Shown here: in pieces, positions 1-64,000 of the stretch
Layout of the letters: every line of letters starts with the position of its first letter
Position numbering within the stretch: position 1 is the first letter of the stretch
Virus record (IMG/VR): IMGVR_UViG_3300021963_000024
Origin: a virus
Lineage: Duplodnaviria; Heunggongvirae; Uroviricota; Caudoviricetes
Reading direction: 5' to 3' (one strand)
Length of the DNA: 64,000 nucleotides
Program-made: the position numbers and the translations under genes
The notes under the pieces: generated by a model
The model's database searches: none
What the model was told of the DNA's origin: nothing
Seen by the model: only the letters and a program-made list of their open reading frames with translations

Positions 1-306
1 ATATATGGAATCCAAGTATTAACCGCACGAATTATAGATGCTTCTATTTTATCATCTATCTCACCCGTTATTATTGGTTCAAATAGTAGAGACCATACAT
101 CACAACCAAAATCAGGATACATAACTCTTTCTCCTTTTTTGGTCATAATTAAATTTTTCAAATTATCTTTAGCTTGTGTAATTGTTGAAAAATTGACAGA
201 AAAGATTCCATTGGTGTTGGAACTTCTATCTATACCAATACCAATTACTTTGTAATCATTTACTTTTAAGTCATTTACATTTACTTTACCAAGCTCTATA
301 GCCATT
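1..306 (-). CDS. baseplate wedge protein gp25 (lysozyme-like), partial; C-terminus lies beyond the window start
   Basis: The ATG is at 304-306 (minus). The translation KGERVMYPDFGCDVWSLLFEPI...ASIIRAVNTWIP matches the conserved T4 gp25 core (KGSRPFDPEFGCDL...AVRNYEP). Confidence 0.7.
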
Positions 307-858
307 TTATCTTAATCCTTTTTCTTTTTCTTGTTTTGAAAACACTTTTGCCAAATCACTATAATCTCTACTTAATGCTTTGGTTAATGCATCCAACCCA
401 GCGTTACCAGTTGATGGTATTTGTTGCTGAATACTTTGTTGTGCTCTGTAATCCATCGTATCCCAACCATCTTCTTCATATTGTTGTGGTTGCATCATGT
501 CTAATACACTACTACCACCAACCATTCCCGGTGCACCACCTTCTGCTCTTTGTGCAGCTGTAAATGGTGTTGTCATATTCAATACCTCATTCAATGCCGC
601 ATTAGATGTATATTCTTTCATTGGTTGTTGAATGGGTTTTTGATTAATCTGTCTGCTTTTATTAAGAGCATCTGTAGCTGCCGTAAACGGGTCAACCGAT
701 TTGATGGCTTCCTTTAATGTAGGAGCCGTTTGTTTCTTTTGTGAGTTCAATGTAACCGCACCGGATTTAATCAACTTAGCTAATTCTTCTTTAACTTGCT
801 GTTTAACTTCGTTTTTTACAACTTCTTTGATTAATCCGACTAATAATTTCGAATCCAT
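307..858 (-). CDS. hypothetical protein (baseplate-module neighbour)
   Basis: Minus-strand ORF immediately upstream of gp25, Gln/Ala-rich. No motif recognised. Confidence 0.4.
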   Translation of the reverse strand: MDSKLLVGLIKEVVKNEVKQQVKEELAKLIKSGAVTLNSQKKQTAPTLKEAIKSVDPFTAATDALNKSRQINQKPIQQPMKEYTSNAALNEVLNMTTPFTAAQRAEGGAPGMVGGSSVLDMMQPQQYEEDGWDTMDYRAQQSIQQQIPSTGNAGLDALTKALSRDYSDLAKVFSKQEKEKGLR

Positions 859-893
859 AATAATTGTTTTTAATAAATATTGAAAGTTTTAAT

Positions 894-1442
894 TTAATCT
901 GGTATAATATATCCACTCCAAGGTAAAACTCCTGGTGCAGGCGGTGAAGGTGGTGGATATTGTGCCAAAACAACATATAATCCACTTACTGTCATTAAAT
1001 GTATCTTAGCAGATGTAACAAATGCATCTAAAAATGTAGATGGGTTATTATTTGGTGGAACAGGTATTGGTGTCCATACTCCTGGATTTAAAACTATACC
1101 CTGTGTTAATGCTATACTTTTTATTGCTCCGGCCGGCGGTAATATTGGTGGGATTGGCATCATTAAACCACCCGTCCAATAACTTATCACAGCGGGGCCT
1201 ATAACATCCAATAGCGTTAATGAATTTGACATTTGTGTCTGAGATAAAAATGCAACTATCTGTGCTTCCATTGCCGTTGGGTTTCCTTGCATCAATGGAA
1301 TTGGACTAATTGTTTCCCTACCAGCTTTTACTGCGGTATCATATGCCAATGTAAATGCTTTTGCAAATCCGGCCATATTGTTGCCAAATGAATTGGATTG
1401 CATTGCAGGTAATAAAGTTGATTTAAATATACTCCAAGACAT
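894..1442 (-). CDS. hypothetical Pro-rich structural protein
   Basis: ORF whose start overlaps the upstream stop at 1442. Pro-rich (PIPPILPP, PIPVPP). Confidence 0.4.
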   Translation of the reverse strand: MSWSIFKSTLLPAMQSNSFGNNMAGFAKAFTLAYDTAVKAGRETISPIPLMQGNPTAMEAQIVAFLSQTQMSNSLTLLDVIGPAVISYWTGGLMMPIPPILPPAGAIKSIALTQGIVLNPGVWTPIPVPPNNNPSTFLDAFVTSAKIHLMTVSGLYVVLAQYPPPSPPAPGVLPWSGYIIPD

Positions 1443-2659
1443 TAGTTCTTACTTAAATAGTTTTTAGCTGATAATAATGTTTTTAGTTTTGATTTTATAG
1501 AATTGAATTGCGCAACATTAGTCGGTCCGGTTGCAGATGGACCAGCTGGTGTTAAATAAACTTGTTTAGTTATTGCATCTATCAATTCTTCTAATATCTT
1601 TACTAATTCACCACCTAATACCATTTTTTGAACGGATGCTCCCGCATCTCCTTCTCCTTTATCTTTTCCTAAATATATTTTACCACTATCGGAATTTAAG
1701 AATATGTTATTAGAACCTTCGGAATGAATTGTTATATTTTTCTTATTATGAAAATATATTTCCTTTTCAGCATCAATAGAAAAATTACCATCCGTAATTA
1801 TACCCGCATTACCTTTACCAAAGATAATAAATTCTTTTGATTTTGCAGATAAAACTATTCTATCGGAGTTTACCCACAACTGGTCTCCTTTCAAATCATC
1901 TGATGTTGGATATTCTTTAAATCCAACTTTTGTTTTTTCAACCGTTTCTTTAAATGGAACTTTAATTTTATTAGATGTTATATAAATGGATGTTCCATCT
2001 TTATTTATATCTTCTTCAATTAACTCACCAATTTTTTTATCATCTAATTCCGGATTTTGTTTATTTCTTATAAAAATACCAGGTGATGAAGTTTTATCAT
2101 CTTCTGTAAGAAAAAACTCAGAAAATCTAATTGTATTTCCTACTCTACCTTGTATAATAGTATCGCCCTCTTTAGGTTTTAAAAATTTGATTTTTTCGTT
2201 TACCTTATATTTTTTGCTTTCTGATTTCTTAACCGGTGCTGGTGTGTTTGTTGTTCCTGTTTGTTTTGTTTCTTTATAATCCTTTGCCGTAGATTTTGTA
2301 TTGGATGTTTCAGGCTTTCTTTCTTTTGCTGTCTCTGAAGTTTTATAATCTTCTCTATAATTTGGATATAATGTAGTTGAATATGGTAACCAAAAATGTT
2401 CATTTTCGATTTCTAAAATAATAACAGTTTCACCAACGATTGGATAGGTGAAATTATTTTTATCAAAAGGAAACGCATACGCTTCTATTAAAATCGGAGT
2501 TTCTCTAGCATAAGATAATGCTCCTAAAAATCTCGAATCTTTATCTGCAAAATTTTTATTATCATTGTATTTTAAAAGAAAATCATTTTTTTTATCCGTA
2601 TTAAAAAAATCATCTTCCTTATAAAAAACTTTTGTTACAGTTGCTAAAAATGAATTCAT
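1442..2659 (-). CDS. gp5-like baseplate hub protein (no lysozyme domain)
   Basis: OB-fold-like motif PIVGETVIILEIENEHFWLP resembles the gp5/VgrG N-terminus. The C-terminal segment has beta-helix-like repeats. Adjacent to gp25. Confidence 0.45.
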   Translation of the reverse strand: MNSFLATVTKVFYKEDDFFNTDKKNDFLLKYNDNKNFADKDSRFLGALSYARETPILIEAYAFPFDKNNFTYPIVGETVIILEIENEHFWLPYSTTLYPNYREDYKTSETAKERKPETSNTKSTAKDYKETKQTGTTNTPAPVKKSESKKYKVNEKIKFLKPKEGDTIIQGRVGNTIRFSEFFLTEDDKTSSPGIFIRNKQNPELDDKKIGELIEEDINKDGTSIYITSNKIKVPFKETVEKTKVGFKEYPTSDDLKGDQLWVNSDRIVLSAKSKEFIIFGKGNAGIITDGNFSIDAEKEIYFHNKKNITIHSEGSNNIFLNSDSGKIYLGKDKGEGDAGASVQKMVLGGELVKILEELIDAITKQVYLTPAGPSATGPTNVAQFNSIKSKLKTLLSAKNYLSKN

Positions 2660-3066
2660 TATTTTACTTTAGTTTTTATTTCTTCGATTTCAATTTCAAT
2701 ATCTTGTAACTTTTCTTTATTTTTTTCTTCTACGGCATTTATAGTATCCTCCATATCAGCTAACAATTGAGCTTTTTCATTTTCACTCAACCAACCATCT
2801 TCACCAATACCCTTTGCTTCTGCAGCTGCTAATCTTTGTGCAATTGTTGCAAGTTTAATTAAGTGGTCATCGTTCTTAACGGATACCTCAATAAGGTCTT
2901 TTATGATTGGAGCAATAACAGTTGCTTCACCAACATTCTTAATTAATTTTCTTAATGATTCAATCAATTCCGAAATGTTTTTCTTTTTGTTTTGTTGGTT
3001 TTCGTATATATCTTTAAATAATGATGATAAGTTTTTACCATCAAATAATTGAAATTCTGTTGCCAT
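2659..3066 (-). CDS. hypothetical coiled-coil protein
   Basis: Coupled ORF (stop/start overlap at 2659 and 3066). Acidic C-terminus with EIEIEIEE. Confidence 0.4.
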   Translation of the reverse strand: MATEFQLFDGKNLSSLFKDIYENQQNKKKNISELIESLRKLIKNVGEATVIAPIIKDLIEVSVKNDDHLIKLATIAQRLAAAEAKGIGEDGWLSENEKAQLLADMEDTINAVEEKNKEKLQDIEIEIEEIKTKVK

Positions 3067-3827
3067 TATATTACTTTGTTCTTTACTATATAATTATAAA
3101 ATTCCTGACTTATTAGATTATACCCCAATGCATTAGGATGTTTACCAGGTTCATTAGTATCTTCAAAACAATCTGTGTTGGTTTCTTCTAAAAAATCTCT
3201 AAATGTTTTTTCACTAAATTTCCAATATAAATTTTTATTAATCAAATCTAAATAATTATCATCTAAATTTAAATTTTCAACATCTACCATTTTATCAAAA
3301 GCATCAGACATGATGTATTTAATTTCATAAAATTCTAATAATTTTTGTAAAAAAATAATATAATTTTGATTAACAATGTTGTAATAATTTTGATTAAAAA
3401 GATTTTCTAAAAAGAATGATTTATATTCTTTTAAAAATGAATCATATACATTATCATTACTTTTATAAGATTCTATAAATTTTTCAGGCTTATTTAATAA
3501 GTGTTTTACAGACCAACTAACCCATTGTTGTCTTGGTAAAAATGCGGCATAATCTCTTAAAGATGAACTCCACATTATAATAACCAAATCATTCTTTTTT
3601 ATTCTGCCTGTAACAACATCATCTATTATGGAGTTGAATATTACCGCATTTGGATTACCACTTTTACCATTATTAATCCAATTAACATTAAGCGATTCCG
3701 CCAATGTTTTTACCCAAGAATGGTTATTTCGGTATATTATTAAATCTTGGTTTTTTAAACTTTTTTCTTTTTTAATATTACAACCTTCACCCTCTGTCCA
3801 ACTATCTCCATATGCATGTAATATCAT
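3066..3827 (-). CDS. SGNH/GDSL-family hydrolase
   Basis: N-terminal block I GDSWTEGEG and C-terminal block V GKHPNALGY. Paralog of 13303-14124. Confidence 0.55.
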   Translation of the reverse strand: MILHAYGDSWTEGEGCNIKKEKSLKNQDLIIYRNNHSWVKTLAESLNVNWINNGKSGNPNAVIFNSIIDDVVTGRIKKNDLVIIMWSSSLRDYAAFLPRQQWVSWSVKHLLNKPEKFIESYKSNDNVYDSFLKEYKSFFLENLFNQNYYNIVNQNYIIFLQKLLEFYEIKYIMSDAFDKMVDVENLNLDDNYLDLINKNLYWKFSEKTFRDFLEETNTDCFEDTNEPGKHPNALGYNLISQEFYNYIVKNKVI

Positions 3828-5521
3828 TACTTATAAATTATAAAATTATTAATAACTAATATATCCATATCACAATTTAAAAATGTCCAAATTGCTTTAT
3901 TTGGGTCATTTGTCATTGTGTGGTCTTTTAAATTGAATGATGTGTTTAATAGAATTGGTGTTCCTGTTAGTTTCTCAAACTCCTTTAATAATTTGTAATA
4001 AAGTGGATTTTGTTCCTTTGTTACCGTTTGTATTCTTGCACTATTATCCACATGTGTTACTGAAGGGATTGGTGTTTCGGAAATAACTTGAACAACTTGA
4101 TTCATATACGGAACATCTTCTTCTGATTTAAAATACTTTTGATAATCTTCGATTGTAACCGAAGGAGCAAATGGTCTAAACATTTCTCTCTTTTTGACAA
4201 CCTTATTAATTCTATCTCTAATATCAGATAGATGTGGATTACCCAATATGGAACGATTACCTAATGCTCTTGCACCAAATTCAGTCCTACCTTGAAACCA
4301 ACCTACTATTTTTCCCTTCTTAATATATTTTGCAACAATTTCACACAATCTTTCATCATCTTGTGCAACTTCAACGCATAATTTTTTGTTTTGTTTAACT
4401 ATATCTCCAACCGATAGTTCCCACTTAGGACCTAAATATGGTGATTGATTATCACCACCTTTTACTTTAGGATGACCCAATGTTTGATGCCAATGATATA
4501 AACATGCACCAATAGCAGAACCACTATCTGATGGTGCAAATGGAATCCAAATATTTTTTATTGATGTATGTTTTTTAATCTTACCATTAGCAGTTCCATT
4601 ATATGCACATCCACCACCTAATACTAAATTTTCACTATTCCAATTATTAGTTACATTATTGATAATATAATATAACATACTTTCATACCATCTTTGTAAT
4701 GATGCAGCTAAATCTTTATGATGTTGTTCTATTGGTTCATCTCTAAAACGAGGAGGAAATCCAATTAAATTAATTAATTTATGATTAAACATATCAGTTT
4801 CGGATGTCACATATGTAAAGTATTTTTGGTCAATTGTAACGATATCACCCAATCTATCCCATCCAGTTATTTTATCAAATAATTGTTGATATTTTGAAGC
4901 ATCACCATATGGTGCCAATCCCATTACTTTATACTCACCTTCGTTTGGTTTGAATCCTAAATATGCAGTGAACGCTGAATAAACCAATCCTAATGAGTTT
5001 GGAAATTGTAGGGTTTGTATTGTATGAAATTTATCAGGATAACACATTACAGCATGCATTGTATTAAATTCACCAACACCATCAATTGATACCCCAATTG
5101 CTTTATCAAATGGTGATGTATAATATGAAAATGCTAAATGTGAAAAATGATGTGGTGTATATTCTATAATACCCGTATATCCAATTGATTCCAATAGTCC
5201 TTTCAAATTACCCTCACCCATTTTCCATCTTTTTAAGAAAGCCTTCCATTGCTTTGGATATCTAAATCCATTTAATTTACCAACTGTCTTTTTAACTCTA
5301 TCAAACTTTGATTGAGGGTCCTCATACCAACAAACCATATCAACTTCATCAATTGTTATATGTGCATATTGTAAAACCCATTGTATTGCCTTAAACGGAA
5401 AAGAACTATCGTGCTTAATGCCAGATAGTTTCTCTTCTTCAATTGCCGCTATTACTTTACCATCAATTACTAAGGCTGCAGCTGAATCGTGGTAGAATCC
5501 TGATAAACCTAATTGTATCAT
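3827..5521 (-). CDS. carbamoyltransferase (NodU/CmcH family)
   Basis: N-terminus LGLSGFYHDSAAALVIDGKVIAAIEEEKLSGIKHD is typical of NodU/CmcH O-carbamoyltransferases. 564 aa. Confidence 0.8.
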   Translation of the reverse strand: MIQLGLSGFYHDSAAALVIDGKVIAAIEEEKLSGIKHDSSFPFKAIQWVLQYAHITIDEVDMVCWYEDPQSKFDRVKKTVGKLNGFRYPKQWKAFLKRWKMGEGNLKGLLESIGYTGIIEYTPHHFSHLAFSYYTSPFDKAIGVSIDGVGEFNTMHAVMCYPDKFHTIQTLQFPNSLGLVYSAFTAYLGFKPNEGEYKVMGLAPYGDASKYQQLFDKITGWDRLGDIVTIDQKYFTYVTSETDMFNHKLINLIGFPPRFRDEPIEQHHKDLAASLQRWYESMLYYIINNVTNNWNSENLVLGGGCAYNGTANGKIKKHTSIKNIWIPFAPSDSGSAIGACLYHWHQTLGHPKVKGGDNQSPYLGPKWELSVGDIVKQNKKLCVEVAQDDERLCEIVAKYIKKGKIVGWFQGRTEFGARALGNRSILGNPHLSDIRDRINKVVKKREMFRPFAPSVTIEDYQKYFKSEEDVPYMNQVVQVISETPIPSVTHVDNSARIQTVTKEQNPLYYKLLKEFEKLTGTPILLNTSFNLKDHTMTNDPNKAIWTFLNCDMDILVINNFIIYK

Positions 5522-5524
5522 AGT

Positions 5525-6217
5525 TTATATTTTTATATCACCTTCTTTATCAAATTCATTATATAATTCCATTTGTCTTTCTTTCATTTTATTGACAACT
5601 TTCGTTATATAATGAGTAGGGTGACCGGTCATTTCTCTAATAAGTAGATAAAGTGATTTTTTATTGAAATTTTCTATATACTCTGCTCTTCTAAATAATT
5701 CTAATACAGCATCTGCAATTTGCATATCTCTTTTCTTTGGAAAATAGTTTTCTAAATGCTTATCCCAATATTCCAACATTCTTTGATTAAATGTTCTATG
5801 TTCATCATTTCTAACTTCTTGTCTAAAATTATTTTCAGTATCCCAATTTTCAGGCATTGATGACATTACATCCGTATCTTTGTATCGTTTGTAGTTTGCA
5901 TTGTTATTTAAAATAAGATAGTTTCTTGCAACAATCGTAAAATATGAGAATGCTTTACCTTTACCATTTTTATACATATGAATTTTCTCAATCATAAATG
6001 CAACTACTTCTGCCATTACATCCTGAGGGTCATCATCAAAGTAAGTGAATTTCCATTTATTGTAAACTATCTCTGCTAATTTTTTAAATGCAGAATCAAT
6101 TCTTTCTCTATATAATTTGTCTTTTACAAATTGATCTTGAGTTGAATTATATTCTATGATAGCATCTTCGGTATCTTTGGTAAAATATTGTCTATTTGGA
6201 CCTCTTTTTCTGGGCAT
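5525..6217 (-). CDS. gp55-like late-transcription sigma factor (putative)
   Basis: Loose similarity to the T4 gp55 core (EDAIIEY..., KWKFTYF...QDVMAEVVAFMIEKI...AFSYFTIVARNYL). No BLAST run. Confidence 0.4.
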   Translation of the reverse strand: MPRKRGPNRQYFTKDTEDAIIEYNSTQDQFVKDKLYRERIDSAFKKLAEIVYNKWKFTYFDDDPQDVMAEVVAFMIEKIHMYKNGKGKAFSYFTIVARNYLILNNNANYKRYKDTDVMSSMPENWDTENNFRQEVRNDEHRTFNQRMLEYWDKHLENYFPKKRDMQIADAVLELFRRAEYIENFNKKSLYLLIREMTGHPTHYITKVVNKMKERQMELYNEFDKEGDIKI

Positions 6218-6218
6218 A

Positions 6219-6482
6219 TTATTTTATTTGTTTGAATTTTTCAATAGTTTCTTTTATTTGGTAAAATATAGAACCTACTTCATCATCCTTCTCAAACATC
6301 TGACGTTGGTCAATTTGTCTTAATGCTTCCAGCAATGCTTCGTTTCTTTGAATCTCTTTATCTATGAATTGATTATTTTCGTCAATTAAATCTTCGTATT
6401 TTTCTAATTTTCTAAATAAATTAAAATTAATATACAATGATATAAAAAATAAAACTGATGTTATAAATGTTACTAATTCCAT
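6219..6482 (-). CDS. small membrane/coiled-coil protein
   Basis: N-terminal hydrophobic helix followed by a charged coiled-coil. Confidence 0.35.
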   Translation of the reverse strand: MELVTFITSVLFFISLYINFNLFRKLEKYEDLIDENNQFIDKEIQRNEALLEALRQIDQRQMFEKDDEVGSIFYQIKETIEKFKQIK

Positions 6483-6483
6483 A

Positions 6484-7119
6484 TTATACTATTTCATATC
6501 CTTTTAAAAAATAATCGTTTGCTTTTTTATATTTCACTTCAACTAAATCCCCTTCAGGTGATTTCATTACAATCTTATCGTTTCTACCATAAGTTTGTCG
6601 TTTAACAACCGTAGTAGTGTAAACTCTATCCTTAATAGTGAATCCATCTAAATGGTCAATTTCGTGTTGAACTATAACGGTCATCATTGTTTCTTTTGAA
6701 ACCTGTTCGTTTTGCTTATCTCCTTCTGGATTGATTTCAAATGTTAATTCACCCAAATTATCCGTATCAACTACAACTTTACAAGCTCTAATTGTTCTAA
6801 TAGGCCTTTCAACCGTTCTGGGTATTGATAGGCAACCTTCATAAAAAAGAAATCCATCTTTAGATTTTTCTTTAATAACAGGATTAACTAAAAATAGTTC
6901 TTCATCACCAAATTTAATTAAACATGCTCTTTTTTTAATACCTAATTGAGTAGCTGATATTCCTAAACCCGGGTATTGTTTCATACCTTCTTCTAATTGA
7001 GTTCTTAACTCATCAGCTTCTTTTTGCGTAATTTCTGTTTTCGGACATGGTGTTTTTAGATACTCTCTAAATTCCTTTGTTTCAAATCCTCTACTGTCTT
7101 TGTCAATAATCAATTTCAT
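6484..7119 (-). CDS. def: peptide deformylase
   Basis: All three PDF motifs are present: GLGISATQLG (motif 1), EGCLSIP (motif 2) and QHEIDHLDG (motif 3). Confidence 0.8.
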   Translation of the reverse strand: MKLIIDKDSRGFETKEFREYLKTPCPKTEITQKEADELRTQLEEGMKQYPGLGISATQLGIKKRACLIKFGDEELFLVNPVIKEKSKDGFLFYEGCLSIPRTVERPIRTIRACKVVVDTDNLGELTFEINPEGDKQNEQVSKETMMTVIVQHEIDHLDGFTIKDRVYTTTVVKRQTYGRNDKIVMKSPEGDLVEVKYKKANDYFLKGYEIV

Positions 7120-7328
7120 TTTTCTTTTTTTAATCCGTATTTTATAAATTTATACCAAAATCTTTCATGTAGAAAGTAAATTATTGGTTTTATTATTAAT
7201 TCTCCTAAACCAACCATACCCGCCCACTTTATAGGTAGACCTGCGGAAACTGTAAGAATTATAGTAGTTATAGTTCCTATAAAACGATAACTAACACTTT
7301 TTACTATATGTCTTTTAATCAACGGCAT
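7116..7328 (-). CDS. small membrane protein
   Basis: 70 aa, hydrophobic core. Overlaps its neighbours by 4/14 nt. Confidence 0.3.
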   Translation of the reverse strand: MPLIKRHIVKSVSYRFIGTITTIILTVSAGLPIKWAGMVGLGELIIKPIIYFLHERFWYKFIKYGLKKEK

Positions 7329-7689
7329 ACTCTATAATATCTCCATCGGTATCCATATACCCTTTTCTAATTTTAGTTCCACTAATTAATTCTATATCAA
7401 CCGGTGGGTGATGATGTATAACATCATATCCAACACCTCTACCGTAATTCACACTTTCAATATCTGGAATAATTGAAATCATAATTTTATCAGAATTATC
7501 AATAAAGAATTTTTCTTTAGATAAATCTATTAAAACTTGTTGTGCTGATTTTGGATTGTTTTCATCAACTTGAACATCTCTAATTGCTACCCATACATTT
7601 TTTCCTTTATCTAATTGCTGACTAATCAACCATTCATGTCCTGCGTGCCACGTTTGCCATCTTCCGATGTATAATGCGTATTTTTTCAT
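7315..7689 (-). CDS. NadM-like nucleotidyltransferase (NMN adenylyltransferase-type HxGH fold)
   Basis: IGRWQTWHAGHEWLI parallels the archaeal NadM GRFQPFHKGH motif. The ISGTKIRKG motif is also present. Confidence 0.5.
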   Translation of the reverse strand: MKKYALYIGRWQTWHAGHEWLISQQLDKGKNVWVAIRDVQVDENNPKSAQQVLIDLSKEKFFIDNSDKIMISIIPDIESVNYGRGVGYDVIHHHPPVDIELISGTKIRKGYMDTDGDIIEYAVD

Positions 7690-8577
7690 TTATATAAAGT
7701 TTATAATTGCTAAATCTTTTGCTTTTGCCTCAATCTCAACATCAATATCAACACCATATGAATTTGGTAATTCATTGATATAATCGGAGTGAGCTTGGGG
7801 TTTTAATTTTGTATTATTTTCGTGTAATGATTTTGATTCCGAATAATGTGTCAATTGTTTGATATTTGCCGGCCATGTTGTAGCTGCTAATTGAAGTGCC
7901 TGTTCTTCGGATAAATCACCTGTGCAAAATTTGTGGTGGTGATAATCAAATACAATCGGAATACCCGTATTTTTGTGAATATACATCAAATCTTTAACTG
8001 AATACATTGATGCTTTATCATCATTCTCAATTGTAAGCCTATTTTTAACCGAATTAGAACATCTTTGGAAGTTTTTGATAAATCTATCCATCGCAGAGTT
8101 TTTATCTCCGTAAACACCATTACAATGAATATTAATTGCGTTATATTGAGTTTGAGATAATCCCATAGCATCCATAATTCTACCATGCACCTCTAAATCC
8201 TTAATTGTATTCAAAACTACACTTTCTTTTGGGGAAGTCAATACATTAAACGGACCTGGATGGAATGTTAGGCGTTGTCCATACAACCATGCTTTATCAC
8301 CACATCTTTTTAGTATGTTTGATATTGCTTTCCAATCTTTTAGTTGTGTAAATTCGTATTCGGTAGCCCATGGGAACATTTCTGAACTCATTCGGTATAA
8401 TTTAATACCCATTTCTTCATTCCAATCAATGATTCGTTCTAAATCGGCAACATTTTGTAATACCAAATCAGAAACATAATCCAAACCTTTTTCCGTAAAG
8501 GTTTTTTTAATCATTGTTCGATTTGTAGTTATTTTTTTACCTAATGAAAGGTTTATACAAGCATATCCTATATTCAT
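7690..8577 (-). CDS. uvdE: UV-damage endonuclease UvdE
   Basis: N-terminus IGYACINLSL...LYRMSSEMFP is characteristic of UVDE TIM-barrel endonucleases. 295 aa. Confidence 0.7.
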   Translation of the reverse strand: MNIGYACINLSLGKKITTNRTMIKKTFTEKGLDYVSDLVLQNVADLERIIDWNEEMGIKLYRMSSEMFPWATEYEFTQLKDWKAISNILKRCGDKAWLYGQRLTFHPGPFNVLTSPKESVVLNTIKDLEVHGRIMDAMGLSQTQYNAINIHCNGVYGDKNSAMDRFIKNFQRCSNSVKNRLTIENDDKASMYSVKDLMYIHKNTGIPIVFDYHHHKFCTGDLSEEQALQLAATTWPANIKQLTHYSESKSLHENNTKLKPQAHSDYINELPNSYGVDIDVEIEAKAKDLAIINFI

Positions 8578-8613
8578 AGAATGTAATATAAGAAAAATAA
8601 ATTAAAATACCAA

Positions 8614-9741
8614 TTATTTCTTTGATTTTTTGTATGCTAACCAATAATTAACTGCGTTTTGGTCATTTATCCAACTGGCTTTATTTGCCCAATTAAAATC
8701 TTCTTTTGCGTAGTATGGTATAGAGTTTCTTAAACCTCTTTGTCTTTCTTCATCACCACTTTCTTCCCACTCATCTATCATCCCATCTCCATCCGTATCA
8801 TACCCATCAATCGTTCCATCACCATCCAAATCAATTGGTATTCTTACTGGTCCAGATGGAATTTTTTCCATTATAACCTCATTTTCTTCTACATTTGTAG
8901 AATTTTTTCTACTATCTCCGTAAATTTGGTAATTTTTTTCCACTAATTCGGAATTTTGTAGAATTGATTGATTTAATTTTACATTTTCTGTTAAATTTTC
9001 TTCTTCTTTTCGATTTTTTTTACCAACTAATCCATTAAATGCGATGATAAGTGCTACTGCCAGAGGGTCAAACACAATTACAATCAAAAATATGAAGAAT
9101 TTTACAACATTTTTCAATTCCATACCAAATGCTTCTGCAACAAAACGAAATCCACCAACTTCTTTTTCTAAATCTAAGTTAGCAAGTTTAATTTCATTAA
9201 TTTTTTCGGTATTTTTTGCATTTTCGGTTTGTAAACCCTCAATTTTTTTGTTAATTTGAGAAGTCTGACGGTCTTTACTGTCAATACTACGCAGTAAACG
9301 AGAATTTACTTTACCTTTTTCTAAAATCGTTGATTGCGTTTGGGATAATCCGTTCAATTGTTCGTTTAATTGAGTAATTTGAGCGGTATTTTGGTCGATT
9401 TTTGTTTGATAAACTAAAATTTCTCTATCAACTACTTGCAATTTAAGTGATTGTGCCTGAAATGCATTTGAAAGATATCCAAATATGCCGGCGGAAGTAA
9501 TTAACATAAGAACTCCAACCGAAATAGTTAGATACCATTTGTTAAAACCACTTATTTCATCCCATTTTTGTTTTAAATAAGTTGCCGCTACCAATTTAGC
9601 AAGTTCCAACGAAGATGCCATTATCATTACCGATAAAGAAGCACCTGCAAATAAAACACCTAATCCGGTAACAGAAAAATAAGCCGCACATCCTGCAATA
9701 ATTAGTGCGGAAAATCCCACTAAATATTTAAGCCAATTCAT
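8614..9741 (-). CDS. membrane protein with coiled-coil and EF-hand-like Ca-binding loops
   Basis: N-terminal TM helices and a Q-rich coiled coil. Tandem DxDGDG loops (DLDGDGTIDGYDTDGDGMIDEWEE). Confidence 0.4.
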   Translation of the reverse strand: MNWLKYLVGFSALIIAGCAAYFSVTGLGVLFAGASLSVMIMASSLELAKLVAATYLKQKWDEISGFNKWYLTISVGVLMLITSAGIFGYLSNAFQAQSLKLQVVDREILVYQTKIDQNTAQITQLNEQLNGLSQTQSTILEKGKVNSRLLRSIDSKDRQTSQINKKIEGLQTENAKNTEKINEIKLANLDLEKEVGGFRFVAEAFGMELKNVVKFFIFLIVIVFDPLAVALIIAFNGLVGKKNRKEEENLTENVKLNQSILQNSELVEKNYQIYGDSRKNSTNVEENEVIMEKIPSGPVRIPIDLDGDGTIDGYDTDGDGMIDEWEESGDEERQRGLRNSIPYYAKEDFNWANKASWINDQNAVNYWLAYKKSKK

Positions 9742-9938
9742 TATCTATTGATTGATACTAATTCAGAAGCACGCTCTACTATTTTCCTAGCATCTTCAAT
9801 TACCGTATTAATTTCTGATGGTGAAAGTTGTTGTGCACCATTTGCAACATTCTGGATAATTCTCAACTTACCATTCAACGCTTCTAATAAGTTTTGTATT
9901 TTTTCGTTATATATCATACTAATAAATATTTTATTAAA

Positions 9939-9972
9939 TAAAAAAAGGTAGAAGTTATAAAACTCCTACCTT
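9939..9972 (-). terminator. rho-independent terminator downstream of hsp20
   Basis: Hairpin aggtagaag/cttctacct-like, 9946-9971. On the minus strand it is followed by a T-run (A-run 9940-9946 on plus). Confidence 0.5.
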
Positions 9973-9996
9973 CGTAATATACAAAAAATAACTGAA

Positions 9997-10434
9997 TTAA
10001 CCAACTTTTAAGGTTAATTTTTTTGGTTTGGATTCTTCTTTTCTTTCTACTAAGATTGATAAGATACCATTTTTAATTTCCGCTTTTGCATTTCTACCAT
10101 CTAAGTCTTTACCCAATGTGATTGTTTCTTTAATGTTTCCAATCAACTGGTCAACTGCGTTTTGTGAATCTTTTTTCTCTTTTGTTGCAGTAACTTCAAT
10201 TTTATCTTCATAACAATTGATTTCAATGTTTTTAGGGTCATGTCCTATCACTGCTAAAGCAATGTGTGCTTTATCATCTTTTACATCAACTGCAAATTTA
10301 GAAGGAACAAATGTTGTTGATTTGTTTTCCCAAACTGGAGAGTTACTTTCAAAAATAGATTCTAATACTTTGTCAAAATTTGTGTAATACATAGTTTTAA
10401 TTTTTTTGTTAAACAATATACTATTATTATTCAA
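9997..10434 (-). CDS. small heat-shock protein Hsp20/alpha-crystallin
   Basis: Alpha-crystallin domain signature: ...FAVDVKDDKAHIALAVIGHDPKNIEINCYEDKIEVTATKE...AEIKNGILSILVERKEE. Confidence 0.7.
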   Translation of the reverse strand: MNNNSILFNKKIKTMYYTNFDKVLESIFESNSPVWENKSTTFVPSKFAVDVKDDKAHIALAVIGHDPKNIEINCYEDKIEVTATKEKKDSQNAVDQLIGNIKETITLGKDLDGRNAKAEIKNGILSILVERKEESKPKKLTLKVG

Positions 10435-10469
10435 CTATCATACCAAACTTTTTTTAGGAAATAATGTCA

Positions 10470-11111
10470 TTAAATTTTGACATCTTGTCTTTCAATCACA
10501 GTAGACATGTGGTCTGCCCAATGCATAATAAATTGTAATTTACCTTTCAATTGTTTTTTAATATCGTGACCGGCTAAATACTTTTGGTTATCTTCATCAT
10601 ACATACCATCTGTAAGTTTGATAGCAAAATACTCATTCTCATTATAAGAAATACCATAATGGTTTAGAGTAAAAAATGTTCTATCGGTAAGTGTCATATA
10701 AGAAATCTTATCGTTTCTCTTAAACACATGTCCGTTATTTTTAATCTGCCAATCATTATCGTTTGGAATATAGTGTAATTCACCTTTAATACCCAATTTA
10801 CCCAAATCGTGATGTAAACAACTGAATACTAATTCTTCATCAGTAAAATCAATTTTACCACCTGCTTCTTCAAATAACTTCTTCATACGAAGCGCATTCT
10901 TAGTTACATTAAATATATGGTCAATATAACCACCTATGTATGCATTGTGATAAAATGTTGAGCCGGATGCCGGTGATACCGCTAGATTACTTCCCAATTC
11001 ATCTTCGGAATACATGTGGAGTAATTTCTCTAACCTTTCGCCTGTGAAATATTTTTTTAGAATTTGAATGAACTTTTCGTAATTTGCTTCTAGTTCTTGT
11101 TGCGTTTTCAT
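10470..11111 (-). CDS. HD-domain phosphohydrolase
   Basis: Conserved H...HD arrangement (HIFNVTKNAL ... LHHDLGKLG). Confidence 0.5.
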   Translation of the reverse strand: MKTQQELEANYEKFIQILKKYFTGERLEKLLHMYSEDELGSNLAVSPASGSTFYHNAYIGGYIDHIFNVTKNALRMKKLFEEAGGKIDFTDEELVFSCLHHDLGKLGIKGELHYIPNDNDWQIKNNGHVFKRNDKISYMTLTDRTFFTLNHYGISYNENEYFAIKLTDGMYDEDNQKYLAGHDIKKQLKGKLQFIMHWADHMSTVIERQDVKI

Positions 11112-11175
11112 ACTTTTAGAGTTTAATTATTTATTAATACATCTAATATATGAAAAAAATTTAAAATTACCAAAT

Positions 11176-12240
11176 TTAAATTATAGATTTTTTTATTTCT
11201 ATTAAATCATACATATTATGAAATACATATGGATTGGTGGCTACCTTTTTGAACTCATCTAAAAACAAAGAATGTTCTGGATGTAGCACATTACCCACAT
11301 CAATCATTTTAAAGGTTTCATCGGAAAATGTTCCCCAATTAGTTATTCTTCCAAAAAATACTTTTGTTTTATTACCAAATATGAAAGTAATTAATCTTAA
11401 AAATTCAGACATTTCTGTATAATTAGATTGTTGAACTACAAATGAACATTTTACAGTTTGTATACTTTTTATGGTTGAAATAAAATTAAGATTGGATATT
11501 AAATTATCCCAATTACCACCCAATCTTGTTACATTTTCGTATGTAAATTTTGAACCAGCATCAATACTTATTTCACAACTCTTTACATAATCATGTATTT
11601 CCGGCATACTATCCCACATTTCCTTATTCCATAAACTGGCATTTGTATGTAAGTGTATTGATTTTAAATTTGGATATTTTTTAGGATTAAATTTTCTTAA
11701 AAAATTTCTATATGAAACGGAAGCAAACGGGTCTGCAGTGCCTGAACAATATATCATTTCTATATCGTTTGCATATAGAGATTCCATTTCTTCTATTGTT
11801 ATATTTATTTTTTGTATTTTATCACTATTTGCAACAATCATTTCTATTCTACAAGATGGGCATTTATAATTACACGTCCTATCAAAACTCATATGTATGG
11901 TTTTTGGTCCCTGATACATTTTTCCTGTTTCAAAATTGTAATTATTAAAAAAAGATGGGTCTATTTGAGAATAATGTTTTATAGGACCTAAATTATTGGT
12001 TTTTAAATTTATTAATTGAGATAGATACGGACATTGTTTTTTATCACAATAAAGATATGAACCATTCAATACCGATTTTCTAATATCCTTTGCCTCATCA
12101 CTATTCCACACATCTTTCATAGGTTGATTCTTTGGTAAGTGTTTTTTTAACCAACTTGCACAGCATAAAAAATAAGATTCATCATGTATTTCCAATATTT
12201 CAAATGGAACTTTGCATATATAATCTTTTAAATCAATCAT
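11176..12240 (-). CDS. radical SAM enzyme with N-terminal Cys-rich domain
   Basis: CxxxCxxC cluster FDRTCNYKCPSC and a glycine-rich CSGTADPF. N-terminal C-x15-CC ... C-x4-CPYLSQ cluster. Paralog of 39091-40290. Confidence 0.6.
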   Translation of the reverse strand: MIDLKDYICKVPFEILEIHDESYFLCCASWLKKHLPKNQPMKDVWNSDEAKDIRKSVLNGSYLYCDKKQCPYLSQLINLKTNNLGPIKHYSQIDPSFFNNYNFETGKMYQGPKTIHMSFDRTCNYKCPSCRIEMIVANSDKIQKINITIEEMESLYANDIEMIYCSGTADPFASVSYRNFLRKFNPKKYPNLKSIHLHTNASLWNKEMWDSMPEIHDYVKSCEISIDAGSKFTYENVTRLGGNWDNLISNLNFISTIKSIQTVKCSFVVQQSNYTEMSEFLRLITFIFGNKTKVFFGRITNWGTFSDETFKMIDVGNVLHPEHSLFLDEFKKVATNPYVFHNMYDLIEIKKSII

Positions 12241-12764
12241 TATATTAAATTGTAATTATAATCATCTTTATTTCCTTTTCTCAATCTATTTTTATCATTT
12301 AAATCATAGATATCTTCATAATAAGTTATTGGTATATTTGTTTTTTGCGATATATAGTTTAATTCATCATTCCACAACTTTATGTTATAAAATGCTTCAT
12401 CATAGTTTGGTGTTTTTTCCCAAAGATATTGTGATATAGATGAAAAATTCGATGTTTTCATTTTATAGTTTAGATAAGACCAACTTTCCGCACATGCCTT
12501 TAAATCTCTTCTACTTAATAAAATTGTTTTTTCAAATTTTGATATCAAACTTATTAACCAGTCTACTCTATTGGATTCTTTTATAGAATTTGGTTTATGA
12601 AATATAATTGTTTTTATAACTACATTATGAATATTATTTTGAGTATTTATTTTATTAAATGGATTAAATGGTTCAAAATTATAAACCAATTTATTATCAA
12701 TTGCTAATTTTTTACCTAATTCGGTGGAACCTGTTCTTGGTAAGGAAATTATTAAAATATTCAT
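12240..12764 (-). CDS. sulfotransferase (NodH-like PAPS-binding motif)
   Basis: N-terminal ISLPRTGSTELGKKL matches the 5'-PSB loop of NodH/Stf-type sulfotransferases. 174 aa. Confidence 0.4.
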   Translation of the reverse strand: MNILIISLPRTGSTELGKKLAIDNKLVYNFEPFNPFNKINTQNNIHNVVIKTIIFHKPNSIKESNRVDWLISLISKFEKTILLSRRDLKACAESWSYLNYKMKTSNFSSISQYLWEKTPNYDEAFYNIKLWNDELNYISQKTNIPITYYEDIYDLNDKNRLRKGNKDDYNYNLI

Positions 12765-13306
12765 ATCAATTTTTTTGATTTATCTAATTGATAATATTTA
12801 AAATCTGTATTTGTCATCCATATATTTAATGCATATCTAATACCTGAATAGACTGGCATTACACCGTGATATGTTTTACTACCATCAAATGAAATAGATT
12901 CACCAATATTTAGTATGTATTTATTTCCATTTTTTATATCATCCATTTTTTCGGATAATACGAAGCTACCATCACTAAATCCGGCCGATAAAACTATAAC
13001 TGTTGTAAATTGTGATGTAGTATCTAAATGCAAATCCAACCATCTATTATCATAATACTTTGTCAAACTAATATTTACATCCTTTATATTAAATTTATTC
13101 AAATCAAACCATAATTTAAATTCATTTTTATTATATTTTTCTTTGATTTTTTGAATTATATTTGATTTAAATTCATCATCATAAATTCTTTTACAATCCC
13201 ATACTTCATTTGGATTATATGAAAATTGTATGCCATTATTTTCTGCAAATTCTATTATAGATTGGCATTCTTTTTTATCAAACAAATTGTTTATATAATA
13301 ATTCAT
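12761..13306 (-). CDS. 2OG-Fe(II) oxygenase
   Basis: HxD (HLDTT), distal His (TYHGV) and Arg (RYALNIW) at canonical spacing. Confidence 0.55.
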   Translation of the reverse strand: MNYYINNLFDKKECQSIIEFAENNGIQFSYNPNEVWDCKRIYDDEFKSNIIQKIKEKYNKNEFKLWFDLNKFNIKDVNISLTKYYDNRWLDLHLDTTSQFTTVIVLSAGFSDGSFVLSEKMDDIKNGNKYILNIGESISFDGSKTYHGVMPVYSGIRYALNIWMTNTDFKYYQLDKSKKLI

Positions 13307-14124
13307 ATAATAATATTTTCGATATTGTTCGTCTTATATGTTAATATGTTTTTATTTAATATAAAATCATATAGTTCATTCGCAATTAATTTATATCCAT
13401 TTTTGTTAGGATGTTTACCCTCTGTTAAATCTTTCCAATGTTGTCCATCTCCCCACACATCCTTTCTATTTGTATTTATTAATAAATCTTTTAAAGTTTT
13501 ATTTGAAATACCCCAATAATGGTTTTTATCAATTAGATTAGTTTTATCTATGTTTTTTGAAATATCATCTTTTATCATTAAATCAAATGCATCACAAAAA
13601 ATATATCTTATACCAATTTTTTTAAACATCCATTGTAAATATAAAATATAATTTTGGTTTACGATTTGATAATATTCATCCGTAAATAAATTTGCTAAAA
13701 AATATTCTTGATATTCTTTTTTTATTCTATCGTATTTTGTAGTTATATTTGTATTTTTAAATACTTTTTTATACAAATATTCTTTTCGTTTATATCTCTC
13801 ACCCCAATAGTGCCAGGAATTATTATCAGGAAAAAATGGAACAGAATCTCTTAAAGATGAACTCCACATTATAACAACCAAATCATCTTTTTTAATTAAA
13901 TCGGTATCTACTGAATTACAAACTGCATCAAATATACTTTTATTAGAACAACCACCTATTCCAAAATTATCAAAAGGAATATTTAAATGTTTTGATAACA
14001 ATGTAGGCCATGCGTATTTATGACGTATTTTTGTTCTTTCTTCTAAATCTTCGGTTTTTAATTCTTCCTGCCAATCGGAACCAACTCCTTCGGTCCAACT
14101 ATCACCGAATGTAAATAATTTCAT
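13303..14124 (-). CDS. SGNH/GDSL-family hydrolase
   Basis: FGDSWTEGVG block I and GKHPNKNGY block V. Paralog of 3066-3827. Confidence 0.55.
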   Translation of the reverse strand: MKLFTFGDSWTEGVGSDWQEELKTEDLEERTKIRHKYAWPTLLSKHLNIPFDNFGIGGCSNKSIFDAVCNSVDTDLIKKDDLVVIMWSSSLRDSVPFFPDNNSWHYWGERYKRKEYLYKKVFKNTNITTKYDRIKKEYQEYFLANLFTDEYYQIVNQNYILYLQWMFKKIGIRYIFCDAFDLMIKDDISKNIDKTNLIDKNHYWGISNKTLKDLLINTNRKDVWGDGQHWKDLTEGKHPNKNGYKLIANELYDFILNKNILTYKTNNIENIII

Positions 14125-14858
14125 TAAATAATAGATTTAACTCTTTTGTATGAACCATCAATATATGTATCGACAAATTTTATTAATTCATCGGTTTTCA
14201 ATATTGCAGAATAATCTAATTGCGTTTTATTTTTATGAATTAACTTAAAATCTATATTAAGTTTTTTTGATATATAATCTTCAAATTCATATAATCTATC
14301 AAAATGAAATTCTTTTACTTTTACTTTTGATGATGATATCCATTGATATTGCGATACGAATGACATAATGTGTATTGCGTATCTTTTTTTAAATTCATCG
14401 GATATATTATAATATTGAATTACACCCGCCGTTTCTAATAATTTTATTAGGAGATTTACTCTAGTTTCATAAGATATATACGCATTTTTGAATTCGTATA
14501 TGTTGTCTTTAAAAAAAGAAATTATAAAATTATTATCTAAATTTTTAAGGATATTTGAACCCTCTTCGGATATACTTTGAATTATTTCTTGTATAAAAAA
14601 TTTCCAAGCTGATATAAATCTATCCGTAGAATTTCTTATTATACATACAAATTCAAAATCCATACCAAGCGAATCAATTAAATAATTTATATCCGAATGA
14701 ATATGTTTTTCTGGATTTTTTACTCCAAATTTAATAGAATTTTCCCATAAAATATTCGGATATGTTAAATCCAACCCGTATTCAATACAAGTATCTTCTA
14801 CCGACCAAGATGCATTTTTTGGTATTGGTATAAAAACAATACAATTATTTATAACCAT
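14124..14858 (-). CDS. hypothetical protein, possible carbohydrate-sulfotransferase-like
   Basis: IPIPKNASWSV weakly resembles the Sulfotransfer_2 5'-PSB (IPKTGST). Weak evidence. Confidence 0.3.
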   Translation of the reverse strand: MVINNCIVFIPIPKNASWSVEDTCIEYGLDLTYPNILWENSIKFGVKNPEKHIHSDINYLIDSLGMDFEFVCIIRNSTDRFISAWKFFIQEIIQSISEEGSNILKNLDNNFIISFFKDNIYEFKNAYISYETRVNLLIKLLETAGVIQYYNISDEFKKRYAIHIMSFVSQYQWISSSKVKVKEFHFDRLYEFEDYISKKLNIDFKLIHKNKTQLDYSAILKTDELIKFVDTYIDGSYKRVKSII

Positions 14859-15001
14859 TTTAATAAAATTTATGAACCAGTTACATCCGTATAAATTAAG
14901 TTTGCGACCTGCTGCATAATAGTTGCAATGGCCTGATTTGTGGTGTTATTGGTTAATACTATTTCCGAAGAAATTATTTTATCTTTCATTTTTAATTATT
15001 T

Positions 15002-16537
15002 TTAAAGTTTTGAAGGAGGTTGGCCACCACAGAAACCACATGCACTACAACACCAAACTGCACACATCCAAGCACCACACCAACCATAACATGTACCGTT
15101 GTGTTGTACAAAAGTAAGTCCCAATGTTTCATCTGCTAATGGTAAAAACAAATCATTTGTTTCAACATTTATATCATATATTTTTTTATTAACATATACG
15201 ATTTCCAAATTTGTTATTTTTGATTTTACTAAAGTATTATTCACATAATCAAAAAATACAATTGAATCATTTATTCTAAATCTATTTGTAAATACAAATG
15301 TAGTTTGTAATGTATCGTATTCCTCTACCAACATAGAACTAGCCGGCAAATCTTCATAAACTATACCATTTTCCAATGTTACCCTAATCATTAGGGATTC
15401 TTTAGTTTGTGTTCCTAAATCAATTACGGTTGTATTTGATTGAGTAAATGATTCTAAGTCAGAGCTGAAACTTCCTGAATTCAAATCTGGCATATATAAT
15501 ACTTCTCCTGTTTCGGATGTTTCATTTAGTGGAACCCAAGGAAGAGTTATCGTTTTTAATGAATCATTAACTAAAATTTGATTTGGATATTTAAAACTTC
15601 CATCTGAATATAATATTGGTGTATCATCATCCAAAATATAAGTTGTACCAAATTTACTTATTAGGGATTTACTCATCCATAATACTCTGGAATTTTGTTC
15701 CATTTTACCATTTGTATCATATTCGGTTACCCACGCATCATTTTCAACACCGGCCGTCATAATATACGAACCCAAATGTAATATACTTAATGTTCCACCA
15801 TATATTATATCCAAACTTCTTATTACGCCTATTTTATTATCAATAAAATTATCCGGGTGTGTGTGGTATTCTTCTATATATTCCAATTCTGTTAATGAAT
15901 CTTTTAAAGATTGTAAAGATTCCAATGATTGTATTTTGTAAAACTTTGGATAAGTTAAATAATTTGTATTTGGATATCTTGTTTTTACAATATAATTCGG
16001 TGCATCGCCGGCTGTAGTATGTAAATTTACTAATTGGTCTATATTAAGATTTGTATCAGTTTCTGAATGATAATACACGTTTGGTGCAAATGTTTCATTT
16101 GAAATTACTCTATGAAAATTTACCTTATCTTTTGCATAATTTTCATCTACTAATGCAGTAGTATCATATGATGTTCTCAGTATTAATACATCATCCGCAT
16201 CTTCTATATATGGAACTGTTATTGAATTTTTAGGAACTTCATAGTGGTTGAATGTGCCTGATAATTCAACCATTATTTCACTCATTTTATCTTTTAAAGA
16301 TATATTTTCTGTTGTTGTATCAAATACATTTTCTTTTTCCGTATTTATAAAATTACCATCCGTATATATAAAATGCAATTTTGTAATAGAATTATCTATT
16401 AAAAATTGCTTAAATGTATTCCAATCCAATTGTGGAACAATTTTGTTATGAACATCCACATTTGTGTTTGTTTCTATTATTCTTAAATTACCGGATGCAT
16501 CCTTTAAAAAATCCGTTCCAATTATTAATGCTTTCAT
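15002..16537 (-). CDS. hypothetical 511-aa protein with C-terminal 8-Cys tail
   Basis: Large ORF whose C-terminal 30 aa are CYGWCGAWMCAVWCCSACGFCGGQPPSKL. No other motif recognised. Confidence 0.45.
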   Translation of the reverse strand: MKALIIGTDFLKDASGNLRIIETNTNVDVHNKIVPQLDWNTFKQFLIDNSITKLHFIYTDGNFINTEKENVFDTTTENISLKDKMSEIMVELSGTFNHYEVPKNSITVPYIEDADDVLILRTSYDTTALVDENYAKDKVNFHRVISNETFAPNVYYHSETDTNLNIDQLVNLHTTAGDAPNYIVKTRYPNTNYLTYPKFYKIQSLESLQSLKDSLTELEYIEEYHTHPDNFIDNKIGVIRSLDIIYGGTLSILHLGSYIMTAGVENDAWVTEYDTNGKMEQNSRVLWMSKSLISKFGTTYILDDDTPILYSDGSFKYPNQILVNDSLKTITLPWVPLNETSETGEVLYMPDLNSGSFSSDLESFTQSNTTVIDLGTQTKESLMIRVTLENGIVYEDLPASSMLVEEYDTLQTTFVFTNRFRINDSIVFFDYVNNTLVKSKITNLEIVYVNKKIYDINVETNDLFLPLADETLGLTFVQHNGTCYGWCGAWMCAVWCCSACGFCGGQPPSKL

Positions 16538-16574
16538 TTTTTTATTGTCTTATTTATATAAATATATTGGTTTT

Positions 16575-17216
16575 TTAAATTAAACTACTAATTTTTTTCG
16601 CAGATTCAAATCCTACATTACCCGCTATAACAATTCTATTTTTTGTTGAATTGGGTGAATTATTTGGTGAATGTTCTAAATTAGATTTCATAATAACCAC
16701 TTCACCTTCTTCTGGTAAATAATAATATCTTTTTTTGTTTTTACCTTCTACTATTAAAGTGCCTTCCGTATCTGATAGATTATTTGGCATTTGGGCATAA
16801 TATACAAAAGTATATTCCGGATAAAAAGAATTTATAATTTTTTGCAAATCTATGTGGTTATGTAATTTAACATCACCACCATATTTAAAATTATTTTGTT
16901 TTGGTTTTCCAGTTTTTACAACATTTATCCAAGCATTAATATTAACTTTATTAAAATTCAGTTCATCTTTTATACCTAACTCAACACATTCATTCAAACA
17001 AATTTTAATAATTTCTTCAATATAATTCGATGGTATCATTTCTTTTTTAAAATCAAAACTACCCCAATCGTTTAAATATGGATAATTATCTTGGGGAACA
17101 TAATTGGCGGTAGATAAAAATGATATACAATTTCCTAAAACATCAGATTGTAACTTTGTATTTTCTAATTTTACTATATACAAATCTACACCATCTTCAA
17201 ACGTAATTTTTTTCAT
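16575..17216 (-). CDS. 2OG-Fe(II) oxygenase-like protein
   Basis: HID (LHNHIDLQ), distal His (NLEHSP) and Arg (NRIVIAGNV). The C-terminus resembles that of 17506-18159. Confidence 0.4.
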   Translation of the reverse strand: MKKITFEDGVDLYIVKLENTKLQSDVLGNCISFLSTANYVPQDNYPYLNDWGSFDFKKEMIPSNYIEEIIKICLNECVELGIKDELNFNKVNINAWINVVKTGKPKQNNFKYGGDVKLHNHIDLQKIINSFYPEYTFVYYAQMPNNLSDTEGTLIVEGKNKKRYYYLPEEGEVVIMKSNLEHSPNNSPNSTKNRIVIAGNVGFESAKKISSLI

Positions 17217-17218
17217 AA

Positions 17219-17506
17219 TTAAATAATTGTTTTAGTTTTAACTTTTAGAGTTTTTATATATTTTTCTTCAACACTATTCCACTTTGATTTTGGACATGTT
17301 CCGGCCTGGTCTGTAAATATTTTCTTTTCTAAAGGACATCCACATCCACCACATATTGCAGACCATTTTTTATTGTGTATAATTTCTTTTCTAAACTCAC
17401 ACTTCATACAAATGCTCATACGTTCTTCTGCTAAACTCTTTTGTGTTGAATTAGGGTTGAATGATGTAATCCAAGCATTAATAATTTCTTTAGGATTAAA
17501 ACTCAT
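17219..17506 (-). CDS. zinc-ribbon protein
   Basis: CMKC...CGGCGC...C; 95 aa. Confidence 0.4.
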   Translation of the reverse strand: MSFNPKEIINAWITSFNPNSTQKSLAEERMSICMKCEFRKEIIHNKKWSAICGGCGCPLEKKIFTDQAGTCPKSKWNSVEEKYIKTLKVKTKTII

Positions 17507-18159
17507 TATATTATACTTTTTTTATTATCTATTAAACTGACATTACCCGCAACTGATATCCGTTCTACATCTTTTGTAAAAAATGGACTAACATAATGCA
17601 TTAAATACGCTGGAAATATAAACATTTCCCCTGTAATCGGTGAATGATTTATCTGTGTTATCGGTGACATATAACTATTTACCGTATTTGAAAATTCTTG
17701 TGCATTTGAATCAAATTTTTTTACATTTTGTCCATATAAAAATGATATACTTCCATTTTGAAATCCTCTTTTAATAGTTTTTTCATTTTTAATTTCATCC
17801 GGCATATCCACATATATTACAAAGGATATATCATATGCATGAAAATGTGGAGAATTAAAATCTCTACTTTTTTGAAAATTAATCCATAAATCTTCAATAT
17901 TAATTCCAAATCGAAATGGCTTTAAATTTCTAATTTTGGCAATTTCTTTTATATAATTTTCTATATAAACGGAAATTTTATTTTTAAAATAACTTACATT
18001 TTCAAAACTATATTTGTAAGATGTATCAAATGTTATGGAATCGAGCTTATTATCTATTAAAATTTCATTTCTCCCAACGGATAGAAGTTCTTTACATAAA
18101 TCCAAATCAATATTGGTTTTCATTAATTCGGGCCCGAAATTATATTTTGTAAATTCCAT
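17506..18159 (-). CDS. 2OG-Fe(II)/PhyH-like oxygenase (tentative)
   Basis: PHFHAYD, LMHYVSP and ERISVAGNV at cupin-like spacing. Weaker than the neighbouring oxygenases. Confidence 0.35.
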   Translation of the reverse strand: MEFTKYNFGPELMKTNIDLDLCKELLSVGRNEILIDNKLDSITFDTSYKYSFENVSYFKNKISVYIENYIKEIAKIRNLKPFRFGINIEDLWINFQKSRDFNSPHFHAYDISFVIYVDMPDEIKNEKTIKRGFQNGSISFLYGQNVKKFDSNAQEFSNTVNSYMSPITQINHSPITGEMFIFPAYLMHYVSPFFTKDVERISVAGNVSLIDNKKSII

Positions 18160-18722
18160 TATATCAATTCTGTTTTATTATTTTCTATTTTTTTTAATTT
18201 CAACCAACTAACTAATGAATATCTTTTTCCTGATTCTACGGGTTTTACTCTATGTAATATTGCCGATGGAAATATAAACATATTACCTTTTCCTGGTTTT
18301 AATGTTATAGAATTTTCTAACATTAATTGAAAATCACCAGAAGTATACTCATCATTTAATTGTATCACAACTGTATATATTCTATCTTTAAAGATATTAT
18401 CATTTGAATCAGAATGCCAATCAAAGTAATCGCCTACATTATATTCTGTAAATTGAAAACTTTCAACATATAATTCATAACCTCTTTGTTTCGGTGTTCT
18501 TTTTAATATTTCATTTGTAATTTTTGTATTGATGTTATTTAAATCACCCACAAATGCAACTTTTGATTTTCTTGTCTTTTTCTGACTTTCTTTTTTATAT
18601 GTATTGTATACTTCCGCATCTTTTAAATCCAAATCAGAAAGACATTTATCTATAATCCATTCACATTCTTCATTTGATAGAAACTTTGGAATTACCGATA
18701 TACCTTTATCTTCTAATATCAT
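18159..18722 (-). CDS. 2OG-Fe(II) oxygenase (prolyl-hydroxylase-like)
   Basis: HxD (WHSDSND), distal His (AILHRVKPV) and Arg (KRYSLVSW). Confidence 0.6.
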   Translation of the reverse strand: MILEDKGISVIPKFLSNEECEWIIDKCLSDLDLKDAEVYNTYKKESQKKTRKSKVAFVGDLNNINTKITNEILKRTPKQRGYELYVESFQFTEYNVGDYFDWHSDSNDNIFKDRIYTVVIQLNDEYTSGDFQLMLENSITLKPGKGNMFIFPSAILHRVKPVESGKRYSLVSWLKLKKIENNKTELI

Positions 18723-18740
18723 AGTTTAGTTTTATGAACA

Positions 18741-18769
18741 AATATACGAATAATTTTTGAATTTACCAA
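18741..18769 (-). promoter_or_regulatory. sigma70-like promoter TTGGTA-N17-TATATT upstream of the tailoring operon
   Basis: Minus-strand read TTGGTAAATTCAAAAATTATTCGTATATT. The -10 lies about 20 nt upstream of the ATG at 18722. Member of a 4-copy family. Confidence 0.5.
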
Positions 18770-18771
18770 AA

Positions 18772-18791
18772 GGGGTGGGGGTTGGGGGAGG
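18772..18791 (+). other. G-tract (GGGGTGGGGGTTGGGGGAGG), possible G4-forming element
   Basis: Three G4-5 runs plus GG/AGG in an otherwise AT-rich intergenic region. Confidence 0.3.
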
Positions 18792-18834
18792 TCGTTTTTT
18801 AAAAGAAAATTTTTGGTATCTCTATTGATAGACC

Positions 18835-19413
18835 CTATATTATTTTAATTAAACTCTTATCCTTATTCAATAAAGCATTATAATACTTCATATCACTTTG
18901 GGTATATCTAATCAATTTATCCATCAATTCAGGATATAAATCAACGCACTTATCCCAAACTTCTTTTTTTGATTTATAATTTGGTTCAGTATGAAAATCG
19001 TATTCATTTTGATTGTATGGTATGGTTTTCAATATTTCTTCCATAAATCCGGAAAGATTGGATAAATCCACTATTCTCAATTCACTATTATACCAAATAT
19101 AATATATTTTTTCACAAAAATGTGGATGATAGTGTGTTCCACCAAATTGTATATCGGAAAATTTTAATAATATCTTTAGAATTTTATCCGAATCATCCCA
19201 ACACTCCATCACTTCCGTTTGTAAAGCAGATTCTAAATGTGAAAGTGGATTTCGTATTATAATCACTTCTAATCCCAGTTTGTTTAATTTTTCAAACGGA
19301 ACTCTATAATTTATATTAATGTGTGAATTAAGTAATAATACGGTTTTAGAAAAATATCGAGAACCACATTTCGCGGGAACTCCCCATTTTCCGTTATATA
19401 CATCTATAACCAT
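18835..19413 (-). CDS. hypothetical protein
   Basis: Minus-strand ORF. No motif recognised. Confidence 0.4.
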   Translation of the reverse strand: MVIDVYNGKWGVPAKCGSRYFSKTVLLLNSHININYRVPFEKLNKLGLEVIIIRNPLSHLESALQTEVMECWDDSDKILKILLKFSDIQFGGTHYHPHFCEKIYYIWYNSELRIVDLSNLSGFMEEILKTIPYNQNEYDFHTEPNYKSKKEVWDKCVDLYPELMDKLIRYTQSDMKYYNALLNKDKSLIKII

Positions 19414-19540
19414 TTATCTCTTCATTTTTCGTGCAACATACCAAAAAGGTAACTTTATACCCCAATACAAAATGGCGCAAGCCAGGCTAATTAAAACAAC
19501 GGGTAGGAGGATTATAACCGTAAACCAATCGGAAAGTTTA

Positions 19541-19816
19541 TTAATGATTGATACCATTTCCGTAAATTGATGTGTAAATACCTACCAATCCAACAATACA
19601 CCAAAAAGTGTTTAAGATAACGTATGCTTTATTATCTCTTTCCCATGCGGCATATGTAAGAATGATTGCATCAATAGTATTCCATATCCACATAGCGAGA
19701 AAGGGTGTATCAGGTCCCATAATAGAAAGAGTGCCAAATGCTATTATTCGCATGACCACTCCGATATGTTCCATCCACTTTATTACACTTTCGTTTAATA
19801 ACTTTAATTTATTCAT
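19541..19816 (-). CDS. small membrane protein (3 predicted TM helices)
   Basis: Hydrophobic segments with Trp/Asn-rich loops. A weak PnuC-like flavour only. Confidence 0.35.
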   Translation of the reverse strand: MNKLKLLNESVIKWMEHIGVVMRIIAFGTLSIMGPDTPFLAMWIWNTIDAIILTYAAWERDNKAYVILNTFWCIVGLVGIYTSIYGNGINH

Positions 19817-19836
19817 AATATAACAGTTTAAAATAA

Positions 19837-21000
19837 TTATACAGGATCGACAAAATCGTTTCTATCAGCAACACCCCATCCAACAATGGTAGTTTTATCC
19901 GATTCATATACAACCCATACCTTTTGCCCATGTTCCCAATCTTTAAAGAAGTATCCCCAAAATGTATCACCTTCTTTGATTAACCTTTTTCTCCCACCCT
20001 TATCACCAACGGTCGGGTCATTTCTCCACACCGGTATAGTATTAGAACGCAAATCTCTTTTCTTTCTCATCTTTAATTGGATGATTGGTGGAGTTGGGTT
20101 TGTAGCCGGTTGACCAGGTTGTAATGGTGTAGGCTCGGTAGTAGTGGTATTATTGGTTGTATTATCCGCAGACCCGGAGGAAGTAGAAGTAAGTGGTGTT
20201 TCTACCACTTGAGCAAGTTGAGTATACTTGAATACTACCGGTGGTTCTTCTTTAGCAGTATCACTTAGACCAGTAGTTGCGACCTTTTCGAAATCAATAG
20301 TAACTTGAGAATCAGGGAATGTTCCATTATAGAATACATCCTTAATCATATTAAAATCACTACGGAGTATGATAAGCCTATTTTGTAAGTTTTGAAGAAA
20401 GTTTTCTAATTTACTCTTATCTAATGTCCCATCGGACTGTTTTGTTTCTGTATTTAATTTATCAATAGAGTATATAGTATCATCATCCCCTAACTGAAAG
20501 GAATGTAATCCATACTTATCTACGGGTCTATCAATAGTAGGGTTAAGTGTATAATTGATTTGTCGAATGAGGTTTACCGGAACACCGTCCTGCGTATCAC
20601 CTTCAAATATATAATCTACATAAGAAACGGCAGCTTTACGGTTTTGGAAATCTAACCCTTCTGCTTCTTTCTTTAACTTATCTACATCTATCTCTATTAT
20701 CTTAATACTCTTACCCATCAAAACCTCTTTATCTTTCACTTTGATAGGACCGTTAGATTCTATTGCGTAGTGTGGATTGTTAGAAGTTTGTAAAGCATCT
20801 ATTGTCTTTTGCGAACACAAATACCAATCATCTGCTTTCACTATAATACCATCCACTTCTAATACGGGTTTAAGGTTTCCGATAGAAATTCCTTTTTCAA
20901 TAGTGATTGGCGAGATATTGGGAGAAGCCGATATTACCCAACTATTCGTTTGTTGTGTGTATCTTTGTGGATTTTGCGTTATTGGTATTATCTTTGCCAT
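19837..21000 (-). CDS. hypothetical protein with Thr/Asn/Pro-rich linker and C-terminal domain
   Basis: 387 aa with the low-complexity linker TSTSSGSADNTTNNTTTTEPTPLQPGQPATNPTPP. Possibly a structural or adhesin protein. Confidence 0.45.
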   Translation of the reverse strand: MAKIIPITQNPQRYTQQTNSWVISASPNISPITIEKGISIGNLKPVLEVDGIIVKADDWYLCSQKTIDALQTSNNPHYAIESNGPIKVKDKEVLMGKSIKIIEIDVDKLKKEAEGLDFQNRKAAVSYVDYIFEGDTQDGVPVNLIRQINYTLNPTIDRPVDKYGLHSFQLGDDDTIYSIDKLNTETKQSDGTLDKSKLENFLQNLQNRLIILRSDFNMIKDVFYNGTFPDSQVTIDFEKVATTGLSDTAKEEPPVVFKYTQLAQVVETPLTSTSSGSADNTTNNTTTTEPTPLQPGQPATNPTPPIIQLKMRKKRDLRSNTIPVWRNDPTVGDKGGRKRLIKEGDTFWGYFFKDWEHGQKVWVVYESDKTTIVGWGVADRNDFVDPV

Positions 21001-21283
21001 TTATTATATCGAATGCTCTTTTATATATACTTAATTCCGATTTTAATCTTTTGTTTGTTTTCCTTAATCTATATATCTCTCTTTGTAATTCTTTGTAATT
21101 ACCATCCAAAACGGTTTCTGCTATAATCCAATTAATATCTAATTGTTTTGATAGGTCTTTATAGTTCTCTTGTGAAATTTCTTCAATATGTTCTGATTTC
21201 TTTTTATAACCTAATATCTTTGCTACACCAACTGGCGTTCCAAAATCATCTGATGCTTTCTGATATACTCTTTCACTTAACAC
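20942..21283 (-). CDS. hypothetical protein
   Basis: 113 aa, overlaps the downstream gene by 59 nt. Charged and coiled-coil. Confidence 0.3.
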   Translation of the reverse strand: MLSERVYQKASDDFGTPVGVAKILGYKKKSEHIEEISQENYKDLSKQLDINWIIAETVLDGNYKELQREIYRLRKTNKRLKSELSIYKRAFDIINGKDNTNNAKSTKIHTTNE

Positions 21284-21284
21284 A

Positions 21285-21653
21285 TTATACGGTTTTCTGT
21301 TTTACTTCTAATGTCTTTGATACTTTTAGTAATTCATGGTCGAAATTACAATTCTTCATACTAATTGCCCCCATTGGTTTGTTTGTAGGTAAGAATACAT
21401 GCTTTGGATAATTACCAATTAACTTATCGGTTGCTTCATAGTATTTAAATCCATTCATTACATCATTTATGTTTAATCCTTTGAATCCTGATTTCTTAAC
21501 CATTAGATTTCTTTCCAATACTCTTAGTATCTCATTTACTTTCTTTGGGTCTTTCAATCCGTTCTTTTCATCCCAAAATACTAACTTAACCATAACAGGT
21601 ACAGTTCCTGCTTTAAATACAGTCGTTGCTTCTAATATTGATTTTAATTTCAT
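21285..21653 (-). CDS. hypothetical protein
   Basis: 122 aa ORF. Confidence 0.4.
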   Translation of the reverse strand: MKLKSILEATTVFKAGTVPVMVKLVFWDEKNGLKDPKKVNEILRVLERNLMVKKSGFKGLNINDVMNGFKYYEATDKLIGNYPKHVFLPTNKPMGAISMKNCNFDHELLKVSKTLEVKQKTV

Positions 21654-21671
21654 AATAATAAATATCTGAAA

Positions 21672-21706
21672 AAGAAAAACCCCACTTTTGGTGGGGTCTC
21701 TTTTTT
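21672..21706. terminator. bidirectional rho-independent terminator
   Basis: Stem CCCCAC (21680-21685)/GTGGGG (21691-21696), flanked by an A-run and a T-run. Confidence 0.55.
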
Positions 21707-22051
21707 ATTTCTTTAAAAACTTCTTTCCGAAATCAATTAGGTAAGGAAGAACTTTCCAACCTACTACTAAACCAACAACGAATTGAAGGTTTAATACGAA
21801 ATCTAATACTGCCATTTTGTTTCAGTTTAGGGTTAAAAAATAAATAACCATCAGTCAACTGATATTCGAATTCGTATTAATAAGTATAAAGGAAAATAGA
21901 TTAAAGCGTTATACTGTCTACTGTCTTGCTTTATTTGCTATCTTTGCTGTTTTGCTGCTGCTGTCTTTTATAACTATCGAGGTTTTTTTCTTTTTCCTTC
22001 GTATTTAGGTAAATATATTTTTCCACATGAGTGTCAACTCATATATCAAAA

Positions 22052-22210
22052 TTGCGCTCTATAGCGAAAAAATTGCCCCCGGTATTCGCACGTATCCGAC
22101 CCGCTTTTACAATGCGCTCTCTTTTTGAGCTACACGAAATTCAGTGCGCAGTGGGGTAGAAACGGGAGGGCACAAAGAACCCGCTAGCAAGTTACTGCTA
22201 GCGGGGGCGT
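22052..22210 (+). ncRNA. GC-rich structured non-coding island (candidate sRNA), copy 1
   Basis: GC-rich patch in an AT-rich genome. Contains TGCGCA hexamers and the 10-bp hairpin CCCGCTAGCA-agttac-TGCTAGCGGG (22180-22206). Shares blocks with 26479-26710. Confidence 0.3.
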
Positions 22211-22255
22211 GAATACATTTTGTTATTCACTTTGTATATGAGTAAGCCTTTTATC

Positions 22256-22477
22256 TTAAAACCACCTTCGTATAAATTCAGGTAGTCCAGATTGAACTTC
22301 GTTGTTCCATTGTTGCATTAGTGCGTTAGCATTATCTATGCCTTCTCTCTTTTGGACCATATAACCTATCTTCATATCCTTACACCATTGTTGAAAGTTA
22401 GTGTCTGCCATTGTAGTTTCTCTTTCTTTCTCTATGGTAGTAAGTCTATCTATTGTTATGTTCTCTATTGTATTCAT
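22256..22477 (-). CDS. hypothetical protein
   Basis: 73 aa ORF. Confidence 0.35.
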   Translation of the reverse strand: MNTIENITIDRLTTIEKERETTMADTNFQQWCKDMKIGYMVQKREGIDNANALMQQWNNEVQSGLPEFIRRWF

Positions 22478-22528
22478 ACTATATGTTATCTTTGCTGAAT
22501 TTATTTTATCTCGGGTGTCCGGCAGGGT

Positions 22529-22759
22529 TTATGCTTTTGCCTGCGGGGGATGTTGTGTAAATTGTTCTGCAAGAATAGCATCTTCATTCTCTGCCATCAT
22601 TTCATCCAATGCGTCGTGTGTTTTAAGTATATGAATTGCCATGCGTAATTCACTCAACCTTTCACTTGCTGCATACTTAGGTTTACCGTCCTTCATTGCT
22701 TTAATCTTTTTCATAAGGACCACTTCACTATGTTCTAATATCTTTATTGCTTCTTGCAT
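22529..22759 (-). CDS. hypothetical protein
   Basis: 76 aa ORF. Confidence 0.35.
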   Translation of the reverse strand: MQEAIKILEHSEVVLMKKIKAMKDGKPKYAASERLSELRMAIHILKTHDALDEMMAENEDAILAEQFTQHPPQAKA

Positions 22760-23160
22760 TGTTTGTTTATTTTATGTTTGTATTCATCCCAAAATATCGG
22801 GGTGTATTTCTTTTCTCTATATCGAGCTTGCCTCTCGTACGGGTTCCTGCTATATGAGCCAGGGTATTTATAATATTTTGTTGTTATAGGTTGTAATTGA
22901 TGTGTCCATTCATGTATACAGGTTGCTATGAGCTCTCGCACATCGTCGCAACCATCCCAATAAATAATCACTTCGTTTTCACTATCGTCATACTCACCAC
23001 ACAGGTCAGGCACCGGTGCTTTTTGTATGGTCCAGATTGGTGCATATTTTTTACGATTGTTTACTCCAAACTTTCGTTTGCACCACCTCAATGCCATATT
23101 TGCAATACGCACAGTTGGCTCTCTACCCAACCGCTGTATTGGTGTATCTAATTCAATCAT
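22744..23160 (-). CDS. hypothetical protein with HExxH (possible SprT-like zinc metallopeptidase)
   Basis: TCIHEWTHQ (an HExxH). 138 aa, Cys-rich. Confidence 0.3.
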   Translation of the reverse strand: MIELDTPIQRLGREPTVRIANMALRWCKRKFGVNNRKKYAPIWTIQKAPVPDLCGEYDDSENEVIIYWDGCDDVRELIATCIHEWTHQLQPITTKYYKYPGSYSRNPYERQARYREKKYTPIFWDEYKHKINKQCKKQ

Positions 23161-23186
23161 AATTTAATACATTAGTTAATAAAAAA

Positions 23187-23213
23187 GACCAGCGCTCTCG
23201 TGCACTGGTCTTA
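23187..23213 (-). terminator. rho-independent terminator
   Basis: Stem GACCAG/CTGGTC. T-run on the minus strand (A-run 23181-23186 on plus). Confidence 0.5.
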
Positions 23214-23290
23214 TTGTTAGAATGCTTTGTTTGTAAAGTAAAATCGGAGAATAACCATTTGAGTAAGAATCGAGATGCAATCCTAACATA

Positions 23291-23324
23291 GAGCGTAGGT
23301 AGGGAGTCGAACCCATCCTACGCT
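23291..23324 (-). other. tRNA-like acceptor/T-arm minihelix
   Basis: Minus-strand read AGCGTAGG-AT-GGG-TTCGACT-CCC-TA-CCTACGCT. The T-loop is TTCGACT and the helix stacks 8+3 bp. There is no D or anticodon arm. Confidence 0.4.
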
Positions 23325-23402
23325 ATAATAACATGGCGGTAGTCAGTAACTCTGTGAAGTTTTTGAGAATAACCACTTATGAAACGGCTAGCCGCCAATA
23401 AA

Positions 23403-23723
23403 TTACTTCACGATAGAAGTGTCAGCCTTAGCTGTTGTATCTACTGCTGCTGCAGTTGAATCAACGCTAACTGCTGTAGAGTCAGCTACATTGATAGCTG
23501 CTGTGTTATTTGAACCACACGCAACCATACCCATAGTCAACACTAACGCCATTGCACCAATCTTAGCTTTGTTCACAATAGTGCTCAAACGCTTAGCATT
23601 ATACAATGCTCTTGTTGTGAAGAAATCTCTCTTTTGTTCAGATGTAGCAGTAGCTGCTTCATTTAAATTGCTTACTAACTCTGTTACCTGATACTCAACT
23701 TTTGACTTAATTGTCTTAGCCAT
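23403..23723 (-). CDS. hypothetical Ala/Thr/Val-rich protein with internal lipobox-like segment
   Basis: GC-richer codon usage than its neighbours. Contains MALVLTMGMVACGS. Confidence 0.35.
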   Translation of the reverse strand: MAKTIKSKVEYQVTELVSNLNEAATATSEQKRDFFTTRALYNAKRLSTIVNKAKIGAMALVLTMGMVACGSNNTAAINVADSTAVSVDSTAAAVDTTAKADTSIVK

Positions 23724-23814
23724 AAAAAACTGTTTTTTGGTCCTCTAAATTATTACTAATTTGAACTCCGCACCAGCGGGACCTTTACTGGCGTTTCATT
23801 CACTATTGTTTTAC

Positions 23815-23843
23815 AATATACGAAACATTTTCGATATTGCCAA
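23815..23843 (-). promoter_or_regulatory. sigma70-like promoter TTGGCA-N17-TATATT
   Basis: Minus-strand read TTGGCAATATCGAAAATGTTTCGTATATT. Confidence 0.45.
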
Positions 23844-23850
23844 ATTTATT

Positions 23851-24204
23851 TTAGAATACATTGTGGTCGAACCATTGACGGATTGACTCTTCAATTTCAT
23901 CTTCAATGTGGTCAGTGTCGATATCAATGTCCTTTAATTCAACTACATTGCCATCGCCGATTTCAAATCTTGCTGAATCATAATCCACTACTTCGGATGA
24001 GTCTACATATGCTAGTCCACCACGAACATGGTCGATTAACTCTTGCATTTCATCTTCGGTGAACTCTGGCTCTGTAACATTCACTTCAATGCGCATCAAT
24101 AAACGCAAGACATCTTCTTTGCTAAAGATATTACTAATTGAATTACTAACGCCATCAATTGCTTGACTCAGCGTGATGGGCGCTGCTACTGTTTGTTTAC
24201 TCAT
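23851..24204 (-). CDS. hypothetical acidic protein
   Basis: 117 aa ORF. Confidence 0.4.
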   Translation of the reverse strand: MSKQTVAAPITLSQAIDGVSNSISNIFSKEDVLRLLMRIEVNVTEPEFTEDEMQELIDHVRGGLAYVDSSEVVDYDSARFEIGDGNVVELKDIDIDTDHIEDEIEESIRQWFDHNVF

Positions 24205-24222
24205 ATTATTTGTTTTAATTAA

Positions 24223-24594
24223 TTACTTATCGGTATCTTCAGGTCTAGTTGCTTGTGAGTCGCGGATTGCCGCCGGCACAATTGCTTCCAAATCCGGCAT
24301 CAATTCACCTAACTCCTTTGCAGCCTGCATTTCCTTTCTTTCACTCTTTGATGTAGCACGCTTAACTGCTGACTCAAATGATTTAGTCAATGCAGTTTCA
24401 GTTTCATTTGCATTCACAAACATACGCACTGAATCTTCATCAACAAAGAAACGAGGTTTGTCCATTTTAGGACCAGTTAATTCAAACACTTCGTATTTGT
24501 GCCTACCTTCACCAAAGTTGAATATCTTTGTTTTAATAGTTGCAACATAACCACGTTTCAACCCTTTCAATGTTTTTGTTTTACTCTTACTCAT
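24223..24594 (-). CDS. hypothetical protein (MSKSK-family paralog)
   Basis: Shares the N-terminal MSKSK and the YEVFELTGPK block with 25403-25648. Confidence 0.4.
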   Translation of the reverse strand: MSKSKTKTLKGLKRGYVATIKTKIFNFGEGRHKYEVFELTGPKMDKPRFFVDEDSVRMFVNANETETALTKSFESAVKRATSKSERKEMQAAKELGELMPDLEAIVPAAIRDSQATRPEDTDK

Positions 24595-24595
24595 A

Positions 24596-24913
24596 TTAAT
24601 GTGTACTATTTAGTTCGTAATTAAATTCTTTTAACAATTCCGTTTCGATTTGGTGAGCTAATGCTTTACCCCTTACTACGTCAACGATAAACAATTCGTA
24701 AACTTCAGGATCATTCTCACGCATATCAATATACAATGCCCATTGCTTTTTCTCTTTACGGGCTCTGCTCTGGTGTTTTAAGAAACGCAAGTGAGCAGAA
24801 TAATGAAACCTACGTCCAATTGCGGCAGTTATACCGATATACGATTTGCCGTTTGATGTATTCACAATTTCGTATATAACGTGGTTTCTATCTGACCTTT
24901 TCTTTCTACTCAT
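24596..24913 (-). CDS. GIY-YIG domain protein
   Basis: VIYEIVNTSNGKSYIGIT...R spacing matches a GIY-YIG nuclease motif. 105 aa. Confidence 0.5.
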   Translation of the reverse strand: MSRKKRSDRNHVIYEIVNTSNGKSYIGITAAIGRRFHYSAHLRFLKHQSRARKEKKQWALYIDMRENDPEVYELFIVDVVRGKALAHQIETELLKEFNYELNSTH

Positions 24914-24924
24914 ATAAAATATTT

Positions 24925-25284
24925 TTACTTAATAATTTCACCATAACCGCCGCAGTTGGTATTTGTTTTAAACCACGACCAATCTTCATCACTATAAAAA
25001 CGGTCCCAATTAGAACCTTTGATAATAGCACCTTTGTAGTATTCAATTACTTTGATATCCTTTAAGATACGGCGGATAGTTGAATAGTATCCGTTTACAT
25101 TGATACGATTGATGTTATCATTATGCATAATAAACATATGCTTAATAACACTAGTCCATGTTGGTTTGCCAACCGAATATTCAACGATATACTTTAGGGA
25201 GTCGTATACCTTTACTAACATTTTTTTGTTAGCCCAATCATAACCAATTTTTTCCCAAACTAAATCTTGTCTAATCTTACTCAT
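24925..25284 (-). CDS. hypothetical protein
   Basis: 119 aa ORF. Confidence 0.4.
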   Translation of the reverse strand: MSKIRQDLVWEKIGYDWANKKMLVKVYDSLKYIVEYSVGKPTWTSVIKHMFIMHNDNINRINVNGYYSTIRRILKDIKVIEYYKGAIIKGSNWDRFYSDEDWSWFKTNTNCGGYGEIIK

Positions 25285-25402
25285 AATATACTATTTACTT
25301 TTTTTAATGTAGGTTTCATAAAACGCCTTACCTGCGGCATATCCAATAATACTAACAACTGAAATAACAATCAATTCAAAAATGGTAATGTGTGTACCCA
25401 TA

Positions 25403-25648
25403 TTATTTATATTTAATTTCGTTCATAATGTTTTTTACTATACTCATAGTCATTTTTGTATCCGTCATTTTATCAATATACGCTTTCGCATCCTTTCTAC
25501 TACAAAAATACTTTTTAAACTTATTAGGACCAGTTACCTTAAACACTTCATAGGTAGCGGACTCAAAGTTATTATCTTTCATTCTCATAACTTTACGAAC
25601 TTTCTTAATTTCGTAATTCTTTTTAATATTTACTTTACTCTTACTCAT
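25403..25648 (-). CDS. hypothetical protein (MSKSK-family paralog)
   Basis: YEVFKVTGPNK block shared with 24223-24594. Confidence 0.4.
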   Translation of the reverse strand: MSKSKVNIKKNYEIKKVRKVMRMKDNNFESATYEVFKVTGPNKFKKYFCSRKDAKAYIDKMTDTKMTMSIVKNIMNEIKYK

Positions 25649-25696
25649 ATACTATAATTTAAAGGTGAAACAATTTTGAAATACAAAAGGCTGATA

Positions 25697-26071
25697 TTAA
25701 TAACCAGCCAATTTGTTAATGAATTTGTAAGTTAAACCAAATTCAACCAATTCACTACGCAATTCACTCATAAACTTTTTAGGGATACGACCATAAGAAA
25801 TTGGATATTCCGCAATAATATTTTTAATAGTAGCGGCTTCCTTTTTAAACATAGAAAGGAATAACTGAGCTTCAGTCATTTGTTTTCGGTTATTACATTT
25901 AATGCGGTGAACATTACCCAACAAATCGGTATATTCAACGATACACATAGTTTTTTTACCTAAACTCATTTTACTCGCGGCAAAATTCTTAAAAGGGTTT
26001 TCAATCAATTGACCCAAACGATTACCGCCGGTTTTGATACTTTCTTTAAATTCAATGTTAAACTTACTCAT
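25697..26071 (-). CDS. hypothetical protein
   Basis: 124 aa ORF preceded by a ~120-bp repeated upstream element. Confidence 0.4.
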   Translation of the reverse strand: MSKFNIEFKESIKTGGNRLGQLIENPFKNFAASKMSLGKKTMCIVEYTDLLGNVHRIKCNNRKQMTEAQLFLSMFKKEAATIKNIIAEYPISYGRIPKKFMSELRSELVEFGLTYKFINKLAGY

Positions 26072-26195
26072 ATATTACAAATTTTTTATATACCTTGTCC
26101 GATATTGGAACTTTACCCTGTAAAGATACGGCAAATTTTAGGGACCACCAAATAATTTGAAAAAAAAGTTTATTGACAATCAACGAGTTATAAAA
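26072..26195 (-). repeat. ~120-bp upstream element, copy 1 (late-promoter-like TATATAAAA plus palindrome CTTTACcctGTAAAG plus operator)
   Basis: About 85% identical to 51518-51640 by eye. Both copies sit immediately upstream of the ATG of a minus-strand gene. Confidence 0.5.
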
Positions 26196-26445
26196 CCGAT
26201 ATATTTCCGCCGGCATAACTGATTGATTGTCAATAAAGAATTTTTGAAAACATAACTCGTTGACAATCAATTAGTTACGAAATTTCTATTTAACATAATA
26301 TCAATTATTAGTTTTTTTCGGGTTTTTCTTGCGTAAAGCACTGACAATCAATTACTTCCCTATTTAACATAATATATTATATAGGACACTGGCAACTAAC
26401 TGATAATCAACAAGTTATGCAACTCATTGAAAATCAATCAATTAT
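26173..26445. promoter_or_regulatory. cluster of six palindromic operator repeats (consensus ATAACT-nn-TTGA-nnn-TCAA-nn-AGTTAT)
   Basis: Copies at 26173-26191, 26215-26233 (inverted), 26252-26278 (full 27-bp palindrome), 26341-26357, 26397-26418 and 26427-26445. Confidence 0.6.
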
Positions 26446-26478
26446 ATAAAGGTTTTGTTAGATATTATTTAAAAGAGA

Positions 26479-26710
26479 CACGGTGCGAAATAAAAATTAT
26501 CTAATGAAACGCAGACCAGGCTTATATTTGGCAATGTGGAATATTTTTCGTATCTTCAGGAAACCCGTTACAGGTCTGCGTTTCATCGCACGGACCACAA
26601 TAGCTAAATTAATTTCACTTTGCGCAACTCACCTAACTAATCGGGACTAACTCTGCGCATCCCCTTTCACCATTTTTGTATTGCCGGGAAAAACATTGCG
26701 CAGTGTGAAC
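26479..26710 (+). ncRNA. GC-rich structured non-coding island (candidate sRNA), copy 2, with embedded plus-strand promoter-like motif
   Basis: 14-bp inverted repeat ATGAAACGCAGACC (26504-26517)/GGTCTGCGTTTCAT (26573-26586) encloses TTGGCA-N17-TATCTT (26528-26556). Downstream hairpin GCGCA...TGCGC and TGCGCAGTG block. Confidence 0.3.
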
Positions 26711-26715
26711 GCAGG

Positions 26716-26880
26716 TGGGATATTTCAGTTTATAGTGATACACTTTTATAGTAATTTGTTTTCTTTGTAGTGTGTAAGTATGTAAGTAAATTATTTTGAC
26801 ACATTAAATTTTTACCACTCTTTAACACAATTTACCACTTTTACCCACAAATTAACACTACATTATTTATTTTGACACTG
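26716..26880. repeat. iteron-like short direct repeats (TTTACCAC x3, TTTTGACAC x2) in AT-rich spacer
   Basis: Visible direct repeats within the 600-bp non-coding stretch 26270-26866. Confidence 0.35.
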
Positions 26881-27103
26881 TATTGTTTAATATACACAAC
26901 TTATGGACTCTATTTCGTTTTATATGTTTTGTTAATTCAGGTTCAGCAATATATGTTCTACTCCAACCAACTAAACTAACTCTATTTTTATATCCTCTTG
27001 TTTTATATCCTGTTATCCTTCTCCAACCTTTTGTTATCCACATTGGCATAGTTTTCATTATACCTTCTTTATCATTCCATTCGTTATATTTTCTTATATT
27101 CAT
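26867..27103 (-). CDS. hypothetical protein
   Basis: 78 aa ORF. Confidence 0.3.
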   Translation of the reverse strand: MNIRKYNEWNDKEGIMKTMPMWITKGWRRITGYKTRGYKNRVSLVGWSRTYIAEPELTKHIKRNRVHKLCILNNTVSK

Positions 27104-27106
27104 ACC

Positions 27107-27301
27107 TTATTTATTTTTTATTACTTTATAATTCAAATACATACTAAATCCAATTAGGATAATACCAATACCACCCAAACCAGGCGCATCATCTATTTCA
27201 CCAAACACTATTGCCATTCCACCTACTGCCGATGCTATATTGGTTGCCCATCCATTTAAATACTTTAACATACTATTTCTTTTTATATTGTTCGCATACA
27301 A
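27107..27301 (-). CDS. small membrane protein
   Basis: 64 aa, Gly-rich hydrophobic. Confidence 0.3.
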   Translation of the reverse strand: MYANNIKRNSMLKYLNGWATNIASAVGGMAIVFGEIDDAPGLGGIGIILIGFSMYLNYKVIKNK

Positions 27302-27555
27302 ATTATAATTTTATCCATTGTATCAAATTCGTTTTTATTTAACCAAAGTGTTTTATTCTTATATTCCATTATCCACATTCCGTTTTGGGTTTGTTTTCTA
27401 TGTAGCAATATAGTTTCGTTTTGTCTACTCATTGTATTCTTTGCTCCCAATGTAAACTCATAAACATTTTCATATTCTTTTACCCCTACTACATCTAATC
27501 TACTATCGTATTCCTTGCCTATTATCTTATGGGGATTTTTTATTTTTAATCGCAT
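27283..27555 (-). CDS. hypothetical protein
   Basis: 90 aa ORF. Confidence 0.3.
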   Translation of the reverse strand: MRLKIKNPHKIIGKEYDSRLDVVGVKEYENVYEFTLGAKNTMSRQNETILLHRKQTQNGMWIMEYKNKTLWLNKNEFDTMDKIIICMRTI

Positions 27556-27561
27556 ATAGTA

Positions 27562-27777
27562 TTATTTATTTAATTCTTTTAATACTCTTATTGTTTCGTG
27601 TTTAGTTATTAGTATTCGGACTAATTCATTCCAGCTTTCCCCTTTATCCATTACTTCCTTATTGTATTCACTTAGTATATTTTGTTCCTGTTCTTTATTC
27701 AGTATTATATTCATATCCTTACTTATACTCTGTATATCTTGTATAGTTACATTTTCTTTTGTTATACTCTTATTCAT
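27562..27777 (-). CDS. hypothetical protein
   Basis: 71 aa ORF. Confidence 0.3.
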   Translation of the reverse strand: MNKSITKENVTIQDIQSISKDMNIILNKEQEQNILSEYNKEVMDKGESWNELVRILITKHETIRVLKELNK

Positions 27778-27831
27778 ATATCCTTGCTGAATTTATTTTA
27801 TTAAGGTTTTCCGGCGTATTATCTTTTTATT

Positions 27832-28281
27832 TTACATCAATACTAAATTTATAACTCTCAATGCTTCATCCATTGTTTCTAAATGTTTTCGTTCTATCAT
27901 TAACCTTTCGGGTTTTGCATTATTCATATTACCCGTTTTAAAATCCACTCCCTTCCAACACCACAATTCATATTTAACACCTATCGGCATCCTTTCTAAA
28001 TTTACTTGATGCCTTTCCCCGTTTGGTTTGCGTAAATGAATAATGTATGTACTAGGTAAGGTTTCAACTCCACTAATTCGCCAACCGCATATATCTTTAC
28101 GAAATAATTTTTCTATATTTTGTATTGTGAGCATAACAGGTTTAGTTTCGGTAGTTTCTAATTCATTTAAAGCTTGGATAACTTTTTGATACATCGCATT
28201 CGGGTTCCAAAGGGTTTGTGCTTGTTTGATTGCAGCGTGCGCATTCTTTACACTCATTGCTCTTAATTGTTTGCTATCCAT
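27832..28281 (-). CDS. hypothetical protein
   Basis: 149 aa ORF. Confidence 0.4.
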   Translation of the reverse strand: MDSKQLRAMSVKNAHAAIKQAQTLWNPNAMYQKVIQALNELETTETKPVMLTIQNIEKLFRKDICGWRISGVETLPSTYIIHLRKPNGERHQVNLERMPIGVKYELWCWKGVDFKTGNMNNAKPERLMIERKHLETMDEALRVINLVLM

Positions 28282-28371
28282 TTAACCATTTTAAAATTAA
28301 CCATACCCAAATACCAATGATTGCTCCTGTTATTATTTCTTTTTTCCTTTCTTTAAATGTCCCCATTGTTA

Positions 28372-28701
28372 TTAATAGTTTACGAATTTATTTAATGCTA
28401 CTAATCTTAATTTATTTATAAACTTATCAATATTACTTATGTCCTCTTTGTTTATATAAATTTTATGTCCTGTGCTACTTTGTAATGTATAATCCCAATT
28501 GCCTTCTCGTCCAATTGCTTCTCTATGTAATGTAATTTGTATTGCGTATACTCTATTCGTTATACCAATCACGTATCTATGATTTGATTGTGTTAATAAT
28601 TTGCCATCCAAATCAAACCTTTCATTTATACTTTCTACATAAAAGTTTCGTTTGTTCAAAGGTCTATTCCTTAACTTATAAAAATTTTCTATTACTAACA
28701 T
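28372..28701 (-). CDS. hypothetical protein
   Basis: 109 aa ORF. Confidence 0.35.
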   Translation of the reverse strand: MLVIENFYKLRNRPLNKRNFYVESINERFDLDGKLLTQSNHRYVIGITNRVYAIQITLHREAIGREGNWDYTLQSSTGHKIYINKEDISNIDKFINKLRLVALNKFVNY

Positions 28702-29044
28702 TATGTATCTTTTTATTTCGTTTATGGTTTATGTTTTTTATTTTACCTTTGTTATTTGATTTGTCGAATTTATATATTCCGAGCTGTAATACCAAAACTA
28801 CTATGTATAAGATAAAAAATAAAATAATATCATTCATAATACTATCAAAAAAATTGGGCGAAACGACGGGTTTGTTCCCCCCGGCCCCCCTCGTTATTTA
28901 CTTAATACTTTCCAAATAGATTTTGCGGACTCCCACAAAAAACGAAATCCCCAAGTCAATACCAATAAAGATACTGCGGTGATAAATACATAACCGATAT
29001 ATTCTAATGCTTTTTCTAATTTTTGTTTCATATTGTTTTATTTA

Positions 29045-29251
29045 TTATGGTTTAATTTTAAATTCCCTATTGTAAATATTTCGTTCCTTTAAAAACTTTA
29101 CTACATCCATTATTGCGGCTGCTTTGTGATAATTTGAAATATCATTATCTGCTTTTTCAAATAATTCTCTTGCCATATCTTTTAATTCATGCAAATCCGT
29201 CCGTTCAATGATTATATATTCTTTGTAACTTCCTAAGATTTCATTTTTCAT
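29045..29251 (-). CDS. hypothetical protein
   Basis: 68 aa ORF. Confidence 0.35.
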   Translation of the reverse strand: MKNEILGSYKEYIIIERTDLHELKDMARELFEKADNDISNYHKAAAIMDVVKFLKERNIYNREFKIKP

Positions 29252-29252
29252 A

Positions 29253-29624
29253 TTAGTATCTTTTTATTTCCTCAATAAAATAGTTTATCAATGCATCCCT
29301 ATCTTTTACCGTGTCGACATATACACTACCAAATGTCATTCCGCCGTTTTGATGTATATTCATTTGAACTTTGTTATCGATTATATCAGTATGTAATTCA
29401 AATTTTACCATTTTACTGAAAGTTCTATTTTGATATCCTTCAAATTTGTAAATAGTATATGGTATTTTATCCGATGCATTTATTCGTTCTTCTAATCCAA
29501 TATAAGATATTTCAACAATGGACCCATCAAGACACATATTCTTTGTATTAATGTGATGTGGATTTTCTATTTTTATTTTCACTTCGTTTATTTTTTTGTT
29601 TTGGCGTTTCAATGACTTCTTCAA
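29253..29624 (-). CDS. hypothetical protein
   Basis: 123 aa ORF. The N-terminal 25 aa overlap the upstream gene, so the true start may be an internal Met. Confidence 0.35.
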   Translation of the reverse strand: MKKSLKRQNKKINEVKIKIENPHHINTKNMCLDGSIVEISYIGLEERINASDKIPYTIYKFEGYQNRTFSKMVKFELHTDIIDNKVQMNIHQNGGMTFGSVYVDTVKDRDALINYFIEEIKRY

Positions 29625-30261
29625 TTTCAGGAGTATTTTTTTCGATTTCTTTTATTTTGTTTTCCAAATCCTGCTTTACTATTTCGGTTATTTGTTTTCT
29701 AGCTTCATTGGATATTCTACTAAAGTTCAATGCATCAAAGTCAATTTTAATTCGTTCTTGCCTTTCCCTTTCATATTCTTTTCTTGCAGCTGCTGCTTTC
29801 AATTTAACTCTTTGAACCTCATCAATATCATCTGTCGTTACAATTGATTGTATTTTTTTAGTTAAATCATCCACTCCTTTATTTCTATCATATTGTTTGA
29901 TACCTGCTTTAACTAATATTTCCTCATTCTTTGCTTCAATGTATTCCATTAATTGTTTATCACTAAGTGCAGATTTTTCTTCAACCTTTACTTTTCTTTC
30001 AGCTTCCCACTCTTTTTGTTTTTCCCAACTTGCTTCTTTAATTCCGGCTATATGTAGTGCTCTTTCTTTATCACCACTTGCCAACCATTCTACTGGTACT
30101 TCACTATTAAATGAACTTGTTGGTGGTGACCAATTAACTTCACCAGGTGTGTATGAACCAAGCGACCCTTCATATTGTTCTTTACTCATTTGTTTTGCAC
30201 CCACAATGTATCCAATAAAGAATACTACTACTACTGCTACAATTGCTAATACTAATTCCAT
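29548..30261 (-). CDS. membrane-anchored coiled-coil protein
   Basis: N-terminal TM helix (LVLAIVAVVVVFFIGYIVG) followed by a charged coiled coil. Confidence 0.4.
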   Translation of the reverse strand: MELVLAIVAVVVVFFIGYIVGAKQMSKEQYEGSLGSYTPGEVNWSPPTSSFNSEVPVEWLASGDKERALHIAGIKEASWEKQKEWEAERKVKVEEKSALSDKQLMEYIEAKNEEILVKAGIKQYDRNKGVDDLTKKIQSIVTTDDIDEVQRVKLKAAAARKEYERERQERIKIDFDALNFSRISNEARKQITEIVKQDLENKIKEIEKNTPEIEEVIETPKQKNKRSENKNRKSTSH

Positions 30262-30283
30262 AACTTATTTTGTTTTATTTTAT

Positions 30284-30490
30284 TTATATAATTTTAATAA
30301 CTCCATTATTTGTTGGCGGTATGTAATAATCAAAATCGTAAAATTCCAAAACACCTTTAATTATTCTTTGCATATGTTCTGAATTTCCTGTAACTACTTC
30401 AAGTGGTAATTTGGATTGATTAACCAATAACCAATTTTCAAAATCCTCTTTTACAAAAGAATGTGATTTACCGTGACAATCGTAAGTCAT
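30284..30490 (-). CDS. hypothetical protein
   Basis: 68 aa ORF. Confidence 0.3.
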   Translation of the reverse strand: MTYDCHGKSHSFVKEDFENWLLVNQSKLPLEVVTGNSEHMQRIIKGVLEFYDFDYYIPPTNNGVIKII

Positions 30491-30593
30491 AAATTAATTT
30501 TTATCTTCCAATTTGTTTATTTGCCTTAACATATCAATCGTTCCAAATATTGCTACAAAACTTAGAATAGTAATCAAGCCAATAATTAAAATA

Positions 30594-30791
30594 TCATTCA
30601 CCATTATTTTTATTTTTTAGTTTTTGAATTTTCCTTTCTATAATTGAATACCTTTTGTGCAACCTTTCTAATCTAACACTACGAGCCCACTTACCCAACC
30701 AGTTTACTCCCTGATATTTTTCCCAGTAAAGTATTTGTTCTCTGATTTCTTTTAGTTCTTTAAATAATGCCACTTTATTTTTATTTTTCAT
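30594..30791 (-). CDS. hypothetical protein
   Basis: 65 aa, basic. Confidence 0.3.
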   Translation of the reverse strand: MKNKNKVALFKELKEIREQILYWEKYQGVNWLGKWARSVRLERLHKRYSIIERKIQKLKNKNNGE

Positions 30792-31345
30792 TATTTGTTT
30801 TTTAACTCATCAATTTGTTTTTGTAAATCTTTTATTGCAATTAACATTGAACTTGGTAAATTAGTATTCGGGTCCCATACAACATTGTTTCCATTTGATT
30901 GTATCGTGCTAAATAATCCACCGGTATTTGTAACTTTAACAGGTCCATATAATTTAGGATTGATTGTTTTGGTGGCATATGCATTCATATTTATTGAATG
31001 ACTACTTGCAGTTACACCGGCAGATGTCAACCTCATACTCAATAATTTATCAATCATTTCCTCAAATGTGTTTCTGAAAATTGAAATTGATGCCATCCTT
31101 TTTTTATCTACTGAATTTATTGTAGAACGATTTTCGTCATCCCTCACAATAATACTAAAATTGGTATCATGTTTAAATTTATGTGCGGGTGTCAATACAG
31201 TCAATTCCCATTTTGGTTTTTGCGGTAAGTTTAAGTTTAATATAGTTGCTTCATATCTAGTTTCGTCCGCATTATGTATTGGATTAACTATTGAATAACC
31301 TTTGTATGTATATCCACTTATTTTTTCCCAACCTTTGATTTTCAT
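30791..31345 (-). CDS. hypothetical protein
   Basis: 184 aa ORF. Confidence 0.4.
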   Translation of the reverse strand: MKIKGWEKISGYTYKGYSIVNPIHNADETRYEATILNLNLPQKPKWELTVLTPAHKFKHDTNFSIIVRDDENRSTINSVDKKRMASISIFRNTFEEMIDKLLSMRLTSAGVTASSHSINMNAYATKTINPKLYGPVKVTNTGGLFSTIQSNGNNVVWDPNTNLPSSMLIAIKDLQKQIDELKNK

Positions 31346-31346
31346 A

Positions 31347-31541
31347 CTAATATCCTTTTTGCATAGTAAAATAGTAATTCCATTTTAACCAACTAATTGC
31401 TATTCCAAATGCGGGTGTTAATACTCCTGTTTCTAAAAAGTAATTTTCACTATACCATAATTTAATAAATGGTAAAATGTTTACAATGTCTTTGTTTTTT
31501 TGTGTTCGGTTATTTGCTATAAACCATTTTGTTTTTTTCAT
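31347..31541 (-). CDS. hypothetical protein
   Basis: 64 aa ORF. Confidence 0.3.
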   Translation of the reverse strand: MKKTKWFIANNRTQKNKDIVNILPFIKLWYSENYFLETGVLTPAFGIAISWLKWNYYFTMQKGY

Positions 31542-31729
31542 TTTGTTTCTTTTTTACACCTTTCAATTAACTCATCATTTTCTTTTTCATGCTTCCAATA
31601 CATTTGTCTTATTTTATTCCCCAATTCCAAATCGTTTGGCGTTTCGTTAATTACTGATGCTGATATTTTTAAATATTGTTTTGCTTCCTCAGCCCATGCT
31701 ATCATTTGTTTTGAATATTGTTTATCCAT
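31538..31729 (-). CDS. hypothetical protein
   Basis: 63 aa ORF. Confidence 0.3.
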   Translation of the reverse strand: MDKQYSKQMIAWAEEAKQYLKISASVINETPNDLELGNKIRQMYWKHEKENDELIERCKKETK

Positions 31730-32264
31730 TGTTAAATTCGTTTAATGGTAAAGGTTTTATGTCATCACCTAATATACGAAAAGTTTTTACAATTGCCAAA
31801 TCGGTTATTGTTATTTTTTCAATTTCAATTCCCCATTTTTCTACAAATTCTTTCACTTCGGCAGTTATTTGTTCATTTACATCAATCAAATCGGCCCAAG
31901 TTGTTAATTCAACAATGTCTCTAATCATTCCCATAGTAGTATCTACCAATACATCATTTGCGTGCATCACATTCAAAAGATAATTTTTTACATTCACCAC
32001 CCTATATCTAATCAAAGCTTTCAATACAATTCCCTGCTCGTCTAATGTAGTTAGTGTTTGCGCCGGCAAATTTACAGTTTGTGTAATTACCGCTGTTTCA
32101 ATAATCGAATCAAAGAATGGTATTTTAATCCAAATACCTGCCTTCAATGTTCTATGATATTTACCCAATCTTAAATGTATAGCTTCATTCCATTGTTCAA
32201 CTATAATGAAAGGTAAAATATCATTCCAAAATCTAGTTATTATTTCAATTAGTTTATCAAACAT
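31722..32264 (-). CDS. hypothetical protein
   Basis: 180 aa ORF. Confidence 0.4.
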   Translation of the reverse strand: MFDKLIEIITRFWNDILPFIIVEQWNEAIHLRLGKYHRTLKAGIWIKIPFFDSIIETAVITQTVNLPAQTLTTLDEQGIVLKALIRYRVVNVKNYLLNVMHANDVLVDTTMGMIRDIVELTTWADLIDVNEQITAEVKEFVEKWGIEIEKITITDLAIVKTFRILGDDIKPLPLNEFNNG

Positions 32265-32269
32265 AATTT

Positions 32270-32746
32270 TTATTTTTTAATTCGTCCTGCTCCTTTATAT
32301 GCTCTTTTGTAATTTGGCTCTAATAGTGAACTAATCTTTACACCTTCATATCGGTTTGCTGCATGTATAAACATTGTTTCGCCAATGTATGTTCCACAAT
32401 GCCAACCCGAAGGCGATTGTTTGCTCCTGAAAAATACCAAATCCCCTATTTGTAAACTATCTTGCTTTATCCTTTCAGTCTGGTCCCACTGTCTATAACA
32501 AACATTTTCTAATTGTATTTTGTACACGTCCATTGCCAACCTCTTATTGAATTGTGAACAATCAATACCTCGTTCGGTTTTGCCACCTAACTTATATGGT
32601 TTACCCAACCAATGATAAACGAAATTATTGAATGTAGTATCAGGTGTCAAAACAGGAATACTATCCACTGCACCTAAAGGTTTTTTTGTTTGTGAGTATA
32701 AATTAACACTCACAAATAATAAAATTATTGTTATTAGTTTTTTCAT
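32270..32746 (-). CDS. secreted NlpC/P60-family cell-wall peptidase
   Basis: Signal peptide MKKLITIILLFVSVNLYS. Catalytic Cys in RGIDCSQF and His in WHCGTYIGETMFIHA. Confidence 0.6.
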   Translation of the reverse strand: MKKLITIILLFVSVNLYSQTKKPLGAVDSIPVLTPDTTFNNFVYHWLGKPYKLGGKTERGIDCSQFNKRLAMDVYKIQLENVCYRQWDQTERIKQDSLQIGDLVFFRSKQSPSGWHCGTYIGETMFIHAANRYEGVKISSLLEPNYKRAYKGAGRIKK

Positions 32747-32749
32747 TAT

Positions 32750-33289
32750 TTACCATTTTATTGATTGTGAAACAGGCATATTAAAGTTTGTGTTTCCTGA
32801 TATTGTTTTTGCTTTTCTTTTACTTCTAATTTCATCTTGCATCATACCGAGCAAAGAACAATATGTTTTAATAACTTGATTTTTGTTAATCGAATCACAA
32901 GCGATATGAATAAAGTTTTGTAAAGATTTTATTTCGTTTGGTCTTATTATTCTTCTAATTTTTGAACTTAAAATATTCTTTGTATCTTCTATTTCCAAAT
33001 TAAATTCACCAACCATTTTAGTTAGTTTGACACGAAATACAATATCGTTATCAGCGGTTTCGATTATTTCAGTGAAGTAGGCCTGACTATTTTCATAAAC
33101 TCTACCAAAACAAAACGATGCACCCATCAATTCAAATCGTTCACCTTGTATTTTTTTCCAATTTATTATTTGCATTTGTTCTGCTTTCTGTTCTGCTGCC
33201 AATGCACAACTCAAATGATTATATCCTACAAGGTATTCAATATCGACATGATAAGTATCTTGTCCACAATATGCGCATATTTTTTTCAT
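32750..33289 (-). CDS. hypothetical protein with N-terminal zinc-finger-like CxxC
   Basis: MKKICAYCGQDTYH...SCALAA. Confidence 0.4.
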   Translation of the reverse strand: MKKICAYCGQDTYHVDIEYLVGYNHLSCALAAEQKAEQMQIINWKKIQGERFELMGASFCFGRVYENSQAYFTEIIETADNDIVFRVKLTKMVGEFNLEIEDTKNILSSKIRRIIRPNEIKSLQNFIHIACDSINKNQVIKTYCSLLGMMQDEIRSKRKAKTISGNTNFNMPVSQSIKW

Positions 33290-33324
33290 TCATTAAATAT
33301 ACAAAAAATATTCGATATTACAAA

Positions 33325-33358
33325 ATAAAAGGGACACTTTTTAGGGTGTCCCTTTTGG
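33325..33358. terminator. bidirectional rho-independent terminator
   Basis: Stem GGGACAC/GTGTCCC (33331-33352) with a flanking A-run and T-run. Confidence 0.55.
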
Positions 33359-33510
33359 GTTACATGGCATGCAAGATTTTTATGTGTGCTTTTGATGAAT
33401 ACCTTTTTTGATATTAATCTTTCTACTTTGTTTTTGCATTTTCTTTCGGTTTTTGGATGCTCTTTCTCTGTTGGTCATAAATGTTATTTTAAAATATAAA
33501 TATACATCTA

Positions 33511-34191
33511 TTAAACAAATTTAATTTTTCTCAAAATACCTTCTGCTAATCTATTATGTCCTAACTGATTAAAATGAAAATCCAAAACTCCATTACTTTC
33601 TTTTTTTGAAATTGTATCCGCAATTCTTAATTTATTAGATGCTGCGTATGGATAAAATGCAAATTCTTTATTATCAAAAATAGCAAAATTGTTTCTTTCA
33701 AAAAAACTTTTATCCAATTTAGATAACATCCCATCCATTCCAATAAAAATAAATTGAATATTATTTGATTTTAACCAATTGGCCAGTAAATCTATTTCTT
33801 TTTCAAATTCTAAATACTGATTATTGTTTGAATAAAAATATTTTATCCAATCATTGTAAAAATTTATCTTTACACCATCAACTTGTGAATCCGGACTCTC
33901 TATTTTACACATTGAAATAAATTCATTTTCCAAATCACAATACATTCCTAATCTATCTAAAAATGTAGTTTGAATAACGAATATCGAATCACTTACATTT
34001 TCTGTTTTTGATAATTTATAAACTTTATCGAATATGTGCTGATTAGCCATTCCATTTTCCGAATGATTTGTTGAATTACAATTTATTTTTTCTTCAATTA
34101 ACTTTCTAAAATTTATAAATTCATATCCCGTTTTACTATGTTCGGAATTTGTAAAAGAACATCCAAAATAATGTATATGTATATTACTCAT
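33511..34191 (-). CDS. SGNH-like hydrolase (divergent third paralog)
   Basis: HYFGCSFTNSE (a GDS-like block I variant) and a C-terminal FHFNQLGHNRLAEGI block-V-like motif. Confidence 0.3.
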   Translation of the reverse strand: MSNIHIHYFGCSFTNSEHSKTGYEFINFRKLIEEKINCNSTNHSENGMANQHIFDKVYKLSKTENVSDSIFVIQTTFLDRLGMYCDLENEFISMCKIESPDSQVDGVKINFYNDWIKYFYSNNNQYLEFEKEIDLLANWLKSNNIQFIFIGMDGMLSKLDKSFFERNNFAIFDNKEFAFYPYAASNKLRIADTISKKESNGVLDFHFNQLGHNRLAEGILRKIKFV

Positions 34192-34435
34192 AATCCAATT
34201 CAGGTATTAAATTTACAAAAAGATATTCATTCGTTTGAGAATTTCTTAATATTTTTTCTGCACCAAACCATTGTTTAAGTATATCGGCTTTATCGCCTGT
34301 TATATCCGTTGAAAATTTAAATGCTGAAACTTTATATATGACCTCATATAAATCTTCACCCGCTCTAACTAATTCCGGCTTTCTCATTTCCAAAATATTT
34401 GAATTAATAATATACTTGCAGCAAGTAATAAACAA
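34184..34435 (-). CDS. hypothetical protein
   Basis: 83 aa ORF. Confidence 0.3.
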   Translation of the reverse strand: MFITCCKYIINSNILEMRKPELVRAGEDLYEVIYKVSAFKFSTDITGDKADILKQWFGAEKILRNSQTNEYLFVNLIPELDYE

Positions 34436-34725
34436 ATTATAGTCTTTAAACTAAATGGTTCTTTAAATAATAACCAACTCAATAATACGAATACAACAAT
34501 ACCAATACCAAATCCAATAAGACGAGATGGCCACAATTGTCCGTTTCCCCAACTTACTAAATTTTCTACCGATTTAATGTAAAACCATGCAGCTGGTATT
34601 GAACTTAATAAAACTATAATTGGATATTTTTGAAACCAACCATATTTTACACTGCCTTGCAATTGCATAAAGGACATAACTTGTCCGAATATTCCAAACA
34701 AAATACCCATCAATAACCTATTCAT
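34384..34725 (-). CDS. membrane protein (3-4 TM)
   Basis: Hydrophobic throughout. Confidence 0.35.
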   Translation of the reverse strand: MNRLLMGILFGIFGQVMSFMQLQGSVKYGWFQKYPIIVLLSSIPAAWFYIKSVENLVSWGNGQLWPSRLIGFGIGIVVFVLLSWLLFKEPFSLKTIICLLLAASILLIQIFWK

Positions 34726-34856
34726 ATAAATTTATTTAATAATCTTCATCCGTAAAATCAAATCCTTCTAAATCTTCATCGCTGTATATTTCATCTTCGA
34801 TTAAAGCTAGTTGGTCATAAATATCATCGTGGAGTGGGTGATAAACACCATCATCA

Positions 34857-35216
34857 TCAATTGATTTTAGATTGTCTTTTATTTGATTTACTATTTTTAA
34901 TATCTTTTGACTCATTTTTTAAGTTTTCAATAAGTATATTCAAATCACGAATTTCAGCACATTTTTCGTATTCCTCAATACCCATAAAAAAATTGAATGC
35001 TTTTTCTAAAACATTTTCTAAATTTTCTTTTTTTAATATGAATACTATATTGTCCTGATAATTTGATATCATTATTGCTTGTATCGTATCTAAATTTTGT
35101 TCGATTAATATTTTTGAAAATCGTAACAGCTCTGAAAAAATAACATACTTATTATTTCTTAACCAATTTGATATTGGATAACTACCTAAATCAATATGTA
35201 ATATTACAGGCTCCAT
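34857..35216 (-). CDS. hypothetical protein
   Basis: 119 aa ORF. Confidence 0.35.
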   Translation of the reverse strand: MEPVILHIDLGSYPISNWLRNNKYVIFSELLRFSKILIEQNLDTIQAIMISNYQDNIVFILKKENLENVLEKAFNFFMGIEEYEKCAEIRDLNILIENLKNESKDIKNSKSNKRQSKIN

Positions 35217-35218
35217 TA

Positions 35219-36013
35219 TTAATATTTATCAAAAAATTCTTGATTATATTCTAATTGATAATTTTTCAAATCAAAATGAACTCCATTTATTTCTTTTAAC
35301 AAAGAATAATCAACTAACAAATCTAATTCGTTACTATTAAATATGCCGGTTTCTTTAAACATTTCAAATATTTTTTTCTTTGAAAGGCAATAACTTCTAT
35401 GCCAACCAAATGTAGTTTCATAATATTTTGTATCTTCAAAAAAACAAAATTTATTCAAAACATTTTCTTCAGGCCATTTAAACTTAAAAGGTGTTGCATA
35501 TTCCTGTGTAAATTCGTTATCAAAAAAGGTAGAATAAAATGCATCTTCCGAACCTTTATTATAAGTTTCATTTATTTTGGATATATCTTGCATTACTTTC
35601 GTATTGCGTAAACTAAATCCACCATTTATCAAAGAATGACCTCCACCCAAATACGGATAATTAAAAAATTCATTATCAAAATAAAAATTATGAAATCTAG
35701 GAAACCCATCCCATTGAATTATTAAATACCAATCCGTTTTTATTAAATGTGGTAATTGTTTTATTAGAAAGTTGTTATACCAAGCTATTCCGCCAGAATT
35801 TTCCCAATCGAATGGCCAAAGTGTTTCAAACTTCTGTTCGATTAATTCTTTATTTTTATTAAAAGGATTGACCATTAAAACATCACCGAAATTAATGTGT
35901 TTACAAATTTCAGGAACCAATCTACTAACCGCCGCCAATCTAATATTGGATTTATTTGGATTATCTTTAACCGAATCTATTGAAACTAATGTAACATTTT
36001 CTAAATTAATCAT
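35219..36013 (-). CDS. hypothetical protein (possible nucleotide-sugar transferase-like)
   Basis: 264 aa with Trp/Phe-rich motifs. No firm motif. Confidence 0.4.
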   Translation of the reverse strand: MINLENVTLVSIDSVKDNPNKSNIRLAAVSRLVPEICKHINFGDVLMVNPFNKNKELIEQKFETLWPFDWENSGGIAWYNNFLIKQLPHLIKTDWYLIIQWDGFPRFHNFYFDNEFFNYPYLGGGHSLINGGFSLRNTKVMQDISKINETYNKGSEDAFYSTFFDNEFTQEYATPFKFKWPEENVLNKFCFFEDTKYYETTFGWHRSYCLSKKKIFEMFKETGIFNSNELDLLVDYSLLKEINGVHFDLKNYQLEYNQEFFDKY

Positions 36014-36245
36014 TCTTTTTATTTAATCGTTTGCCAAAGTAAATGTAGCATCCAAAAAAAGATACCGCAATACAATACATAACGAAGTTCGCTCTCCATA
36101 AACTTCCCGTTAGTAATATTAGGGAATATTGAACGGCATCGAATCCAAAGGGATTGAAAAATAGTGCTAGGAACAAACTCATGTCTTTGTATAGCATTAA
36201 CCTCTGGCTTTTTTCCGAGTATTTTTCTTTTATTCTGTTTATCAC
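36006..36245 (-). CDS. small membrane protein (alternative frame 36019-36255 also open)
   Basis: Two overlapping ORFs in different frames. This one is coupled to the downstream gene by an 8-nt overlap. Confidence 0.25.
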   Translation of the reverse strand: MINRIKEKYSEKSQRLMLYKDMSLFLALFFNPFGFDAVQYSLILLTGSLWRANFVMYCIAVSFFGCYIYFGKRLNKKND

Positions 36246-36287
36246 CGTCGTCCATGTGTTGTTTATTTAGTGAACAATCAGTAACCT

Positions 36288-36779
36288 TTAGAATAAGTAT
36301 TCCAATCCTTTAGTATTTGCTCTTTTTAATTGAATATCTTGAATTGATTGTGGGTTTTTCACTTTAGAATTTTTACGATACCACTCATACAAATCCTCAA
36401 GCGTTCCTTTACCTCTTTGTCTTTCCATTGCTTTATCCCAAAGGTCTTTACCAAATTCTTTTTCTAACTCTTTACGAAGTTTCCATAGAATTTGATTTTC
36501 ATCTTTATCTGCTTCTAATTCCAGTTTGAGAGCTTTCACTCTTTTCATCCTACTAGCCTCCAATGCTGCTTCCTTTCTATTCTTTTCATCAGTTCCGCCG
36601 TAGTTAGTATAAGTTTGTTCATAAACCGTTTGAGCCGATTGTCGCATCTCTAATGCTTCACCAAACATATATGAATAATCGAAATCACCATTGCGTATCT
36701 TTAATAACAAAGGTGCATCTGCTTTAAGTGGTTTGTTTGTTCTCCCCTTTGTCCACCACCTGTATTTGTTGTAACTCAT
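36288..36779 (-). CDS. hypothetical basic protein
   Basis: 163 aa ORF. Confidence 0.4.
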   Translation of the reverse strand: MSYNKYRWWTKGRTNKPLKADAPLLLKIRNGDFDYSYMFGEALEMRQSAQTVYEQTYTNYGGTDEKNRKEAALEASRMKRVKALKLELEADKDENQILWKLRKELEKEFGKDLWDKAMERQRGKGTLEDLYEWYRKNSKVKNPQSIQDIQLKRANTKGLEYLF

Positions 36780-36963
36780 AATATTCTTTTACTTTGTTTT
36801 CTAAAAAATTCATAGATTCACTACTACCCGTCCAACAATCATATTTTCTAAATCGTTTGACAAATACTTCTAATGTTACTGAATTGTAATATTTAATCAG
36901 TTCATCATATTCCGGTAGGTAGCAGTTATTAAATCCCATATTATTCGTGACCTCCCAAATCAA
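36724..36963 (-). CDS. hypothetical protein
   Basis: 79 aa, overlaps both neighbours. Confidence 0.3.
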   Translation of the reverse strand: MIWEVTNNMGFNNCYLPEYDELIKYYNSVTLEVFVKRFRKYDCWTGSSESMNFLENKVKEYYELQQIQVVDKGENKQTT

Positions 36964-37432
36964 TTTCGTTTTCCCAATCTTCCACCGTTTTCTTCTTTCT
37001 TTTTTTAGGTGCAGCTTTCATTGTTTTATTATATTGGTCAGCTGCTTTTTTTAATTCCTCATTTGGTGCGGGTGGATTTTCCAATGCATCTGAAAATATT
37101 TCTGCATCCATTTTACTTTTAATAAAACTTCTAACTGCTTCTTCTTCATCTCTTTTGAAATCATCTATTGTGTATGGTTTAACTCCAAAACCACCATCTT
37201 CATCCCATTTTTCATTTTCCTCTTCTTGGTATTCGTTTGCTCTATCCAATATCCACTCCTTCCAAGCATCGTTATGATAACCTAACCCAATTACCAATGT
37301 TTCAAATGCATCCATTAATTCATCCAAAGATGTATCACTATGGTCTAATTCGACTGATACCTTTGTGCCATATTGTTGTGCCGTAATGATAGTTGGTTTA
37401 TTAAAACCTGTTTTAAAATTTTCGTAGTTCAT
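36941..37432 (-). CDS. hypothetical acidic protein
   Basis: 163 aa ORF. Confidence 0.4.
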   Translation of the reverse strand: MNYENFKTGFNKPTIITAQQYGTKVSVELDHSDTSLDELMDAFETLVIGLGYHNDAWKEWILDRANEYQEEENEKWDEDGGFGVKPYTIDDFKRDEEEAVRSFIKSKMDAEIFSDALENPPAPNEELKKAADQYNKTMKAAPKKRKKKTVEDWENEIDLGGHE

Positions 37433-37434
37433 AA

Positions 37435-37683
37435 CTATTTGTTTTTATCATTTATAAATTTTTCAAATCCTAATTGCTCGTTTTCTTTTGCAATCTTTTT
37501 TACACTATCATAATCAAATTCCGTATTAGATATTGCAGAACTTATACTTGCAAATCTTTTGGTGTGATAACTACTTAGTGGCGATGTGTGTTGTTTTAAG
37601 TGTAATGCTTTTGCATCCAAGTATTCAAACAATTCATCATCTGTCATTTGTTTTAATTCTTCATCCGTTTTATTAAACTCCAT
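37435..37683 (-). CDS. hypothetical protein
   Basis: 82 aa ORF. Confidence 0.35.
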   Translation of the reverse strand: MEFNKTDEELKQMTDDELFEYLDAKALHLKQHTSPLSSYHTKRFASISSAISNTEFDYDSVKKIAKENEQLGFEKFINDKNK

Positions 37684-39089
37684 TATATTAAAGTTTGTTT
37701 TGCTAATGAATTTATTATATTTTTACAATCATCTTTATATGCTTCTTTGGAATAATCTAAAAATAATTGCTGATTGTGTTTAACAATATCTTTTACATTA
37801 AGTAAAAATTCATCCTTTTCTTCTTTTGATTTTTTAGTAAACTTTTCTATTTGTTCAAAAATCATTTCCAATCTTTTAAAATCATCGGTTTCTATATCAT
37901 AACTTTCATCAATGTATGGATGAAAGGTTTTATATCCTAAACTTTGTAAGTATTGTAAAGATTTAGCAGGACCGGCTAATATGAATGGTTGTGCGTGTCC
38001 TATTGGTTTCCAAATCTTTTCACTTAGATATCCTGTTGGAAATTCTACATATACATCTTCATCATCTCTAACTTGAAAAAATATAGATTCCGAAACTAAA
38101 CTGATATAAGAATTTAAATATATTGATTTATTTTCAAAACCATATCCTGCTATTTTAGTCAAATCCGATACATCTAAATTTTTAGAAACCGTTTTAACTA
38201 TTTCTGCCAATTCTAAATTTTCATCATGTTTTAAAAATTCAGTAATTACATCTTCGTGATAAAACTTTTTATCCCAAGATGTATTATTGTAAAATAGTTT
38301 TCCAAGTTTATGTAATTTTGAAAGTATAAGTAATCTATGCAACTTCCAATGTCTACATAAAAATAAAAAATCCTTTTTTTGATTTCCTATACTATTTTCA
38401 AATTCTTCAAATGTTAAAACACTATTTGCAGTATGTTCGGTTTGTCCAAATTGTGGTTCAAATGAATTATCACCCCAAAATTTAAAATCAGGATTATTAA
38501 TTATGTTATTAAACTCCTGTGATTTAGATAGTTGTGCTAAATTAAAATCAAATACATTGTAATTAACACCCATCTTTTTAAGATTTGATTGTAGTTTAAA
38601 ATCCTGAAATATCAGGTAAACCTTTTCATCGGGTATTTCGTTTTCTCTTGTAAAATCAACTAACTTTTTGAAATTCGATTTTGTAATTCCTAATCCACCA
38701 TCAATGATATAGTTAATTAATAAATTACCATTACCACTTTTGATTTCATTCAATGCTACTGATGAAATTTGTTTTAAACATAATTCATTAAAGGTAGGAT
38801 GGTTTCCAAAAAAACTTTCAATACTTCCAAACGGTTCTACCGGATAAAACCATTTTGTGTTTTTGTGATTATTTATAATTTCATATACTGATTTTTTATC
38901 AACATAGTTATTCCAAAAATTGGAATTATATAAATGCCAACCGATATTCCATCTATTTTGAAAATGCTCTCCTGAGAATGCATAATTAAAATCGGAAGCT
39001 TGATATATTGTATTCAAAAATTTTGGATGCAGACAATTTGGCATTTCACCATTGTAAGTCATAATATCATATCCAAATAATACTTTCAT
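37683..39089 (-). CDS. hypothetical 468-aa protein (partner of second radical SAM gene)
   Basis: Large ORF coupled (39089/39091) to the radical SAM paralog. No motif recognised. Confidence 0.45.
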   Translation of the reverse strand: MKVLFGYDIMTYNGEMPNCLHPKFLNTIYQASDFNYAFSGEHFQNRWNIGWHLYNSNFWNNYVDKKSVYEIINNHKNTKWFYPVEPFGSIESFFGNHPTFNELCLKQISSVALNEIKSGNGNLLINYIIDGGLGITKSNFKKLVDFTRENEIPDEKVYLIFQDFKLQSNLKKMGVNYNVFDFNLAQLSKSQEFNNIINNPDFKFWGDNSFEPQFGQTEHTANSVLTFEEFENSIGNQKKDFLFLCRHWKLHRLLILSKLHKLGKLFYNNTSWDKKFYHEDVITEFLKHDENLELAEIVKTVSKNLDVSDLTKIAGYGFENKSIYLNSYISLVSESIFFQVRDDEDVYVEFPTGYLSEKIWKPIGHAQPFILAGPAKSLQYLQSLGYKTFHPYIDESYDIETDDFKRLEMIFEQIEKFTKKSKEEKDEFLLNVKDIVKHNQQLFLDYSKEAYKDDCKNIINSLAKQTLI

Positions 39090-39090
39090 T

Positions 39091-40290
39091 TTAAATTAAA
39101 CTTTTTTGTATTTTAAATGGTTTTGTTTTTTCTTTTTCATCCTCAATAATCAAATCATTAAAATTATTATCAACATGTGGTAGTTGATGTATTCTTTTTA
39201 ACTCTTTCATAAAATCGGAAAACAATGGATGGTCTTTTTCAAATACACATAAATCTTTTAATTCTTCGGGTGTAAATGTTCCCCACTGCACCAATCTTCT
39301 ATAATTTATAACCAATACTTTTTTATGTTCGAACAAAGGTTTTAATAACTCCCAAAACATATACATTTCTTTGTAGTTATTTTTACTAACAGTCATAGAA
39401 AATACAACTCTTTCTACACTTTCTAATTTTGAAAGAAATAGTAAATTTTGTATAAGCGTTTCCCAAACTCCACCCAATCTAACTTTGGTTTCATATGTTA
39501 ATTTAGTTGCAGCATCTATACTTATTTCGATACACTTAACATATTGATGTATATTTGGCATGGTATCCCACATCTGCTTATTTAATAAAGAGCCATTCGT
39601 AACCAATTGTATTTCTCTTAACTTTGGATATTTTTTAGGGTCAAAATTTTGTAAATATTCTCTAAATATTTTTGAATAAAACGGGTCACCAGAACCTGTT
39701 ATTATAATTTTTCTTAAATTCCAAGAATATTGTTCATCTATTTTATCAATAATGATTTTTTTTCTTTTATATTCTATCGAATCAACATCATCATTTGGTA
39801 TTAAATGTGTTCTGCAAGATGGGCATTTGTAATTACAACTTCTATCAAATCCAAAAAGTATTTCCTCAGGTGTAATATCAAAGTTTTCAATATCTTCTAT
39901 CGAGCTGATATTTAATTCTTTCATCAGTTCTTCTTTCAATTGAAAGTTATATGGAATAACCTCTTTACCTTCAATTTGACTCTTACTTAATATTTGAGAT
40001 AAACACGGACAAACAACTTTATCACAAGACTCATATGAACCATCTAAAATATCCCTTCTAACTTTTTTGGCTTGTGGTGAAGTCCAATTTCTTAATAAAT
40101 CTTCATCTTCATCAACTGCAAACCAAGGATTTGGTTCACCTTCTTTATTAACTCTTAAATTAGTTTTATTCCAAAAAGGACAACAAACGAAATTACCAAG
40201 CGGTTGAACATCTATATATTTAAATGGAGAATTGCAGGCATACTTATTAAGTATTTCTTTTTCAAAATTGTTTTCCTTATTATCTATCAT
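39091..40290 (-). CDS. radical SAM enzyme with N-terminal Cys-rich domain (paralog 2)
   Basis: GFDRSCNYKCPSCR (CxxxCxxC) and ITGSGDPFYSK. N-terminal C-x14-CC...C-x4-CPCLSQ. Paralog of 11176-12240. Confidence 0.6.
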   Translation of the reverse strand: MIDNKENNFEKEILNKYACNSPFKYIDVQPLGNFVCCPFWNKTNLRVNKEGEPNPWFAVDEDEDLLRNWTSPQAKKVRRDILDGSYESCDKVVCPCLSQILSKSQIEGKEVIPYNFQLKEELMKELNISSIEDIENFDITPEEILFGFDRSCNYKCPSCRTHLIPNDDVDSIEYKRKKIIIDKIDEQYSWNLRKIIITGSGDPFYSKIFREYLQNFDPKKYPKLREIQLVTNGSLLNKQMWDTMPNIHQYVKCIEISIDAATKLTYETKVRLGGVWETLIQNLLFLSKLESVERVVFSMTVSKNNYKEMYMFWELLKPLFEHKKVLVINYRRLVQWGTFTPEELKDLCVFEKDHPLFSDFMKELKRIHQLPHVDNNFNDLIIEDEKEKTKPFKIQKSLI

Positions 40291-40613
40291 AAATCATCAA
40301 AGTTAAAATCTTTATTTGCCGAATAAACTATCTCACCATCCGACCCTATACTCATATTCAATGCACCTTTTTGCACTAAACTTTCAATTGTATCACCAAC
40401 CGAATCCGATAGAGTTTCTTGCATTATTTTTTCAACTTCTAAATCGGTCAAATGCATTTCAAATTCTTGTTCCCACTTTCTTTGCATTGCAATTTGCAAT
40501 TTTCTTTTAAGTGGTAATCGTTCAATAAAGGGATTACCTTCAAAGAACTGAGCTTCATCTAACAAATCAATCATCTCATTTGATAGTGTTATTATTTCAG
40601 GAAGTATATCCAT
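40287..40613 (-). CDS. hypothetical acidic protein
   Basis: 108 aa ORF. Confidence 0.35.
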   Translation of the reverse strand: MDILPEIITLSNEMIDLLDEAQFFEGNPFIERLPLKRKLQIAMQRKWEQEFEMHLTDLEVEKIMQETLSDSVGDTIESLVQKGALNMSIGSDGEIVYSANKDFNFDDL

Positions 40614-40878
40614 TTTCTCTTAGTGTTTGTTTAAAGTTTTCATCTTCCTCTTGTGGTGTTGGTAAATATGCTGATTTGTAATATTCATCATCATATTCCA
40701 TTCCATCAGGAAAGATTGAGCCACTATTGACTCCATTCCAATATTCCTCATTTAATTTTTCTTCTTTCAGATATTGTTCATAGATGTAATCTTCATCATG
40801 TTGAATATCATTTGGTAAGTTATTTTGTTGTTGCATATACCATTCTTTTGTTTTACTCATAACTATTCGTTTTGTCAA
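40597..40878 (-). CDS. hypothetical acidic protein
   Basis: 93 aa ORF. Confidence 0.35.
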   Translation of the reverse strand: MTKRIVMSKTKEWYMQQQNNLPNDIQHDEDYIYEQYLKEEKLNEEYWNGVNSGSIFPDGMEYDDEYYKSAYLPTPQEEDENFKQTLRENGYTS

Positions 40879-40896
40879 ATATACACAAAATATTCC

Positions 40897-41436
40897 TTAT
40901 TTCAAAATAATTTTTTCTACTTTCACTACACCATTTGAACGAGCAACTATTGTCATTGTATCACCTCTCATATTCCACATTGGTGCTATGACTGTATTGA
41001 TACTACCATCTGCGGAATTGTATGTTGCCGAATTGATTGTTGGTACCTGTGATTGTTTTAAGTTTACTACTTTGATACTATCTACAATTTGCCAACCTAA
41101 TCCTCTCCATGTCCTACGATAGATTGTTCCGATTGTATCACCAACTTTCAGTGTCCAATAATGTGAACTTTCCCATTCAACTTTCTCACGAGGTTCATTT
41201 GGTATTCGTCCGTTCACTCTAATAGATCCAGATATTGTATGTATGTTTTGTGTTTGTGTTGAATACAAATTGAATACTGAATATCCGTTTACATCCTTTG
41301 GTAATCGAGTATCAATATTCAATTCAATATTTTTACTAAATACATCTTTACTACAAGCTGAAAAGAATGTCATTATTATCAATCCCAATAAGTATAACAT
41401 CATTAAGATTGATTTTTCTGATATTTGTTTTTTCAT
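40897..41436 (-). CDS. lipoprotein
   Basis: Signal peptide with lipobox (LIIMTFFSAC). Confidence 0.45.
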   Translation of the reverse strand: MKKQISEKSILMMLYLLGLIIMTFFSACSKDVFSKNIELNIDTRLPKDVNGYSVFNLYSTQTQNIHTISGSIRVNGRIPNEPREKVEWESSHYWTLKVGDTIGTIYRRTWRGLGWQIVDSIKVVNLKQSQVPTINSATYNSADGSINTVIAPMWNMRGDTMTIVARSNGVVKVEKIILK

Positions 41437-41439
41437 AAA

Positions 41440-41781
41440 CTATGATGTTTGATAATATGTTTGTGTTTTTATTAAAACATTTCTAATTGCTACACAAAAG
41501 TCTGTTGGTAAATTAAAAGATTTCATATCGACTTCTATTTCGGTTGCCCTTTGTAATCCCATATTGAACATACGATATTTTCCATTTGGACCTTTTTCTT
41601 TGGTCAAAACTATATCATGCTCTTTATTGTAATCTACACCATTTCCTTGCTTTTCGATTTTGAAAAAATAATATACATGTCCAAGCTTTCGTAATGTATC
41701 ACTATAATCGCCGGCTTCTACTATTAATCTACCGTTAGCATACATATTAACAATTTTTCCTATGTTTTCTATTTTTAACAT
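41440..41781 (-). CDS. hypothetical protein
   Basis: 113 aa ORF. Confidence 0.4.
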   Translation of the reverse strand: MLKIENIGKIVNMYANGRLIVEAGDYSDTLRKLGHVYYFFKIEKQGNGVDYNKEHDIVLTKEKGPNGKYRMFNMGLQRATEIEVDMKSFNLPTDFCVAIRNVLIKTQTYYQTS

Positions 41782-41783
41782 AA

Positions 41784-42002
41784 CTAACGATATAAAGTTA
41801 CAAATTCTCCAAAATGTTTATCAAATACTTTGAGTAGGTTTTCATAATCACCACTCATCATTTCCTCTCTGATTTTCTTTTTATCCAAATCCAATTGCTT
41901 TGCTAAATTACCAGCAATTCCGATTAGATTAAATGCGTTACCATCCGGTCCGGTCAAATCTATTTCAACGGGACCTGTTTTCATTTTCTTATACTTTATC
42001 AT
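41784..42002 (-). CDS. hypothetical protein
   Basis: 72 aa ORF. Confidence 0.3.
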   Translation of the reverse strand: MIKYKKMKTGPVEIDLTGPDGNAFNLIGIAGNLAKQLDLDKKKIREEMMSGDYENLLKVFDKHFGEFVTLYR

Positions 42003-42589
42003 ACCTTTAATGATTTAATATGTTTACACTCTTTACCGCCTGTATATGTGAACGAAGGACAATCACACTCCCATGTTCCATTATCTTCAATTACATTATA
42101 CTTTACATTTGGGTCTTTTGATGAAACCACTTGATGTTTTTTCACTTTGGTTAATCCTTTCTCTTTTAATTTTCTTTCAATCAAAGAGTCAACTTGACTA
42201 TCCGATATCCAACCCGCTCTATTCTTTCTAAACTCCGAAAAGAAATATTGGTCATCAAATAATGCATCCAATACTTTTATGGATATATCCTCACCTTCAC
42301 TTACGGCTACATGATAAAGATTTTGGTCGGCATCCTTTACAAATTTACCGTCATCGGCGTAATCACCGGCAACAACAATGTTATCACCTGCCCAACTACC
42401 AACGATTTCGTTTTCACTATTAAGGTCACCACCACCTCTACCATTTCCGTCAGCAAGTAGAATTGCCAAACCTGCCAACACACCATTTGCTGACATACTA
42501 AATTCCATTAACTTTGCACCATCACCAAATGTATGTGGGGTGATATACTGCTTTTTCTTTACATTTACTATTTTGTAATACTGACCCAT
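41999..42589 (-). CDS. SWIM zinc-finger protein
   Basis: C-terminal WECDCPSFTYTGGKECKHIK (CxC...CxH). Confidence 0.45.
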   Translation of the reverse strand: MGQYYKIVNVKKKQYITPHTFGDGAKLMEFSMSANGVLAGLAILLADGNGRGGGDLNSENEIVGSWAGDNIVVAGDYADDGKFVKDADQNLYHVAVSEGEDISIKVLDALFDDQYFFSEFRKNRAGWISDSQVDSLIERKLKEKGLTKVKKHQVVSSKDPNVKYNVIEDNGTWECDCPSFTYTGGKECKHIKSLKV

Positions 42590-42591
42590 AA

Positions 42592-42951
42592 TTAAAATGT
42601 TTTAATTGTTCCCATAGCGATACCCAATGCTAATTCGTATCTACTATAAAATTTTACTTTATCTTTCACTTCGGCAAAACTGATTTTACAATCGTCACTT
42701 TCACCTTCATCATCACAACCCATAATCAATCCGTTACCTGCGAATGGTTGATGTGCTCCTTCAAATGTAAAGAATACATCCGTTCCATTCATTAACCCTT
42801 CATCATCTACAAAGATAGCATCTTCTTTATCTAAGTAAGATGCGACCGTAAAACATTCGCATTGAAGAAACTTATACATTTCATCAATACCTTTACCGAT
42901 TTCAACTTCTTTTACCTCTTTGTTGATAGAGTCAATTAAGATTGCTTTCAT
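42592..42951 (-). CDS. hypothetical protein
   Basis: 119 aa ORF. Confidence 0.4.
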   Translation of the reverse strand: MKAILIDSINKEVKEVEIGKGIDEMYKFLQCECFTVASYLDKEDAIFVDDEGLMNGTDVFFTFEGAHQPFAGNGLIMGCDDEGESDDCKISFAEVKDKVKFYSRYELALGIAMGTIKTF

Positions 42952-43095
42952 ATTACATTTGCTTTTGTGTAGTTACTAAAATTTTGTTTCCATTATCGGG
43001 AATGAGAATGGTGCCATCGACCTGAACGATTGAAGCACCATTTTTAATTTCATTCTCCAATAGTTCGATAAGTTCAACTATTGTAAATGTTTTCA

Positions 43096-43314
43096 TTATT
43101 TTTCTTTTTCGATTACTTGAATGTAATTTTTATTTTTATTACTCTTATCAATTGATATAGGATAATAACTTACATCTTCCAATTTAATTGAATGGACCAT
43201 AAATCCATTATCTAAGTTTTTTACTTTAATTGCTTTATCTGCTCGGTTATCCCAAATCAAACCATCAGCTGCAATTCGGTTTTCATCTAATCTTTTCATT
43301 GTGTTTTGTTCCAT
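43096..43314 (-). CDS. hypothetical protein
   Basis: 72 aa ORF. Confidence 0.3.
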   Translation of the reverse strand: MEQNTMKRLDENRIAADGLIWDNRADKAIKVKNLDNGFMVHSIKLEDVSYYPISIDKSNKNKNYIQVIEKEK

Positions 43315-43316
43315 AA

Positions 43317-43697
43317 TTAATCTATATTTGTTGTTAATAATTCACCTATTTCATAATACAATTCTGCGGTTGCTTCTCCACCATTTTCACCCGGTTCTAT
43401 ATATTCTTCTACATTCAATCCTTCCTGATAATCAAATGTTTCACCACACATATTGTCGTGGAAAGATTCAATCATTTCTTTCTTTGCATCTTCTAACGAG
43501 TCTGCTTCTACTTCGTGATACTCTCTTACCCAATCCGTTATCTTACGGTCAATATAAAACCGATAAGTTTTTTTGGGAACATGCTCCATATTTTCGTTAT
43601 GTTTCCCATCTCCATAAATTGCCATATAATTAATTTTTAAAAGTTCCGTATTCAATTTCTTTTTCAATGATTTGTTTGATATAATCCGAAAACTCAT
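43317..43697 (-). CDS. hypothetical protein
   Basis: 126 aa ORF. Confidence 0.35.
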   Translation of the reverse strand: MSFRIISNKSLKKKLNTELLKINYMAIYGDGKHNENMEHVPKKTYRFYIDRKITDWVREYHEVEADSLEDAKKEMIESFHDNMCGETFDYQEGLNVEEYIEPGENGGEATAELYYEIGELLTTNID

Positions 43698-43977
43698 CTT
43701 TTGTTTTTAGAAAATCTTTATTAAGATGTTTGTCTTGAAATATCCAATCACCAGCATCACCTGCACCCAATACACATTTTTTCATACTATAACAATTGTG
43801 TTCCCATTTTAATTCAAACAAAACACAATAATCACCCAAAATAGGTCCGTTACAAAATATCCAAATCCAATTTCTATCTTTATAGTTTTGCATATTGTCA
43901 AAATCAAAATAAAAAGAATGCCCTTCCATTTCGAAATCAGTTCTATCTATTTTTTCAAAGTTTATAGGTTTATTCAT
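43630..43977 (-). CDS. hypothetical protein
   Basis: 115 aa, overlaps the downstream ORF by 68 nt. Confidence 0.35.
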   Translation of the reverse strand: MNKPINFEKIDRTDFEMEGHSFYFDFDNMQNYKDRNWIWIFCNGPILGDYCVLFELKWEHNCYSMKKCVLGAGDAGDWIFQDKHLNKDFLKTKDEFSDYIKQIIEKEIEYGTFKN

Positions 43978-43982
43978 ATCAA

Positions 43983-44393
43983 TTAATTTTCATCTTCATC
44001 AAAAAAATCATCATCCACTTCACTATCATAAAAGAAACCCTGGTCTTCACAACTATCAGGTCCCATAGGTTCATATCGCCAACCATCGGCCATTTCGACT
44101 AGATTAGGATATAACACACCTTCCGTTCCTACACCCGACCCGTTACCTTTACTAAATGCTAAATCAATTCCCTTACCTCTTAATTCATCGGGATTGTCTG
44201 CCGTTAATCCATTCATTTCGGCAAGTAACTCATAGTAATCCTTACCACCAAAATCACCATAACCATCGTAACTATCTTCAGTCCAAACATTACCTTTATT
44301 ATCCATCATTTGAACTCTAAATGTATCTCTTGTTGACCATTTGTTAGCAATACTCTTATCAGTATCCTGCGTTCTCCAACTAAAAAATCCCAT
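43983..44393 (-). CDS. hypothetical acidic protein
   Basis: 136 aa ORF. Confidence 0.4.
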   Translation of the reverse strand: MGFFSWRTQDTDKSIANKWSTRDTFRVQMMDNKGNVWTEDSYDGYGDFGGKDYYELLAEMNGLTADNPDELRGKGIDLAFSKGNGSGVGTEGVLYPNLVEMADGWRYEPMGPDSCEDQGFFYDSEVDDDFFDEDEN

Positions 44394-44409
44394 AACTTTT
44401 GTTTTAATT

Positions 44410-44661
44410 TTATAAATGACAATTTGCGTTACACATTGTTAATATGAAAATGTTTTTACGGCAATCACTATCTGCTCTACTCAAAGCCAAATACAAATTG
44501 TTATCAACAACCGCTTGAACAAATCCACCACCTGCGTATGAACTTTTATCTCTGGTTGCCATAATAGAAACCATAATATCAATGATGTGTTCACTTACAT
44601 TTTCATTCCACTCTTTAACGAATTGAATAGCTCGTTCTCTATATTGTTCTCTTATATCCAT
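44410..44661 (-). CDS. hypothetical protein
   Basis: 83 aa ORF. Confidence 0.35.
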   Translation of the reverse strand: MDIREQYRERAIQFVKEWNENVSEHIIDIMVSIMATRDKSSYAGGGFVQAVVDNNLYLALSRADSDCRKNIFILTMCNANCHL

Positions 44662-44674
44662 AACTTATATTTTA

Positions 44675-44869
44675 TTATCTATTTTTTGTCGGTGTTCTAA
44701 TTCCTACCAAACTCTTTGGTGCATCTTTGAATAGATGTTTATTACTTAACATTTTGTTACATTCTGAACATTTGATTTTCTTTTTATCTAAATCACTATC
44801 CCAAACGAACTCTTTTGTTAATACACCACACTCACATTGATAAGTTCTTTGTTTAAATGTGTTTCCCAT
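44675..44869 (-). CDS. zinc-ribbon protein
   Basis: CECG...CSEC. Confidence 0.35.
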   Translation of the reverse strand: MGNTFKQRTYQCECGVLTKEFVWDSDLDKKKIKCSECNKMLSNKHLFKDAPKSLVGIRTPTKNR

Positions 44870-45200
44870 CCTTAATTTGTTTTATGTGTTTACAATCTTT
44901 ACCTCTACCAAAACCATGTGCTGGACAACTACAACTCCAAAATCCTTCATCATTTACTACTTTATACACATTGTCTTTACTTCCCTTAACTTTCCATTCT
45001 TTTTTCACTTTGACTTTTTGAAACTCTTTTGGTTTGTTGTATGTTATTTTATCCCACATACTTTCCAATTCATTCCAACTATACCATCTATTTACTTCAA
45101 TCCACCCACTACTTTCCTTACCACCAGTACATACGATATAAGTTTTGCCGGAAAGTGGTGATTCAAAACAAATTGGTGGATGTGTTGATTTAATTCTCAT
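44853..45200 (-). CDS. SWIM zinc-finger protein (paralog)
   Basis: FWSCSCPAHGFGRGKDCKHIK. Confidence 0.45.
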   Translation of the reverse strand: MRIKSTHPPICFESPLSGKTYIVCTGGKESSGWIEVNRWYSWNELESMWDKITYNKPKEFQKVKVKKEWKVKGSKDNVYKVVNDEGFWSCSCPAHGFGRGKDCKHIKQIKDGKHI

Positions 45201-45218
45201 AACTTATATTTTACATTA

Positions 45219-45530
45219 TTAATATTTACAGGCCTCCATTTGCATCTGTCTTATTCTTACTAATTGTTTACAAAACATTTGCAAATCTTTAATATAATCA
45301 ATTGGTAAATTCAATTCTACTTTTGAACAATGTAATGTATACCAATTTCGATCGTGGGGATTTTTATCTAATTCCATATGCCAATCACTACCATACATTC
45401 TAAATCCAAATCTATATTGTGAATCCTCTTCTCTTATAGATGCCGCCCAAACCTTTTCACCCAATGCATTGGTCATTGTATCCTGAAATTTATTTTTTAC
45501 TTCCGGTGAAAGATTAAATTTTAATTTCAT
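45219..45530 (-). CDS. hypothetical protein
   Basis: 103 aa ORF. Confidence 0.4.
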   Translation of the reverse strand: MKLKFNLSPEVKNKFQDTMTNALGEKVWAASIREEDSQYRFGFRMYGSDWHMELDKNPHDRNWYTLHCSKVELNLPIDYIKDLQMFCKQLVRIRQMQMEACKY

Positions 45531-45543
45531 AACTTATAATTTT

Positions 45544-46638
45544 TTATTCGTAACTATTTCTATCTATATTTGTTACAAAAGGAAAGCGAGGAATACCATC
45601 CGGCGTTAAATTGAAATACTTAACCGTTGCTTCCTTACCGATTAGTTTCTTTTTATTCTTTAACATCTCAGCTGTTTCTTCCCATGTTCCCTTTACATTT
45701 GATTTGAAAGGTTTTCCATCTGCGGTTTCAAATACCATATAACCGGCAGTTCCAGTTCTATTACCTTCACCCTCACAAATATCTTTAATGATATATTCTT
45801 CGTCCACAAATGATTTATGTTTCAATAAAGATTTGCTTCTCTTATTCTCATACTTGCTATCCAATCGTAACATCTGTCCTTCGTAACCTGCTTCTACATA
45901 CTCACCATATCGTTCCATCAGTATATCTTCACTTTTAACTATATGTGTTTTTACAACGATACATTGTTTTGGCAATCTTAATGAACATAATGTTGAATAT
46001 CTAACTCTAAATGTATCATCAACACTTGGTAAATCGTAAATGTGATAATCAATATTCTTTTTACTTTCTACTAAGTCCGTATCCGTTGGTTTTGTTTTCT
46101 TAACCAATGATACAATCTTATTGAAATCATTAGCGAACTTATCAGCGTACAACTCACCATCCAATATCAAATCAGGATTCTCATCAAATAGTGGTTTAAG
46201 TGAATCGTAAATATGTGGTGCTGAAATTATTGGTTTACCATTTCTACTCCACATACCATCTTTGTTTACGATACAACGAATACCATCCAATTTAGGTTGA
46301 CAGAAAATAGGATATTCAACTTTATCTTTGTAATCTTCCCACTTTGCCGCCAACATAGGTTCAAAGTATTGAGTTTTGTTGATGTGTTTGATATTCTCAA
46401 AGTAACCACGCTCTAACTTTAACTTTCGTTTAGCAATTGCTTCTAACATTGCTTGCTCCTTATCGGTAGTTTCATTCACTTTACCGATATTTTTACCATA
46501 CACTACCGTCCATTCGTTAGTCACTTTTTTACCATCCGTTTGACCCGATATAGTTCGGTATTTATTACCCATTACTTCAATTGTCCACTCTTGCACCTTA
46601 CCACCCTTTGTTGATTTGTATATCGTTTCTAATTTCAT
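45544..46638 (-). CDS. lig: ATP-dependent DNA ligase
   Basis: Motif I KLDGIRC, motif III LILDGELY, motif IV EGQMLR and motif V LLKHK. 364 aa. Confidence 0.85.
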   Translation of the reverse strand: MKLETIYKSTKGGKVQEWTIEVMGNKYRTISGQTDGKKVTNEWTVVYGKNIGKVNETTDKEQAMLEAIAKRKLKLERGYFENIKHINKTQYFEPMLAAKWEDYKDKVEYPIFCQPKLDGIRCIVNKDGMWSRNGKPIISAPHIYDSLKPLFDENPDLILDGELYADKFANDFNKIVSLVKKTKPTDTDLVESKKNIDYHIYDLPSVDDTFRVRYSTLCSLRLPKQCIVVKTHIVKSEDILMERYGEYVEAGYEGQMLRLDSKYENKRSKSLLKHKSFVDEEYIIKDICEGEGNRTGTAGYMVFETADGKPFKSNVKGTWEETAEMLKNKKKLIGKEATVKYFNLTPDGIPRFPFVTNIDRNSYE

Positions 46639-46655
46639 AACTTATTTTTTAATTA

Positions 46656-47045
46656 TTAAAATGGGCCTAAACCCGATGCTCTACCTCTAACTCTTACATG
46701 AATATCTTTATCAGCTTCACTCCAAATTTTAGATTGTAAGTCATCTAACTCACCCTCAACATACAACTCCTCACCATCAATGAATTTAGCAACACACCAT
46801 TTATCAGGTGTTAATCCATGAAGTTCTATATAACCACCTCTAATTTCTTTAATCATTGACACATTGATAAGTTGTGGTAGAAATTTACCACCATGCGATG
46901 ATACATTTAATTTTATAAACATAGGTTTTAATTTTAATAATTTGTAATATTGTTTTTTTGTTTTACTTTCTTCGGAGCTGTATGAGTTTGAACTTCTTAA
47001 TATTTGTTGTTGTATCAACCCTGCTCCCAATAATACTCCTATCAT
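46656..47045 (-). CDS. hypothetical protein
   Basis: 129 aa ORF. Confidence 0.4.
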   Translation of the reverse strand: MIGVLLGAGLIQQQILRSSNSYSSEESKTKKQYYKLLKLKPMFIKLNVSSHGGKFLPQLINVSMIKEIRGGYIELHGLTPDKWCVAKFIDGEELYVEGELDDLQSKIWSEADKDIHVRVRGRASGLGPF

Positions 47046-47057
47046 AGTGTTTTAATT

Positions 47058-47432
47058 TTACCACCAACTTGTGTAATAAACTTTGTAACCTTCACTTATT
47101 GCTTGCCTAGCATTTTTAATAAATTCCAAATCACCATCCACTTCATCACCATCGGATTGTCCAAAAAAGAAACCCGATGTTTGTGGTAGATTACCATTCT
47201 TAATATCTTCTTCTAACACATCTAAATCTTCATTATCTAATACCACACACGAACCATTGAACGAATCATCCTTGCCACCTTTCTCATAATAAAGACCTTC
47301 CATCCATCCGTGTAGGTTTGGGTGTTTACGCCAATAAGCTACTTCTTCTGTGTCTACATTCTTTGTTGAAAAATCAACTTCCATTTCTTGCAAATCTGCC
47401 TTCGTTTTAACGGCATACATATCTAATCCCAT
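47058..47432 (-). CDS. hypothetical protein
   Basis: 124 aa ORF. Confidence 0.4.
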   Translation of the reverse strand: MGLDMYAVKTKADLQEMEVDFSTKNVDTEEVAYWRKHPNLHGWMEGLYYEKGGKDDSFNGSCVVLDNEDLDVLEEDIKNGNLPQTSGFFFGQSDGDEVDGDLEFIKNARQAISEGYKVYYTSWW

Positions 47433-47438
47433 AGTTTA

Positions 47439-47801
47439 TTAATTTAAGTTAAAGTTAATGTTGTTTAATATATCATCCCCCTCTTTCACTCTACTTTCTC
47501 TTTCTTCAATCACTTTGTTTGCGTTTTGAATGATACCCTTTAATGTAGTTCTCAAATCATCAACACCATGCTCTTTAGCCTCATCAACTACATAATCAAT
47601 TCCCTCATTAATCAATCTAACCAATCCTTCATCTTCTTCAATCATATTCTTATCCAACATATCCATAAAGGATGCTGCGATAGATGTTCTTAAACTCAAT
47701 GAAGCTGATTCACTTTGTTTCATAATAGTAACTAACACCATAGCCATTGTAGCTCTTTGTGCATTTGTCTTTTCAATTCTCTTAAAAATTTCACTTAACA
47801 T
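47439..47801 (-). CDS. hypothetical protein
   Basis: 120 aa ORF. Confidence 0.4.
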   Translation of the reverse strand: MLSEIFKRIEKTNAQRATMAMVLVTIMKQSESASLSLRTSIAASFMDMLDKNMIEEDEGLVRLINEGIDYVVDEAKEHGVDDLRTTLKGIIQNANKVIEERESRVKEGDDILNNINFNLN

Positions 47802-47802
47802 A

Positions 47803-48009
47803 TTATCGTTTTTTAAATATTTTTGTAATAAATTCCATTGTTACTAAAAAGTAATAATAAGGAACATAAATCATTGATTGCCCTATTAGGATAATCTGAA
47901 AAAGAAATTCATTCCTTTCCGGTCTACCCTGTTCTTCCATATGTTTCAATGTTGCTCTAACCATAGGAAAGGTTGCCAACATCCATATTAATATTATTGT
48001 CCAAATCAT
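47803..48009 (-). CDS. small membrane protein
   Basis: 68 aa, 2 TM. Confidence 0.3.
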   Translation of the reverse strand: MIWTIILIWMLATFPMVRATLKHMEEQGRPERNEFLFQIILIGQSMIYVPYYYFLVTMEFITKIFKKR

Positions 48010-48011
48010 AA

Positions 48012-48755
48012 TTAAAATTTACTTACAAAATACTTTTTATCATTCATATCCTTAACTAACAATCGGTTACATCTTCTATTCTTTGCATTAGTAACCTTTC
48101 TCAATGCCTGTAAATGATGAATAAATGACCCACCATTTTCCATTTTAGGTTTACCTCTCAATATCACATCATAGTATTCTTTCAATTCACTAAACGTCAG
48201 TTTACCATGCCTTTCAGTATAATCCAAAAGAGATTGTGTTATATATCCCCAATCACCCGGCTGTAATTTACGAGCTTTGTTCATATATTTTTCTAATCTC
48301 AACTTTCGTTGTTTCTTTTCATTATGTTGTGCCTTTATCGTTAGTTTATTGATATGGGAATCATAAAATCCCAAACCAGCTTTACCCAACGCAATAACAC
48401 CTACACTAAAAGTTTGTAAGTTCTGACGGTGAATACCTTTACCTTTACCTACCGATTTGTAATTCGGATTTTCAGGGTGAAGATAAATGTCAATATATTC
48501 AGCTTTACGCCACGGTATATCGTTTTGTTTACCGACATACCAACTATCACCTAACGCTTTTTTCCTATCACTATGGCGACCTCTCAATACAACCCATCCA
48601 AAGATTTGTTCCAAAGTTTTTTTCACTTCGATGACTTGCTCAATATTTTTCATTGGAATAGTTGCAATGTAAGTTGATGTTCGTTTCATTATATTCATAT
48701 TGTTTGTATTAAAGATATTCGGGACCATATACTCCATAACGAGCCGTCCCATCAA
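48012..48755 (-). CDS. hypothetical protein
   Basis: 247 aa ORF. Confidence 0.4.
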   Translation of the reverse strand: MMGRLVMEYMVPNIFNTNNMNIMKRTSTYIATIPMKNIEQVIEVKKTLEQIFGWVVLRGRHSDRKKALGDSWYVGKQNDIPWRKAEYIDIYLHPENPNYKSVGKGKGIHRQNLQTFSVGVIALGKAGLGFYDSHINKLTIKAQHNEKKQRKLRLEKYMNKARKLQPGDWGYITQSLLDYTERHGKLTFSELKEYYDVILRGKPKMENGGSFIHHLQALRKVTNAKNRRCNRLLVKDMNDKKYFVSKF

Positions 48756-49056
48756 TTATATTTCCTCTTGCGTGTTTTGCTGGTGCTTTCCACGTTGCAC
48801 ATTTTAATAAATCACCTTTCTTAATTGGTGAACCTTTTAAGTCACCATCCACTCTACTAATAAAACCCCAACAACCGGTTCCTACCCATAAACGAATATA
48901 CTTTTGTCCAACCTCAACAACTATGTCTTGATATTGATTTCGCATATCTGCTTTTATATAATATGCCAATCGTTTTAGATTAACTTCATGTATAAAGTTG
49001 GCAACAATAGGATTGCCTTTAAGATACTCTATTGCTTTTTTATCAGTTACTCTCAT
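48709..49056 (-). CDS. hypothetical protein
   Basis: 115 aa ORF. Confidence 0.35.
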   Translation of the reverse strand: MRVTDKKAIEYLKGNPIVANFIHEVNLKRLAYYIKADMRNQYQDIVVEVGQKYIRLWVGTGCWGFISRVDGDLKGSPIKKGDLLKCATWKAPAKHARGNIIDGTARYGVYGPEYL

Positions 49057-49066
49057 ATTGTTTATA

Positions 49067-49369
49067 TTAAATGTTACCTAATCTTCTATCTTCACTTTGC
49101 GCGTCATTCATACTATCTACGCACTCTTTGAATGCAAAGTAATCGTCAATTACATCATCTATACGATTTGCTTCATTATATAAAGCAGTTTGTATTTTAT
49201 TCAACAACTGAATTGACTTATCTAATTCTTCATCAAAATACCCTCTTAATTCAGGCGTATCTTCTTTAGCCGTTTCAACTATTTCTCTATGTTTTTCTAC
49301 TCCTTTACTAACCACATAATAAAGGTTATTTAATTCCAACAATGTTAATTCTATATTCATATTATTCAA
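49067..49369 (-). CDS. hypothetical protein
   Basis: 100 aa ORF. Confidence 0.35.
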   Translation of the reverse strand: MNNMNIELTLLELNNLYYVVSKGVEKHREIVETAKEDTPELRGYFDEELDKSIQLLNKIQTALYNEANRIDDVIDDYFAFKECVDSMNDAQSEDRRLGNI

Positions 49370-49727
49370 AATTAGGTTTTACAAAAATGTTATCCACATT
49401 TTCTACATAAGGTTTAAACCAATTGCGGATAGTTTTATGTGTTAATCCGTTGGTATATTGTTCTTCTCTTTCATACAAACAATCTTCCAATAGACGTTCT
49501 GCATCTACTCTTGCTACACTTACCAACGCATGTATCAATTCTTGAATACGTTTTTCACTACTATCGCCTGATAGATACCAACGATTATCATCCGAATACA
49601 TATACGAATAATCGTGTCTAACTACACTATCCATTAATTCGTTAATCATACTATTTTCATTGTAAACATCCGTATCATTATTCGGGTCATTCATAAAATA
49701 CTTTTGATAAAATTCTTTGTTAAACAT
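49362..49727 (-). CDS. hypothetical protein
   Basis: 121 aa ORF. Confidence 0.35.
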   Translation of the reverse strand: MFNKEFYQKYFMNDPNNDTDVYNENSMINELMDSVVRHDYSYMYSDDNRWYLSGDSSEKRIQELIHALVSVARVDAERLLEDCLYEREEQYTNGLTHKTIRNWFKPYVENVDNIFVKPNFE

Positions 49728-49738
49728 ATACTTTTATT

Positions 49739-50023
49739 TTAATTGTGTTTCATCCCTTTACATACACCATAACCACTTCTTGCGGCCAATCGGTTAATAT
49801 TGTTAGCTACTTCCATTGGAACGATTTGTATTTCGTTACCTGTTTTGTGATTAGCGATAGCTACACCACCCATCTTTTCCGTAGTAGAACAATTTACACA
49901 AAAATTGTAACCATATTTCACTTTGCGTAAAACAGGCATATCATTACCACATTTGATACATGGCATCATTTCCAATTTAACTTTTACTTTACTCATATTA
50001 TTTACAAATTTTATTATTAACAA
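49739..50023 (-). CDS. C4 zinc-finger protein (DksA/TraR-like)
   Basis: CIKCGND-x16-CVNCS. Confidence 0.4.
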   Translation of the reverse strand: MLIIKFVNNMSKVKVKLEMMPCIKCGNDMPVLRKVKYGYNFCVNCSTTEKMGGVAIANHKTGNEIQIVPMEVANNINRLAARSGYGVCKGMKHN

Positions 50024-50579
50024 ACTCTTGCATAAAGTTAATGTAAGATATTTGACACTGTATTCTTCTTTGTTTTTTGTGGTCTCTTTTAAAGGTTGGT
50101 GTTACCAATCTATCACCCCACAATTCTTTGTAATAATTCATTTCTTCTTTCCATTGATTATCGTAACTATATGAATTTGATACTTTGTTTTTAATCCAAT
50201 CTTTCACTTCATCAAACTTATCCCATTGAAACAATTTATTCCATTTCTTATGGTTGATATCTAATACAACAACATCCACTATATTCGTTTTCTTACCTTC
50301 CCAAAATCCAACCACTAAGGTAAAATCTTCTTCTTTGTTTGAATTACGAAATATATCACCCAACTCAATTGCATTATTTAAACCAATACATTTTAACTGA
50401 ACTGGTTTACCTTTGTAATTTACTCCTTTCACATTTTCATTTATAGCATCCCACTTAGACGTGTAATTAGAACCTTTTTGTTTACCATACTTTTTTTCGT
50501 ATTGTTTCCAAGTAGTAATGTTATTTTCCTTACACCATTTGGTTTCAAACTTAAAACCATGCGATTGTCTTTCTGCCAT
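49998..50579 (-). CDS. hypothetical protein
   Basis: 193 aa, Lys/Trp-rich. Confidence 0.4.
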   Translation of the reverse strand: MAERQSHGFKFETKWCKENNITTWKQYEKKYGKQKGSNYTSKWDAINENVKGVNYKGKPVQLKCIGLNNAIELGDIFRNSNKEEDFTLVVGFWEGKKTNIVDVVVLDINHKKWNKLFQWDKFDEVKDWIKNKVSNSYSYDNQWKEEMNYYKELWGDRLVTPTFKRDHKKQRRIQCQISYINFMQEFVNNKICK

Positions 50580-50657
50580 ATTATTTATTTTTACGAGCCC
50601 AATTACGAGCGTTCTTTTTCTTTTTATCTACTACTACTCTTTGACGGTATCTACCAT

Positions 50658-50691
50658 CAAAAAGACCAGCATCTAGCTGGTCTTTTCTTTT
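50658..50691 (-). terminator. rho-independent terminator
   Basis: Stem GACCAGC/GCTGGTC (50664-50682) with a flanking A-run and T-run. Confidence 0.55.
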
Positions 50692-50695
50692 AGAA

Positions 50696-51517
50696 CTATT
50701 TGGACTTAACCTTTTCACTTTGTTTTTCATAAACACTAAATTTACTATCCATTGGAATAATGAATTTGTTATTAGCCGTATCAATTTTGTTACGAACTTT
50801 CTTAAACTTTAATCCTACAATTACACCTTGCGCATCATAGTATCTCATATCATACGCATCACCATCAATTACATCATATCCCATAAATGTTTTTGGTAAT
50901 ACTTTACCTTCAAACACCATAGCCACACGACCTTTTCTTTCGTTTAATAATTCTAAACATTGAAACATATTATGTCCGCTGAATGAATATGTTAAATCGT
51001 AGTTATCATACTTATCTAACATTTTGAAACGATTAGCAACTTTCGTATAATCATAGAAAGGAATAAGTGGGAAGAACTCTAATATATTCATACCTTTCAC
51101 TTTGAAACTTTCTAAACTAATATCGGATGTTCCGTTGATACGAACTGAAAATTGATAACCTTTGGTATCTGCATCAATCTTAGCTTTTTGTATTTCGGTA
51201 ATCAACCAAGCCATAAAGAAATCACGTTGTTCAAAGAATAACTTTGTTTTTTTGATACGAGCTTTATTGATTGCGTTCTTTTTAACATCAATACGATTGT
51301 GACCCGACTCTGTTAAACACGCCGTTCTACATTCTTCCGTTGACATTGGACACACATTGTAACCACTTTGTTCAGCAGGTGCAAGATATAATATATAAGT
51401 CATTTCGTTATATTTTAAACCTTTAGCAATTTTTGAACTACTCGCCACACTACCTAAATACGATAGGCCGGTTTGTTTTTTAGCACTAGAAATTGTTGTG
51501 AATTGTAACTTACTCAT
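50696..51517 (-). CDS. hypothetical protein
   Basis: 273 aa ORF preceded by the 120-bp repeated upstream element. Confidence 0.45.
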   Translation of the reverse strand: MSKLQFTTISSAKKQTGLSYLGSVASSSKIAKGLKYNEMTYILYLAPAEQSGYNVCPMSTEECRTACLTESGHNRIDVKKNAINKARIKKTKLFFEQRDFFMAWLITEIQKAKIDADTKGYQFSVRINGTSDISLESFKVKGMNILEFFPLIPFYDYTKVANRFKMLDKYDNYDLTYSFSGHNMFQCLELLNERKGRVAMVFEGKVLPKTFMGYDVIDGDAYDMRYYDAQGVIVGLKFKKVRNKIDTANNKFIIPMDSKFSVYEKQSEKVKSK

Positions 51518-51640
51518 ATTAATAAAATTTTATATATATCTCCAATATTGGAAACTTTACCCTGTAAAGATACGAAATTTTCCCGAACTGGCCAAATAAT
51601 TTGAAAAAATTGTTCATTGACAATCAACGAGTTATGAAAT
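51518..51640 (-). repeat. ~120-bp upstream element, copy 2
   Basis: Shares caatattggaaactttaccctgtaaagatacg...ccaaataatttgaaaaaa...ttgacaatcaacgagttat with 26072-26195. Confidence 0.5.
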
Positions 51641-51742
51641 ACCCTATAAAACCAAAAGCATAAGTCATTGATTGTCAATAAAGAATTTTCTCATTGATAA
51701 TCAACGACTTATGCGTAACCCATTGAGGGTCAATTAGTTATG
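51617..51742. promoter_or_regulatory. cluster of four palindromic operator repeats
   Basis: 51617-51635, 51668-51678 (inverted), 51694-51712 and 51730-51742. Confidence 0.55.
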
Positions 51743-51790
51743 AAATAGGGTATTTTTACCTTATATTAACAAAATTTATAATATATTCAC

Positions 51791-52510
51791 TTATATAAAC
51801 GGATTATGTTCTTGCGGATAAAAATCTTCATCATCTATCACTTCATTTGTATCAACATAACGATACCTTTCTAATTCACTATCGTATGTAACCAATCTAT
51901 CCGTATCTTCATCTTTCCATTCTAAATCACCTTCCATTAAATCTTCAAAATCTTCACCACCATTTATCACTTCGTAACAACCACAAAATCCCATACCCGG
52001 TTCTTCATAACTTAATTTGAAATGTAGATTAGGAAATTGTTTAGATGCGTAATGAATAAACATAGAATTAGGTCCCCAAGCAGTTGTGTAATTAATAGAA
52101 AGCGACTCGCCATCTCTTTCATCTACATAACTATCACTAACATCCCACTTCGTTCCCCAATTTGCAATTCTCCAATTATACCAATCTTCGTGTCCGAATT
52201 TTTCTTTTAAAGATTTGATATGTTCTTCAAACGCCTTTTGCCCTTCTTCATCATGCAACTCACCTCTCCACATTACTGGCGATGTTTGTTCTAACAATTC
52301 AGGCGGAGTAGGATATAACCCTTCCATTGTGAAATCCAAATCACCTTTTATGGTTTCACTTGGAACTAATACTTTCTTTTTGAAATCTACTAATTCGTTC
52401 AAGTCTCCTTCAACGATTAATGTGTTACTGCACCAATTTGGCATATACTTTGTTTTAAATGTTTTGAATGTATGTTTGTATTTTTGAAATAAATTTATGC
52501 ATATCTCCAA
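51791..52510 (-). CDS. hypothetical acidic protein
   Basis: 239 aa ORF. Confidence 0.4.
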   Translation of the reverse strand: MEICINLFQKYKHTFKTFKTKYMPNWCSNTLIVEGDLNELVDFKKKVLVPSETIKGDLDFTMEGLYPTPPELLEQTSPVMWRGELHDEEGQKAFEEHIKSLKEKFGHEDWYNWRIANWGTKWDVSDSYVDERDGESLSINYTTAWGPNSMFIHYASKQFPNLHFKLSYEEPGMGFCGCYEVINGGEDFEDLMEGDLEWKDEDTDRLVTYDSELERYRYVDTNEVIDDEDFYPQEHNPFI

Positions 52511-52793
52511 TTTCCGAACCTTTTAAATATGCATCTTTGAAAGGTTTTAATTCTTCATCCGATTTGATATTTAAAATGTATCCATCTGTATCTGAATTTT
52601 TAATCAGTTTCAATGTTAAATGTTTAGGAACTGCAAATGCCGATTTCTGGTCAAATTCAAAATTAATGTTACCAACCCAATGCCCGTTATCACCTTCCTC
52701 TGTCCAAACATTACGAACATTATAAGTTGCTTGCGACCTGTATATTGGTATCATTATTAAATACCCATCTATTTTATTAAAATTTTTTATCAT
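52455..52793 (-). CDS. hypothetical protein
   Basis: 112 aa, overlaps the downstream ORF. Confidence 0.3.
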   Translation of the reverse strand: MIKNFNKIDGYLIMIPIYRSQATYNVRNVWTEEGDNGHWVGNINFEFDQKSAFAVPKHLTLKLIKNSDTDGYILNIKSDEELKPFKDAYLKGSEIGDMHKFISKIQTYIQNI

Positions 52794-52800
52794 AATTAAT

Positions 52801-53211
52801 TTATTTAACTAATTCAATTCTTATACTACCATCTTCATTAAACCAACCCTTTAATTTAAAACGGGGGTCATTAGGATGTCCGCTCGATAAATACCCTTCC
52901 ATATGCGGTCTTACTCCATCTCTATCACTATGTTGGTATGCATTAAATTGTAAATTATGTTGTATAAGGGTGTTTTTATTCATATTCAAAGCTTGCCCCA
53001 ATGGACTAGTATCAACTACCGTTTTAATATCCAAATGATTAAATCCCATTATTGATAAATGACCGGCACCAATTAAATCACCCAAACAATATTGATATAG
53101 GTCATTAGTTACACCATCAACTTTAGCTTTTTTCATTTTTCTTTCACTACGCATTTTTCTTACTCTTTCGGAAGAATATTCATTTCGTTTTGTTCCATTA
53201 AATCTTGCCAT
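52801..53211 (-). CDS. hypothetical protein
   Basis: 136 aa ORF. Confidence 0.4.
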   Translation of the reverse strand: MARFNGTKRNEYSSERVRKMRSERKMKKAKVDGVTNDLYQYCLGDLIGAGHLSIMGFNHLDIKTVVDTSPLGQALNMNKNTLIQHNLQFNAYQHSDRDGVRPHMEGYLSSGHPNDPRFKLKGWFNEDGSIRIELVK

Positions 53212-53226
53212 AATTTACTTATTAAT

Positions 53227-53634
53227 TTATTTATTGTTTAATATATCCCAATCGTGACATGTATTGTTAAGAAAATCTAAAAAATTAAATGGACCCAATA
53301 CATCATCTCTATAAATTGGATAATCATAACTTTTGCTATGCGAATCATCCGGTCTTAAATGTAAAGACCAACCCATTTGAAATGGTTGTAATTTATCTCT
53401 TTTTAAAGTAGCTTCAAAAGAACCATAATCTTTATGCCAAAAAAATATAACATAACGATTTTGTTCTACTTCAACATCATTTATACTAATCCGTTCGTGG
53501 TTATCAATTTTCTTTATTGAACTGATGTTTTTAATTGTTAATCTCATATTAAAAGTATATTTTTCGTATTGTAAAGAAATCGTTGGGGTTATTTTTCCAA
53601 ATGTAATTTTGCACCAAATCACTTTCAGCTTCAC
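53227..53634 (-). CDS. hypothetical protein
   Basis: 135 aa ORF. Confidence 0.35.
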   Translation of the reverse strand: MKLKVIWCKITFGKITPTISLQYEKYTFNMRLTIKNISSIKKIDNHERISINDVEVEQNRYVIFFWHKDYGSFEATLKRDKLQPFQMGWSLHLRPDDSHSKSYDYPIYRDDVLGPFNFLDFLNNTCHDWDILNNK

Positions 53635-53758
53635 TTAGTGTTTGATAACATTTTATGTTTTGGTAATTTTTTGTAGTATCATTATCCTCTATCCACATAT
53701 TACTCCAATTCAACCAACAATTGTTTCTATGATTGTAGATTGTATAGTATCCTTTCAT
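53549..53758 (-). CDS. hypothetical protein
   Basis: 69 aa, overlaps by 86 nt. Confidence 0.25.
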   Translation of the reverse strand: MKGYYTIYNHRNNCWLNWSNMWIEDNDTTKNYQNIKCYQTLSEAESDLVQNYIWKNNPNDFFTIRKIYF

Positions 53759-53761
53759 ATC

Positions 53762-54028
53762 TTAAAAATTTCTAAATGCTTTTACTAAATTATCTGGTGA
53801 TTTAAAATCTTCTTTGGTTAAAAAGAACCACTCATTTCTATATCTTGCTAACCACTTACCACCATCATTCCGTCTCCTAACTATTTCAATAATTGTTTCA
53901 TCTTTTTGTTCACTTTCAAATAAAAAAATATAACGGTCAATTTCTTCTTTCACTTCTGAAATTTTCCATCTATTATTGTAAAATATTCCATTTAATTTTT
54001 GATAATTTTCTATTGTTAGCAATTTCAT
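53762..54028 (-). CDS. hypothetical protein
   Basis: 88 aa ORF. Confidence 0.35.
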   Translation of the reverse strand: MKLLTIENYQKLNGIFYNNRWKISEVKEEIDRYIFLFESEQKDETIIEIVRRRNDGGKWLARYRNEWFFLTKEDFKSPDNLVKAFRNF

Positions 54029-54040
54029 ATTATTCTATTT

Positions 54041-54087
54041 TGAAGATAGTAGGGGAATCGAACCCCTACCAAGTTCCAAACTATCTT
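54041..54087 (-). other. tRNA-like element: acceptor stem + T-arm with 12-nt insert replacing the D/anticodon arms
   Basis: Minus-strand read AGATAGT-TT-GGAACTTGGT-AGGGG-TTCGATT-CCCCT-ACTATCT-T(CA). It has a perfect 7-bp acceptor and 5-bp T-stem with a canonical T-loop. Confidence 0.45.
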
Positions 54088-55030
54088 ATTGAATATTCTT
54101 AAACAATGTAGGTATTTGACCATAAACTGGCAACTTACCATCCCACTTATTAACATATTCCATTTGAATAAGTAATGGTGTCAATGTTTGTTGTTTCATT
54201 CTATTTGCTTCAGCTTCTGCTTTAGCAGATGTAAGTAATGCTTGTGCGTTACCCTCTGCGGTTGCTACTTTAATCTTCGCTTGTGCTTCTGCCGTTTTAA
54301 CTTCGTTCTCTGCTCTTAATGCAGCTTGAACTGCGTTGTTCTTAGCGTTGATTGCTTCTTTGAATGAATCTGGATAAATCAAATTAGATGTAAACTGATT
54401 AACCATAAATCCTTCGTTTAACAATTGTCCTTCCAATAACTTACGAACTTCAATCTCAAATTGAGCACGATTACTAATCAATTCATCAGCCGTATATTTG
54501 TTAGTTGCTAAACGAAACGCATCATATACTGCGGTCTTTAAGAAACCTTCTTCAATTTGTTCTAAACTTCTACGATACTTAGCAAAGATGTAAGGAACTT
54601 TTTCTCTCTTTACTGAATAGTTTACGATAGGTGATACATGGAACTCACTACCATCTTTTGAGTTTACTACAAATGAATTATCACCTGTATATTCTTTGTG
54701 TTGAATAAAGGTAGGAAACTCATAAATACGATGCGTAATTGGGTTAAAGAATACAATACCCGTTACTTCCGTTACATCAGCTACACCTTTGTTATCACCA
54801 TAAAGGTTCACTTTAACACCTACGTGTCCTGCATCAATTCTTTCACATGCTGCAAATAATACCATTAATGTAATAAATCCAATAATGGATGCTCCGATTG
54901 TTTTAAACATTTTACTTTGTTTTTGTTTTTGTTCTAAATTAAATTGCGTTTCTAGTTCATCTATTTGTTCATCCGTTCTACGATTACCATAATCATCATA
55001 ACGATAATTATACCTTTGAAATGTTGCCAT
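54086..55030 (-). CDS. SPFH/band-7 (prohibitin/stomatin-like) protein
   Basis: N-terminal TM helix, an SPFH-like core and an Ala/Glu-rich coiled coil (AALRAENEVKTAEAQAKIKVATAEG). Confidence 0.55.
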   Translation of the reverse strand: MATFQRYNYRYDDYGNRRTDEQIDELETQFNLEQKQKQSKMFKTIGASIIGFITLMVLFAACERIDAGHVGVKVNLYGDNKGVADVTEVTGIVFFNPITHRIYEFPTFIQHKEYTGDNSFVVNSKDGSEFHVSPIVNYSVKREKVPYIFAKYRRSLEQIEEGFLKTAVYDAFRLATNKYTADELISNRAQFEIEVRKLLEGQLLNEGFMVNQFTSNLIYPDSFKEAINAKNNAVQAALRAENEVKTAEAQAKIKVATAEGNAQALLTSAKAEAEANRMKQQTLTPLLIQMEYVNKWDGKLPVYGQIPTLFKNIQ

Positions 55031-55031
55031 A

Positions 55032-55412
55032 TTATTTTGTTTTATTTGTTTTCTTTCTTGTTTTTACAAATGGGTTATCACTTTCAACACCATCAAATTG
55101 TTTTGGATTTTTTTTCTTTGTTGGAGTTTCATTTTGTTTCTGCATATTATCCATTTGTTTCTGAACATGCTCTTTCCATTGTCTTTCCGCTTCGGATAAT
55201 TCTTTTTTATCAATGAAGCCACCTTTATCGGATGTTACATAATTGTAAAGAGCCAATCCACCCCAAACAATCAATAACAACAAACCAATACCAGCCATTA
55301 TATTGGCAAATGTATTAGCGGCACTGAGACCTGGGAAAATTACAAATTCTAAAATCAAAAATATTGTTATCAAATTAATGATTTGAGTTTTATACTTTAA
55401 TAAGTTTTTCAT
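55032..55412 (-). CDS. membrane protein (2 TM) with basic tail
   Basis: Coupled to the SPFH gene. Possible NfeD-like partner. Confidence 0.4.
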   Translation of the reverse strand: MKNLLKYKTQIINLITIFLILEFVIFPGLSAANTFANIMAGIGLLLLIVWGGLALYNYVTSDKGGFIDKKELSEAERQWKEHVQKQMDNMQKQNETPTKKKNPKQFDGVESDNPFVKTRKKTNKTK

Positions 55413-55658
55413 TTAAATTAATTTATTTGTTATTCGTAAAATTGTTTCTTCATCTTCTTTGGATAGTTTCCAACTATTGCCAATTAACTTTTTGACTTGT
55501 TCATCAAATTCCGAACTCTTATTATCAGGATCAGCTAAAGTTCCTTGAATTTGTTTAGGAACATAACCCGCTTCATAAAGTTCATCCGCTAATTCTTGCT
55601 TTTCATATCCCATTAAACCATATATGATATCATCAATATCAATGTCTATACTTGCCAT
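55413..55658 (-). CDS. hypothetical acidic protein
   Basis: 81 aa ORF. Confidence 0.35.
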   Translation of the reverse strand: MASIDIDIDDIIYGLMGYEKQELADELYEAGYVPKQIQGTLADPDNKSSEFDEQVKKLIGNSWKLSKEDEETILRITNKLI

Positions 55659-55669
55659 AATTTTTATTT

Positions 55670-56380
55670 TTAGAAAGTTTGAAATACTTTTTTATATTGT
55701 TTGTTCCATTGTTTACATAATTCATCAGGAACTTTATCCGAAAAGTTTTTGTAATTATGTCCAAATGTTAAATACGCCTGAATTTCATCATCTACTACAC
55801 CATCGGTATAACCCATTCGGATTAAATTATTTCTGAAATTCAATTTGTGTTCTACCGAAATAGTATCGGTAATTTCATTCACTAATTGATTGTAAGTTTT
55901 ATCGGTATAATACAAACCATGACAAACTTCATGTTTAAATGTATCACCTTTGGTATCAGCTGCACCTATAACATAGGCTCTACCATTTGCTTTCATTGTT
56001 CGGATATGCCAATAAATTTTATACATCACCGCATCATACGGCGTTTCAAATTCTTTCATATTTCGGAAACACTTATCCATAACTTCAAACGGAATGTTAA
56101 ACCCACTCCAATCGTTTGGATAACTAAATCCACGATCATATTCTTTACTATACCACTTCATATAATCCCACATGCTAAAGTGTTTACCTCTAAATTGTGG
56201 ATTAGGTGACTCGTAGAATTCCTGAACTCTACAAAAAGTCATAGCTCTATCAAACCCATTCGGAATTATCACTGCGAATATGTTTGGTTTCACTTCGGTT
56301 ATTTTATATTCTATTTCCATATTATTGTTGTGTGCAATCTTCATAAGCAAAATGATAAGCATCAACAGGTGCGTGCCCAT
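55670..56380 (-). CDS. hypothetical protein with HExxH motif (possible zinc metallopeptidase)
   Basis: FKHEVCHGLYY. Confidence 0.35.
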   Translation of the reverse strand: MGTHLLMLIILLMKIAHNNNMEIEYKITEVKPNIFAVIIPNGFDRAMTFCRVQEFYESPNPQFRGKHFSMWDYMKWYSKEYDRGFSYPNDWSGFNIPFEVMDKCFRNMKEFETPYDAVMYKIYWHIRTMKANGRAYVIGAADTKGDTFKHEVCHGLYYTDKTYNQLVNEITDTISVEHKLNFRNNLIRMGYTDGVVDDEIQAYLTFGHNYKNFSDKVPDELCKQWNKQYKKVFQTF

Positions 56381-56523
56381 CCTTTATATATTTTTCAGCT
56401 TTTTGAATAACTTCTTTACGAACATTCCAAGCTGAAGCTTCTTCTAATACAAGTTCAATTTCCTGTTTTTCTTCGATTGTCAATTTTGTAGACATTTTTT
56501 AAAATTTAAATTACCATTAGTAT

Positions 56524-56560
56524 AAAAAGAAATAGGGTGACAAATGCCACCCTATTTTCT
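56524..56560 (-). terminator. rho-independent terminator
   Basis: Stem ATAGGGTG/CACCCTAT (56532-56554). T-run on the minus strand. Confidence 0.55.
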
Positions 56561-56578
56561 CAATCACCATTAAAACTA

Positions 56579-57895
56579 CTACCAAACGATAGTTTCTTCA
56601 TCACCTTGTTCATCTTTCACTTCATTGAAAAGTGCTTCATCTGTTGATTTAACATATTTTTGAACAAGTTGTTTAATAAATACTCTTTCACTATCCAACC
56701 CACCATCATTACTGAAATATGGTAAGATAGCGATTTCAGCCGCTTCCATTAAGGTAAACCCATCATAGATAAGACCGGCAGCTTCCACATTCACACGTGT
56801 CGAAATGATTGTTGAGATTTTACTCATATCAGTTTTGATTAACTGACGAGTTGTATCAGCAATCTCGGATAAAGCTTGTAATGCATATTCATCAGCTTCA
56901 GGGAATTTGAATTTCAACAATGCCAATTCACTATCCTTATCCAACAAATCCATTTCAATAGTTACGAAACGGTCCATAATCGCACGGTCCATAATACGTG
57001 TAGACGTATATTCGTTACCAATGTTTGCCGTTGCGATGAATGTAACACCATTTGCTACTTTAACAATTGGTGAACCTTCAGCCTCGTCCAATCGTAAATA
57101 ACGCTGTCCGGCATCCAACACAGTCATTAAGATATTCCAAGCTTCTGGGTGAGCACGGCTAATCTCGTCCAATAGGATGATTGCGTTTGGAGTGCTGATT
57201 GCTTTTACGAAAGCGGATTCAGCAAAGAATGTTCCGTTTTCTTTATTAAAGTGTGTGTTACCGATAAGAGTAGCACGTGGGTCTTGCGTTGCACCTAAGT
57301 TGAAATAAAAGTCAGGACGCTTCAATGAACGAACTAACGATTGAGATGCCAAAGTTTTACCACAACCAGTAGGACCAGTCATCATAATATTCTTACCACG
57401 AACTGCTGAACGAAGAAGATACTTCCACTTAAGCGGTTCAATGAATAATCCTTCAGGTTTCAATTCACCACCTTTCTCGTGGATAAATTGTTTCAAATGT
57501 TCGTGTGTTTCAAATGCTTCACTTACACTATCACATGCAGCATCTTCAATAACATTTGCTAATTTTTTAAATTCATCCATCTCAACAAGTTTGTAAGAAA
57601 GATTACCACTTTTGTTTACAAAACCACGGATTGCTTTATTCTCCGTATGTGCTTGTTTCATTTTTTGTTTCGAAATACCATCGACTTTTGTATCAATGAT
57701 ATCACTCTTTGTGGTCATAAGTGCGAAACTTCTACCCACTTGCACAATTTTGTAACATTCATTTGTGAAACCTACATTGGTATCCACTGTCTTTTGAGTT
57801 GTTTTGCGTCCACTCACACGCTTTGCCGTTTTACGAGCCATAGTTTTCGATTTAGTAGTTTTTGTAACATTTTTCTTACGCATAGAAATATCCAT
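56579..57895 (-). CDS. cobS: AAA+ ATPase, MoxR/CbbQ/CobS-like
   Basis: Walker A GPTGCGKT, Walker B ILLDEISRA, and IATANIGNEY...MDRF typical of AAA_5. N-terminal basic extension. Confidence 0.7.
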   Translation of the reverse strand: MDISMRKKNVTKTTKSKTMARKTAKRVSGRKTTQKTVDTNVGFTNECYKIVQVGRSFALMTTKSDIIDTKVDGISKQKMKQAHTENKAIRGFVNKSGNLSYKLVEMDEFKKLANVIEDAACDSVSEAFETHEHLKQFIHEKGGELKPEGLFIEPLKWKYLLRSAVRGKNIMMTGPTGCGKTLASQSLVRSLKRPDFYFNLGATQDPRATLIGNTHFNKENGTFFAESAFVKAISTPNAIILLDEISRAHPEAWNILMTVLDAGQRYLRLDEAEGSPIVKVANGVTFIATANIGNEYTSTRIMDRAIMDRFVTIEMDLLDKDSELALLKFKFPEADEYALQALSEIADTTRQLIKTDMSKISTIISTRVNVEAAGLIYDGFTLMEAAEIAILPYFSNDGGLDSERVFIKQLVQKYVKSTDEALFNEVKDEQGDEETIVW

Positions 57896-57917
57896 TTAAT
57901 TGGTGATTGATTTATCA

Positions 57918-57946
57918 AATATACGAAAAATTTCCCGTTTCACCAA
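57918..57946 (-). promoter_or_regulatory. sigma70-like promoter TTGGTG-N17-TATATT upstream of the AAA+ gene
   Basis: Minus-strand read TTGGTGAAACGGGAAATTTTTCGTATATT. Confidence 0.5.
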
Positions 57947-57962
57947 ATTTATTTTTAATTAA

Positions 57963-58031
57963 TTGATTATCAATGATTTATGTAATAAAAAAAGGGGTAA
58001 TATATACCCCTTTGATTATCAATGAGTTATG
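57963..58031. promoter_or_regulatory. operator-hairpin-operator cassette
   Basis: Operators at 57963-57982 and 58012-58031 flank the terminator hairpin AAAGGGGTA-atata-TACCCCTTT (57991-58013). Confidence 0.55.
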
Positions 58032-58054
58032 AAATAACCCTTTATTTTACTGCT

Positions 58055-60310
58055 TTACGATTTTTTCAAAAACAATTCATTCATTGTTTTCGCAACTTCA
58101 AACATATTTTCAACATTTACATATTTGGCATCATTACCATAACATTTTTTGAATATACTCCAATCGGATGAATGTTCAAATCTATCTTTACTATATTCAG
58201 TAATAAAGTAAGATAAAACATTTATGCCAGTTTGTTGCATTTTTTTCACTTGTCTACGAGTATGTTCTGCCGCATTTTCTCCGCCGTAATGTATTTCATC
58301 ACCACCACTATTGATACTATATGTTGGTTGACCATCGGAGAAATTTAAGAAATAACTATCCGTATCATTTGTTGATGGGATAAGTTGTTTCAATATTGCT
58401 TCAAAACACAAACCTTCAGGTGTTGTATTGGTTACATCTAGTTTACTCATATAATCGCAGAATTGTTTGAAACTATCTCTACGACTATCATATACCATTG
58501 CAACATATGGTAGAGAACGTCCACCACTTTCGGTAGAACGAATTGATACCTGTATGTTAATGTTTCTAGCCATTATACATGCTTTAACAATTGCAACGGT
58601 TGATGTAACCGCTTTCTTAATCTTTTCACCACTCATAGAGCCAGAGTAGTCGATTGAGATATGTAAGTTTGCTTTTTTGTATTGGTCTACTTCTTTTGAA
58701 TAGAATACATTTTCATTATCATATCCCAAAGATGCAACCAATCTACCATCAATTTTACCTTTCTTCAATCGGTTAAAGATAGTATCTCTACTTTCACTAC
58801 GAATTTGTAGCTTCTTACCTAACAAAGTTCCTAACATAACACCTCTTTTAACTTCATCTAAGTAAGGAGTAGATAATCCTTCACTTCTCCAACTTTTGCG
58901 TGTGAATGGAAAATCATCACTTTCCAATAATGATGTAGTAAGTTTCTTTACAACAATACAATCCACACCTTTACCAATTCTATCACCATGTTGGTTTTGA
59001 TAATCGTTACCAACACGAACCAATTCGGTGCCAGAATCCTGTATGTTTTCCAACTTATCAACTTCTTGCTTAGATATTTTTTTCTTCTTAATATCACCAT
59101 TCAAGAAATCTTTCTGCTTTTGGAATTTCTTCTTAAGCTGGTCCAATGCAGATTTGGATAATGAACTTGCATTAGCATTACCACTTTGGTCACTACTTTC
59201 TTTAGCGTTTGTAGGATTTACATCTGCTGAACCACTTGCACCACCCATATCGTTGTTCTCACCATCGCCGGTTTCATTCACATCAGCGGTTGGGTCATTA
59301 TTTGGTTGACCGGATTGTGAGTTACCATTACCCTTACCACCACTTTGTTGTTGCTGTGAAGCATCTACATAACCCAATATATCTGTCATAATATCAATGG
59401 ATAATTGCAGTGAGTCTTTGGATGATTTCAATCTACTGATATTTTTCAAATCCAATTTACGATAAATACCACGCAATCCTTTGAGTTTACTCAAGTCAGT
59501 ATTCTCATTCATAATGTTAATGATACGAAACATATAACTCTCAATTGTTTCATCCGTAAATTCATCGGACTTCACACCTTTCGTTACCGCTTTATCATTG
59601 AAATAATGGTCATACATAGTTACATAATAATCACGATAGCCAGGTGCTGAATTGTATATGTAATGGTCAATACGTCTATCTTCAATCCAATTTGTCAAAC
59701 CTTGTAGAGTGTCTAATACCATATCATTTGGAAAACCAAACTTACCAATTTTACCTGTATTAAGGTATATTTGTTTAAGTTGTTCTACATAGTTTTTACC
59801 ATTACTTTCAATGAGTGAGTTATTATTCTTCTCAATAGCCGCTTCATCAAACAAAATAGGTTGCCCATTATCCGTAGATAATTTATTTTGATATGCAGCG
59901 TGGTTTATATTTCTTACCAATGTATCACGCATATTTGAAAGCGTTTCTAACATTTCAAAATCGGATAAAATGATATGAGAACCTTCGTGCAATGCCAAAC
60001 CTACCGAAACGTCAAAGTTATCTTCTACATCTGCAGAAAGAATAACTTTTTTACCATCCGTCATACTCTCACTTTTAGTAGCGAAAGAAACAGGAATTGA
60101 TTTGTTAGTTACAATTTGAACGAAATTTGAAATCGCTCTACGCACTGATGCTAATTTGTAAAGGTTGTGCGTTTTCTTATATGCATCTAAATCTTTCTTT
60201 TGATAATTTCCATACGTCTCAAGATAGTCAAAAGACGTATCATAATCATCATACCAAAAGGATGAAGCATAATTTTTCACCTTTCCAATTGTGGATTTGT
60301 ACCAACTCAT
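58055..60310 (-). CDS. cobT: VWA-domain protein, CobT-like partner of the AAA+ ATPase
   Basis: C-terminal VWA with MIDAS DYSGSMSG. Start set at the ATG at 60308-60310 (MSWYK); the ORF-track start at 60367 is a TTG that lies inside the upstream promoter. Confidence 0.65.
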   Translation of the reverse strand: MSWYKSTIGKVKNYASSFWYDDYDTSFDYLETYGNYQKKDLDAYKKTHNLYKLASVRRAISNFVQIVTNKSIPVSFATKSESMTDGKKVILSADVEDNFDVSVGLALHEGSHIILSDFEMLETLSNMRDTLVRNINHAAYQNKLSTDNGQPILFDEAAIEKNNNSLIESNGKNYVEQLKQIYLNTGKIGKFGFPNDMVLDTLQGLTNWIEDRRIDHYIYNSAPGYRDYYVTMYDHYFNDKAVTKGVKSDEFTDETIESYMFRIINIMNENTDLSKLKGLRGIYRKLDLKNISRLKSSKDSLQLSIDIMTDILGYVDASQQQQSGGKGNGNSQSGQPNNDPTADVNETGDGENNDMGGASGSADVNPTNAKESSDQSGNANASSLSKSALDQLKKKFQKQKDFLNGDIKKKKISKQEVDKLENIQDSGTELVRVGNDYQNQHGDRIGKGVDCIVVKKLTTSLLESDDFPFTRKSWRSEGLSTPYLDEVKRGVMLGTLLGKKLQIRSESRDTIFNRLKKGKIDGRLVASLGYDNENVFYSKEVDQYKKANLHISIDYSGSMSGEKIKKAVTSTVAIVKACIMARNINIQVSIRSTESGGRSLPYVAMVYDSRRDSFKQFCDYMSKLDVTNTTPEGLCFEAILKQLIPSTNDTDSYFLNFSDGQPTYSINSGGDEIHYGGENAAEHTRRQVKKMQQTGINVLSYFITEYSKDRFEHSSDWSIFKKCYGNDAKYVNVENMFEVAKTMNELFLKKS

Positions 60311-60338
60311 AGTAATAAATTTTTGTGTGATTTCATTA

Positions 60339-60367
60339 AATATACGAAAAATTTTTGAATTTACCAA
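60339..60367 (-). promoter_or_regulatory. sigma70-like promoter TTGGTA-N17-TATATT upstream of the VWA gene
   Basis: Minus-strand read TTGGTAAATTCAAAAATTTTTCGTATATT. Confidence 0.5.
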
Positions 60368-60394
60368 ATATTTATGAAAGTTTTTTTTAATATG

Positions 60395-60462
60395 TTGAAA
60401 ATCAATCAGTTATGCAATAAAAAAAGGCTTAATATATAAGCCTTTGATTATCAATTAGTTAT
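60395..60462. promoter_or_regulatory. operator-hairpin-operator cassette
   Basis: Operators at 60395-60414 and 60444-60462 flank the hairpin AAGGCTTA-atatat-TAAGCCTT (60424-60444). Confidence 0.55.
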
Positions 60463-60474
60463 AAAATGCCCATT

Positions 60475-60660
60475 TTATAGGGTAAAATCTTCATTATTTT
60501 TTAAACCTTTCGCATTTTGTGTTTTATTTCCAACGACTGTTATTTTTGTTTGCGGTTGAATTGTTTGCTGTTTTTCTAATATTTCATTTTGCTTTTTTAG
60601 AAGGTCTCTAATTTCCTGTAAAACAACCAACATATCAAATTCATGTGCCATATTATTCAT
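60475..60660 (-). CDS. hypothetical protein
   Basis: 61 aa ORF. Confidence 0.3.
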   Translation of the reverse strand: MNNMAHEFDMLVVLQEIRDLLKKQNEILEKQQTIQPQTKITVVGNKTQNAKGLKNNEDFTL

Positions 60661-61735
60661 TTAATAGTTTTGTAAATATTTTTTCACTTTGAGAATAATC
60701 ATTCAAATATTCAAAAAGTATTTTTCTATTGTTTATAGATTTATTTAAAAATTCATTATATTTGTTTTCAATTTCATCTTCACTTGCAGATTGAATCCAA
60801 TCCGTAAAATTTTTAATGGATTGTTTTACATCTTGATATGATGTAATTGTATCTTTAAATTCAAAATTCAATAAATAATATCCTCTATTTTTCAAATAGT
60901 TTAATATAACTTCGGATGTTACCAATAAAAATGGTTTTCCAAAAAATAAACCTTTAAATGTTTTTTCTGTTATAAAACATTCGGTAGTATTAGCAGGATT
61001 TAGTGTTTCAAATATCAAATTAAAATTACAATACAAATAATCATTTATTGCTTCAAAATGTTTATACTTTGGATATAACAAATCATATGCATCATTTGCT
61101 GAATCCTTTTTTGATAATAATAATTCTAATCCATTTATTCCTTTTATAAAGTCCGTTCTCCAAGAACTATTTGCATGTGCTCTAACATATGAAAATAGTT
61201 TTGATACATTTTTATTATATTTTGGTATTTCCATATTTTTTAATAACCCTTCCAACCAAACATAACCAATGTAATACCTAAAATATCTAAATGGCAATTC
61301 CAAATCTAAAATAAAATTATCATTTATTTCCAATTCAGGTCTTTTTGATCCAGAATATATTAAATCATAATTTATATTTTCAATATCCTTTATAAATCCT
61401 TTTTCAAAAACTTCGGCATAATGCCAAATAAACATTTTTTTACAATTAATTAATTCATTTGTTCTTTTGATTGTATGAAATGCTTTTATATTTTCAATGA
61501 TAACAATTATCTTTTCAAACGCACTAAAAAAGGAATCAGATTCATTTAAGTAATCCGATTCCGTTCTATAAAATACAAACTTTGTATTTAAATTTTTGTG
61601 AAAATAAAATTGCTTTGAATTTGAATCAAAATCAGATGCATCAAACTTTGATTCATATATCAAATTTTCTTTTCCAAATAATCCTAAAAATATTGGTATT
61701 TGATTTGAATACCCTACAAATATACAAAGATTCAT
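60653..61735 (-). CDS. hypothetical protein
   Basis: 360 aa, Phe/Tyr/Asn-rich. Confidence 0.4.
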   Translation of the reverse strand: MNLCIFVGYSNQIPIFLGLFGKENLIYESKFDASDFDSNSKQFYFHKNLNTKFVFYRTESDYLNESDSFFSAFEKIIVIIENIKAFHTIKRTNELINCKKMFIWHYAEVFEKGFIKDIENINYDLIYSGSKRPELEINDNFILDLELPFRYFRYYIGYVWLEGLLKNMEIPKYNKNVSKLFSYVRAHANSSWRTDFIKGINGLELLLSKKDSANDAYDLLYPKYKHFEAINDYLYCNFNLIFETLNPANTTECFITEKTFKGLFFGKPFLLVTSEVILNYLKNRGYYLLNFEFKDTITSYQDVKQSIKNFTDWIQSASEDEIENKYNEFLNKSINNRKILFEYLNDYSQSEKIFTKLLNE

Positions 61736-62073
61736 TATTCTGTTTCTTGTGAAATAATCGTTCCGTATTGTTCCGCTGCTTTTTTATTCCTTTCTAAGAA
61801 TATTTGATATGCCATTTGATATCTACCCAATTCTATTTGACATGGATAGTTTTCAGTATACAAAGAATCATTTGCTTTTTCCAACGAGTCTATTCTATTT
61901 CTTAGTGAATCAATAATCATACCACGTTGAATATCTCCGCCTGTATAAACTTCTATTTTTGGTTCACTTCGCAATTTTGCTAATTCTTTTTGTTGTAAAT
62001 AACAAATCAACAATACTGCCACAGCGCCAGTTCCTACGATTGCTTTCTGATACTTTTGAATGAATTCTTTCAT
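61735..62073 (-). CDS. membrane-anchored protein
   Basis: N-terminal TM helix. 112 aa. Confidence 0.35.
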   Translation of the reverse strand: MKEFIQKYQKAIVGTGAVAVLLICYLQQKELAKLRSEPKIEVYTGGDIQRGMIIDSLRNRIDSLEKANDSLYTENYPCQIELGRYQMAYQIFLERNKKAAEQYGTIISQETE

Positions 62074-62091
62074 AACTTTTTATTTTAAAAT

Positions 62092-62286
62092 TTAAAAATC
62101 ACCTTCAGAGTTGATAAGGTTATCATCCCACCCATCTCTTCCGGCAGTATTTGGGACATCATCCCAGTTCAAAAAATCTTCACCTTTGTAATCGGGATGA
62201 TTTTCTTTCATATAATCAATTCCTTTTACCCATGACCAAGATAAAAGTGCGGTTCCTAAAACCATAAACAAAATAACAAACAACAT
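62092..62286 (-). CDS. small membrane protein
   Basis: 64 aa, N-terminal TM helix. Confidence 0.3.
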   Translation of the reverse strand: MLFVILFMVLGTALLSWSWVKGIDYMKENHPDYKGEDFLNWDDVPNTAGRDGWDDNLINSEGDF

Positions 62287-62317
62287 AAAATATATAATAA
62301 AGGGTTAATAAACTCTT

Positions 62318-62896
62318 TTAATCCCACCAAGCTCTCATATCCGTTCCATCATATGCCCATCCATACTTCTTTGAACGTTTAGTTCCTTTGAATATTTCCC
62401 AAAGTTCTTTCCATTCTTTTTCTTCCAACTCTCTAGCCGTTTCAAAGACCAATCTATTATGTGCTTTTTCTTCTTCCGTTTCCTTATCCACCAATCGCAT
62501 ATTACCATTCTCTACTGGTTCAAACTCCCAATCATGCATAATCAATTCACCCAATTCGGATTCAGCTCTATCTATATAATCATCATCCAATTTATGCTTT
62601 AGTAGTTCCAATGCCCTACGCATACTTTGAATTTTTGGTTCTCTGGTTTCCGATACTTCAATACCTTTAAGACTCAGTTCTTTTTCCATAATCTGGATCG
62701 AGCGATAAAGCATTTCAAGTGTGAATCTATAATCCCACCAACGATGCGACCATAATTCTTTTCTGAACTTCCAAATATTTCCAATAAATTGTGGAATATC
62801 GTAACGGAATAAAGCGTAAAATCTATATACCTTACTTTGATGCCACATTAACCTTTTTATAGATTTTGTGAAAGTATCTGTGATATGAACATCCAT
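62318..62896 (-). CDS. hypothetical protein
   Basis: 192 aa, Trp/Arg-rich. Confidence 0.4.
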   Translation of the reverse strand: MDVHITDTFTKSIKRLMWHQSKVYRFYALFRYDIPQFIGNIWKFRKELWSHRWWDYRFTLEMLYRSIQIMEKELSLKGIEVSETREPKIQSMRRALELLKHKLDDDYIDRAESELGELIMHDWEFEPVENGNMRLVDKETEEEKAHNRLVFETARELEEKEWKELWEIFKGTKRSKKYGWAYDGTDMRAWWD

Positions 62897-62938
62897 AACT
62901 ATTTGTTTTTTGTTTTTTTAAATAAGTTTTTTAATTAT

Positions 62939-63196
62939 TTATTGATTAACTTCCCAAACGTGCCAAACAAATGGGCCATCGAATAATGAATCAATGTAGG
63001 TATGCGTTAAATAATCGAATTCAAAATTATGACCCGTACCAATTATTTCAAAATTACGATAGGATGTTTGCTTTTGATTTGGGTCTACTAATACCCACAT
63101 TTGCATAATACCATTTTGAATTCCAACTTTTAAAACTTGCGAGTCAATTGGTAATGAAACTGTTCTCGCTAATTCGTATTTGTAAATCGTTCTCAT
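62939..63196 (-). CDS. hypothetical protein
   Basis: 85 aa ORF. Confidence 0.35.
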   Translation of the reverse strand: MRTIYKYELARTVSLPIDSQVLKVGIQNGIMQMWVLVDPNQKQTSYRNFEIIGTGHNFEFDYLTHTYIDSLFDGPFVWHVWEVNQ

Positions 63197-63336
63197 ATTA
63201 TTTTCTTTTAAATAAATCTTTTAAACTTTTTCCTTTTTTTATTATATTTCCGTTTTCATCCATCATTGGTGCAGTATATATCTCATATGCTAACCAAATT
63301 CCTGTGCCTATTAACCCGATTGCAATATATTCCATA

Positions 63337-63819
63337 TTATTTATTTTTCATTATATTATATCTACGATGTCTTTCTTCTTCAGAAAGTATTTGTTCAGGT
63401 GCGTAGGTATGTGCTATGTTTACTTTAACACATACTTCTGGTAATTTATTATTTCTAAAATAGTTGTTTACATAACCGATAATGTTAGCTGCTCCTATTG
63501 GATTAGCTGAGTGAACATATACGGTTGGCAATGGAATTTTCTTATTCATTGCTTCCGCAACTAAGTATCTTGCACAATCCATACCTGTTTTTTCAGGTAT
63601 ACGATTATAATCTAATTCGTAGTTTGGTTTAACATTAGTATAATATTCAACCATTGCACCTTCACCCAAATCGTGGTCTAAAGAAATAACTTCGTAATTT
63701 TCCAAACCATTCATTTTGATATGAGCAATGAATTCATCATAATTTCTAACCACTTGCCACTCACCTTCGGTTGGTATCCTCACATCATCCAAATACAACC
63801 ATATCTTATTCTTTTTCAT
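63337..63819 (-). CDS. hypothetical protein
   Basis: 160 aa ORF. Confidence 0.4.
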   Translation of the reverse strand: MKKNKIWLYLDDVRIPTEGEWQVVRNYDEFIAHIKMNGLENYEVISLDHDLGEGAMVEYYTNVKPNYELDYNRIPEKTGMDCARYLVAEAMNKKIPLPTVYVHSANPIGAANIIGYVNNYFRNNKLPEVCVKVNIAHTYAPEQILSEEERHRRYNIMKNK

Positions 63820-64000
63820 TTTCTAAATTTTTAATGTGTTTAATCAACATATCCGCAACTAATCTATGCCCTTCAATACATGCATGCTCTTCTTTGTAAT
63901 TATATTTGTAATTACCATTCCACGCCTTTGCTTTATTCCAAATTTGTAATTGTTTTGTTTGTAAAAACCCATTTATTGCACCGGGAGTAGGAACATCTAT
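63806..64000 (-). CDS. hypothetical protein, partial (N-terminus beyond the window end)
   Basis: Open minus-strand frame ending at the TAA at 63806-63808. Overlaps the start of the downstream gene by 14 nt. Confidence 0.3.
   Translation of the reverse strand: MDVPTPGAINGFLQTKQLQIWNKAKAWNGNYKYNYKEEHACIEGHRLVADMLIKHIKNLENEKE

Follow-up and report, generated by a model that had tools for sequence, protein, structure and literature searches.

A palindromic site shared with Bacteroidota chromosomes, built into promoter and terminator cassettes of a jumbo phage and probably read by a host protein

The DNA studied here is a window of 64,000 nucleotides from a virus (IMGVR_UViG_3300021963_000024), with a GC content of about 30% and with nearly all of its open reading frames, many of them small, on the minus strand. 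Its recognizable products include a CobS-like AAA ATPase, a VWA/CobT-like protein, a carbamoyltransferase, a radical-SAM protein, UvdE, a DNA ligase, a peptide deformylase and a GP88-family protein, while a search for tRNA genes in the window found none. The AAA protein is at most 57% identical to proteins of cultured phages, the best being that of Microcystis phage Mel-JY01; in the IMG/VR relatives, whose contigs reach 251 kb, the identity is 58–87%. Together, the distance from cultured phages and the existence of these relatives assign the window to an uncultured jumbo-phage clade.

Four intergenic regions of the window, at 26.2, 51.6, 58.0 and 60.4 kb (hubs 1 to 4), carry copies of the 27-bp palindrome ATAACTnnTTGAnnnTCAAnnAGTTAT (Table 1); at the nucleotide level, INPHARED contains nothing that matches the hub region. 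An earlier note on this DNA had described such a palindrome family in four intergenic hubs, and the family is real. With up to three mismatches allowed, the 27-mer matches 11 times in the window, against 0.04 matches expected from shuffles, and a 19-mer half-pattern matches 22 times against 2.5 expected. Scoring the 20 specified bases of the 27-mer with a cut-off of four mismatches gave 13 sites, all of them intergenic and in the four hubs; the next-best candidates have six mismatches and all fall within open reading frames. The hubs hold 12 exact TTGAnnnTCAA cores and the rest of the window one (at 56907, within a coding region), and 14 of the 19 half-sites with at most one mismatch lie within less than 1 kb of hub DNA. 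A random scatter of the motif, the outcome originally held to count against the proposal, was looked for directly: the distribution is non-random and confined to transcription-unit boundaries, none of the 13 sites being in an open reading frame.

The positions first reported for the individual copies are those of the cores and are right to within a few bases (26397 corresponds to the core at 26400, and 51730 to the core at 51723). The full palindrome claimed at 26252–26278 is present and, with a single mismatch, is the best in the window, whereas the copy claimed at 26341 (CTGACAATCAATTACTTCC) is a degenerate remnant that misses even a limit of 6 mismatches in 20. The other window copies combine one good half (0–1 mismatch) with a weaker one (2–3 mismatches). 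The working unit of the motif is a 13-nt half-site, ATCAAnnAGTTAT, and the phage copies act as independent half-sites; all copies share the core spacing TTGAT-N1-ATCAA. String searches of the literature, which would miss a motif published as a logo alone, returned no description of it.

Table 1. Palindromic sites, promoters and terminators of the four hubs (window coordinates).
Feature	Position	Strand	Remarks
Hub 1 promoter-proximal site AAAGTTTATTGACAATCAACGAGTTAT	26165..26191		one half perfect, the other AAAC plus T-tract; 20 nt to -33 TTTG
Hub 1 site, strong half reversed ATAACTGATTGATTGTCAA	26215..26241		pattern and half-pattern match
Hub 1 near-perfect 27-bp palindrome	26252..26278		1 mismatch
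Hub 1 degenerate remnant CTGACAATCAATTACTTCC	26341..26359		worse than 6/20 mismatches
Hub 1 site, core CTGATAATCAA	26392..26418		right half perfect
Hub 1 site abutting the 26392..26418 copy	26419..26445		27-bp spacing
Promoter of 124-aa gene, Bacteroidota sigma-A type TTTGGTGGTCCCTAAAATTTGCCGTATCTTTA	26121..26152	-	conserved cassette; consensus PMC7366714
Hub 2 promoter-proximal site	51609..51635		same cassette as hub 1
Hub 2 site, strong half in opposite orientation	51660..51686		half-pattern match
Hub 2 site, 26 bp from the 51660..51686 copy	51686..51712		half-pattern match
Hub 2 near-full palindrome GTAACCCATTGAGGGTCAATTAGTTAT	51715..51741		pattern match
Promoter of GP88-family gene, Bacteroidota type	51565..51596	-	conserved cassette
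Hub 3 promoter-proximal site	57955..57981		15 nt upstream of -33 TTTG; distance kept in L119, L121, L122
Intrinsic terminator of 751-aa VWA/CobT-like gene, between two sites	57991..58013	-	z = -4.4
Hub 3 distal site	58004..58030		promoter-side flank fused to terminator stem
Promoter of AAA/CobS-like gene, Bacteroidota type	57916..57947	-	perfect TATATTTG -7 box
Hub 4 promoter-proximal site	60387..60413		26 nt upstream of -33 TTTG
Intrinsic terminator between both hub 4 sites	60423..60445	-	z = -2.9
Hub 4 distal site	60436..60462		49 bp from proximal site
Promoter of VWA/CobT-like gene, Bacteroidota type	60337..60368	-	TTTG-N20-TAnnTTTG match

Each hub ends, on the minus strand, in the sequence TTTG-N20-TA(nn)TTT(G/A). 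This agrees with the sigma-A promoters of Bacteroides and other Bacteroidota, whose consensus has TTTG at -33 and TAnnTTTG at -7 (PMC7366714). The sites had been placed just upstream of sigma70-like promoters, a claim that held for their position (core centres at about -57 to -68) and failed for the promoter type: sigma-70-type promoters are not enriched in the window (87 matches against 80 expected), and the conserved promoters at the sites are of the Bacteroidota sigma-A type. The first promoter assignment was therefore wrong, and the promoter type suggests that the host of the phage is a member of the Bacteroidota. In hubs 1, 2, 3 and 4, the proximal site is separated from the -33 box downstream of it by 20, 20, 15 and 26 nt, which puts the core centre of the site near -62, -62, -57 and -68, respectively. 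A classical operator of the lambda OR/OL type was rejected, since the sites stand upstream of the -33 element without reaching into the core promoter, and since Pfam and PHROGs scans of the flanking genes in these 64 kb gave no adjacent HTH or RHH regulator. The minus strand also carries two host-type promoters of equal quality, at 18770–18739 and 33324–33294, that have no sites, which argues that the motif is not simply a part of the promoter.

The hubs follow two schemes. Hubs 3 and 4 each have a second site, 49 bp upstream of the proximal one; the intrinsic terminator of the preceding gene falls between the two and is followed by TTTG-N20-TAnnTTTG within about 45–55 nt. The terminator hairpins reported near 58.0 and 60.4 kb were recovered on the minus strand, at 58013–57991 and 60445–60423. 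In hubs 1 and 2 the promoter is present without a clear terminator, and three to five additional sites abut one another. The cassettes of these two hubs share most of about 110–130 nt, as read from the alignment, yet precede unrelated genes; no indel separates them through the -7 box, and the similarity continues into the ATGAGTAAG start. The window palindromes themselves were discarded as intrinsic terminators: they mostly have one good half, and the terminators proper are distinct, GC-containing hairpins located between the sites.

Related phages keep motif clusters at syntenic hubs though the surrounding intergenic DNA has diverged. The VWA gene and the 124-aa gene each have such a cluster upstream, another falls in the gap that separates the VWA gene from the AAA gene, and one more lies about 6 kb downstream. 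A frequency matrix of 80 distinct sites yields the symmetric consensus cATAACTcaTTGATwATCAAtgAGTTATg. A lack of dyad conservation in related phages had also been named as counting against the proposal; both flanks are kept in 30 of the 80 sites, with the upstream flank alone retained in 36 and the downstream flank alone in 14. The bias towards the upstream flank arises because the downstream one is taken, by AAAC and a T-tract in proximal sites and by fusion to the terminator stem in distal sites.

The register between site and promoter is kept as well. All ten cassettes of the hub 1/2 type, counting those of the window and its relatives, consist of the site, 20 nt, TTTGGCCA, 20 nt and CGTATCTTTA, with zero indels; the stretch of about 75 nt that leads from the site to the -7 box is indel-free with variable spacer letters, and the 5' UTR beyond is rich in indels. 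Three orthologues of hub 3 (in relatives L119, L121 and L122) lack one core half, by loss, and keep ATCAAnnAsTTAT exactly 15 nt from the -33 box. Half-sites that stay in position and in promoter register while the neighbouring bases diverge point to purifying selection. Relatives also show small-ORF indels at the hubs, with extra small ORFs and duplicated promoters in L125, L128 and L131, and in L119, L121 and L127 the site lies within a terminator hairpin.

A palindrome may be read as duplex DNA or as an RNA hairpin, and the phage copies were examined for covariation. Complementarity at the variable 'nn' positions and in the flanks is not above that of shuffles; within the conserved blocks, mirrored compensated double changes number 6 against 16.5 expected; and the choice between C and G at position 5 is independent, even anti-correlated, between the halves. 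In other viral contigs the pairs at position 5 are distributed as CC 64, CG 42, GC 33 and GG 9, and about half of the viral palindromes would have a C-C or G-G mismatch there; in the examples read, the base at position 5 tracks no possible partner in the neighbouring site either. The RNA-hairpin reading of the phage copies thus fails three covariation tests. A search for a structured ncRNA upstream in hub 1 gave just -4 kcal/mol with RNAalifold, and Rfam returned no match at gathering score in the window or in six bacterial loci, the matches obtained being miRNA families at chance level (E > 0.002). The absence of covariation, together with the independence of the half-sites, favours a protein that reads duplex DNA over a hairpin. 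Accordingly, the suggestion that the dyad is of the type bound by a dimeric DNA-binding protein agrees with the symmetric consensus and with its half-site-wise conservation, and the phage element appears to behave as a duplex-DNA sequence read per half-site, as would be expected for such a protein.

To place the motif in a wider context, we scanned 185,579 bacterial and archaeal genomes for the exact 27-mer and obtained at least 120 matching stretches. About 110 of the 120 matches listed (a tally by eye) belong to Bacteroidota, from many families and with isolates included: Saprospiraceae, Cytophagales, Emticicia, Flavobacteriaceae, Chitinophagales, Bacteroides clarus, Parabacteroides faecalis, Hymenobacter, Mucilaginibacter and Xanthomarina are all represented. 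A single Microscillaceae MAG contributes about half of the 120 matches listed, again as tallied by eye; its loci hold 4–11 additional motif copies per 8 kb, and the motif is embedded there in longer repeated units. Across the fetched bacterial loci, 260 of 269 copies with at most three mismatches are intergenic, at a density of 1.42 per kb between convergent genes versus 1.08 per kb elsewhere.

The bacterial copies have features of their own. Many are perfect 12-bp hairpins followed by T-runs, several lie 9–16 nt after tRNA genes with T-runs following, and perfect copies often have outer A- and T-runs. Perfect copies show an excess of complementarity at the variable positions and in the 5–6 bases beyond (p <= 0.0008, a signal partly inflated by the inclusion of related loci). 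Among the bacterial copies, compensated changes in the conserved blocks number 124 versus 127 expected. The complementarity and the T-runs after tRNA genes suggest that the element may also serve its bacterial hosts as a hairpin or bidirectional terminator. A search for a fixed distance between bacterial copies and promoters found none, so the coupling to promoters may be specific to phages.

The site also occurs in viral contigs of other lineages. Five IMG/VR contigs (L100, L023, L118, L057 and L112), with a GC content of 42–49% and no proteins in common with the window, hold many copies of cGTAACTCGTTGAnnnTCAACGAGTTACg, typically arranged in pairs 48–52 bp apart around a GC-rich hairpin and recurring every 0.7–1 kb or so. 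In these pairs of about 50 bp, the flanks of adjacent sites and the GC-rich spacer fold into one long hairpin. Taken globally, viral site spacings peak at 25–28, 36–38 and 48–52 bp, whereas bacterial copies are mostly solitary, which identifies the succession of site, hairpin and site as a viral arrangement of a host-type site. With the consensus of the module, a single copy was recovered from Bacteroides phage BT638P6; it lies in a non-coding terminal region and is uninformative.

Several scans addressed the protein that would read the site. No HTH or HU/IHF family appeared among the 119 window ORFs in the Pfam top-25 summary, Pfam and PHROGs scans gave no regulator among the hub-flanking genes and small ORFs, and local phmmer searches with HU, IHF and TF1 queries retrieved no HU/IHF ORF from the window or the fetched loci. 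The protein encoded downstream of hub 1 is always 124 aa long, is 68–92% identical across the clade and has a weak Mga-HTH match (E = 0.06); its AlphaFold model (pLDDT 72) has no Foldseek match in the PDB, DNA-binding folds included, which leaves this protein unsupported as the motif binder. The initial proposal of a single regulator acting at several unit boundaries survives in that the dyad sites are confined to such boundaries; that this regulator is the phage's own is less likely, as the motif is also found in Bacteroidota and unrelated viruses.

The occurrence of the site throughout a host phylum makes a conserved host protein the simplest reader, and the protein is most likely one conserved, and presumably encoded, in the host. 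Each of the nine specified positions of the IHF consensus WATCAANNNNTTR, a string found in the literature (e.g. PMC9452768), is matched in register by the half-site w-ATCAA-nnAG-TTA-t. In both halves of the frequency matrix, W falls at position 0, ATCAA at +1 to +5 and TTA at +10 to +12, and the most conserved flank bases are those of the TTR triplet of the IHF consensus. Bacteroides has an IHF/HU-like host factor, BHFa. From the fit of the half-site, an IHF/HU-type architectural protein is the best lead, although we regard this assignment, drawn from consensus resemblance, as tentative and somewhat unlikely. For a single IHF-like dimer, the two ATCAA elements presumably lie about 2 bp too close to the dyad.

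Other known sites were compared and set aside. The inverted core TTGAT...ATCAA is shared with CRP/FNR sites (TTGAT-N4-ATCAA) and with the streptococcal FabT site (TTTGATTATCAAA), the likeness being that of the core alone: here the spacing is N1, and ATAACT/AGTTAT flanks lie 8 bp further out. A CRP/FNR box in particular needs N4 spacing, and all copies here have N1; the Fur box and the FNR box likewise resemble the core and have the wrong spacing or flanks. PM2, a near-palindromic -10/-30 promoter motif of B. thetaiotaomicron, seems an unlikely equivalent: it has 778 sites, mostly at internal or antisense starts, which misfits a rare 27-mer, and in the phage its orientation would drive antisense transcription.

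The previous analysis leads to a proposal in which the motif provides duplex-DNA sites for a dimeric, sequence-specific and likely host protein within phage early cassettes, a reading to which we give an even chance of being correct. Composite terminator/promoter cassettes would punctuate the early, small-gene region of the jumbo phage, where host RNA polymerase with sigma-A would start early transcription at the hub promoters, using a host factor available at the moment of infection. Each cassette would have one site at a set distance just ahead of an A/T-rich tract and a strong sigma-A promoter, with its core at about -62, -57 or -68, and the bound factor would bend or stiffen the upstream DNA on a helical face fixed for each cassette type, thereby stimulating or shaping initiation. 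Further sites, abutting in arrays at 25–29, 36–38 or about 50 bp, would allow cooperative coating of 100–280 bp, and pairs that bracket the terminator of the upstream unit, with sites on both of its sides, may insulate that unit from the downstream promoter.

The distribution of the site across genomes also bears on a different reading, in which a phage-encoded dimeric repressor or activator switches the early promoters and modulates read-through, the host copies being unrelated or read by a homologue. This would account for the virus-specific arrays of 2–7 copies at spacings of 25–29, 36–38 and about 50 bp, set against mostly solitary bacterial copies, and for the presence of sites at four of at least six strong host-type promoters of the window, as in a regulon subset. 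The largest array lies upstream of the highly conserved early 124-aa gene with its Mga-HTH match, and the search covered 64 kb of a genome of about 250 kb. However, a private specificity predicts neither the iteration of an identical 27-mer in Bacteroidota chromosomes nor its presence in viral contigs unrelated in their proteins, and this double occurrence makes a single phage regulator less likely than a host protein or a phage copy of one. The window, moreover, encodes no recognized DNA-binding family, the conserved 124-aa protein matches no DNA-binding fold, and the sites stand upstream of the core promoter instead of over it, so that we see a phage regulator as possible but unlikely. A broader version of the host-protein reading takes the palindrome as a signal of phylum-wide transcription punctuation in Bacteroidota, acting through an abundant conserved host protein that would serve as factor-dependent terminator, insulator or roadblock between transcription units and, ahead of promoters, as an upstream element; modules of site, hairpin, site and promoter would then have arisen through copying of the signal by several unrelated phage lineages, for the organization of their early genes. 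Bacteroidota are poor in canonical intrinsic terminators. We consider this generalization rather improbable.

The high copy number in one Microscillaceae MAG, in longer repeated units, is what a selfish or neutral Bacteroidota repeat of the REP, MITE or HIP type would produce, spread by a host enzyme or by recombination and accumulating in any non-coding DNA that tolerates it, phage hubs included; in the phage it would mainly supply homology for the shuffling of cassettes, as in T4 PeSLs, and have no regulatory role. The extragenic placement (260/269), the extension of bacterial copies as palindromes with compensating bases, the similar cassettes of hubs 1 and 2 before unrelated genes and the small-ORF indels at the hubs of relatives all accord with such a repeat. 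REP sequences are normally lineage-specific, whereas this sequence is constant across many Bacteroidota families; its consensus is perfectly symmetric, without the asymmetry of REP and IS200-type hairpins, and the phage half-sites are held in position and promoter register by apparent purifying selection. A purely selfish origin of this kind is, in our judgement, decidedly unlikely. An RNA role is very unlikely: here the hairpins would terminate, process or stabilise transcripts, and alternative pairing of flanks, the right flank of the first site with the left flank of the second in site-hairpin-site modules, would form a termination/antitermination switch. The perfect 12-bp hairpins of bacteria with their T-runs, some 9–16 nt after tRNA genes, are in line with it, as are the site inside the terminator hairpin in L119, L121 and L127 and the single long hairpin formed by the flanks and GC-rich spacer of the pairs about 50 bp apart. 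Against this, most window copies, with one good half, would not fold, phage copies do not covary, and half of the viral palindromes are mismatched at position 5 without covariation with either partner. The promoter-proximal copies, situated past the terminator but ahead of the start site, would also be little transcribed, and the Rfam searches gave no family for the element.

With the site read as host-type duplex DNA, the hubs can be compared with known phage and bacterial elements. IHF-stimulated early promoters (lambda pL, Mu Pe) and the upstream sites of phi29 p4 are architectural or activator sites upstream of promoters used by the host polymerase. The present sites share with them the position upstream of host-polymerase early promoters in a phage, and differ by their multi-copy arrays, by sites that flank terminators and by another host phylum and promoter type. 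HIP1 (GCGATCGC) is a highly iterated 8-bp cyanobacterial palindrome that occurs inside genes and also in cyanobacterial phages. It is likewise a palindrome iterated in one phylum and common to its phages; unlike HIP1, the site described here spans 27 bp, is confined to intergenic DNA and, in phages, takes its position from promoters and terminators. The RIP/RIB (BIME-1) elements of E. coli contain an IHF site flanked by inverted REPs at operon 3' ends. They too are iterated, extragenic and palindromic, with a bias towards gene 3' ends and a fit to the IHF consensus WATCAANNNNTTR, and the bacterial copies described above are both extragenic and of high copy number, with up to 11 additional copies per 8-kb locus in the Microscillaceae MAG. 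In our case, however, the IHF-like sequence is the palindrome itself, formed by two overlapping inverted half-sites, and it is found phylum-wide.

A close parallel is offered by the PeSLs, composite early-promoter/stem-loop terminator cassettes of T4-type phages (PMC2839356, PMC4122927). The two have in common that a stem-loop terminator and an early promoter of host type are joined in a short repeated cassette, that such cassettes separate the small genes of a plastic early region, that unrelated genes follow the paralogous copies, and that relatives differ by indels at the cassettes. The window shows a terminator and then a host-type promoter in hubs 3 and 4, and repeats before unrelated genes with indels. 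The difference is that here the promoter is of the -33/-7 Bacteroidota type and one to seven host-shared 27-bp palindromes lie outside promoter and terminator. Overall, a host-type palindromic site seems to have been co-opted into phage promoter/terminator cassettes with a reader that is probably host-encoded; the phage more likely makes use of a DNA-binding protein of its host than of a regulator of its own.

Little is understood of how Bacteroidota and their phages control transcription: promoters are atypical, and few regulators have known sites. To our knowledge, Shine-Dalgarno sites are absent in this phylum. That one palindrome recurs in Bacteroidota chromosomes, in a jumbo-phage clade and in phages unrelated to it speaks for a conserved DNA-binding factor not yet matched to its site, and the motif is a concrete bait sequence for finding the binder. 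It could also mark early transcription units in uncultured phages of Bacteroidota and, as it is nearly restricted to this phylum, possibly serve as a signal for host prediction. The cassettes would provide a testable example of a phage that borrows architectural sites from its host and, if the factor insulates or terminates, the finding would bear on how Bacteroidota end their transcripts.

A 15-bp inverted repeat with the sequence CTTTAC-N3-GTAAAG is found at the promoters of hub 1 (upstream of the 124-aa gene) and hub 2 (upstream of the GP88-family gene), where it overlaps both the -7 box and the probable start of transcription; a second palindrome, TCCAATATYGGA, comes after it. Among the relatives of the window phage, L119 carries a shifted variant (CTTACA-N2-TGTAAG) and L319 a similar but imperfect repeat. 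The repeat may serve as a second, operator-like site, or it may form a hairpin at the 5' end.

The non-coding stretch of ~800 bp upstream of hub 1 contains a Bacteroidota-type promoter-like site, TTTGGCAATGTGGAATATTTTTCGTATCTTCA, pointing in the direction opposite to all genes. The inverted repeat ATGAAACGCAGACC / GGTCTGCGTTTCAT encloses this site in its 55-nt loop, and the site is kept in the relatives L319 and L322. A conserved antisense promoter placed in such a loop suggests that the site either drives a divergent non-coding transcript or belongs to an inverton-like switch. In all three phages, the region that the promoter would transcribe presents AGTGGTAAA units repeated in 2-4 copies, together with a conserved block, GTGTGAACGCAGGTGGGATATTT, amid TGCGCA-rich sequence. 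The repeated units could represent replication-origin iterons or sites for a second protein. RNAalifold reported only -4 kcal/mol for this region, and thus no clear structured RNA was found in it.

Locations of the features in the window and in the fetched loci
Feature	Location	Strand	Remark
15-bp inverted repeat	26105-26121 (hub 1), 51549-51565 (hub 2)	-	-7 box / start site
Bacteroidota-type promoter-like site	26522-26553	+	inside region 26505-26587
Stretch the antisense promoter would transcribe	window 26600-26900; L319 3300-3560; L322 3140-3400
Small GIY-YIG protein, 105 aa	24596-24913	-	weak SegE-like hit
Palindrome loci of Microscillaceae MAG Prado074	L204, L205, L228, L239, L283, L294, L296, L300, L304, L313
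Locus with a perfect palindrome copy	L263 1200-1630 (Bacteroides clarus); L231 (Parabacteroides faecalis)
Tandem repeats, ~120 bp	L325 1640-2053		genome end of Bacteroides phage BT638P6

Outside these phages, the 27-bp palindrome appears in several settings. In the MAG Prado074, a GC-rich, terminator-like hairpin (GCGCAGGCT...AGCCTGCG) with a T-run and a conserved 20-mer, CTGAAAAGTGGTGAAGAACC, often precede it. Pairs of palindromes 46 bp apart recur as well (5000/5046 in L205, 1510/1556 in L207); therefore, the palindrome here is part of larger repeated intergenic units. In B. clarus and P. faecalis, a locus conserved across the two genera has a promoter-like TTTG...TATTTTG ~24 nt downstream of a perfect palindrome and, after this promoter-like sequence, a short non-coding stretch ending in a terminator, an arrangement that makes the locus look like a small-RNA gene. 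In the cultured phage BT638P6, the tandem repeats (GGTAGTTAAACGTTCAGCCCCACCAAAACCGGGTTGAGG...) adjoin a single palindrome copy and a promoter-like box, CCGTATCTTTG.

Elsewhere in the window, positions 21000-22256 and 22000-24000 hold few ORFs, with gaps 284 bp and 602 bp long, and include the GC maximum of the window (0.385); no tRNA or Rfam matches were found in this ORF-poor stretch. The gene for the GIY-YIG protein, located amid early genes, is found also in L322. Its product may be a homing endonuclease which, if so, would be relevant to cassette mobility.

What the first reader, a model, noticed from the sequence alone, without database searches (positions are those of the whole stretch)
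39091..40290. Two divergent radical SAM paralogs sharing an unusual N-terminal C-x14-15-CC ... C-x4-CP(Y/C)LSQ domain
ORFs 11176-12240 and 39091-40290 share the rSAM core (FDR(T/S)CNYKCPSCR, (S/T)G(T/S)(A/G)DPF, HT/VTN(A/G)SL(W/L)NK, MWD(S/T)MP(E/N)IH(D/Q)YVK(S/C)(C/I)EISIDA). Both also carry an N-terminal Cys cluster that precedes the radical SAM core, placed unlike a canonical C-terminal SPASM/twitch domain. Each is coupled to a different large partner, the tailoring operon and the 468-aa ORF 37683-39089 respectively. This suggests a duplicated enzyme adapted to two substrates.
Basis: seen in the sequence. Interest (0 to 1): 0.6.

Follow-up and report, generated by a model that had tools for sequence, protein, structure and literature searches.

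The report
Phage radical SAM enzymes, N-terminal twitch
Two real but only distantly related radical SAM enzyme genes in an uncultured T4-like phage carry their extra iron-sulfur (SPASM/twitch-type) domain in front of the catalytic core instead of behind it; they belong to a large uncharacterised family that sits in phage sugar-tailoring gene clusters.

Summary
ORFs 39091-40290 (399 aa) and 11176-12240 (354 aa), both on the minus strand, are full-length homologs (37% identity, E 6e-82). Both have the CX3CX2C radical SAM motif and five N-terminal cysteines, spaced C-x16-CC...C-x4-C rather than x14-15.

These cysteines are 95-100% conserved in 37 non-redundant phage and 55 bacterial homologs. The domain has twitch topology, and Pfam SPASM matches it above threshold in family members. 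The best NCBIfam hit is NF033640, "N_Twi_rSAM", at 57 bits against a cutoff of 170. So the architecture is already catalogued, but this is a separate sister family. Members that pass the NF033640 cutoff lie beside it in related phages.

The two genes are not recent duplicates. They represent two old clades with different conserved neighbours:
- Clade A lies with GT-B glycosyltransferases (the 468-aa partner is one) and nucleotide-sugar enzymes.
- Clade B closes an operon of sulfotransferase-like, 2OG-oxygenase-like, GDSL-like and Hint-like genes.

The most likely role is radical tailoring of a sugar or glycoconjugate. The substrate and chemistry are unknown. No homolog was found in 50,697 GenBank phage records, and no characterised member was found. 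Interest is moderate.

The parts
39091..40290 (-). rSAM-A, a 399-aa radical SAM enzyme of clade A in the short N-terminal-twitch family
   Evidence: ORF. Pfam PF04055 31.4 bits, NF033640 57 bits. 1871 homologs. AF2 model pLDDT 88. The core matches viperin, BlsE, DesII and MoaA.
39970..40251 (-). N-terminal SPASM/twitch-like domain of rSAM-A (aa 14-107), with C19, C36, C37, C89 and C94; the predicted auxiliary Fe-S site
   Evidence: Cys conservation is 87-92 of 92. Modelled topology is Cys, beta-hairpin 25-29/32-34, CC, helix 72-82, C-x4-C. Pfam SPASM matches this region above threshold in family members P0350, P0345, P0404 and P0378.
39814..39837 (-). CX3CX2C motif (C152, C156, C159) that binds the SAM-cleaving [4Fe-4S] cluster
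   Evidence: Invariant in 92 of 92 homologs. Coordinates.
37683..39089 (-). 468-aa partner, a GT-B-fold glycosyltransferase of an uncharacterised family. Its start codon lies 1 nt after the rSAM-A stop codon.
11176..12240 (-). rSAM-B, a 354-aa radical SAM enzyme of clade B in the same family and the last gene of the tailoring operon
   Evidence: ORF. 37% identity and E 6e-82 to rSAM-A. NF033640 56.7 bits. Clade assignment.
11992..12231 (-). N-terminal SPASM/twitch-like domain of rSAM-B (aa 4-83; C9, C26, C27, C65, C70)
   Evidence: Weak Pfam SPASM hit at aa 25-70, E 0.65.
12240..18722 (-). Conserved clade-B operon upstream of rSAM-B. Gene order: 2OG-like (187 aa), 2OG-FeII_Oxy_5 (217), Cys-rich 95-aa protein, 2OG-FeII_Oxy_3 (213), Hint-like 511-aa protein with a Cys-rich tail, sulfotransferase-2-like (244), GDSL-like (273), 2OG-like (181), sulfotransferase-like (174).
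   Evidence: Pfam and PHROG hits. The same gene families and order recur in L070, L076, L082, L087, L090 and L069. Enrichment against clade A is p 7.8e-05 to 0.02.

Best explanation
Both ORFs encode working radical SAM enzymes of a large, biochemically uncharacterised family. In this family the SPASM/twitch-type auxiliary iron-sulfur domain sits N-terminal to the partial TIM-barrel core. The family is a shorter sister of NCBIfam NF033640 (N_Twi_rSAM).

Mechanism, inferred from the superfamily:
1. The CX3CX2C cluster reductively cleaves SAM to the 5'-deoxyadenosyl radical.
2. That radical abstracts a hydrogen atom from the substrate.
3. The N-terminal cluster, ligated by four of the five invariant Cys, then accepts an electron from the substrate radical or positions the substrate. 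BtrN and MoaA work this way.

The two genes belong to two old phage clades. Clade A (39091-40290) travels with GT-B glycosyltransferases, including the adjacent 468-aa ORF. In related phages it also travels with nucleotide-sugar enzymes: 4,6-dehydratase/epimerases, RmlC, a split PDH-E1-like thiamine enzyme, carbamoyl- and SGNH-type transferases, and NF033640 members that pass the cutoff. Clade B (11176-12240) is the last gene of an operon of sulfotransferase-like, 2OG-oxygenase-like, GDSL-like and Hint-like proteins.

The most likely role of each is an accessory radical tailoring step, such as oxidation, epimerisation or dehydration, on a sugar or glycoconjugate that the neighbouring enzymes build or transfer.

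Shown: homology, Cys conservation, domain order, predicted fold, and gene-neighbourhood association. Inferred: Fe-S binding, the carbohydrate substrate, and the chemistry.
For: - Paralogy: E 6e-82.
- Cysteines: C19, C36, C37, C89 and C94 plus the CX3CX2C triad are conserved in 87-92 of 92 phage and bacterial homologs. No other Cys is conserved.
- Model: the AF2 model (pLDDT 88) places one Cys before a beta-hairpin, CC after it, and C-x4-C after a helix. This is the canonical twitch arrangement described in PMC6231123.
- NCBIfam: NF033640 is the top hit over aa 16-324, including the Cys region.
- Pfam: SPASM is above its gathering score on the N-terminal Cys region of family members P0350, P0345, P0404 and P0378. 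These members were retrieved at E 1e-57 to 1e-72.
- Core fold: nearest structures are viperin, BlsE, DesII and MoaA, which act on nucleotides or nucleotide-sugars.
- Partner: GT-B fold.
- Neighbourhoods: clade-specific in 36 non-redundant phage loci. Fisher tests give GT-B partner 13/22 A against 2/16 B (p 0.0065), epimerases 10/22 against 1/16, c2 2/22 against 12/16, and c7 2/22 against 11/16.
- Cluster content: RmlC-like and PDH-E1-like genes, and NF033640 members scoring 283-293 bits, lie in the same clusters.
- Accessory role: cluster L012 equals cluster L045 minus the radical SAM gene, which fits an optional tailoring step.
- Other glycan links: a CBM48 carbohydrate-binding fusion and methyltransferase fusions occur in the family. 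A 908-aa GT+methyltransferase gene follows clade-B radical SAM genes in L082, L076 and L061.
- Bacterial neighbours include GT2, GDP-mannose dehydratase and GDSL genes.
Against: - No substrate is identified, and guilt by association is the only functional evidence.
- In the window itself rSAM-A has only the GT-B gene beside it, with no nucleotide-sugar genes.
- The commonest bacterial neighbours are other radical SAM/SPASM proteins (22 and 13 of 148). That pattern is also typical of peptide-maturation clusters.
- The second-best NCBIfam hits are protein or cofactor maturases, W_rSAM_matur and rSAM_Geo_metal.
- The glycine of the CX9-15GX4C motif is not conserved.
Confidence: 0.55

Rival explanations
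1. Peptide or protein maturase. The enzymes, clade B above all, modify a ribosomal peptide or protein, for example by Cys-to-carbon thioether cross-links, as most SPASM/twitch radical SAM enzymes do. A candidate substrate for rSAM-B is the Cys-rich 25-30-aa tail that follows the invariant His-Asn of the Hint-like 511-aa protein (15002-16537) in the same operon.
For: - SPASM/twitch enzymes are mostly RiPP maturases (PMC9012708; PMC6231123).
- Second-best NCBIfam hits are maturases.
- Bacterial neighbours are rich in other radical SAM/SPASM genes.
- The Hint-like protein lies near 11 of 16 clade-B genes against 2 of 22 clade-A genes (p 0.0003).
- H479 and N480 are invariant and a Cys-rich tail follows. 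In long homologs true intein/Hint domains follow at the same point.
Against: - No RiPP recognition element and no small precursor gene were found.
- Clade-A contexts are clearly nucleotide-sugar and glycosyltransferase clusters.
- Clade-B operons also carry sulfotransferase-like, GDSL-like and GT+methyltransferase genes that suit glycans.
- Three clade-B loci have Hint-like proteins without a Cys-rich tail.
- Autoprocessing is untested, and the residue after HN is not a nucleophile in most members.
Confidence: 0.2
2. DNA or nucleotide hypermodification. rSAM-A and the GT-B enzyme act on phage DNA bases or on free nucleotides, as T4 glucosyltransferases and the radical SAM enzymes of thymidine or 7-deazaguanine hypermodification pathways do.
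For: - The phage is T4-like; its ligase is 46% identical to that of Caulobacter phage Cr30.
- The nearest structures to the radical SAM core act on nucleotides: viperin and MoaA.
- Thymidylate-synthase-family genes lie within a few kb in L001, L008 and L040.
Against: - Clade-A clusters contain RmlC, dehydratases, E1-like enzymes, carbamoyl- and SGNH-type transferases, and up to four GT-B paralogs. That is far more than known DNA glycosylation needs.
- Nucleotide-metabolism genes are common anywhere in the early regions of T4-like genomes.
- No hydroxymethylase or DNA-modification marker was found next to the pair in the window.
Confidence: 0.1
3. Maturase of a metalloenzyme or cofactor, or activating enzyme for a partner protein. 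This is the role suggested by labels such as JGI's 'sulfatase maturation enzyme AslB' and the NCBIfam tungsten-oxidoreductase maturase hit.
For: - JGI names several homologs AslB.
- TIGR04317 W_rSAM_matur is the second-best hit, at 56 and 43 bits.
Against: - Scores are far below cutoff (380).
- There is no C-terminal SPASM domain and only one auxiliary Cys set.
- No sulfatase, oxidoreductase or glycyl-radical enzyme lies in any of the 36 phage neighbourhoods.
- The JGI names are generic COG labels.
Confidence: 0.05

Closest known systems
NCBIfam NF033640 'N_Twi_rSAM' (twitch domain-containing radical SAM protein)
   Same: - Same domain order: N-terminal twitch-type Cys domain, then the radical SAM core.
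- It is the best family hit for both window proteins, covering the Cys region.
- C19, C37 and C94 align with its invariant Cys.
- Members that pass the cutoff lie in the same phage sugar clusters as clade A.
   Different: - The window proteins score 57 bits against a cutoff of 170.
- They are shorter (350-400 aa against 400-520 aa).
- They have CC and C-x4-C where NF033640 members have a single C and C-x2-C.
- They share only 15-21% identity.
- No function was found for NF033640 in the searchable literature either.
BtrN (2-deoxy-scyllo-inosamine dehydrogenase), the archetypal twitch-domain radical SAM enzyme
   Same: - One auxiliary cluster, ligated by a Cys before a beta-hairpin, one after it, and two after the following helix (PMC6231123).
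- A carbohydrate-like substrate in a sugar-tailoring pathway.
- It serves as the model for the auxiliary cluster acting as electron acceptor (PMC9012708).
   Different: - In BtrN the twitch domain is C-terminal.
- There is no detectable sequence-level relationship beyond the superfamily.
- BtrN was not among the top structural hits.
Viperin, MoaA, DesII and BlsE radical SAM cores
   Different: - Only about 200 core residues align, at 13-20% identity.
- The NCBIfam viperin and MoaA models score 18-37 bits, against cutoffs of 180 and 450 for the two viperin models and 284 for MoaA.
- None has an N-terminal Cys domain.
GT-B glycosyltransferases (T4 beta-glucosyltransferase, GtfB-type, GT10 fucosyltransferases), compared with the 468-aa partner
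   Different: - Sequence identity is 7-11%.
- There is no Pfam, NCBIfam or PHROG family hit.
- Donor and acceptor are unknown.
AviB1/AviB2-type split E1-like enzymes of branched-chain sugar pathways
   Same: Related clade-A clusters carry a truncated PDH-E1 alpha-like plus beta-like pair next to the radical SAM gene, with RmlC-like and dehydratase genes. AviB1/AviB2 are proposed to install a C-4 acetyl branch on an octose using pyruvate (PMC4753412).
   Different: This is an analogy only. These genes are absent from the window, and no link between them and the radical SAM step has been shown.

Membership tests
Radical SAM superfamily (PF04055) | CX3CX2C motif for the SAM-binding [4Fe-4S] cluster | tested here: met
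   C152/C156/C159 in A and C123/C127/C130 in B. Invariant in 92 of 92 homologs.
Radical SAM superfamily (PF04055) | Pfam score at or above the gathering threshold, and a partial TIM-barrel fold | tested here: met
Twitch domain (truncated SPASM) | Beta-hairpin followed by a helix, with one Cys before the hairpin, one after it, and two after the helix (PMC6231123) | tested here: met
   Predicted secondary structure is C19, E25-29/E32-34, C36 and C37, H72-82, C89, C94. This comes from a model, not a solved structure.
Twitch domain (truncated SPASM) | Sequence homology to the SPASM/twitch domain | tested here: met
   The hit in the window proteins is weak (PF13186 E 0.65 in B). PF13186 is above its gathering score (23.7-75.8 bits against 21.5) on the aligned N-terminal region of family members P0350, P0345, P0404 and P0378.
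Twitch domain (truncated SPASM) | Located C-terminal to the radical SAM core (PMC9012708: 'C-terminal extensions') | tested here: not met
   The domain occupies aa 14-107, ahead of the core at aa 141-335.
Twitch domain (truncated SPASM) | Binds one auxiliary Fe-S cluster | not testable with these tools
   Needs reconstitution with EPR or Mossbauer spectroscopy. Only the near-invariance of the Cys supports it.
SPASM domain (full, two auxiliary clusters) | Seven-Cys motif CX9-15GX4C-gap-CX2CX5CX3C-gap-C | tested here: not met
   Only five conserved non-core Cys are present, with no CX2CX5CX3C block and no conserved C-terminal Cys.
NCBIfam NF033640 N_Twi_rSAM | Whole-protein score at or above the curated cutoff of 170 bits | tested here: not met
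   56.8 bits for A and 56.7 bits for B. Bacterial relatives score 45-99 bits. Neighbouring 405-516-aa phage proteins score 283-293 bits.
QueE, NrdG, MoaA, viperin, anSME (AslB) | Score at or above the equivalog cutoff of the respective model | tested here: not met
   NrdG2 scores 15 bits against 131. MoaA scores 23-25 against 284. The two viperin models score 18-37 bits against cutoffs of 180 and 450. No QueE or anSME model is listed at E 1 or better.
GT-B glycosyltransferase fold (468-aa partner) | Two Rossmann-like domains matching solved GT-B enzymes | tested here: met

The most novel reading that the evidence does not exclude
The short N-terminal-twitch radical SAM enzymes are a new functional class confined so far to uncultured phages and scattered bacteria. 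Clade B may cross-link or otherwise modify the Cys-rich tail that a degenerate Hint (intein-like) domain releases from the 511-aa operon protein. That would be a phage-encoded system for making modified peptides that uses autoproteolysis instead of a leader peptidase. Clade A may carry out previously unseen radical chemistry on a phage-made glycan.
Probability: 0.12. Interest if true: 0.8.

Novelty: new variant of a known kind. Interest (0 to 1): 0.45.

Why it matters
SPASM/twitch auxiliary-cluster domains are defined in the literature as C-terminal extensions. A family of more than a thousand 50%-identity clusters with the domain in front would test how the auxiliary cluster reaches the active site.

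The family is abundant in uncultured freshwater phages: at least 515 IMG/VR contigs carry it. It is absent from 50,697 deposited phage records. It therefore marks a block of phage glycan-tailoring genes that cultured model phages do not represent.

Identifying the substrate would show what these large phage sugar islands build. The candidates are virion glycans, modified host envelope and modified DNA.

Tried and rejected
- PHROGs: no family for rSAM-A, rSAM-B or the partner.
- tblastn of all three proteins against 50,697 GenBank phage records: no match.
- PDB sequence search: only weak core matches, and nothing for the N-terminal domain.
- Rosetta-stone test: the extra N-terminal regions of fused family members P0308 and P0309 are not homologous to the 468-aa partner (hhalign probability 0.3%). 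tblastn found no partner homolog in 80 bacterial loci.
- Source names for cluster members are only generic COG labels, AslB or MoaA/NifB/PqqE/SkfB.
- Literature searches for 'N-terminal twitch', 'NF033640' and phage radical SAM plus glycosyltransferase plus sulfotransferase found nothing relevant. Grell et al. 2015 was not held.
- Composition: GC is 23-26% at the two loci against about 30% for the window, so there is no clear island.
- The idea that the giant gene after clade-A clusters is a tail fibre was dropped. The 1731-aa gene in L045 starts with a cytidylyltransferase domain.
- Cys-Cys distances in the AF2 model could not be measured because coordinates are not exposed to the scripting tool.

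Full report
**Observation.** Both ORFs are real and lie on the minus strand of a window in which every sizeable ORF is on that strand. rSAM-A (39091-40290, 399 aa) and rSAM-B (11176-12240, 354 aa) align end to end at 37% identity, E 6e-82. The N-terminal cysteines are C19, C36, C37, C89, C94 in A and C9, C26, C27, C65, C70 in B. The spacing is C-x16-CC ... C-x4-CP(C/Y)LSQ, not x14-15. The radical SAM triad is C152/C156/C159 in A and C123/C127/C130 in B. Pfam Radical_SAM passes its threshold for A (31.4 against 29.5 bits) but not for B (19.3).

**The N-terminal domain.** I aligned 37 non-redundant phage homologs with 55 bacterial homologs of 25-35% identity.
- The five N-terminal Cys are conserved in 90, 90, 87, 92 and 92 of 92 sequences.
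- The core triad is conserved in 92 of 92.
- No other Cys is conserved, so there is one auxiliary site and no C-terminal one.

The AlphaFold2 model (pLDDT 88.2, pTM 0.87) places C19 at the end of a short strand. A beta-hairpin follows (25-29/32-34), then C36-C37, a helix (72-82), C89-x4-C94 and another helix. This is the canonical twitch arrangement: one Cys before the hairpin, one after it, and two after the following helix, as described for BtrN and SkfB (PMC6231123).

The best NCBIfam match for both proteins is NF033640 'N_Twi_rSAM, twitch domain-containing radical SAM protein'. It scores E 2e-15 and 57 bits over aa 16-324, but the curated cutoff is 170.

A profile search of 1.84 billion representative proteins found 1,131 clusters at E 1e-30 or better. 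In several of these members (P0350, P0345, P0404, P0378), Pfam SPASM (PF13186) scores above its gathering threshold on the region that aligns with the window's Cys domain. That region is N-terminal to Radical_SAM. So the domain is a SPASM/twitch homolog in a permuted position. The literature defines these domains as C-terminal extensions (PMC9012708). Fe-S binding itself is inferred, not shown.

**Family and relatives.** rSAM-A has 1871 database homologs at E 1e-3 or better. The closest are 88% and 80% identical, on contigs of 142 and 202 kb, and the rest are 43-54%. At least 515 IMG/VR viral contigs encode a relative. In reference genomes, 203 loci do so, in Bacteroidota, Acidobacteriota, Bacillota, Bdellovibrionota and other phyla.

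None of rSAM-A, rSAM-B or the partner has a tblastn match in 50,697 GenBank phage records, and none has a PHROG family.

The bacterial relatives also hit NF033640 best but below cutoff, at 45-99 bits. The larger 405-516-aa 'rsam-like' proteins that sit beside clade-A genes in related phages score 283-293 bits. They therefore pass the NF033640 cutoff. They share C19, C37 and C94 with the window proteins, but have a single Cys instead of CC and C-x2-C instead of C-x4-C, at 15-21% identity. The window proteins are thus a shorter sister family of NF033640, not members of it.

The window belongs to an uncultured T4-like myophage. Its ligase is 46% identical to that of Caulobacter phage Cr30, and it carries a carbamoyltransferase like those of cyano- and pelagimyophages.

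**Two clades, two neighbourhoods.** I called ORFs in 96 sequences (95 fetched loci plus the window), clustered them by all-against-all BLASTP, and reduced the loci to 36 non-redundant groups. A neighbour-joining tree separates a clade containing rSAM-B from a clade containing rSAM-A. Each window protein is far closer to orthologs in other phages than to the other window protein: B reaches 71% and A reaches 88%. This is an old split, not a duplication within this genome.

| Neighbour within 6 kb | Clade A | Clade B | Fisher p |
|---|---|---|---|
| Paralog of the 468-aa partner | 13/22 | 2/16 | 0.0065 |
| NAD epimerase/dehydratase | 10/22 | 1/16 | 0.012 |
| Split E1-like pair | 10/22 | 1/16 | 0.012 |
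| c2 (2OG-like) | 2/22 | 12/16 | 7.8e-05 |
| c7 (Hint-like) | 2/22 | 11/16 | 0.0003 |
| c10 (sulfotransferase-like) | 0/22 | 6/16 | 0.003 |
| c8 | 1/22 | 7/16 | 0.005 |
| c11 | 1/22 | 7/16 | 0.005 |
| c4 (GDSL-like) | 6/22 | 11/16 | 0.02 |

Clade-A clusters also hold RmlC-like genes (115 bits), PDH-E1 alpha/beta-like pairs, carbamoyltransferases, SGNH-like genes and NF033640 members. In L045 and its relatives the cluster is followed by a 1731-aa gene with an N-terminal cytidylyltransferase domain.

Cluster L012 is the L045 cluster without the radical SAM gene, so the enzyme is an optional tailoring component. The partner also occurs with no radical SAM gene within 6 kb in L008-L011.

In the window, rSAM-A keeps only the partner. 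An upstream 108-aa gene overlaps its start (ATGA), and the partner's ATG lies 1 nt after its stop.

rSAM-B is the last gene of a ten-gene operon (18722 to 11176). The gene content and order recur in L070, L076, L082, L087, L090 and L069.

**Mechanism.** Shown: homology, Cys conservation, domain order, predicted folds and neighbourhood association. Inferred from the superfamily: the CX3CX2C cluster cleaves SAM, the 5'-deoxyadenosyl radical abstracts a substrate hydrogen, and the N-terminal cluster accepts an electron (as in BtrN) or anchors the substrate (as in MoaA).

The carbohydrate assignment rests on several lines:
- the clade-A gene clusters;
- the GT-B partner;
- a CBM48 fusion and methyltransferase fusions in the family;
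- GT+methyltransferase genes after clade-B radical SAM genes;
- GT2, GDP-mannose dehydratase and GDSL neighbours in bacteria;
- the nearest solved cores, which are the nucleotide- or nucleotide-sugar-acting viperin, BlsE, DesII and MoaA.

I put this reading at about 0.55. The exact chemistry is open.

**Rivals.**
- *Peptide or protein maturation* (0.2) is the most serious, mainly for clade B. SPASM/twitch enzymes are mostly RiPP maturases, and bacterial neighbours are rich in other radical SAM/SPASM genes. The operon's 511-aa protein has a Hint-like C-terminal domain with invariant His479-Asn480, followed by a Cys-rich tail of 25-30 residues. Long homologs carry true intein/Hint domains at that point. 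Against it, there is no recognition element or small precursor, and the rest of the operon suits glycans.
- *DNA or nucleotide modification* (0.1) is suggested by the T4 BGT hit and the T4-like background. However, the BGT score is not distinctive, and the clusters are far richer than known DNA glycosylation pathways.
- *A cofactor or metalloenzyme maturase* role (0.05) rests only on generic labels and sub-threshold hits.

**Novelty and limits.** The domain order is already catalogued in NF033640, so the architecture is not categorically new. New here are:
- a distinct short sister family that fails the NF033640 cutoff;
- its division into two old phage clades with different gene partners;
- its abundance in uncultured phages with no cultured representative;
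- the absence of any characterised member found here, and of any NF033640 function in the searchable literature.

Two limits remain. All functional evidence is by association.

Noticed in passing
window 15002-16537 (-): A 511-aa protein in the clade-B operon. Its C-terminal ~190 aa are Hint/intein-like, with invariant H479-N480. A Cys-rich tail follows (GTCYGWCGAWMCAVWCCSACGFCGGQPPSKL). In longer homologs (L061, L095, L084), true Hint domains (CFVAGT...VHN) follow at the same point, with Pfam Intein_splicing at E 3e-24. The N-terminus is weakly ATP-grasp-like (E 0.06-0.3). It may autoprocess to release a Cys-rich peptide.
   Followed up: partly
window 17219-17506 (-): A 95-aa Cys-rich protein (CxxC ... 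CxxCGCP ... C) that sits close to the Hint-like protein, usually adjacent to it, in related phages. Its only match is phrog_13558, of unknown function.
   Followed up: partly
L004 4096-9104; L072 209-10307; L067 3439-6503: Some jumbo-phage contigs, such as a 353-kb one, carry three to seven N-terminal-twitch radical SAM genes close together or in tandem. These mix NF033640-type members with the short family, next to UDP-glucose dehydrogenase and sugar nucleotidyltransferase genes.
   Followed up: partly
L045 11334-16526; L012 7461-12755: A giant 1731-1765-aa gene directly after the GT-B gene begins with a cytidylyltransferase domain (phrog_395). This suggests a multidomain glycopolymer synthase rather than a tail fibre.
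   Followed up: partly
window 35219-36013 (-): A 264-aa DUF5672 protein lies 1.7 kb downstream of the partner. It is conserved at the same relative position in close relatives (L001-L003).
   Followed up: no
window 41999-42589 (-): A 196-aa protein that ends in a SWIM-like zinc-finger motif (CDCPSF...CKHIK).
   Followed up: no
window 3827-5521, 7690-8577, 56579-57895 (-): Auxiliary genes typical of aquatic T4-like phages: a Nol-like carbamoyltransferase (phrog_1601), the UV endonuclease UvdE (PF03851, E 5e-67), and a CobS/MoxR-like AAA ATPase (phrog_249).
   Followed up: partly
L096 6600-9104 (Bdellovibrio MAG); P0308: The closest bacterial-genome relative (46% identity) is an 829-834-aa fusion. 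Its ~467-aa N-terminal region has no Pfam match and is not related to the 468-aa partner. The contig may be phage DNA binned into a MAG.
   Followed up: partly

Follow-up and report, generated by a model that had tools for sequence, protein, structure and literature searches.

We identified two short elements in a 64,000-nucleotide stretch of DNA from a Caudoviricetes virus (the window) that consist of an acceptor-type helix and a T arm. We give about an even chance to the reading that both are tRNA-derived top-half modules within polycistronic phage mRNAs, where they would act as punctuation read by RNase P, RNase Z or the CCA enzyme. Bacterial RNase P, RNase Z and the CCA-adding enzyme recognise a tRNA precursor by its 12-13 stacked base pairs, its T loop, the leader base at -1 and the trailer at 73/74, and all of these are kept in the elements. 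The parts needed for decoding have been lost.

The window is AT-rich (~30% GC) and all of its long ORFs lie on the minus strand. Its gene content is phage-like and includes genes for an SPFH/band-7 protein, DNA ligase, a carbamoyltransferase, UvdE, peptide deformylase, an NlpC/P60 protein and a cREC_REC domain protein. The best GenBank phage matches of the SPFH protein are to crAss-like and Lak phages (~45% identity), and many relatives at 70-84% identity occur in IMG/VR, on contigs of up to 324 kb. TAnnTTTG-type motifs follow the terminators in several of the SPFH-locus relatives, which we take to suggest Bacteroidota hosts. A Megablast search of GenBank phages with both element regions gave no match, and relatives of both loci were collected via proteins. 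The window contains zero detectable tRNA genes; in one relative, 17 genes for tRNAs and one for tmRNA lie ~3 kb downstream of SPFH (L060/L062, 9826-12833).

The sequence-only reading had described two minus-strand elements with a tRNA-type T loop, and both are as described. The exact T-arm motif GGTTCGANTCC occurs twice in the window, each time on the coding strand, against 0.03 occurrences expected, and none of 100 shuffles reached two. A scripted search for the full acceptor-plus-T-arm architecture returned the same two sites (0.15 expected; two were reached in 3 of 200 shuffles). Both elements are real and exceed chance. In each, a 7-bp acceptor helix is stacked on a T arm whose UUCRANY loop is closed by the pair G53:C61, and neither has a cloverleaf with D and anticodon arms. 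In agreement with the initial statement that neither folds as a complete tRNA, ARAGORN at default settings calls no tRNA gene in the window, and Rfam reports nothing there at the gathering threshold and no tRNA match around either element even at E<=10. Relaxed ARAGORN settings (-ps80, -ps70, -i, -mt) gave 9-150 scattered calls, among them a 'tRNA-Stop(tta)' (54042-54128) and calls with introns that end at the two elements; we treated these as noise because their acceptor stems are poor (4/7 pairs) and reach into conserved SPFH coding sequence. Neither element is a GC-rich hairpin followed by a U tract, the form of an intrinsic terminator. The coordinates of the elements and their neighbours are given in Table 1.

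Table 1. Features at the two element loci of the window
Feature	Position	Strand	Remarks
SPFH/band-7 gene	54086-55030	minus	Pfam Band_7, 78 bits; stop codon TAA 54086-54088 overlaps element 1
Element 1, outer (acceptor-type) helix, 5' strand AAGATAG	54081-54087	minus	pairs with 54043-54049; 6/7 positions covary in 24 members
Element 1, single-stranded junction TTTGGAACTTGG	54069-54080	minus	TTTGGAA conserved, D-loop-like (YYGGNA)
Element 1, T arm TAGGGG / TTCGATT / CCCCTA	54050-54068	minus	6-bp helix, 7-nt T loop
Element 1, outer helix 3' strand CTATCTT and invariant C (54042)	54042-54049	minus	C in 24/24 members
88-aa ORF downstream of element 1	53762-54028	minus	ATG 54026-54028, 14 nt after element 1
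Upstream stem-loop (GGCGG...CCGCC)	23334-23395	minus	internal GGTTATTCTC motif; conserved in closest relatives
Element 2, minihelix-Gly	23291-23324	minus	tRNA-Gly positions 1-7 + 49-73
Element 2, A(-1) and acceptor GCGTAGG	23317-23323 (acceptor)	minus	
Element 2, T arm ATGGG TTCGACT CCCTA	23300-23316	minus	
Element 2, acceptor CCTACGC	23293-23299	minus	
Element 2, U73	23292	minus	
Element 2, C74	23291	minus	
Conserved structured RNA (~110 nt)	23181-23290	minus	directly 3' of element 2; covarying closing stem, pseudoknot
Structured RNA, P1	23277-23287 with 23216-23225	minus	
Structured RNA, invariant core	23231-23256	minus	GGTTATTCTCCGATTT(T)ACTTTACAA; also given as GGTTATTCTCCGATTTTACTTTACAA
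Structured RNA, pseudoknot	23196-23200 with 23271-23275	minus	terminator loop CGAGA pairs with TCTCG
Terminator hairpin	23185-23212	minus	element 2 lies 78 nt before terminator
138-aa gene downstream of element 2	22744-23160	minus	contains CIHEWTHQ; used to fetch syntenic loci

Element 1 (54042-54087) reads tAAGATAG, the junction, TAGGGG TTCGATT CCCCTA and CTATCTT C on the minus strand. The helix AGATAGT/ACTATCT and the T stem AGGGG/CCCCT first noted are present, and covariation across the family prefers a register shifted by one, AAGATAG/CTATCTT with TAGGGG/CCCCTA; 13 bp are stacked in either register. A strict tRNA register (T7 with position 66) is slightly worse, the pair being non-canonical in 8 of 24 sequences. 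Twelve nucleotides separate the acceptor 5' strand from the T stem, pair 3:70 is A:U, and the first two bases of the outer helix are the last two of the SPFH stop codon. Both elements had been placed at the 3' ends of transcription units, which holds for the element-2 locus but not for element 1, where we found no terminator-like site nearby on the minus strand and where the next ATG follows after 14 nt. A terminator role for element 1 itself was ruled out because it has no U tract, and a longer tRNA with its 5' half inside the SPFH gene was rejected because the local helix covaries. In the window copy, the consensus fold has -12.8 kcal/mol against an MFE of -16.0, and the ensemble probability of the outer helix is ~5%; the consensus fold is the MFE in the GC-richer family members only.

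Element 1 belongs to a family that occurs in IMG/VR phage contigs and in one Alistipes MAG contig, with a common plan of 7-bp outer helix, UUUGGAA junction, 6-bp T helix, UUCRANU loop and invariant C. Among 80 loci fetched solely via the SPFH protein, eight relatives carry it directly on the SPFH stop codon. Between these relatives the outer helix AAGATAG/CTATCTT changes in a compensatory manner to AAAATAG/CTATTTT or AAGATAA/TTATCTT, and the T helix TAGGGG/CCCCTA to CAGGGG/CCCCTG. Full pairing is maintained across SPFH proteins that are 72-84% identical, and the sequence just downstream of the element is unalignable.

Further gene contexts and helices were added by pattern scans of IMG/VR. The patterns used account in part for G53:C61, G52:C62 and parts of the T loop being invariant in the enlarged family. 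In an alignment of 17 sequences the 7+6 structure is 100% paired with seven covarying pairs, a score reached in none of 500 shuffles, and sliding the register by 1-3 columns lowers the pairing to ~50%. Pairs in the enlarged family were counted by script because a MAFFT alignment mis-gapped three sequences. Among its 24 distinct sequences, which include at least four different T stems and at least six different outer helices, 167 of 168 outer-helix cells are paired and between two and four pair types occur at six of the seven positions. Covariation extends to T-helix positions 1-4, the first pair being U-A, C-G or G-C. The first outer-helix pair is A:U in all 24 and the base preceding the helix is T in 21. 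G-U pairs are present in the family helices and A-C pairs are absent. A covariance model built from the family and searched against the window found only the two sites reported here, at 76.7 bits and, for the element-2 locus, 23 bits; it also recovers that locus in L132/L134 (38.5 bits).

In the junction, TTTGGAA is identical in all nine copies found via the SPFH protein alone; independent variants are TTCGGAA (one group), CTTGGAG (the Alistipes MAG contig) and TTAAGGAAA. We infer that UUUGGAA is a D-loop remnant (Y16 Y17 G18 G19 N20 A21) whose docking on the T loop could produce a tRNA elbow. The same seven nucleotides, part of the junction at 54069-54080 in the window and of the family junctions, equal the anticodon loop of tRNA-Pro(UGG); accordingly, ~100 of 119 matches to a TTTGGAA...T-loop pattern were ordinary tRNA-Pro(UGG) genes, which were removed by requiring a local outer helix. 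The UGGAA of the junction is also complementary to UUCCA in the anticodon loop of the tRNA-Gly(UCC) encoded at the element-2 locus of relatives, which may be coincidence or D-loop mimicry.

All members of the element 1 family are in sense orientation, 0-26 nt past the stop codon of an ORF and 14-36 nt ahead of the next ATG. The upstream genes encode two divergent SPFH types, a 56-aa ORF, an HNH endonuclease, a 357-aa protein and an ORF of ~410-430 aa; the last lies upstream in about six contigs, and the one that was scanned (L192) matches a major head protein (phrog_10, E 9e-42). The stop codon straddles the helix start as T|AA after the SPFH, HNH and 56-aa ORFs, and several members lie 9-26 nt past the stop codon. 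Downstream genes vary among relatives while the element stays attached to SPFH, and no adjacent partner protein is conserved across the family contexts. SPFH relatives that lack the element have an ordinary terminator hairpin or a directly abutting gene at the same spot, or in one case (L017) a tRNA-like gene; the closest SPFH relative (L001) is among those without element 1.

A subtype with the outer helix AAGGATG/CATCCTT and four different covarying T stems occurs in L192, L210, L227, L243, L248, L262 and L272. In the first six of these it lies 11-12 nt after the ~410-430-aa ORF, whose stop codon falls within the loop of a small hairpin; for L272 the scripted scan found the overlapping stop of a 69-codon frame and not this ORF. 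The cREC_REC (cyclic-phosphate-processing receiver) domain protein of the window is encoded at 63337-63819 on the minus strand, and homologues lie 0.3-0.7 kb from minihelices in three other contigs (L089 8174-8611, L092 7577-8014 and L101 519-947); a tie of the minihelices to RNA-end chemistry via this protein is possible.

Other reduced tRNA-like elements were encountered. In L017, three tRNA-like genes (6951-7041, 7272-7356 and 7697-7798) stand right after SPFH with an identical acceptor helix and T arm (..ACAGGTTCGAATCCTGTCCTGACTA) and different, non-canonical middles; they score 34-42 bits with the Rfam tRNA model and are all missed by ARAGORN. L020, L003 and L058 contain 3' halves that resemble theirs. 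A group of IMG/VR contigs unrelated to the window (L108-L122, L114, L107) carries elements made of an acceptor helix, a 12-17-nt junction and a T arm, for example AGTAGGT..GGGGTTCGATTCCCTACCTACT and AGGTAGG..TAGGGTTCGATTCCCTACCTACCT. Top-half tRNA remnants may be widespread in phages.

Element 2 has the minus-strand sequence A GCGTAGG ATGGG TTCGACT CCCTA CCTACGC T C. As originally described, an 8-bp helix directly encloses the T hairpin; the T stem has three G-C pairs and two mismatches, no nucleotide separates the acceptor 5' strand from the T stem, and pair 3:70 is G:C. It lies in a part of the window (21500-25500) that has no ORF of at least 150 aa, nine terminator-like hairpins against 2.5 expected, and the GC maximum of the window (38.5%, at 22-24 kb). 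A search with the pattern GGGTTCGANTCCCTACCTAC returned unrelated contigs, some with tRNA-like oddities of their own, and no relatives. Syntenic loci were instead fetched via the downstream 138-aa protein, and they share a layout of upstream gene, hairpin, tRNA-sized slot, ~100 conserved nucleotides, terminator and gene.

The comparison with relatives at syntenic positions, which the sequence-only reading had proposed, reveals the origin of element 2. ARAGORN calls an intact tRNA-Gly in the slot of eight relatives (anticodon UCC, once CCC), and L139 and L144-L168 have a tRNA-Gly(UCC) with a ~28-nt D-loop insertion (TACCTCACGGACGTAAAAGCCCATGGGT) that ARAGORN misses (~2780-2880 in each locus). 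In the window and its closest relatives (L125-L131), acceptor strand 1-7 is joined straight to the T arm. The alignment has a single clean gap that corresponds to the D arm, anticodon arm and variable loop, and the leader (..TA|GCG) and trailer (CGC-T-CTA) are common to full tRNAs and minis. On this comparison element 2 is demonstrably a phage tRNA-Gly(UCC) gene after loss of nucleotides 8-48. L132-135 retain a 9-nt junction, UUAAGGAAA, and L138 has yet another junction and T loop; judged from these sequences, three lineages reduced the tRNA-Gly differently and independently, and the acceptor and T arm were retained each time. The helix covaries at this locus too (GCGT/ACGC versus GCAT/ATGC). 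L126 and L128 keep the hairpin with a T loop that has changed to CTCGATA, so a plain hairpin may be all that is selected here.

The tRNA or minihelix is placed exactly at the 5' border of a conserved structured RNA for which an Rfam search gave no match. Its closing stem varies in sequence and is always complementary, and the loop of the terminator takes part in a 5-bp pseudoknot. Its pairing is complete (100%) across 20 sequences, and three of the pairs covary (CG/AU, CG/UA and GC/AU/UA); RNAalifold unaided predicts the same long-range helix. This RNA might function on its own as a small RNA or act in cis as a leader that regulates the 138-aa HExxH-motif gene. The terminator behind element 2 and the GGCGG...CCGCC stem before it, both noted initially, are confirmed. 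Within the latter stem lies GTGGTTATTCTCAAA, which is paralogous to the core motif of the RNA downstream; the stem is conserved in L125-L131 and L137.

Transcript processing or stabilisation is the reading that fits these observations best, because the elements are sense-strand, tightly intercistronic, follow the SPFH and major capsid genes and keep a tRNA-type leader A and trailer C. We predict that host tRNA-processing enzymes would cut at the 5' and/or 3' edge of the module and separate the upstream mRNA, encoding SPFH or the major capsid protein, from the downstream mRNA. If the cut fell at the 3' edge, the upstream mRNA would end in a protective tRNA-like structure, and cuts at both edges would release a free mini-RNA; a nuclease-resistant tRNA-like end would be present on the upstream RNA or on the mini-RNA once excised. 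At element 2 the cut would release the 5' end of the adjacent structured RNA, which lies where RNase Z cleavage would generate it, and in element 1 the UUUGGAA strand could form the tRNA elbow. The major capsid gene probably needs mRNA levels unlike those of its neighbours.

Several observations count against processing. A cut at tRNA +1 would remove part of the SPFH stop codon and yield a message ending in UA, as in mitochondrial punctuation, although such a message would cause problems in a bacterium. RNase P cleavage is usually reduced or displaced when positions -1 and 73 are paired. The weak outer helix of the window's element 1 also speaks against it, as do the three-pair T stem of element 2 and the T-loop drift in L126 and L128.

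A different product of the same cuts has to be considered. The mini-RNA could itself be the product once excised, as a top-half tRNA that is stable, carries a CCA tail, may be aminoacylated and acts in trans. It might decoy or inhibit host enzymes or defence toxins that recognise the acceptor end or elbow, or its GGA junction might pair with the anticodon loop of tRNA-Gly(UCC). Conservation of the UUUGGAA junction, the T loop, the first A:U pair and the following C beyond the apparent need of a cleavage mark would suit such a role, as would the ability of several synthetases to charge minihelices and the complementarity of the junction to the tRNA-Gly(UCC) of relatives. Element 2 moreover retains G1:C72, C2:G71 and U73, which are bacterial glycine acceptor-stem determinants (PMC9976931). 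However, the elements lack a promoter and terminator of their own, are wedged between ORFs and overlap a stop codon; no single aminoacylation identity is apparent because acceptor sequences vary widely among members; no conserved partner protein is adjacent across contexts; and D-loop mimicry (G18 G19 N A21) accounts just as well for the complementarity of the GGA. We therefore regard a trans-acting product as rather unlikely. A more specific form is slightly less probable again, namely that the UUUGGAA minihelices are a previously undescribed phage small-RNA class, excised by the tRNA machinery, CCA-tailed and trans-active, titrating or shielding against readers of the acceptor end or elbow or pairing through GGA with tRNA-Gly(UCC), in which the cut would also truncate the upstream stop codon as in mitochondria.

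The position of the elements at stop codons would also suit a signal that acts on the ribosome, by setting termination efficiency or by coupling or insulating the next cistron, or a generic barrier to 3' exonucleases that replaces a terminator, with the tRNA likeness mere ancestry. The T|AA stop over the helix start, the preceding T in 21 of 24 members and the closeness of the next ATG are in line with this, and so are the terminator hairpins found at the same place in relatives and the hairpin-only variants of element 2 that outlive the loss of T-loop sequence. Such a signal leaves the invariant T loop, the GGAA junction and the conserved C after the helix in the element 1 family unexplained, and does not suit the members that lie 9-26 nt past the stop; we consider it quite unlikely.

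It had also been suggested that the elements are decayed tRNA genes. The tRNA origin of element 2 stands, given the full tRNA-Gly(UCC) of syntenic relatives; plain decay does not. Neutral relics, that is, functionless tRNA genes with a deleted middle that have yet to decay, would agree with this origin, with the degraded T stem of the window's element 2, the mutated T loops of L126 and L128, the large tRNA arrays near SPFH in relatives such as L060, and the patchy presence of element 1, including its absence from L001. Neutral decay is nevertheless contradicted, because the helices covary and the reductions run parallel: pairing is kept at 100% by compensatory changes beside unalignable sequence, the same architecture is found beside unrelated genes and is built from many different helices, and the acceptor and T arm survived each of three independent reductions at a single locus. 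We judge this explanation very unlikely.

A DNA-level element, either an attachment or recombination relic as also proposed from sequence or a conserved linker for phage gene-module exchange, is highly improbable: phage attP sites often copy tRNA 3' halves, the downstream genes differ while the element stays with SPFH, and one member follows an HNH endonuclease gene, but a search with the T arm and acceptor 3' strand in one genome from each of 185,579 species found no tRNA (the sole match was the minihelix of the Alistipes MAG contig), no integrase family occurs among the 42 scanned window ORFs of at least 150 aa or among the immediate neighbours, and the helices covary without the sequence being kept, with G-U but no A-C pairs and always on the sense strand.

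The processing reading places the elements in a known kind, tRNA-like processing elements, from which they differ as a minimal, natural minihelix family of 32-47 nt in phages. A literature search for phage minihelix or tRNA-like intercistronic elements found nothing specific, and no family of this kind exists in Rfam. Among documented systems, the plant mitochondrial t-element comes closest. T-elements were found by the motif GGTTCRANYCC, and the cleavage by RNase P and RNase Z that they direct generates the ends of mRNAs. They occur at the 5' or the 3' end of an mRNA, in some cases with the cut within a reading frame or at its end, and after excision are given non-templated C/A (PMC1920247). 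Like them, the phage elements are non-decoding tRNA-like structures within mRNAs with the same T-arm motif (PMC1920247), here on the sense strand between ORFs. T-elements are organellar and mostly form a non-canonical cloverleaf of ~74 nt, whereas the phage elements lack a D stem and an anticodon arm; the phage family is conserved and covarying across several gene contexts, and its cleavage is predicted.

The tRNA-like domain of tmRNA, including its reduced jakobid mitochondrial form, likewise has an acceptor helix, a T arm and a D-loop without a D stem, lacks an anticodon and is processed by RNase P (PMC3929946, PMC3590771). Unlike it, the phage elements have no G3:U70 alanine mark and no helix leading to a tag reading frame, their helix closing locally; the Rfam tmRNA model matches a 17-nt T-arm stretch only, at 11.6 bits against a gathering score of 47. 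The tRNA-like module of YrlA is another case of tRNA mimicry in bacteria and phages, and one member is cut by RNase P RNA and CCA-tailed, with the 7-bp acceptor stem as the key feature (PMC4201824). In YrlA both D and T arms are kept, together with a Ro60-binding stem and an adjacent Ro60 gene (PMC4201824), whereas the phage elements lie inside operons. No TROVE (Ro60) family appeared in the Pfam overview of the window, and there was no Rfam match to Y RNA.

The architecture itself is familiar from the laboratory. Synthetic acceptor-T-arm minihelices were reportedly used as synthetase substrates by Francklyn and Schimmel in 1989 (listed in PMC9976931). They also serve as model substrates of RNase P and the CCA enzyme. 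Element 2 has exactly this design, nucleotides 1-7 joined to 49-72 plus a discriminator, and element 1 is a 13-bp stack. In contrast to these constructs, the phage elements are natural, encoded and maintained, and the element 1 family adds a conserved 11-14-nt junction. In mascRNA/MALAT1, the MHV68 tRNA-linked RNAs and the bacterial 3'ETS-leuZ, a tRNA or tRNA-like handle directs RNase P or RNase Z to make the end of a neighbouring RNA, the role we propose for element 2 and the adjacent structured RNA. Those handles are complete cloverleaf-like units in eukaryotic or E. coli settings, whereas the phage elements are reduced.

The acceptor-T-arm minihelix has been known mainly as a laboratory substrate and a hypothetical tRNA ancestor; here it is a natural, selected genomic element, and one locus displays an evolutionary series from a full tRNA-Gly to a bare 32-nt minihelix. 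The work on element 2 also points to a new pseudoknotted RNA beside the element. If the elements do act in processing, they would give annotators a new signal that is currently missed by tRNA finders and Rfam. Phages of Bacteroidota-type hosts would then shape their operon transcripts, including the major capsid mRNA, by tRNA punctuation, which has so far been documented mainly in organelles.
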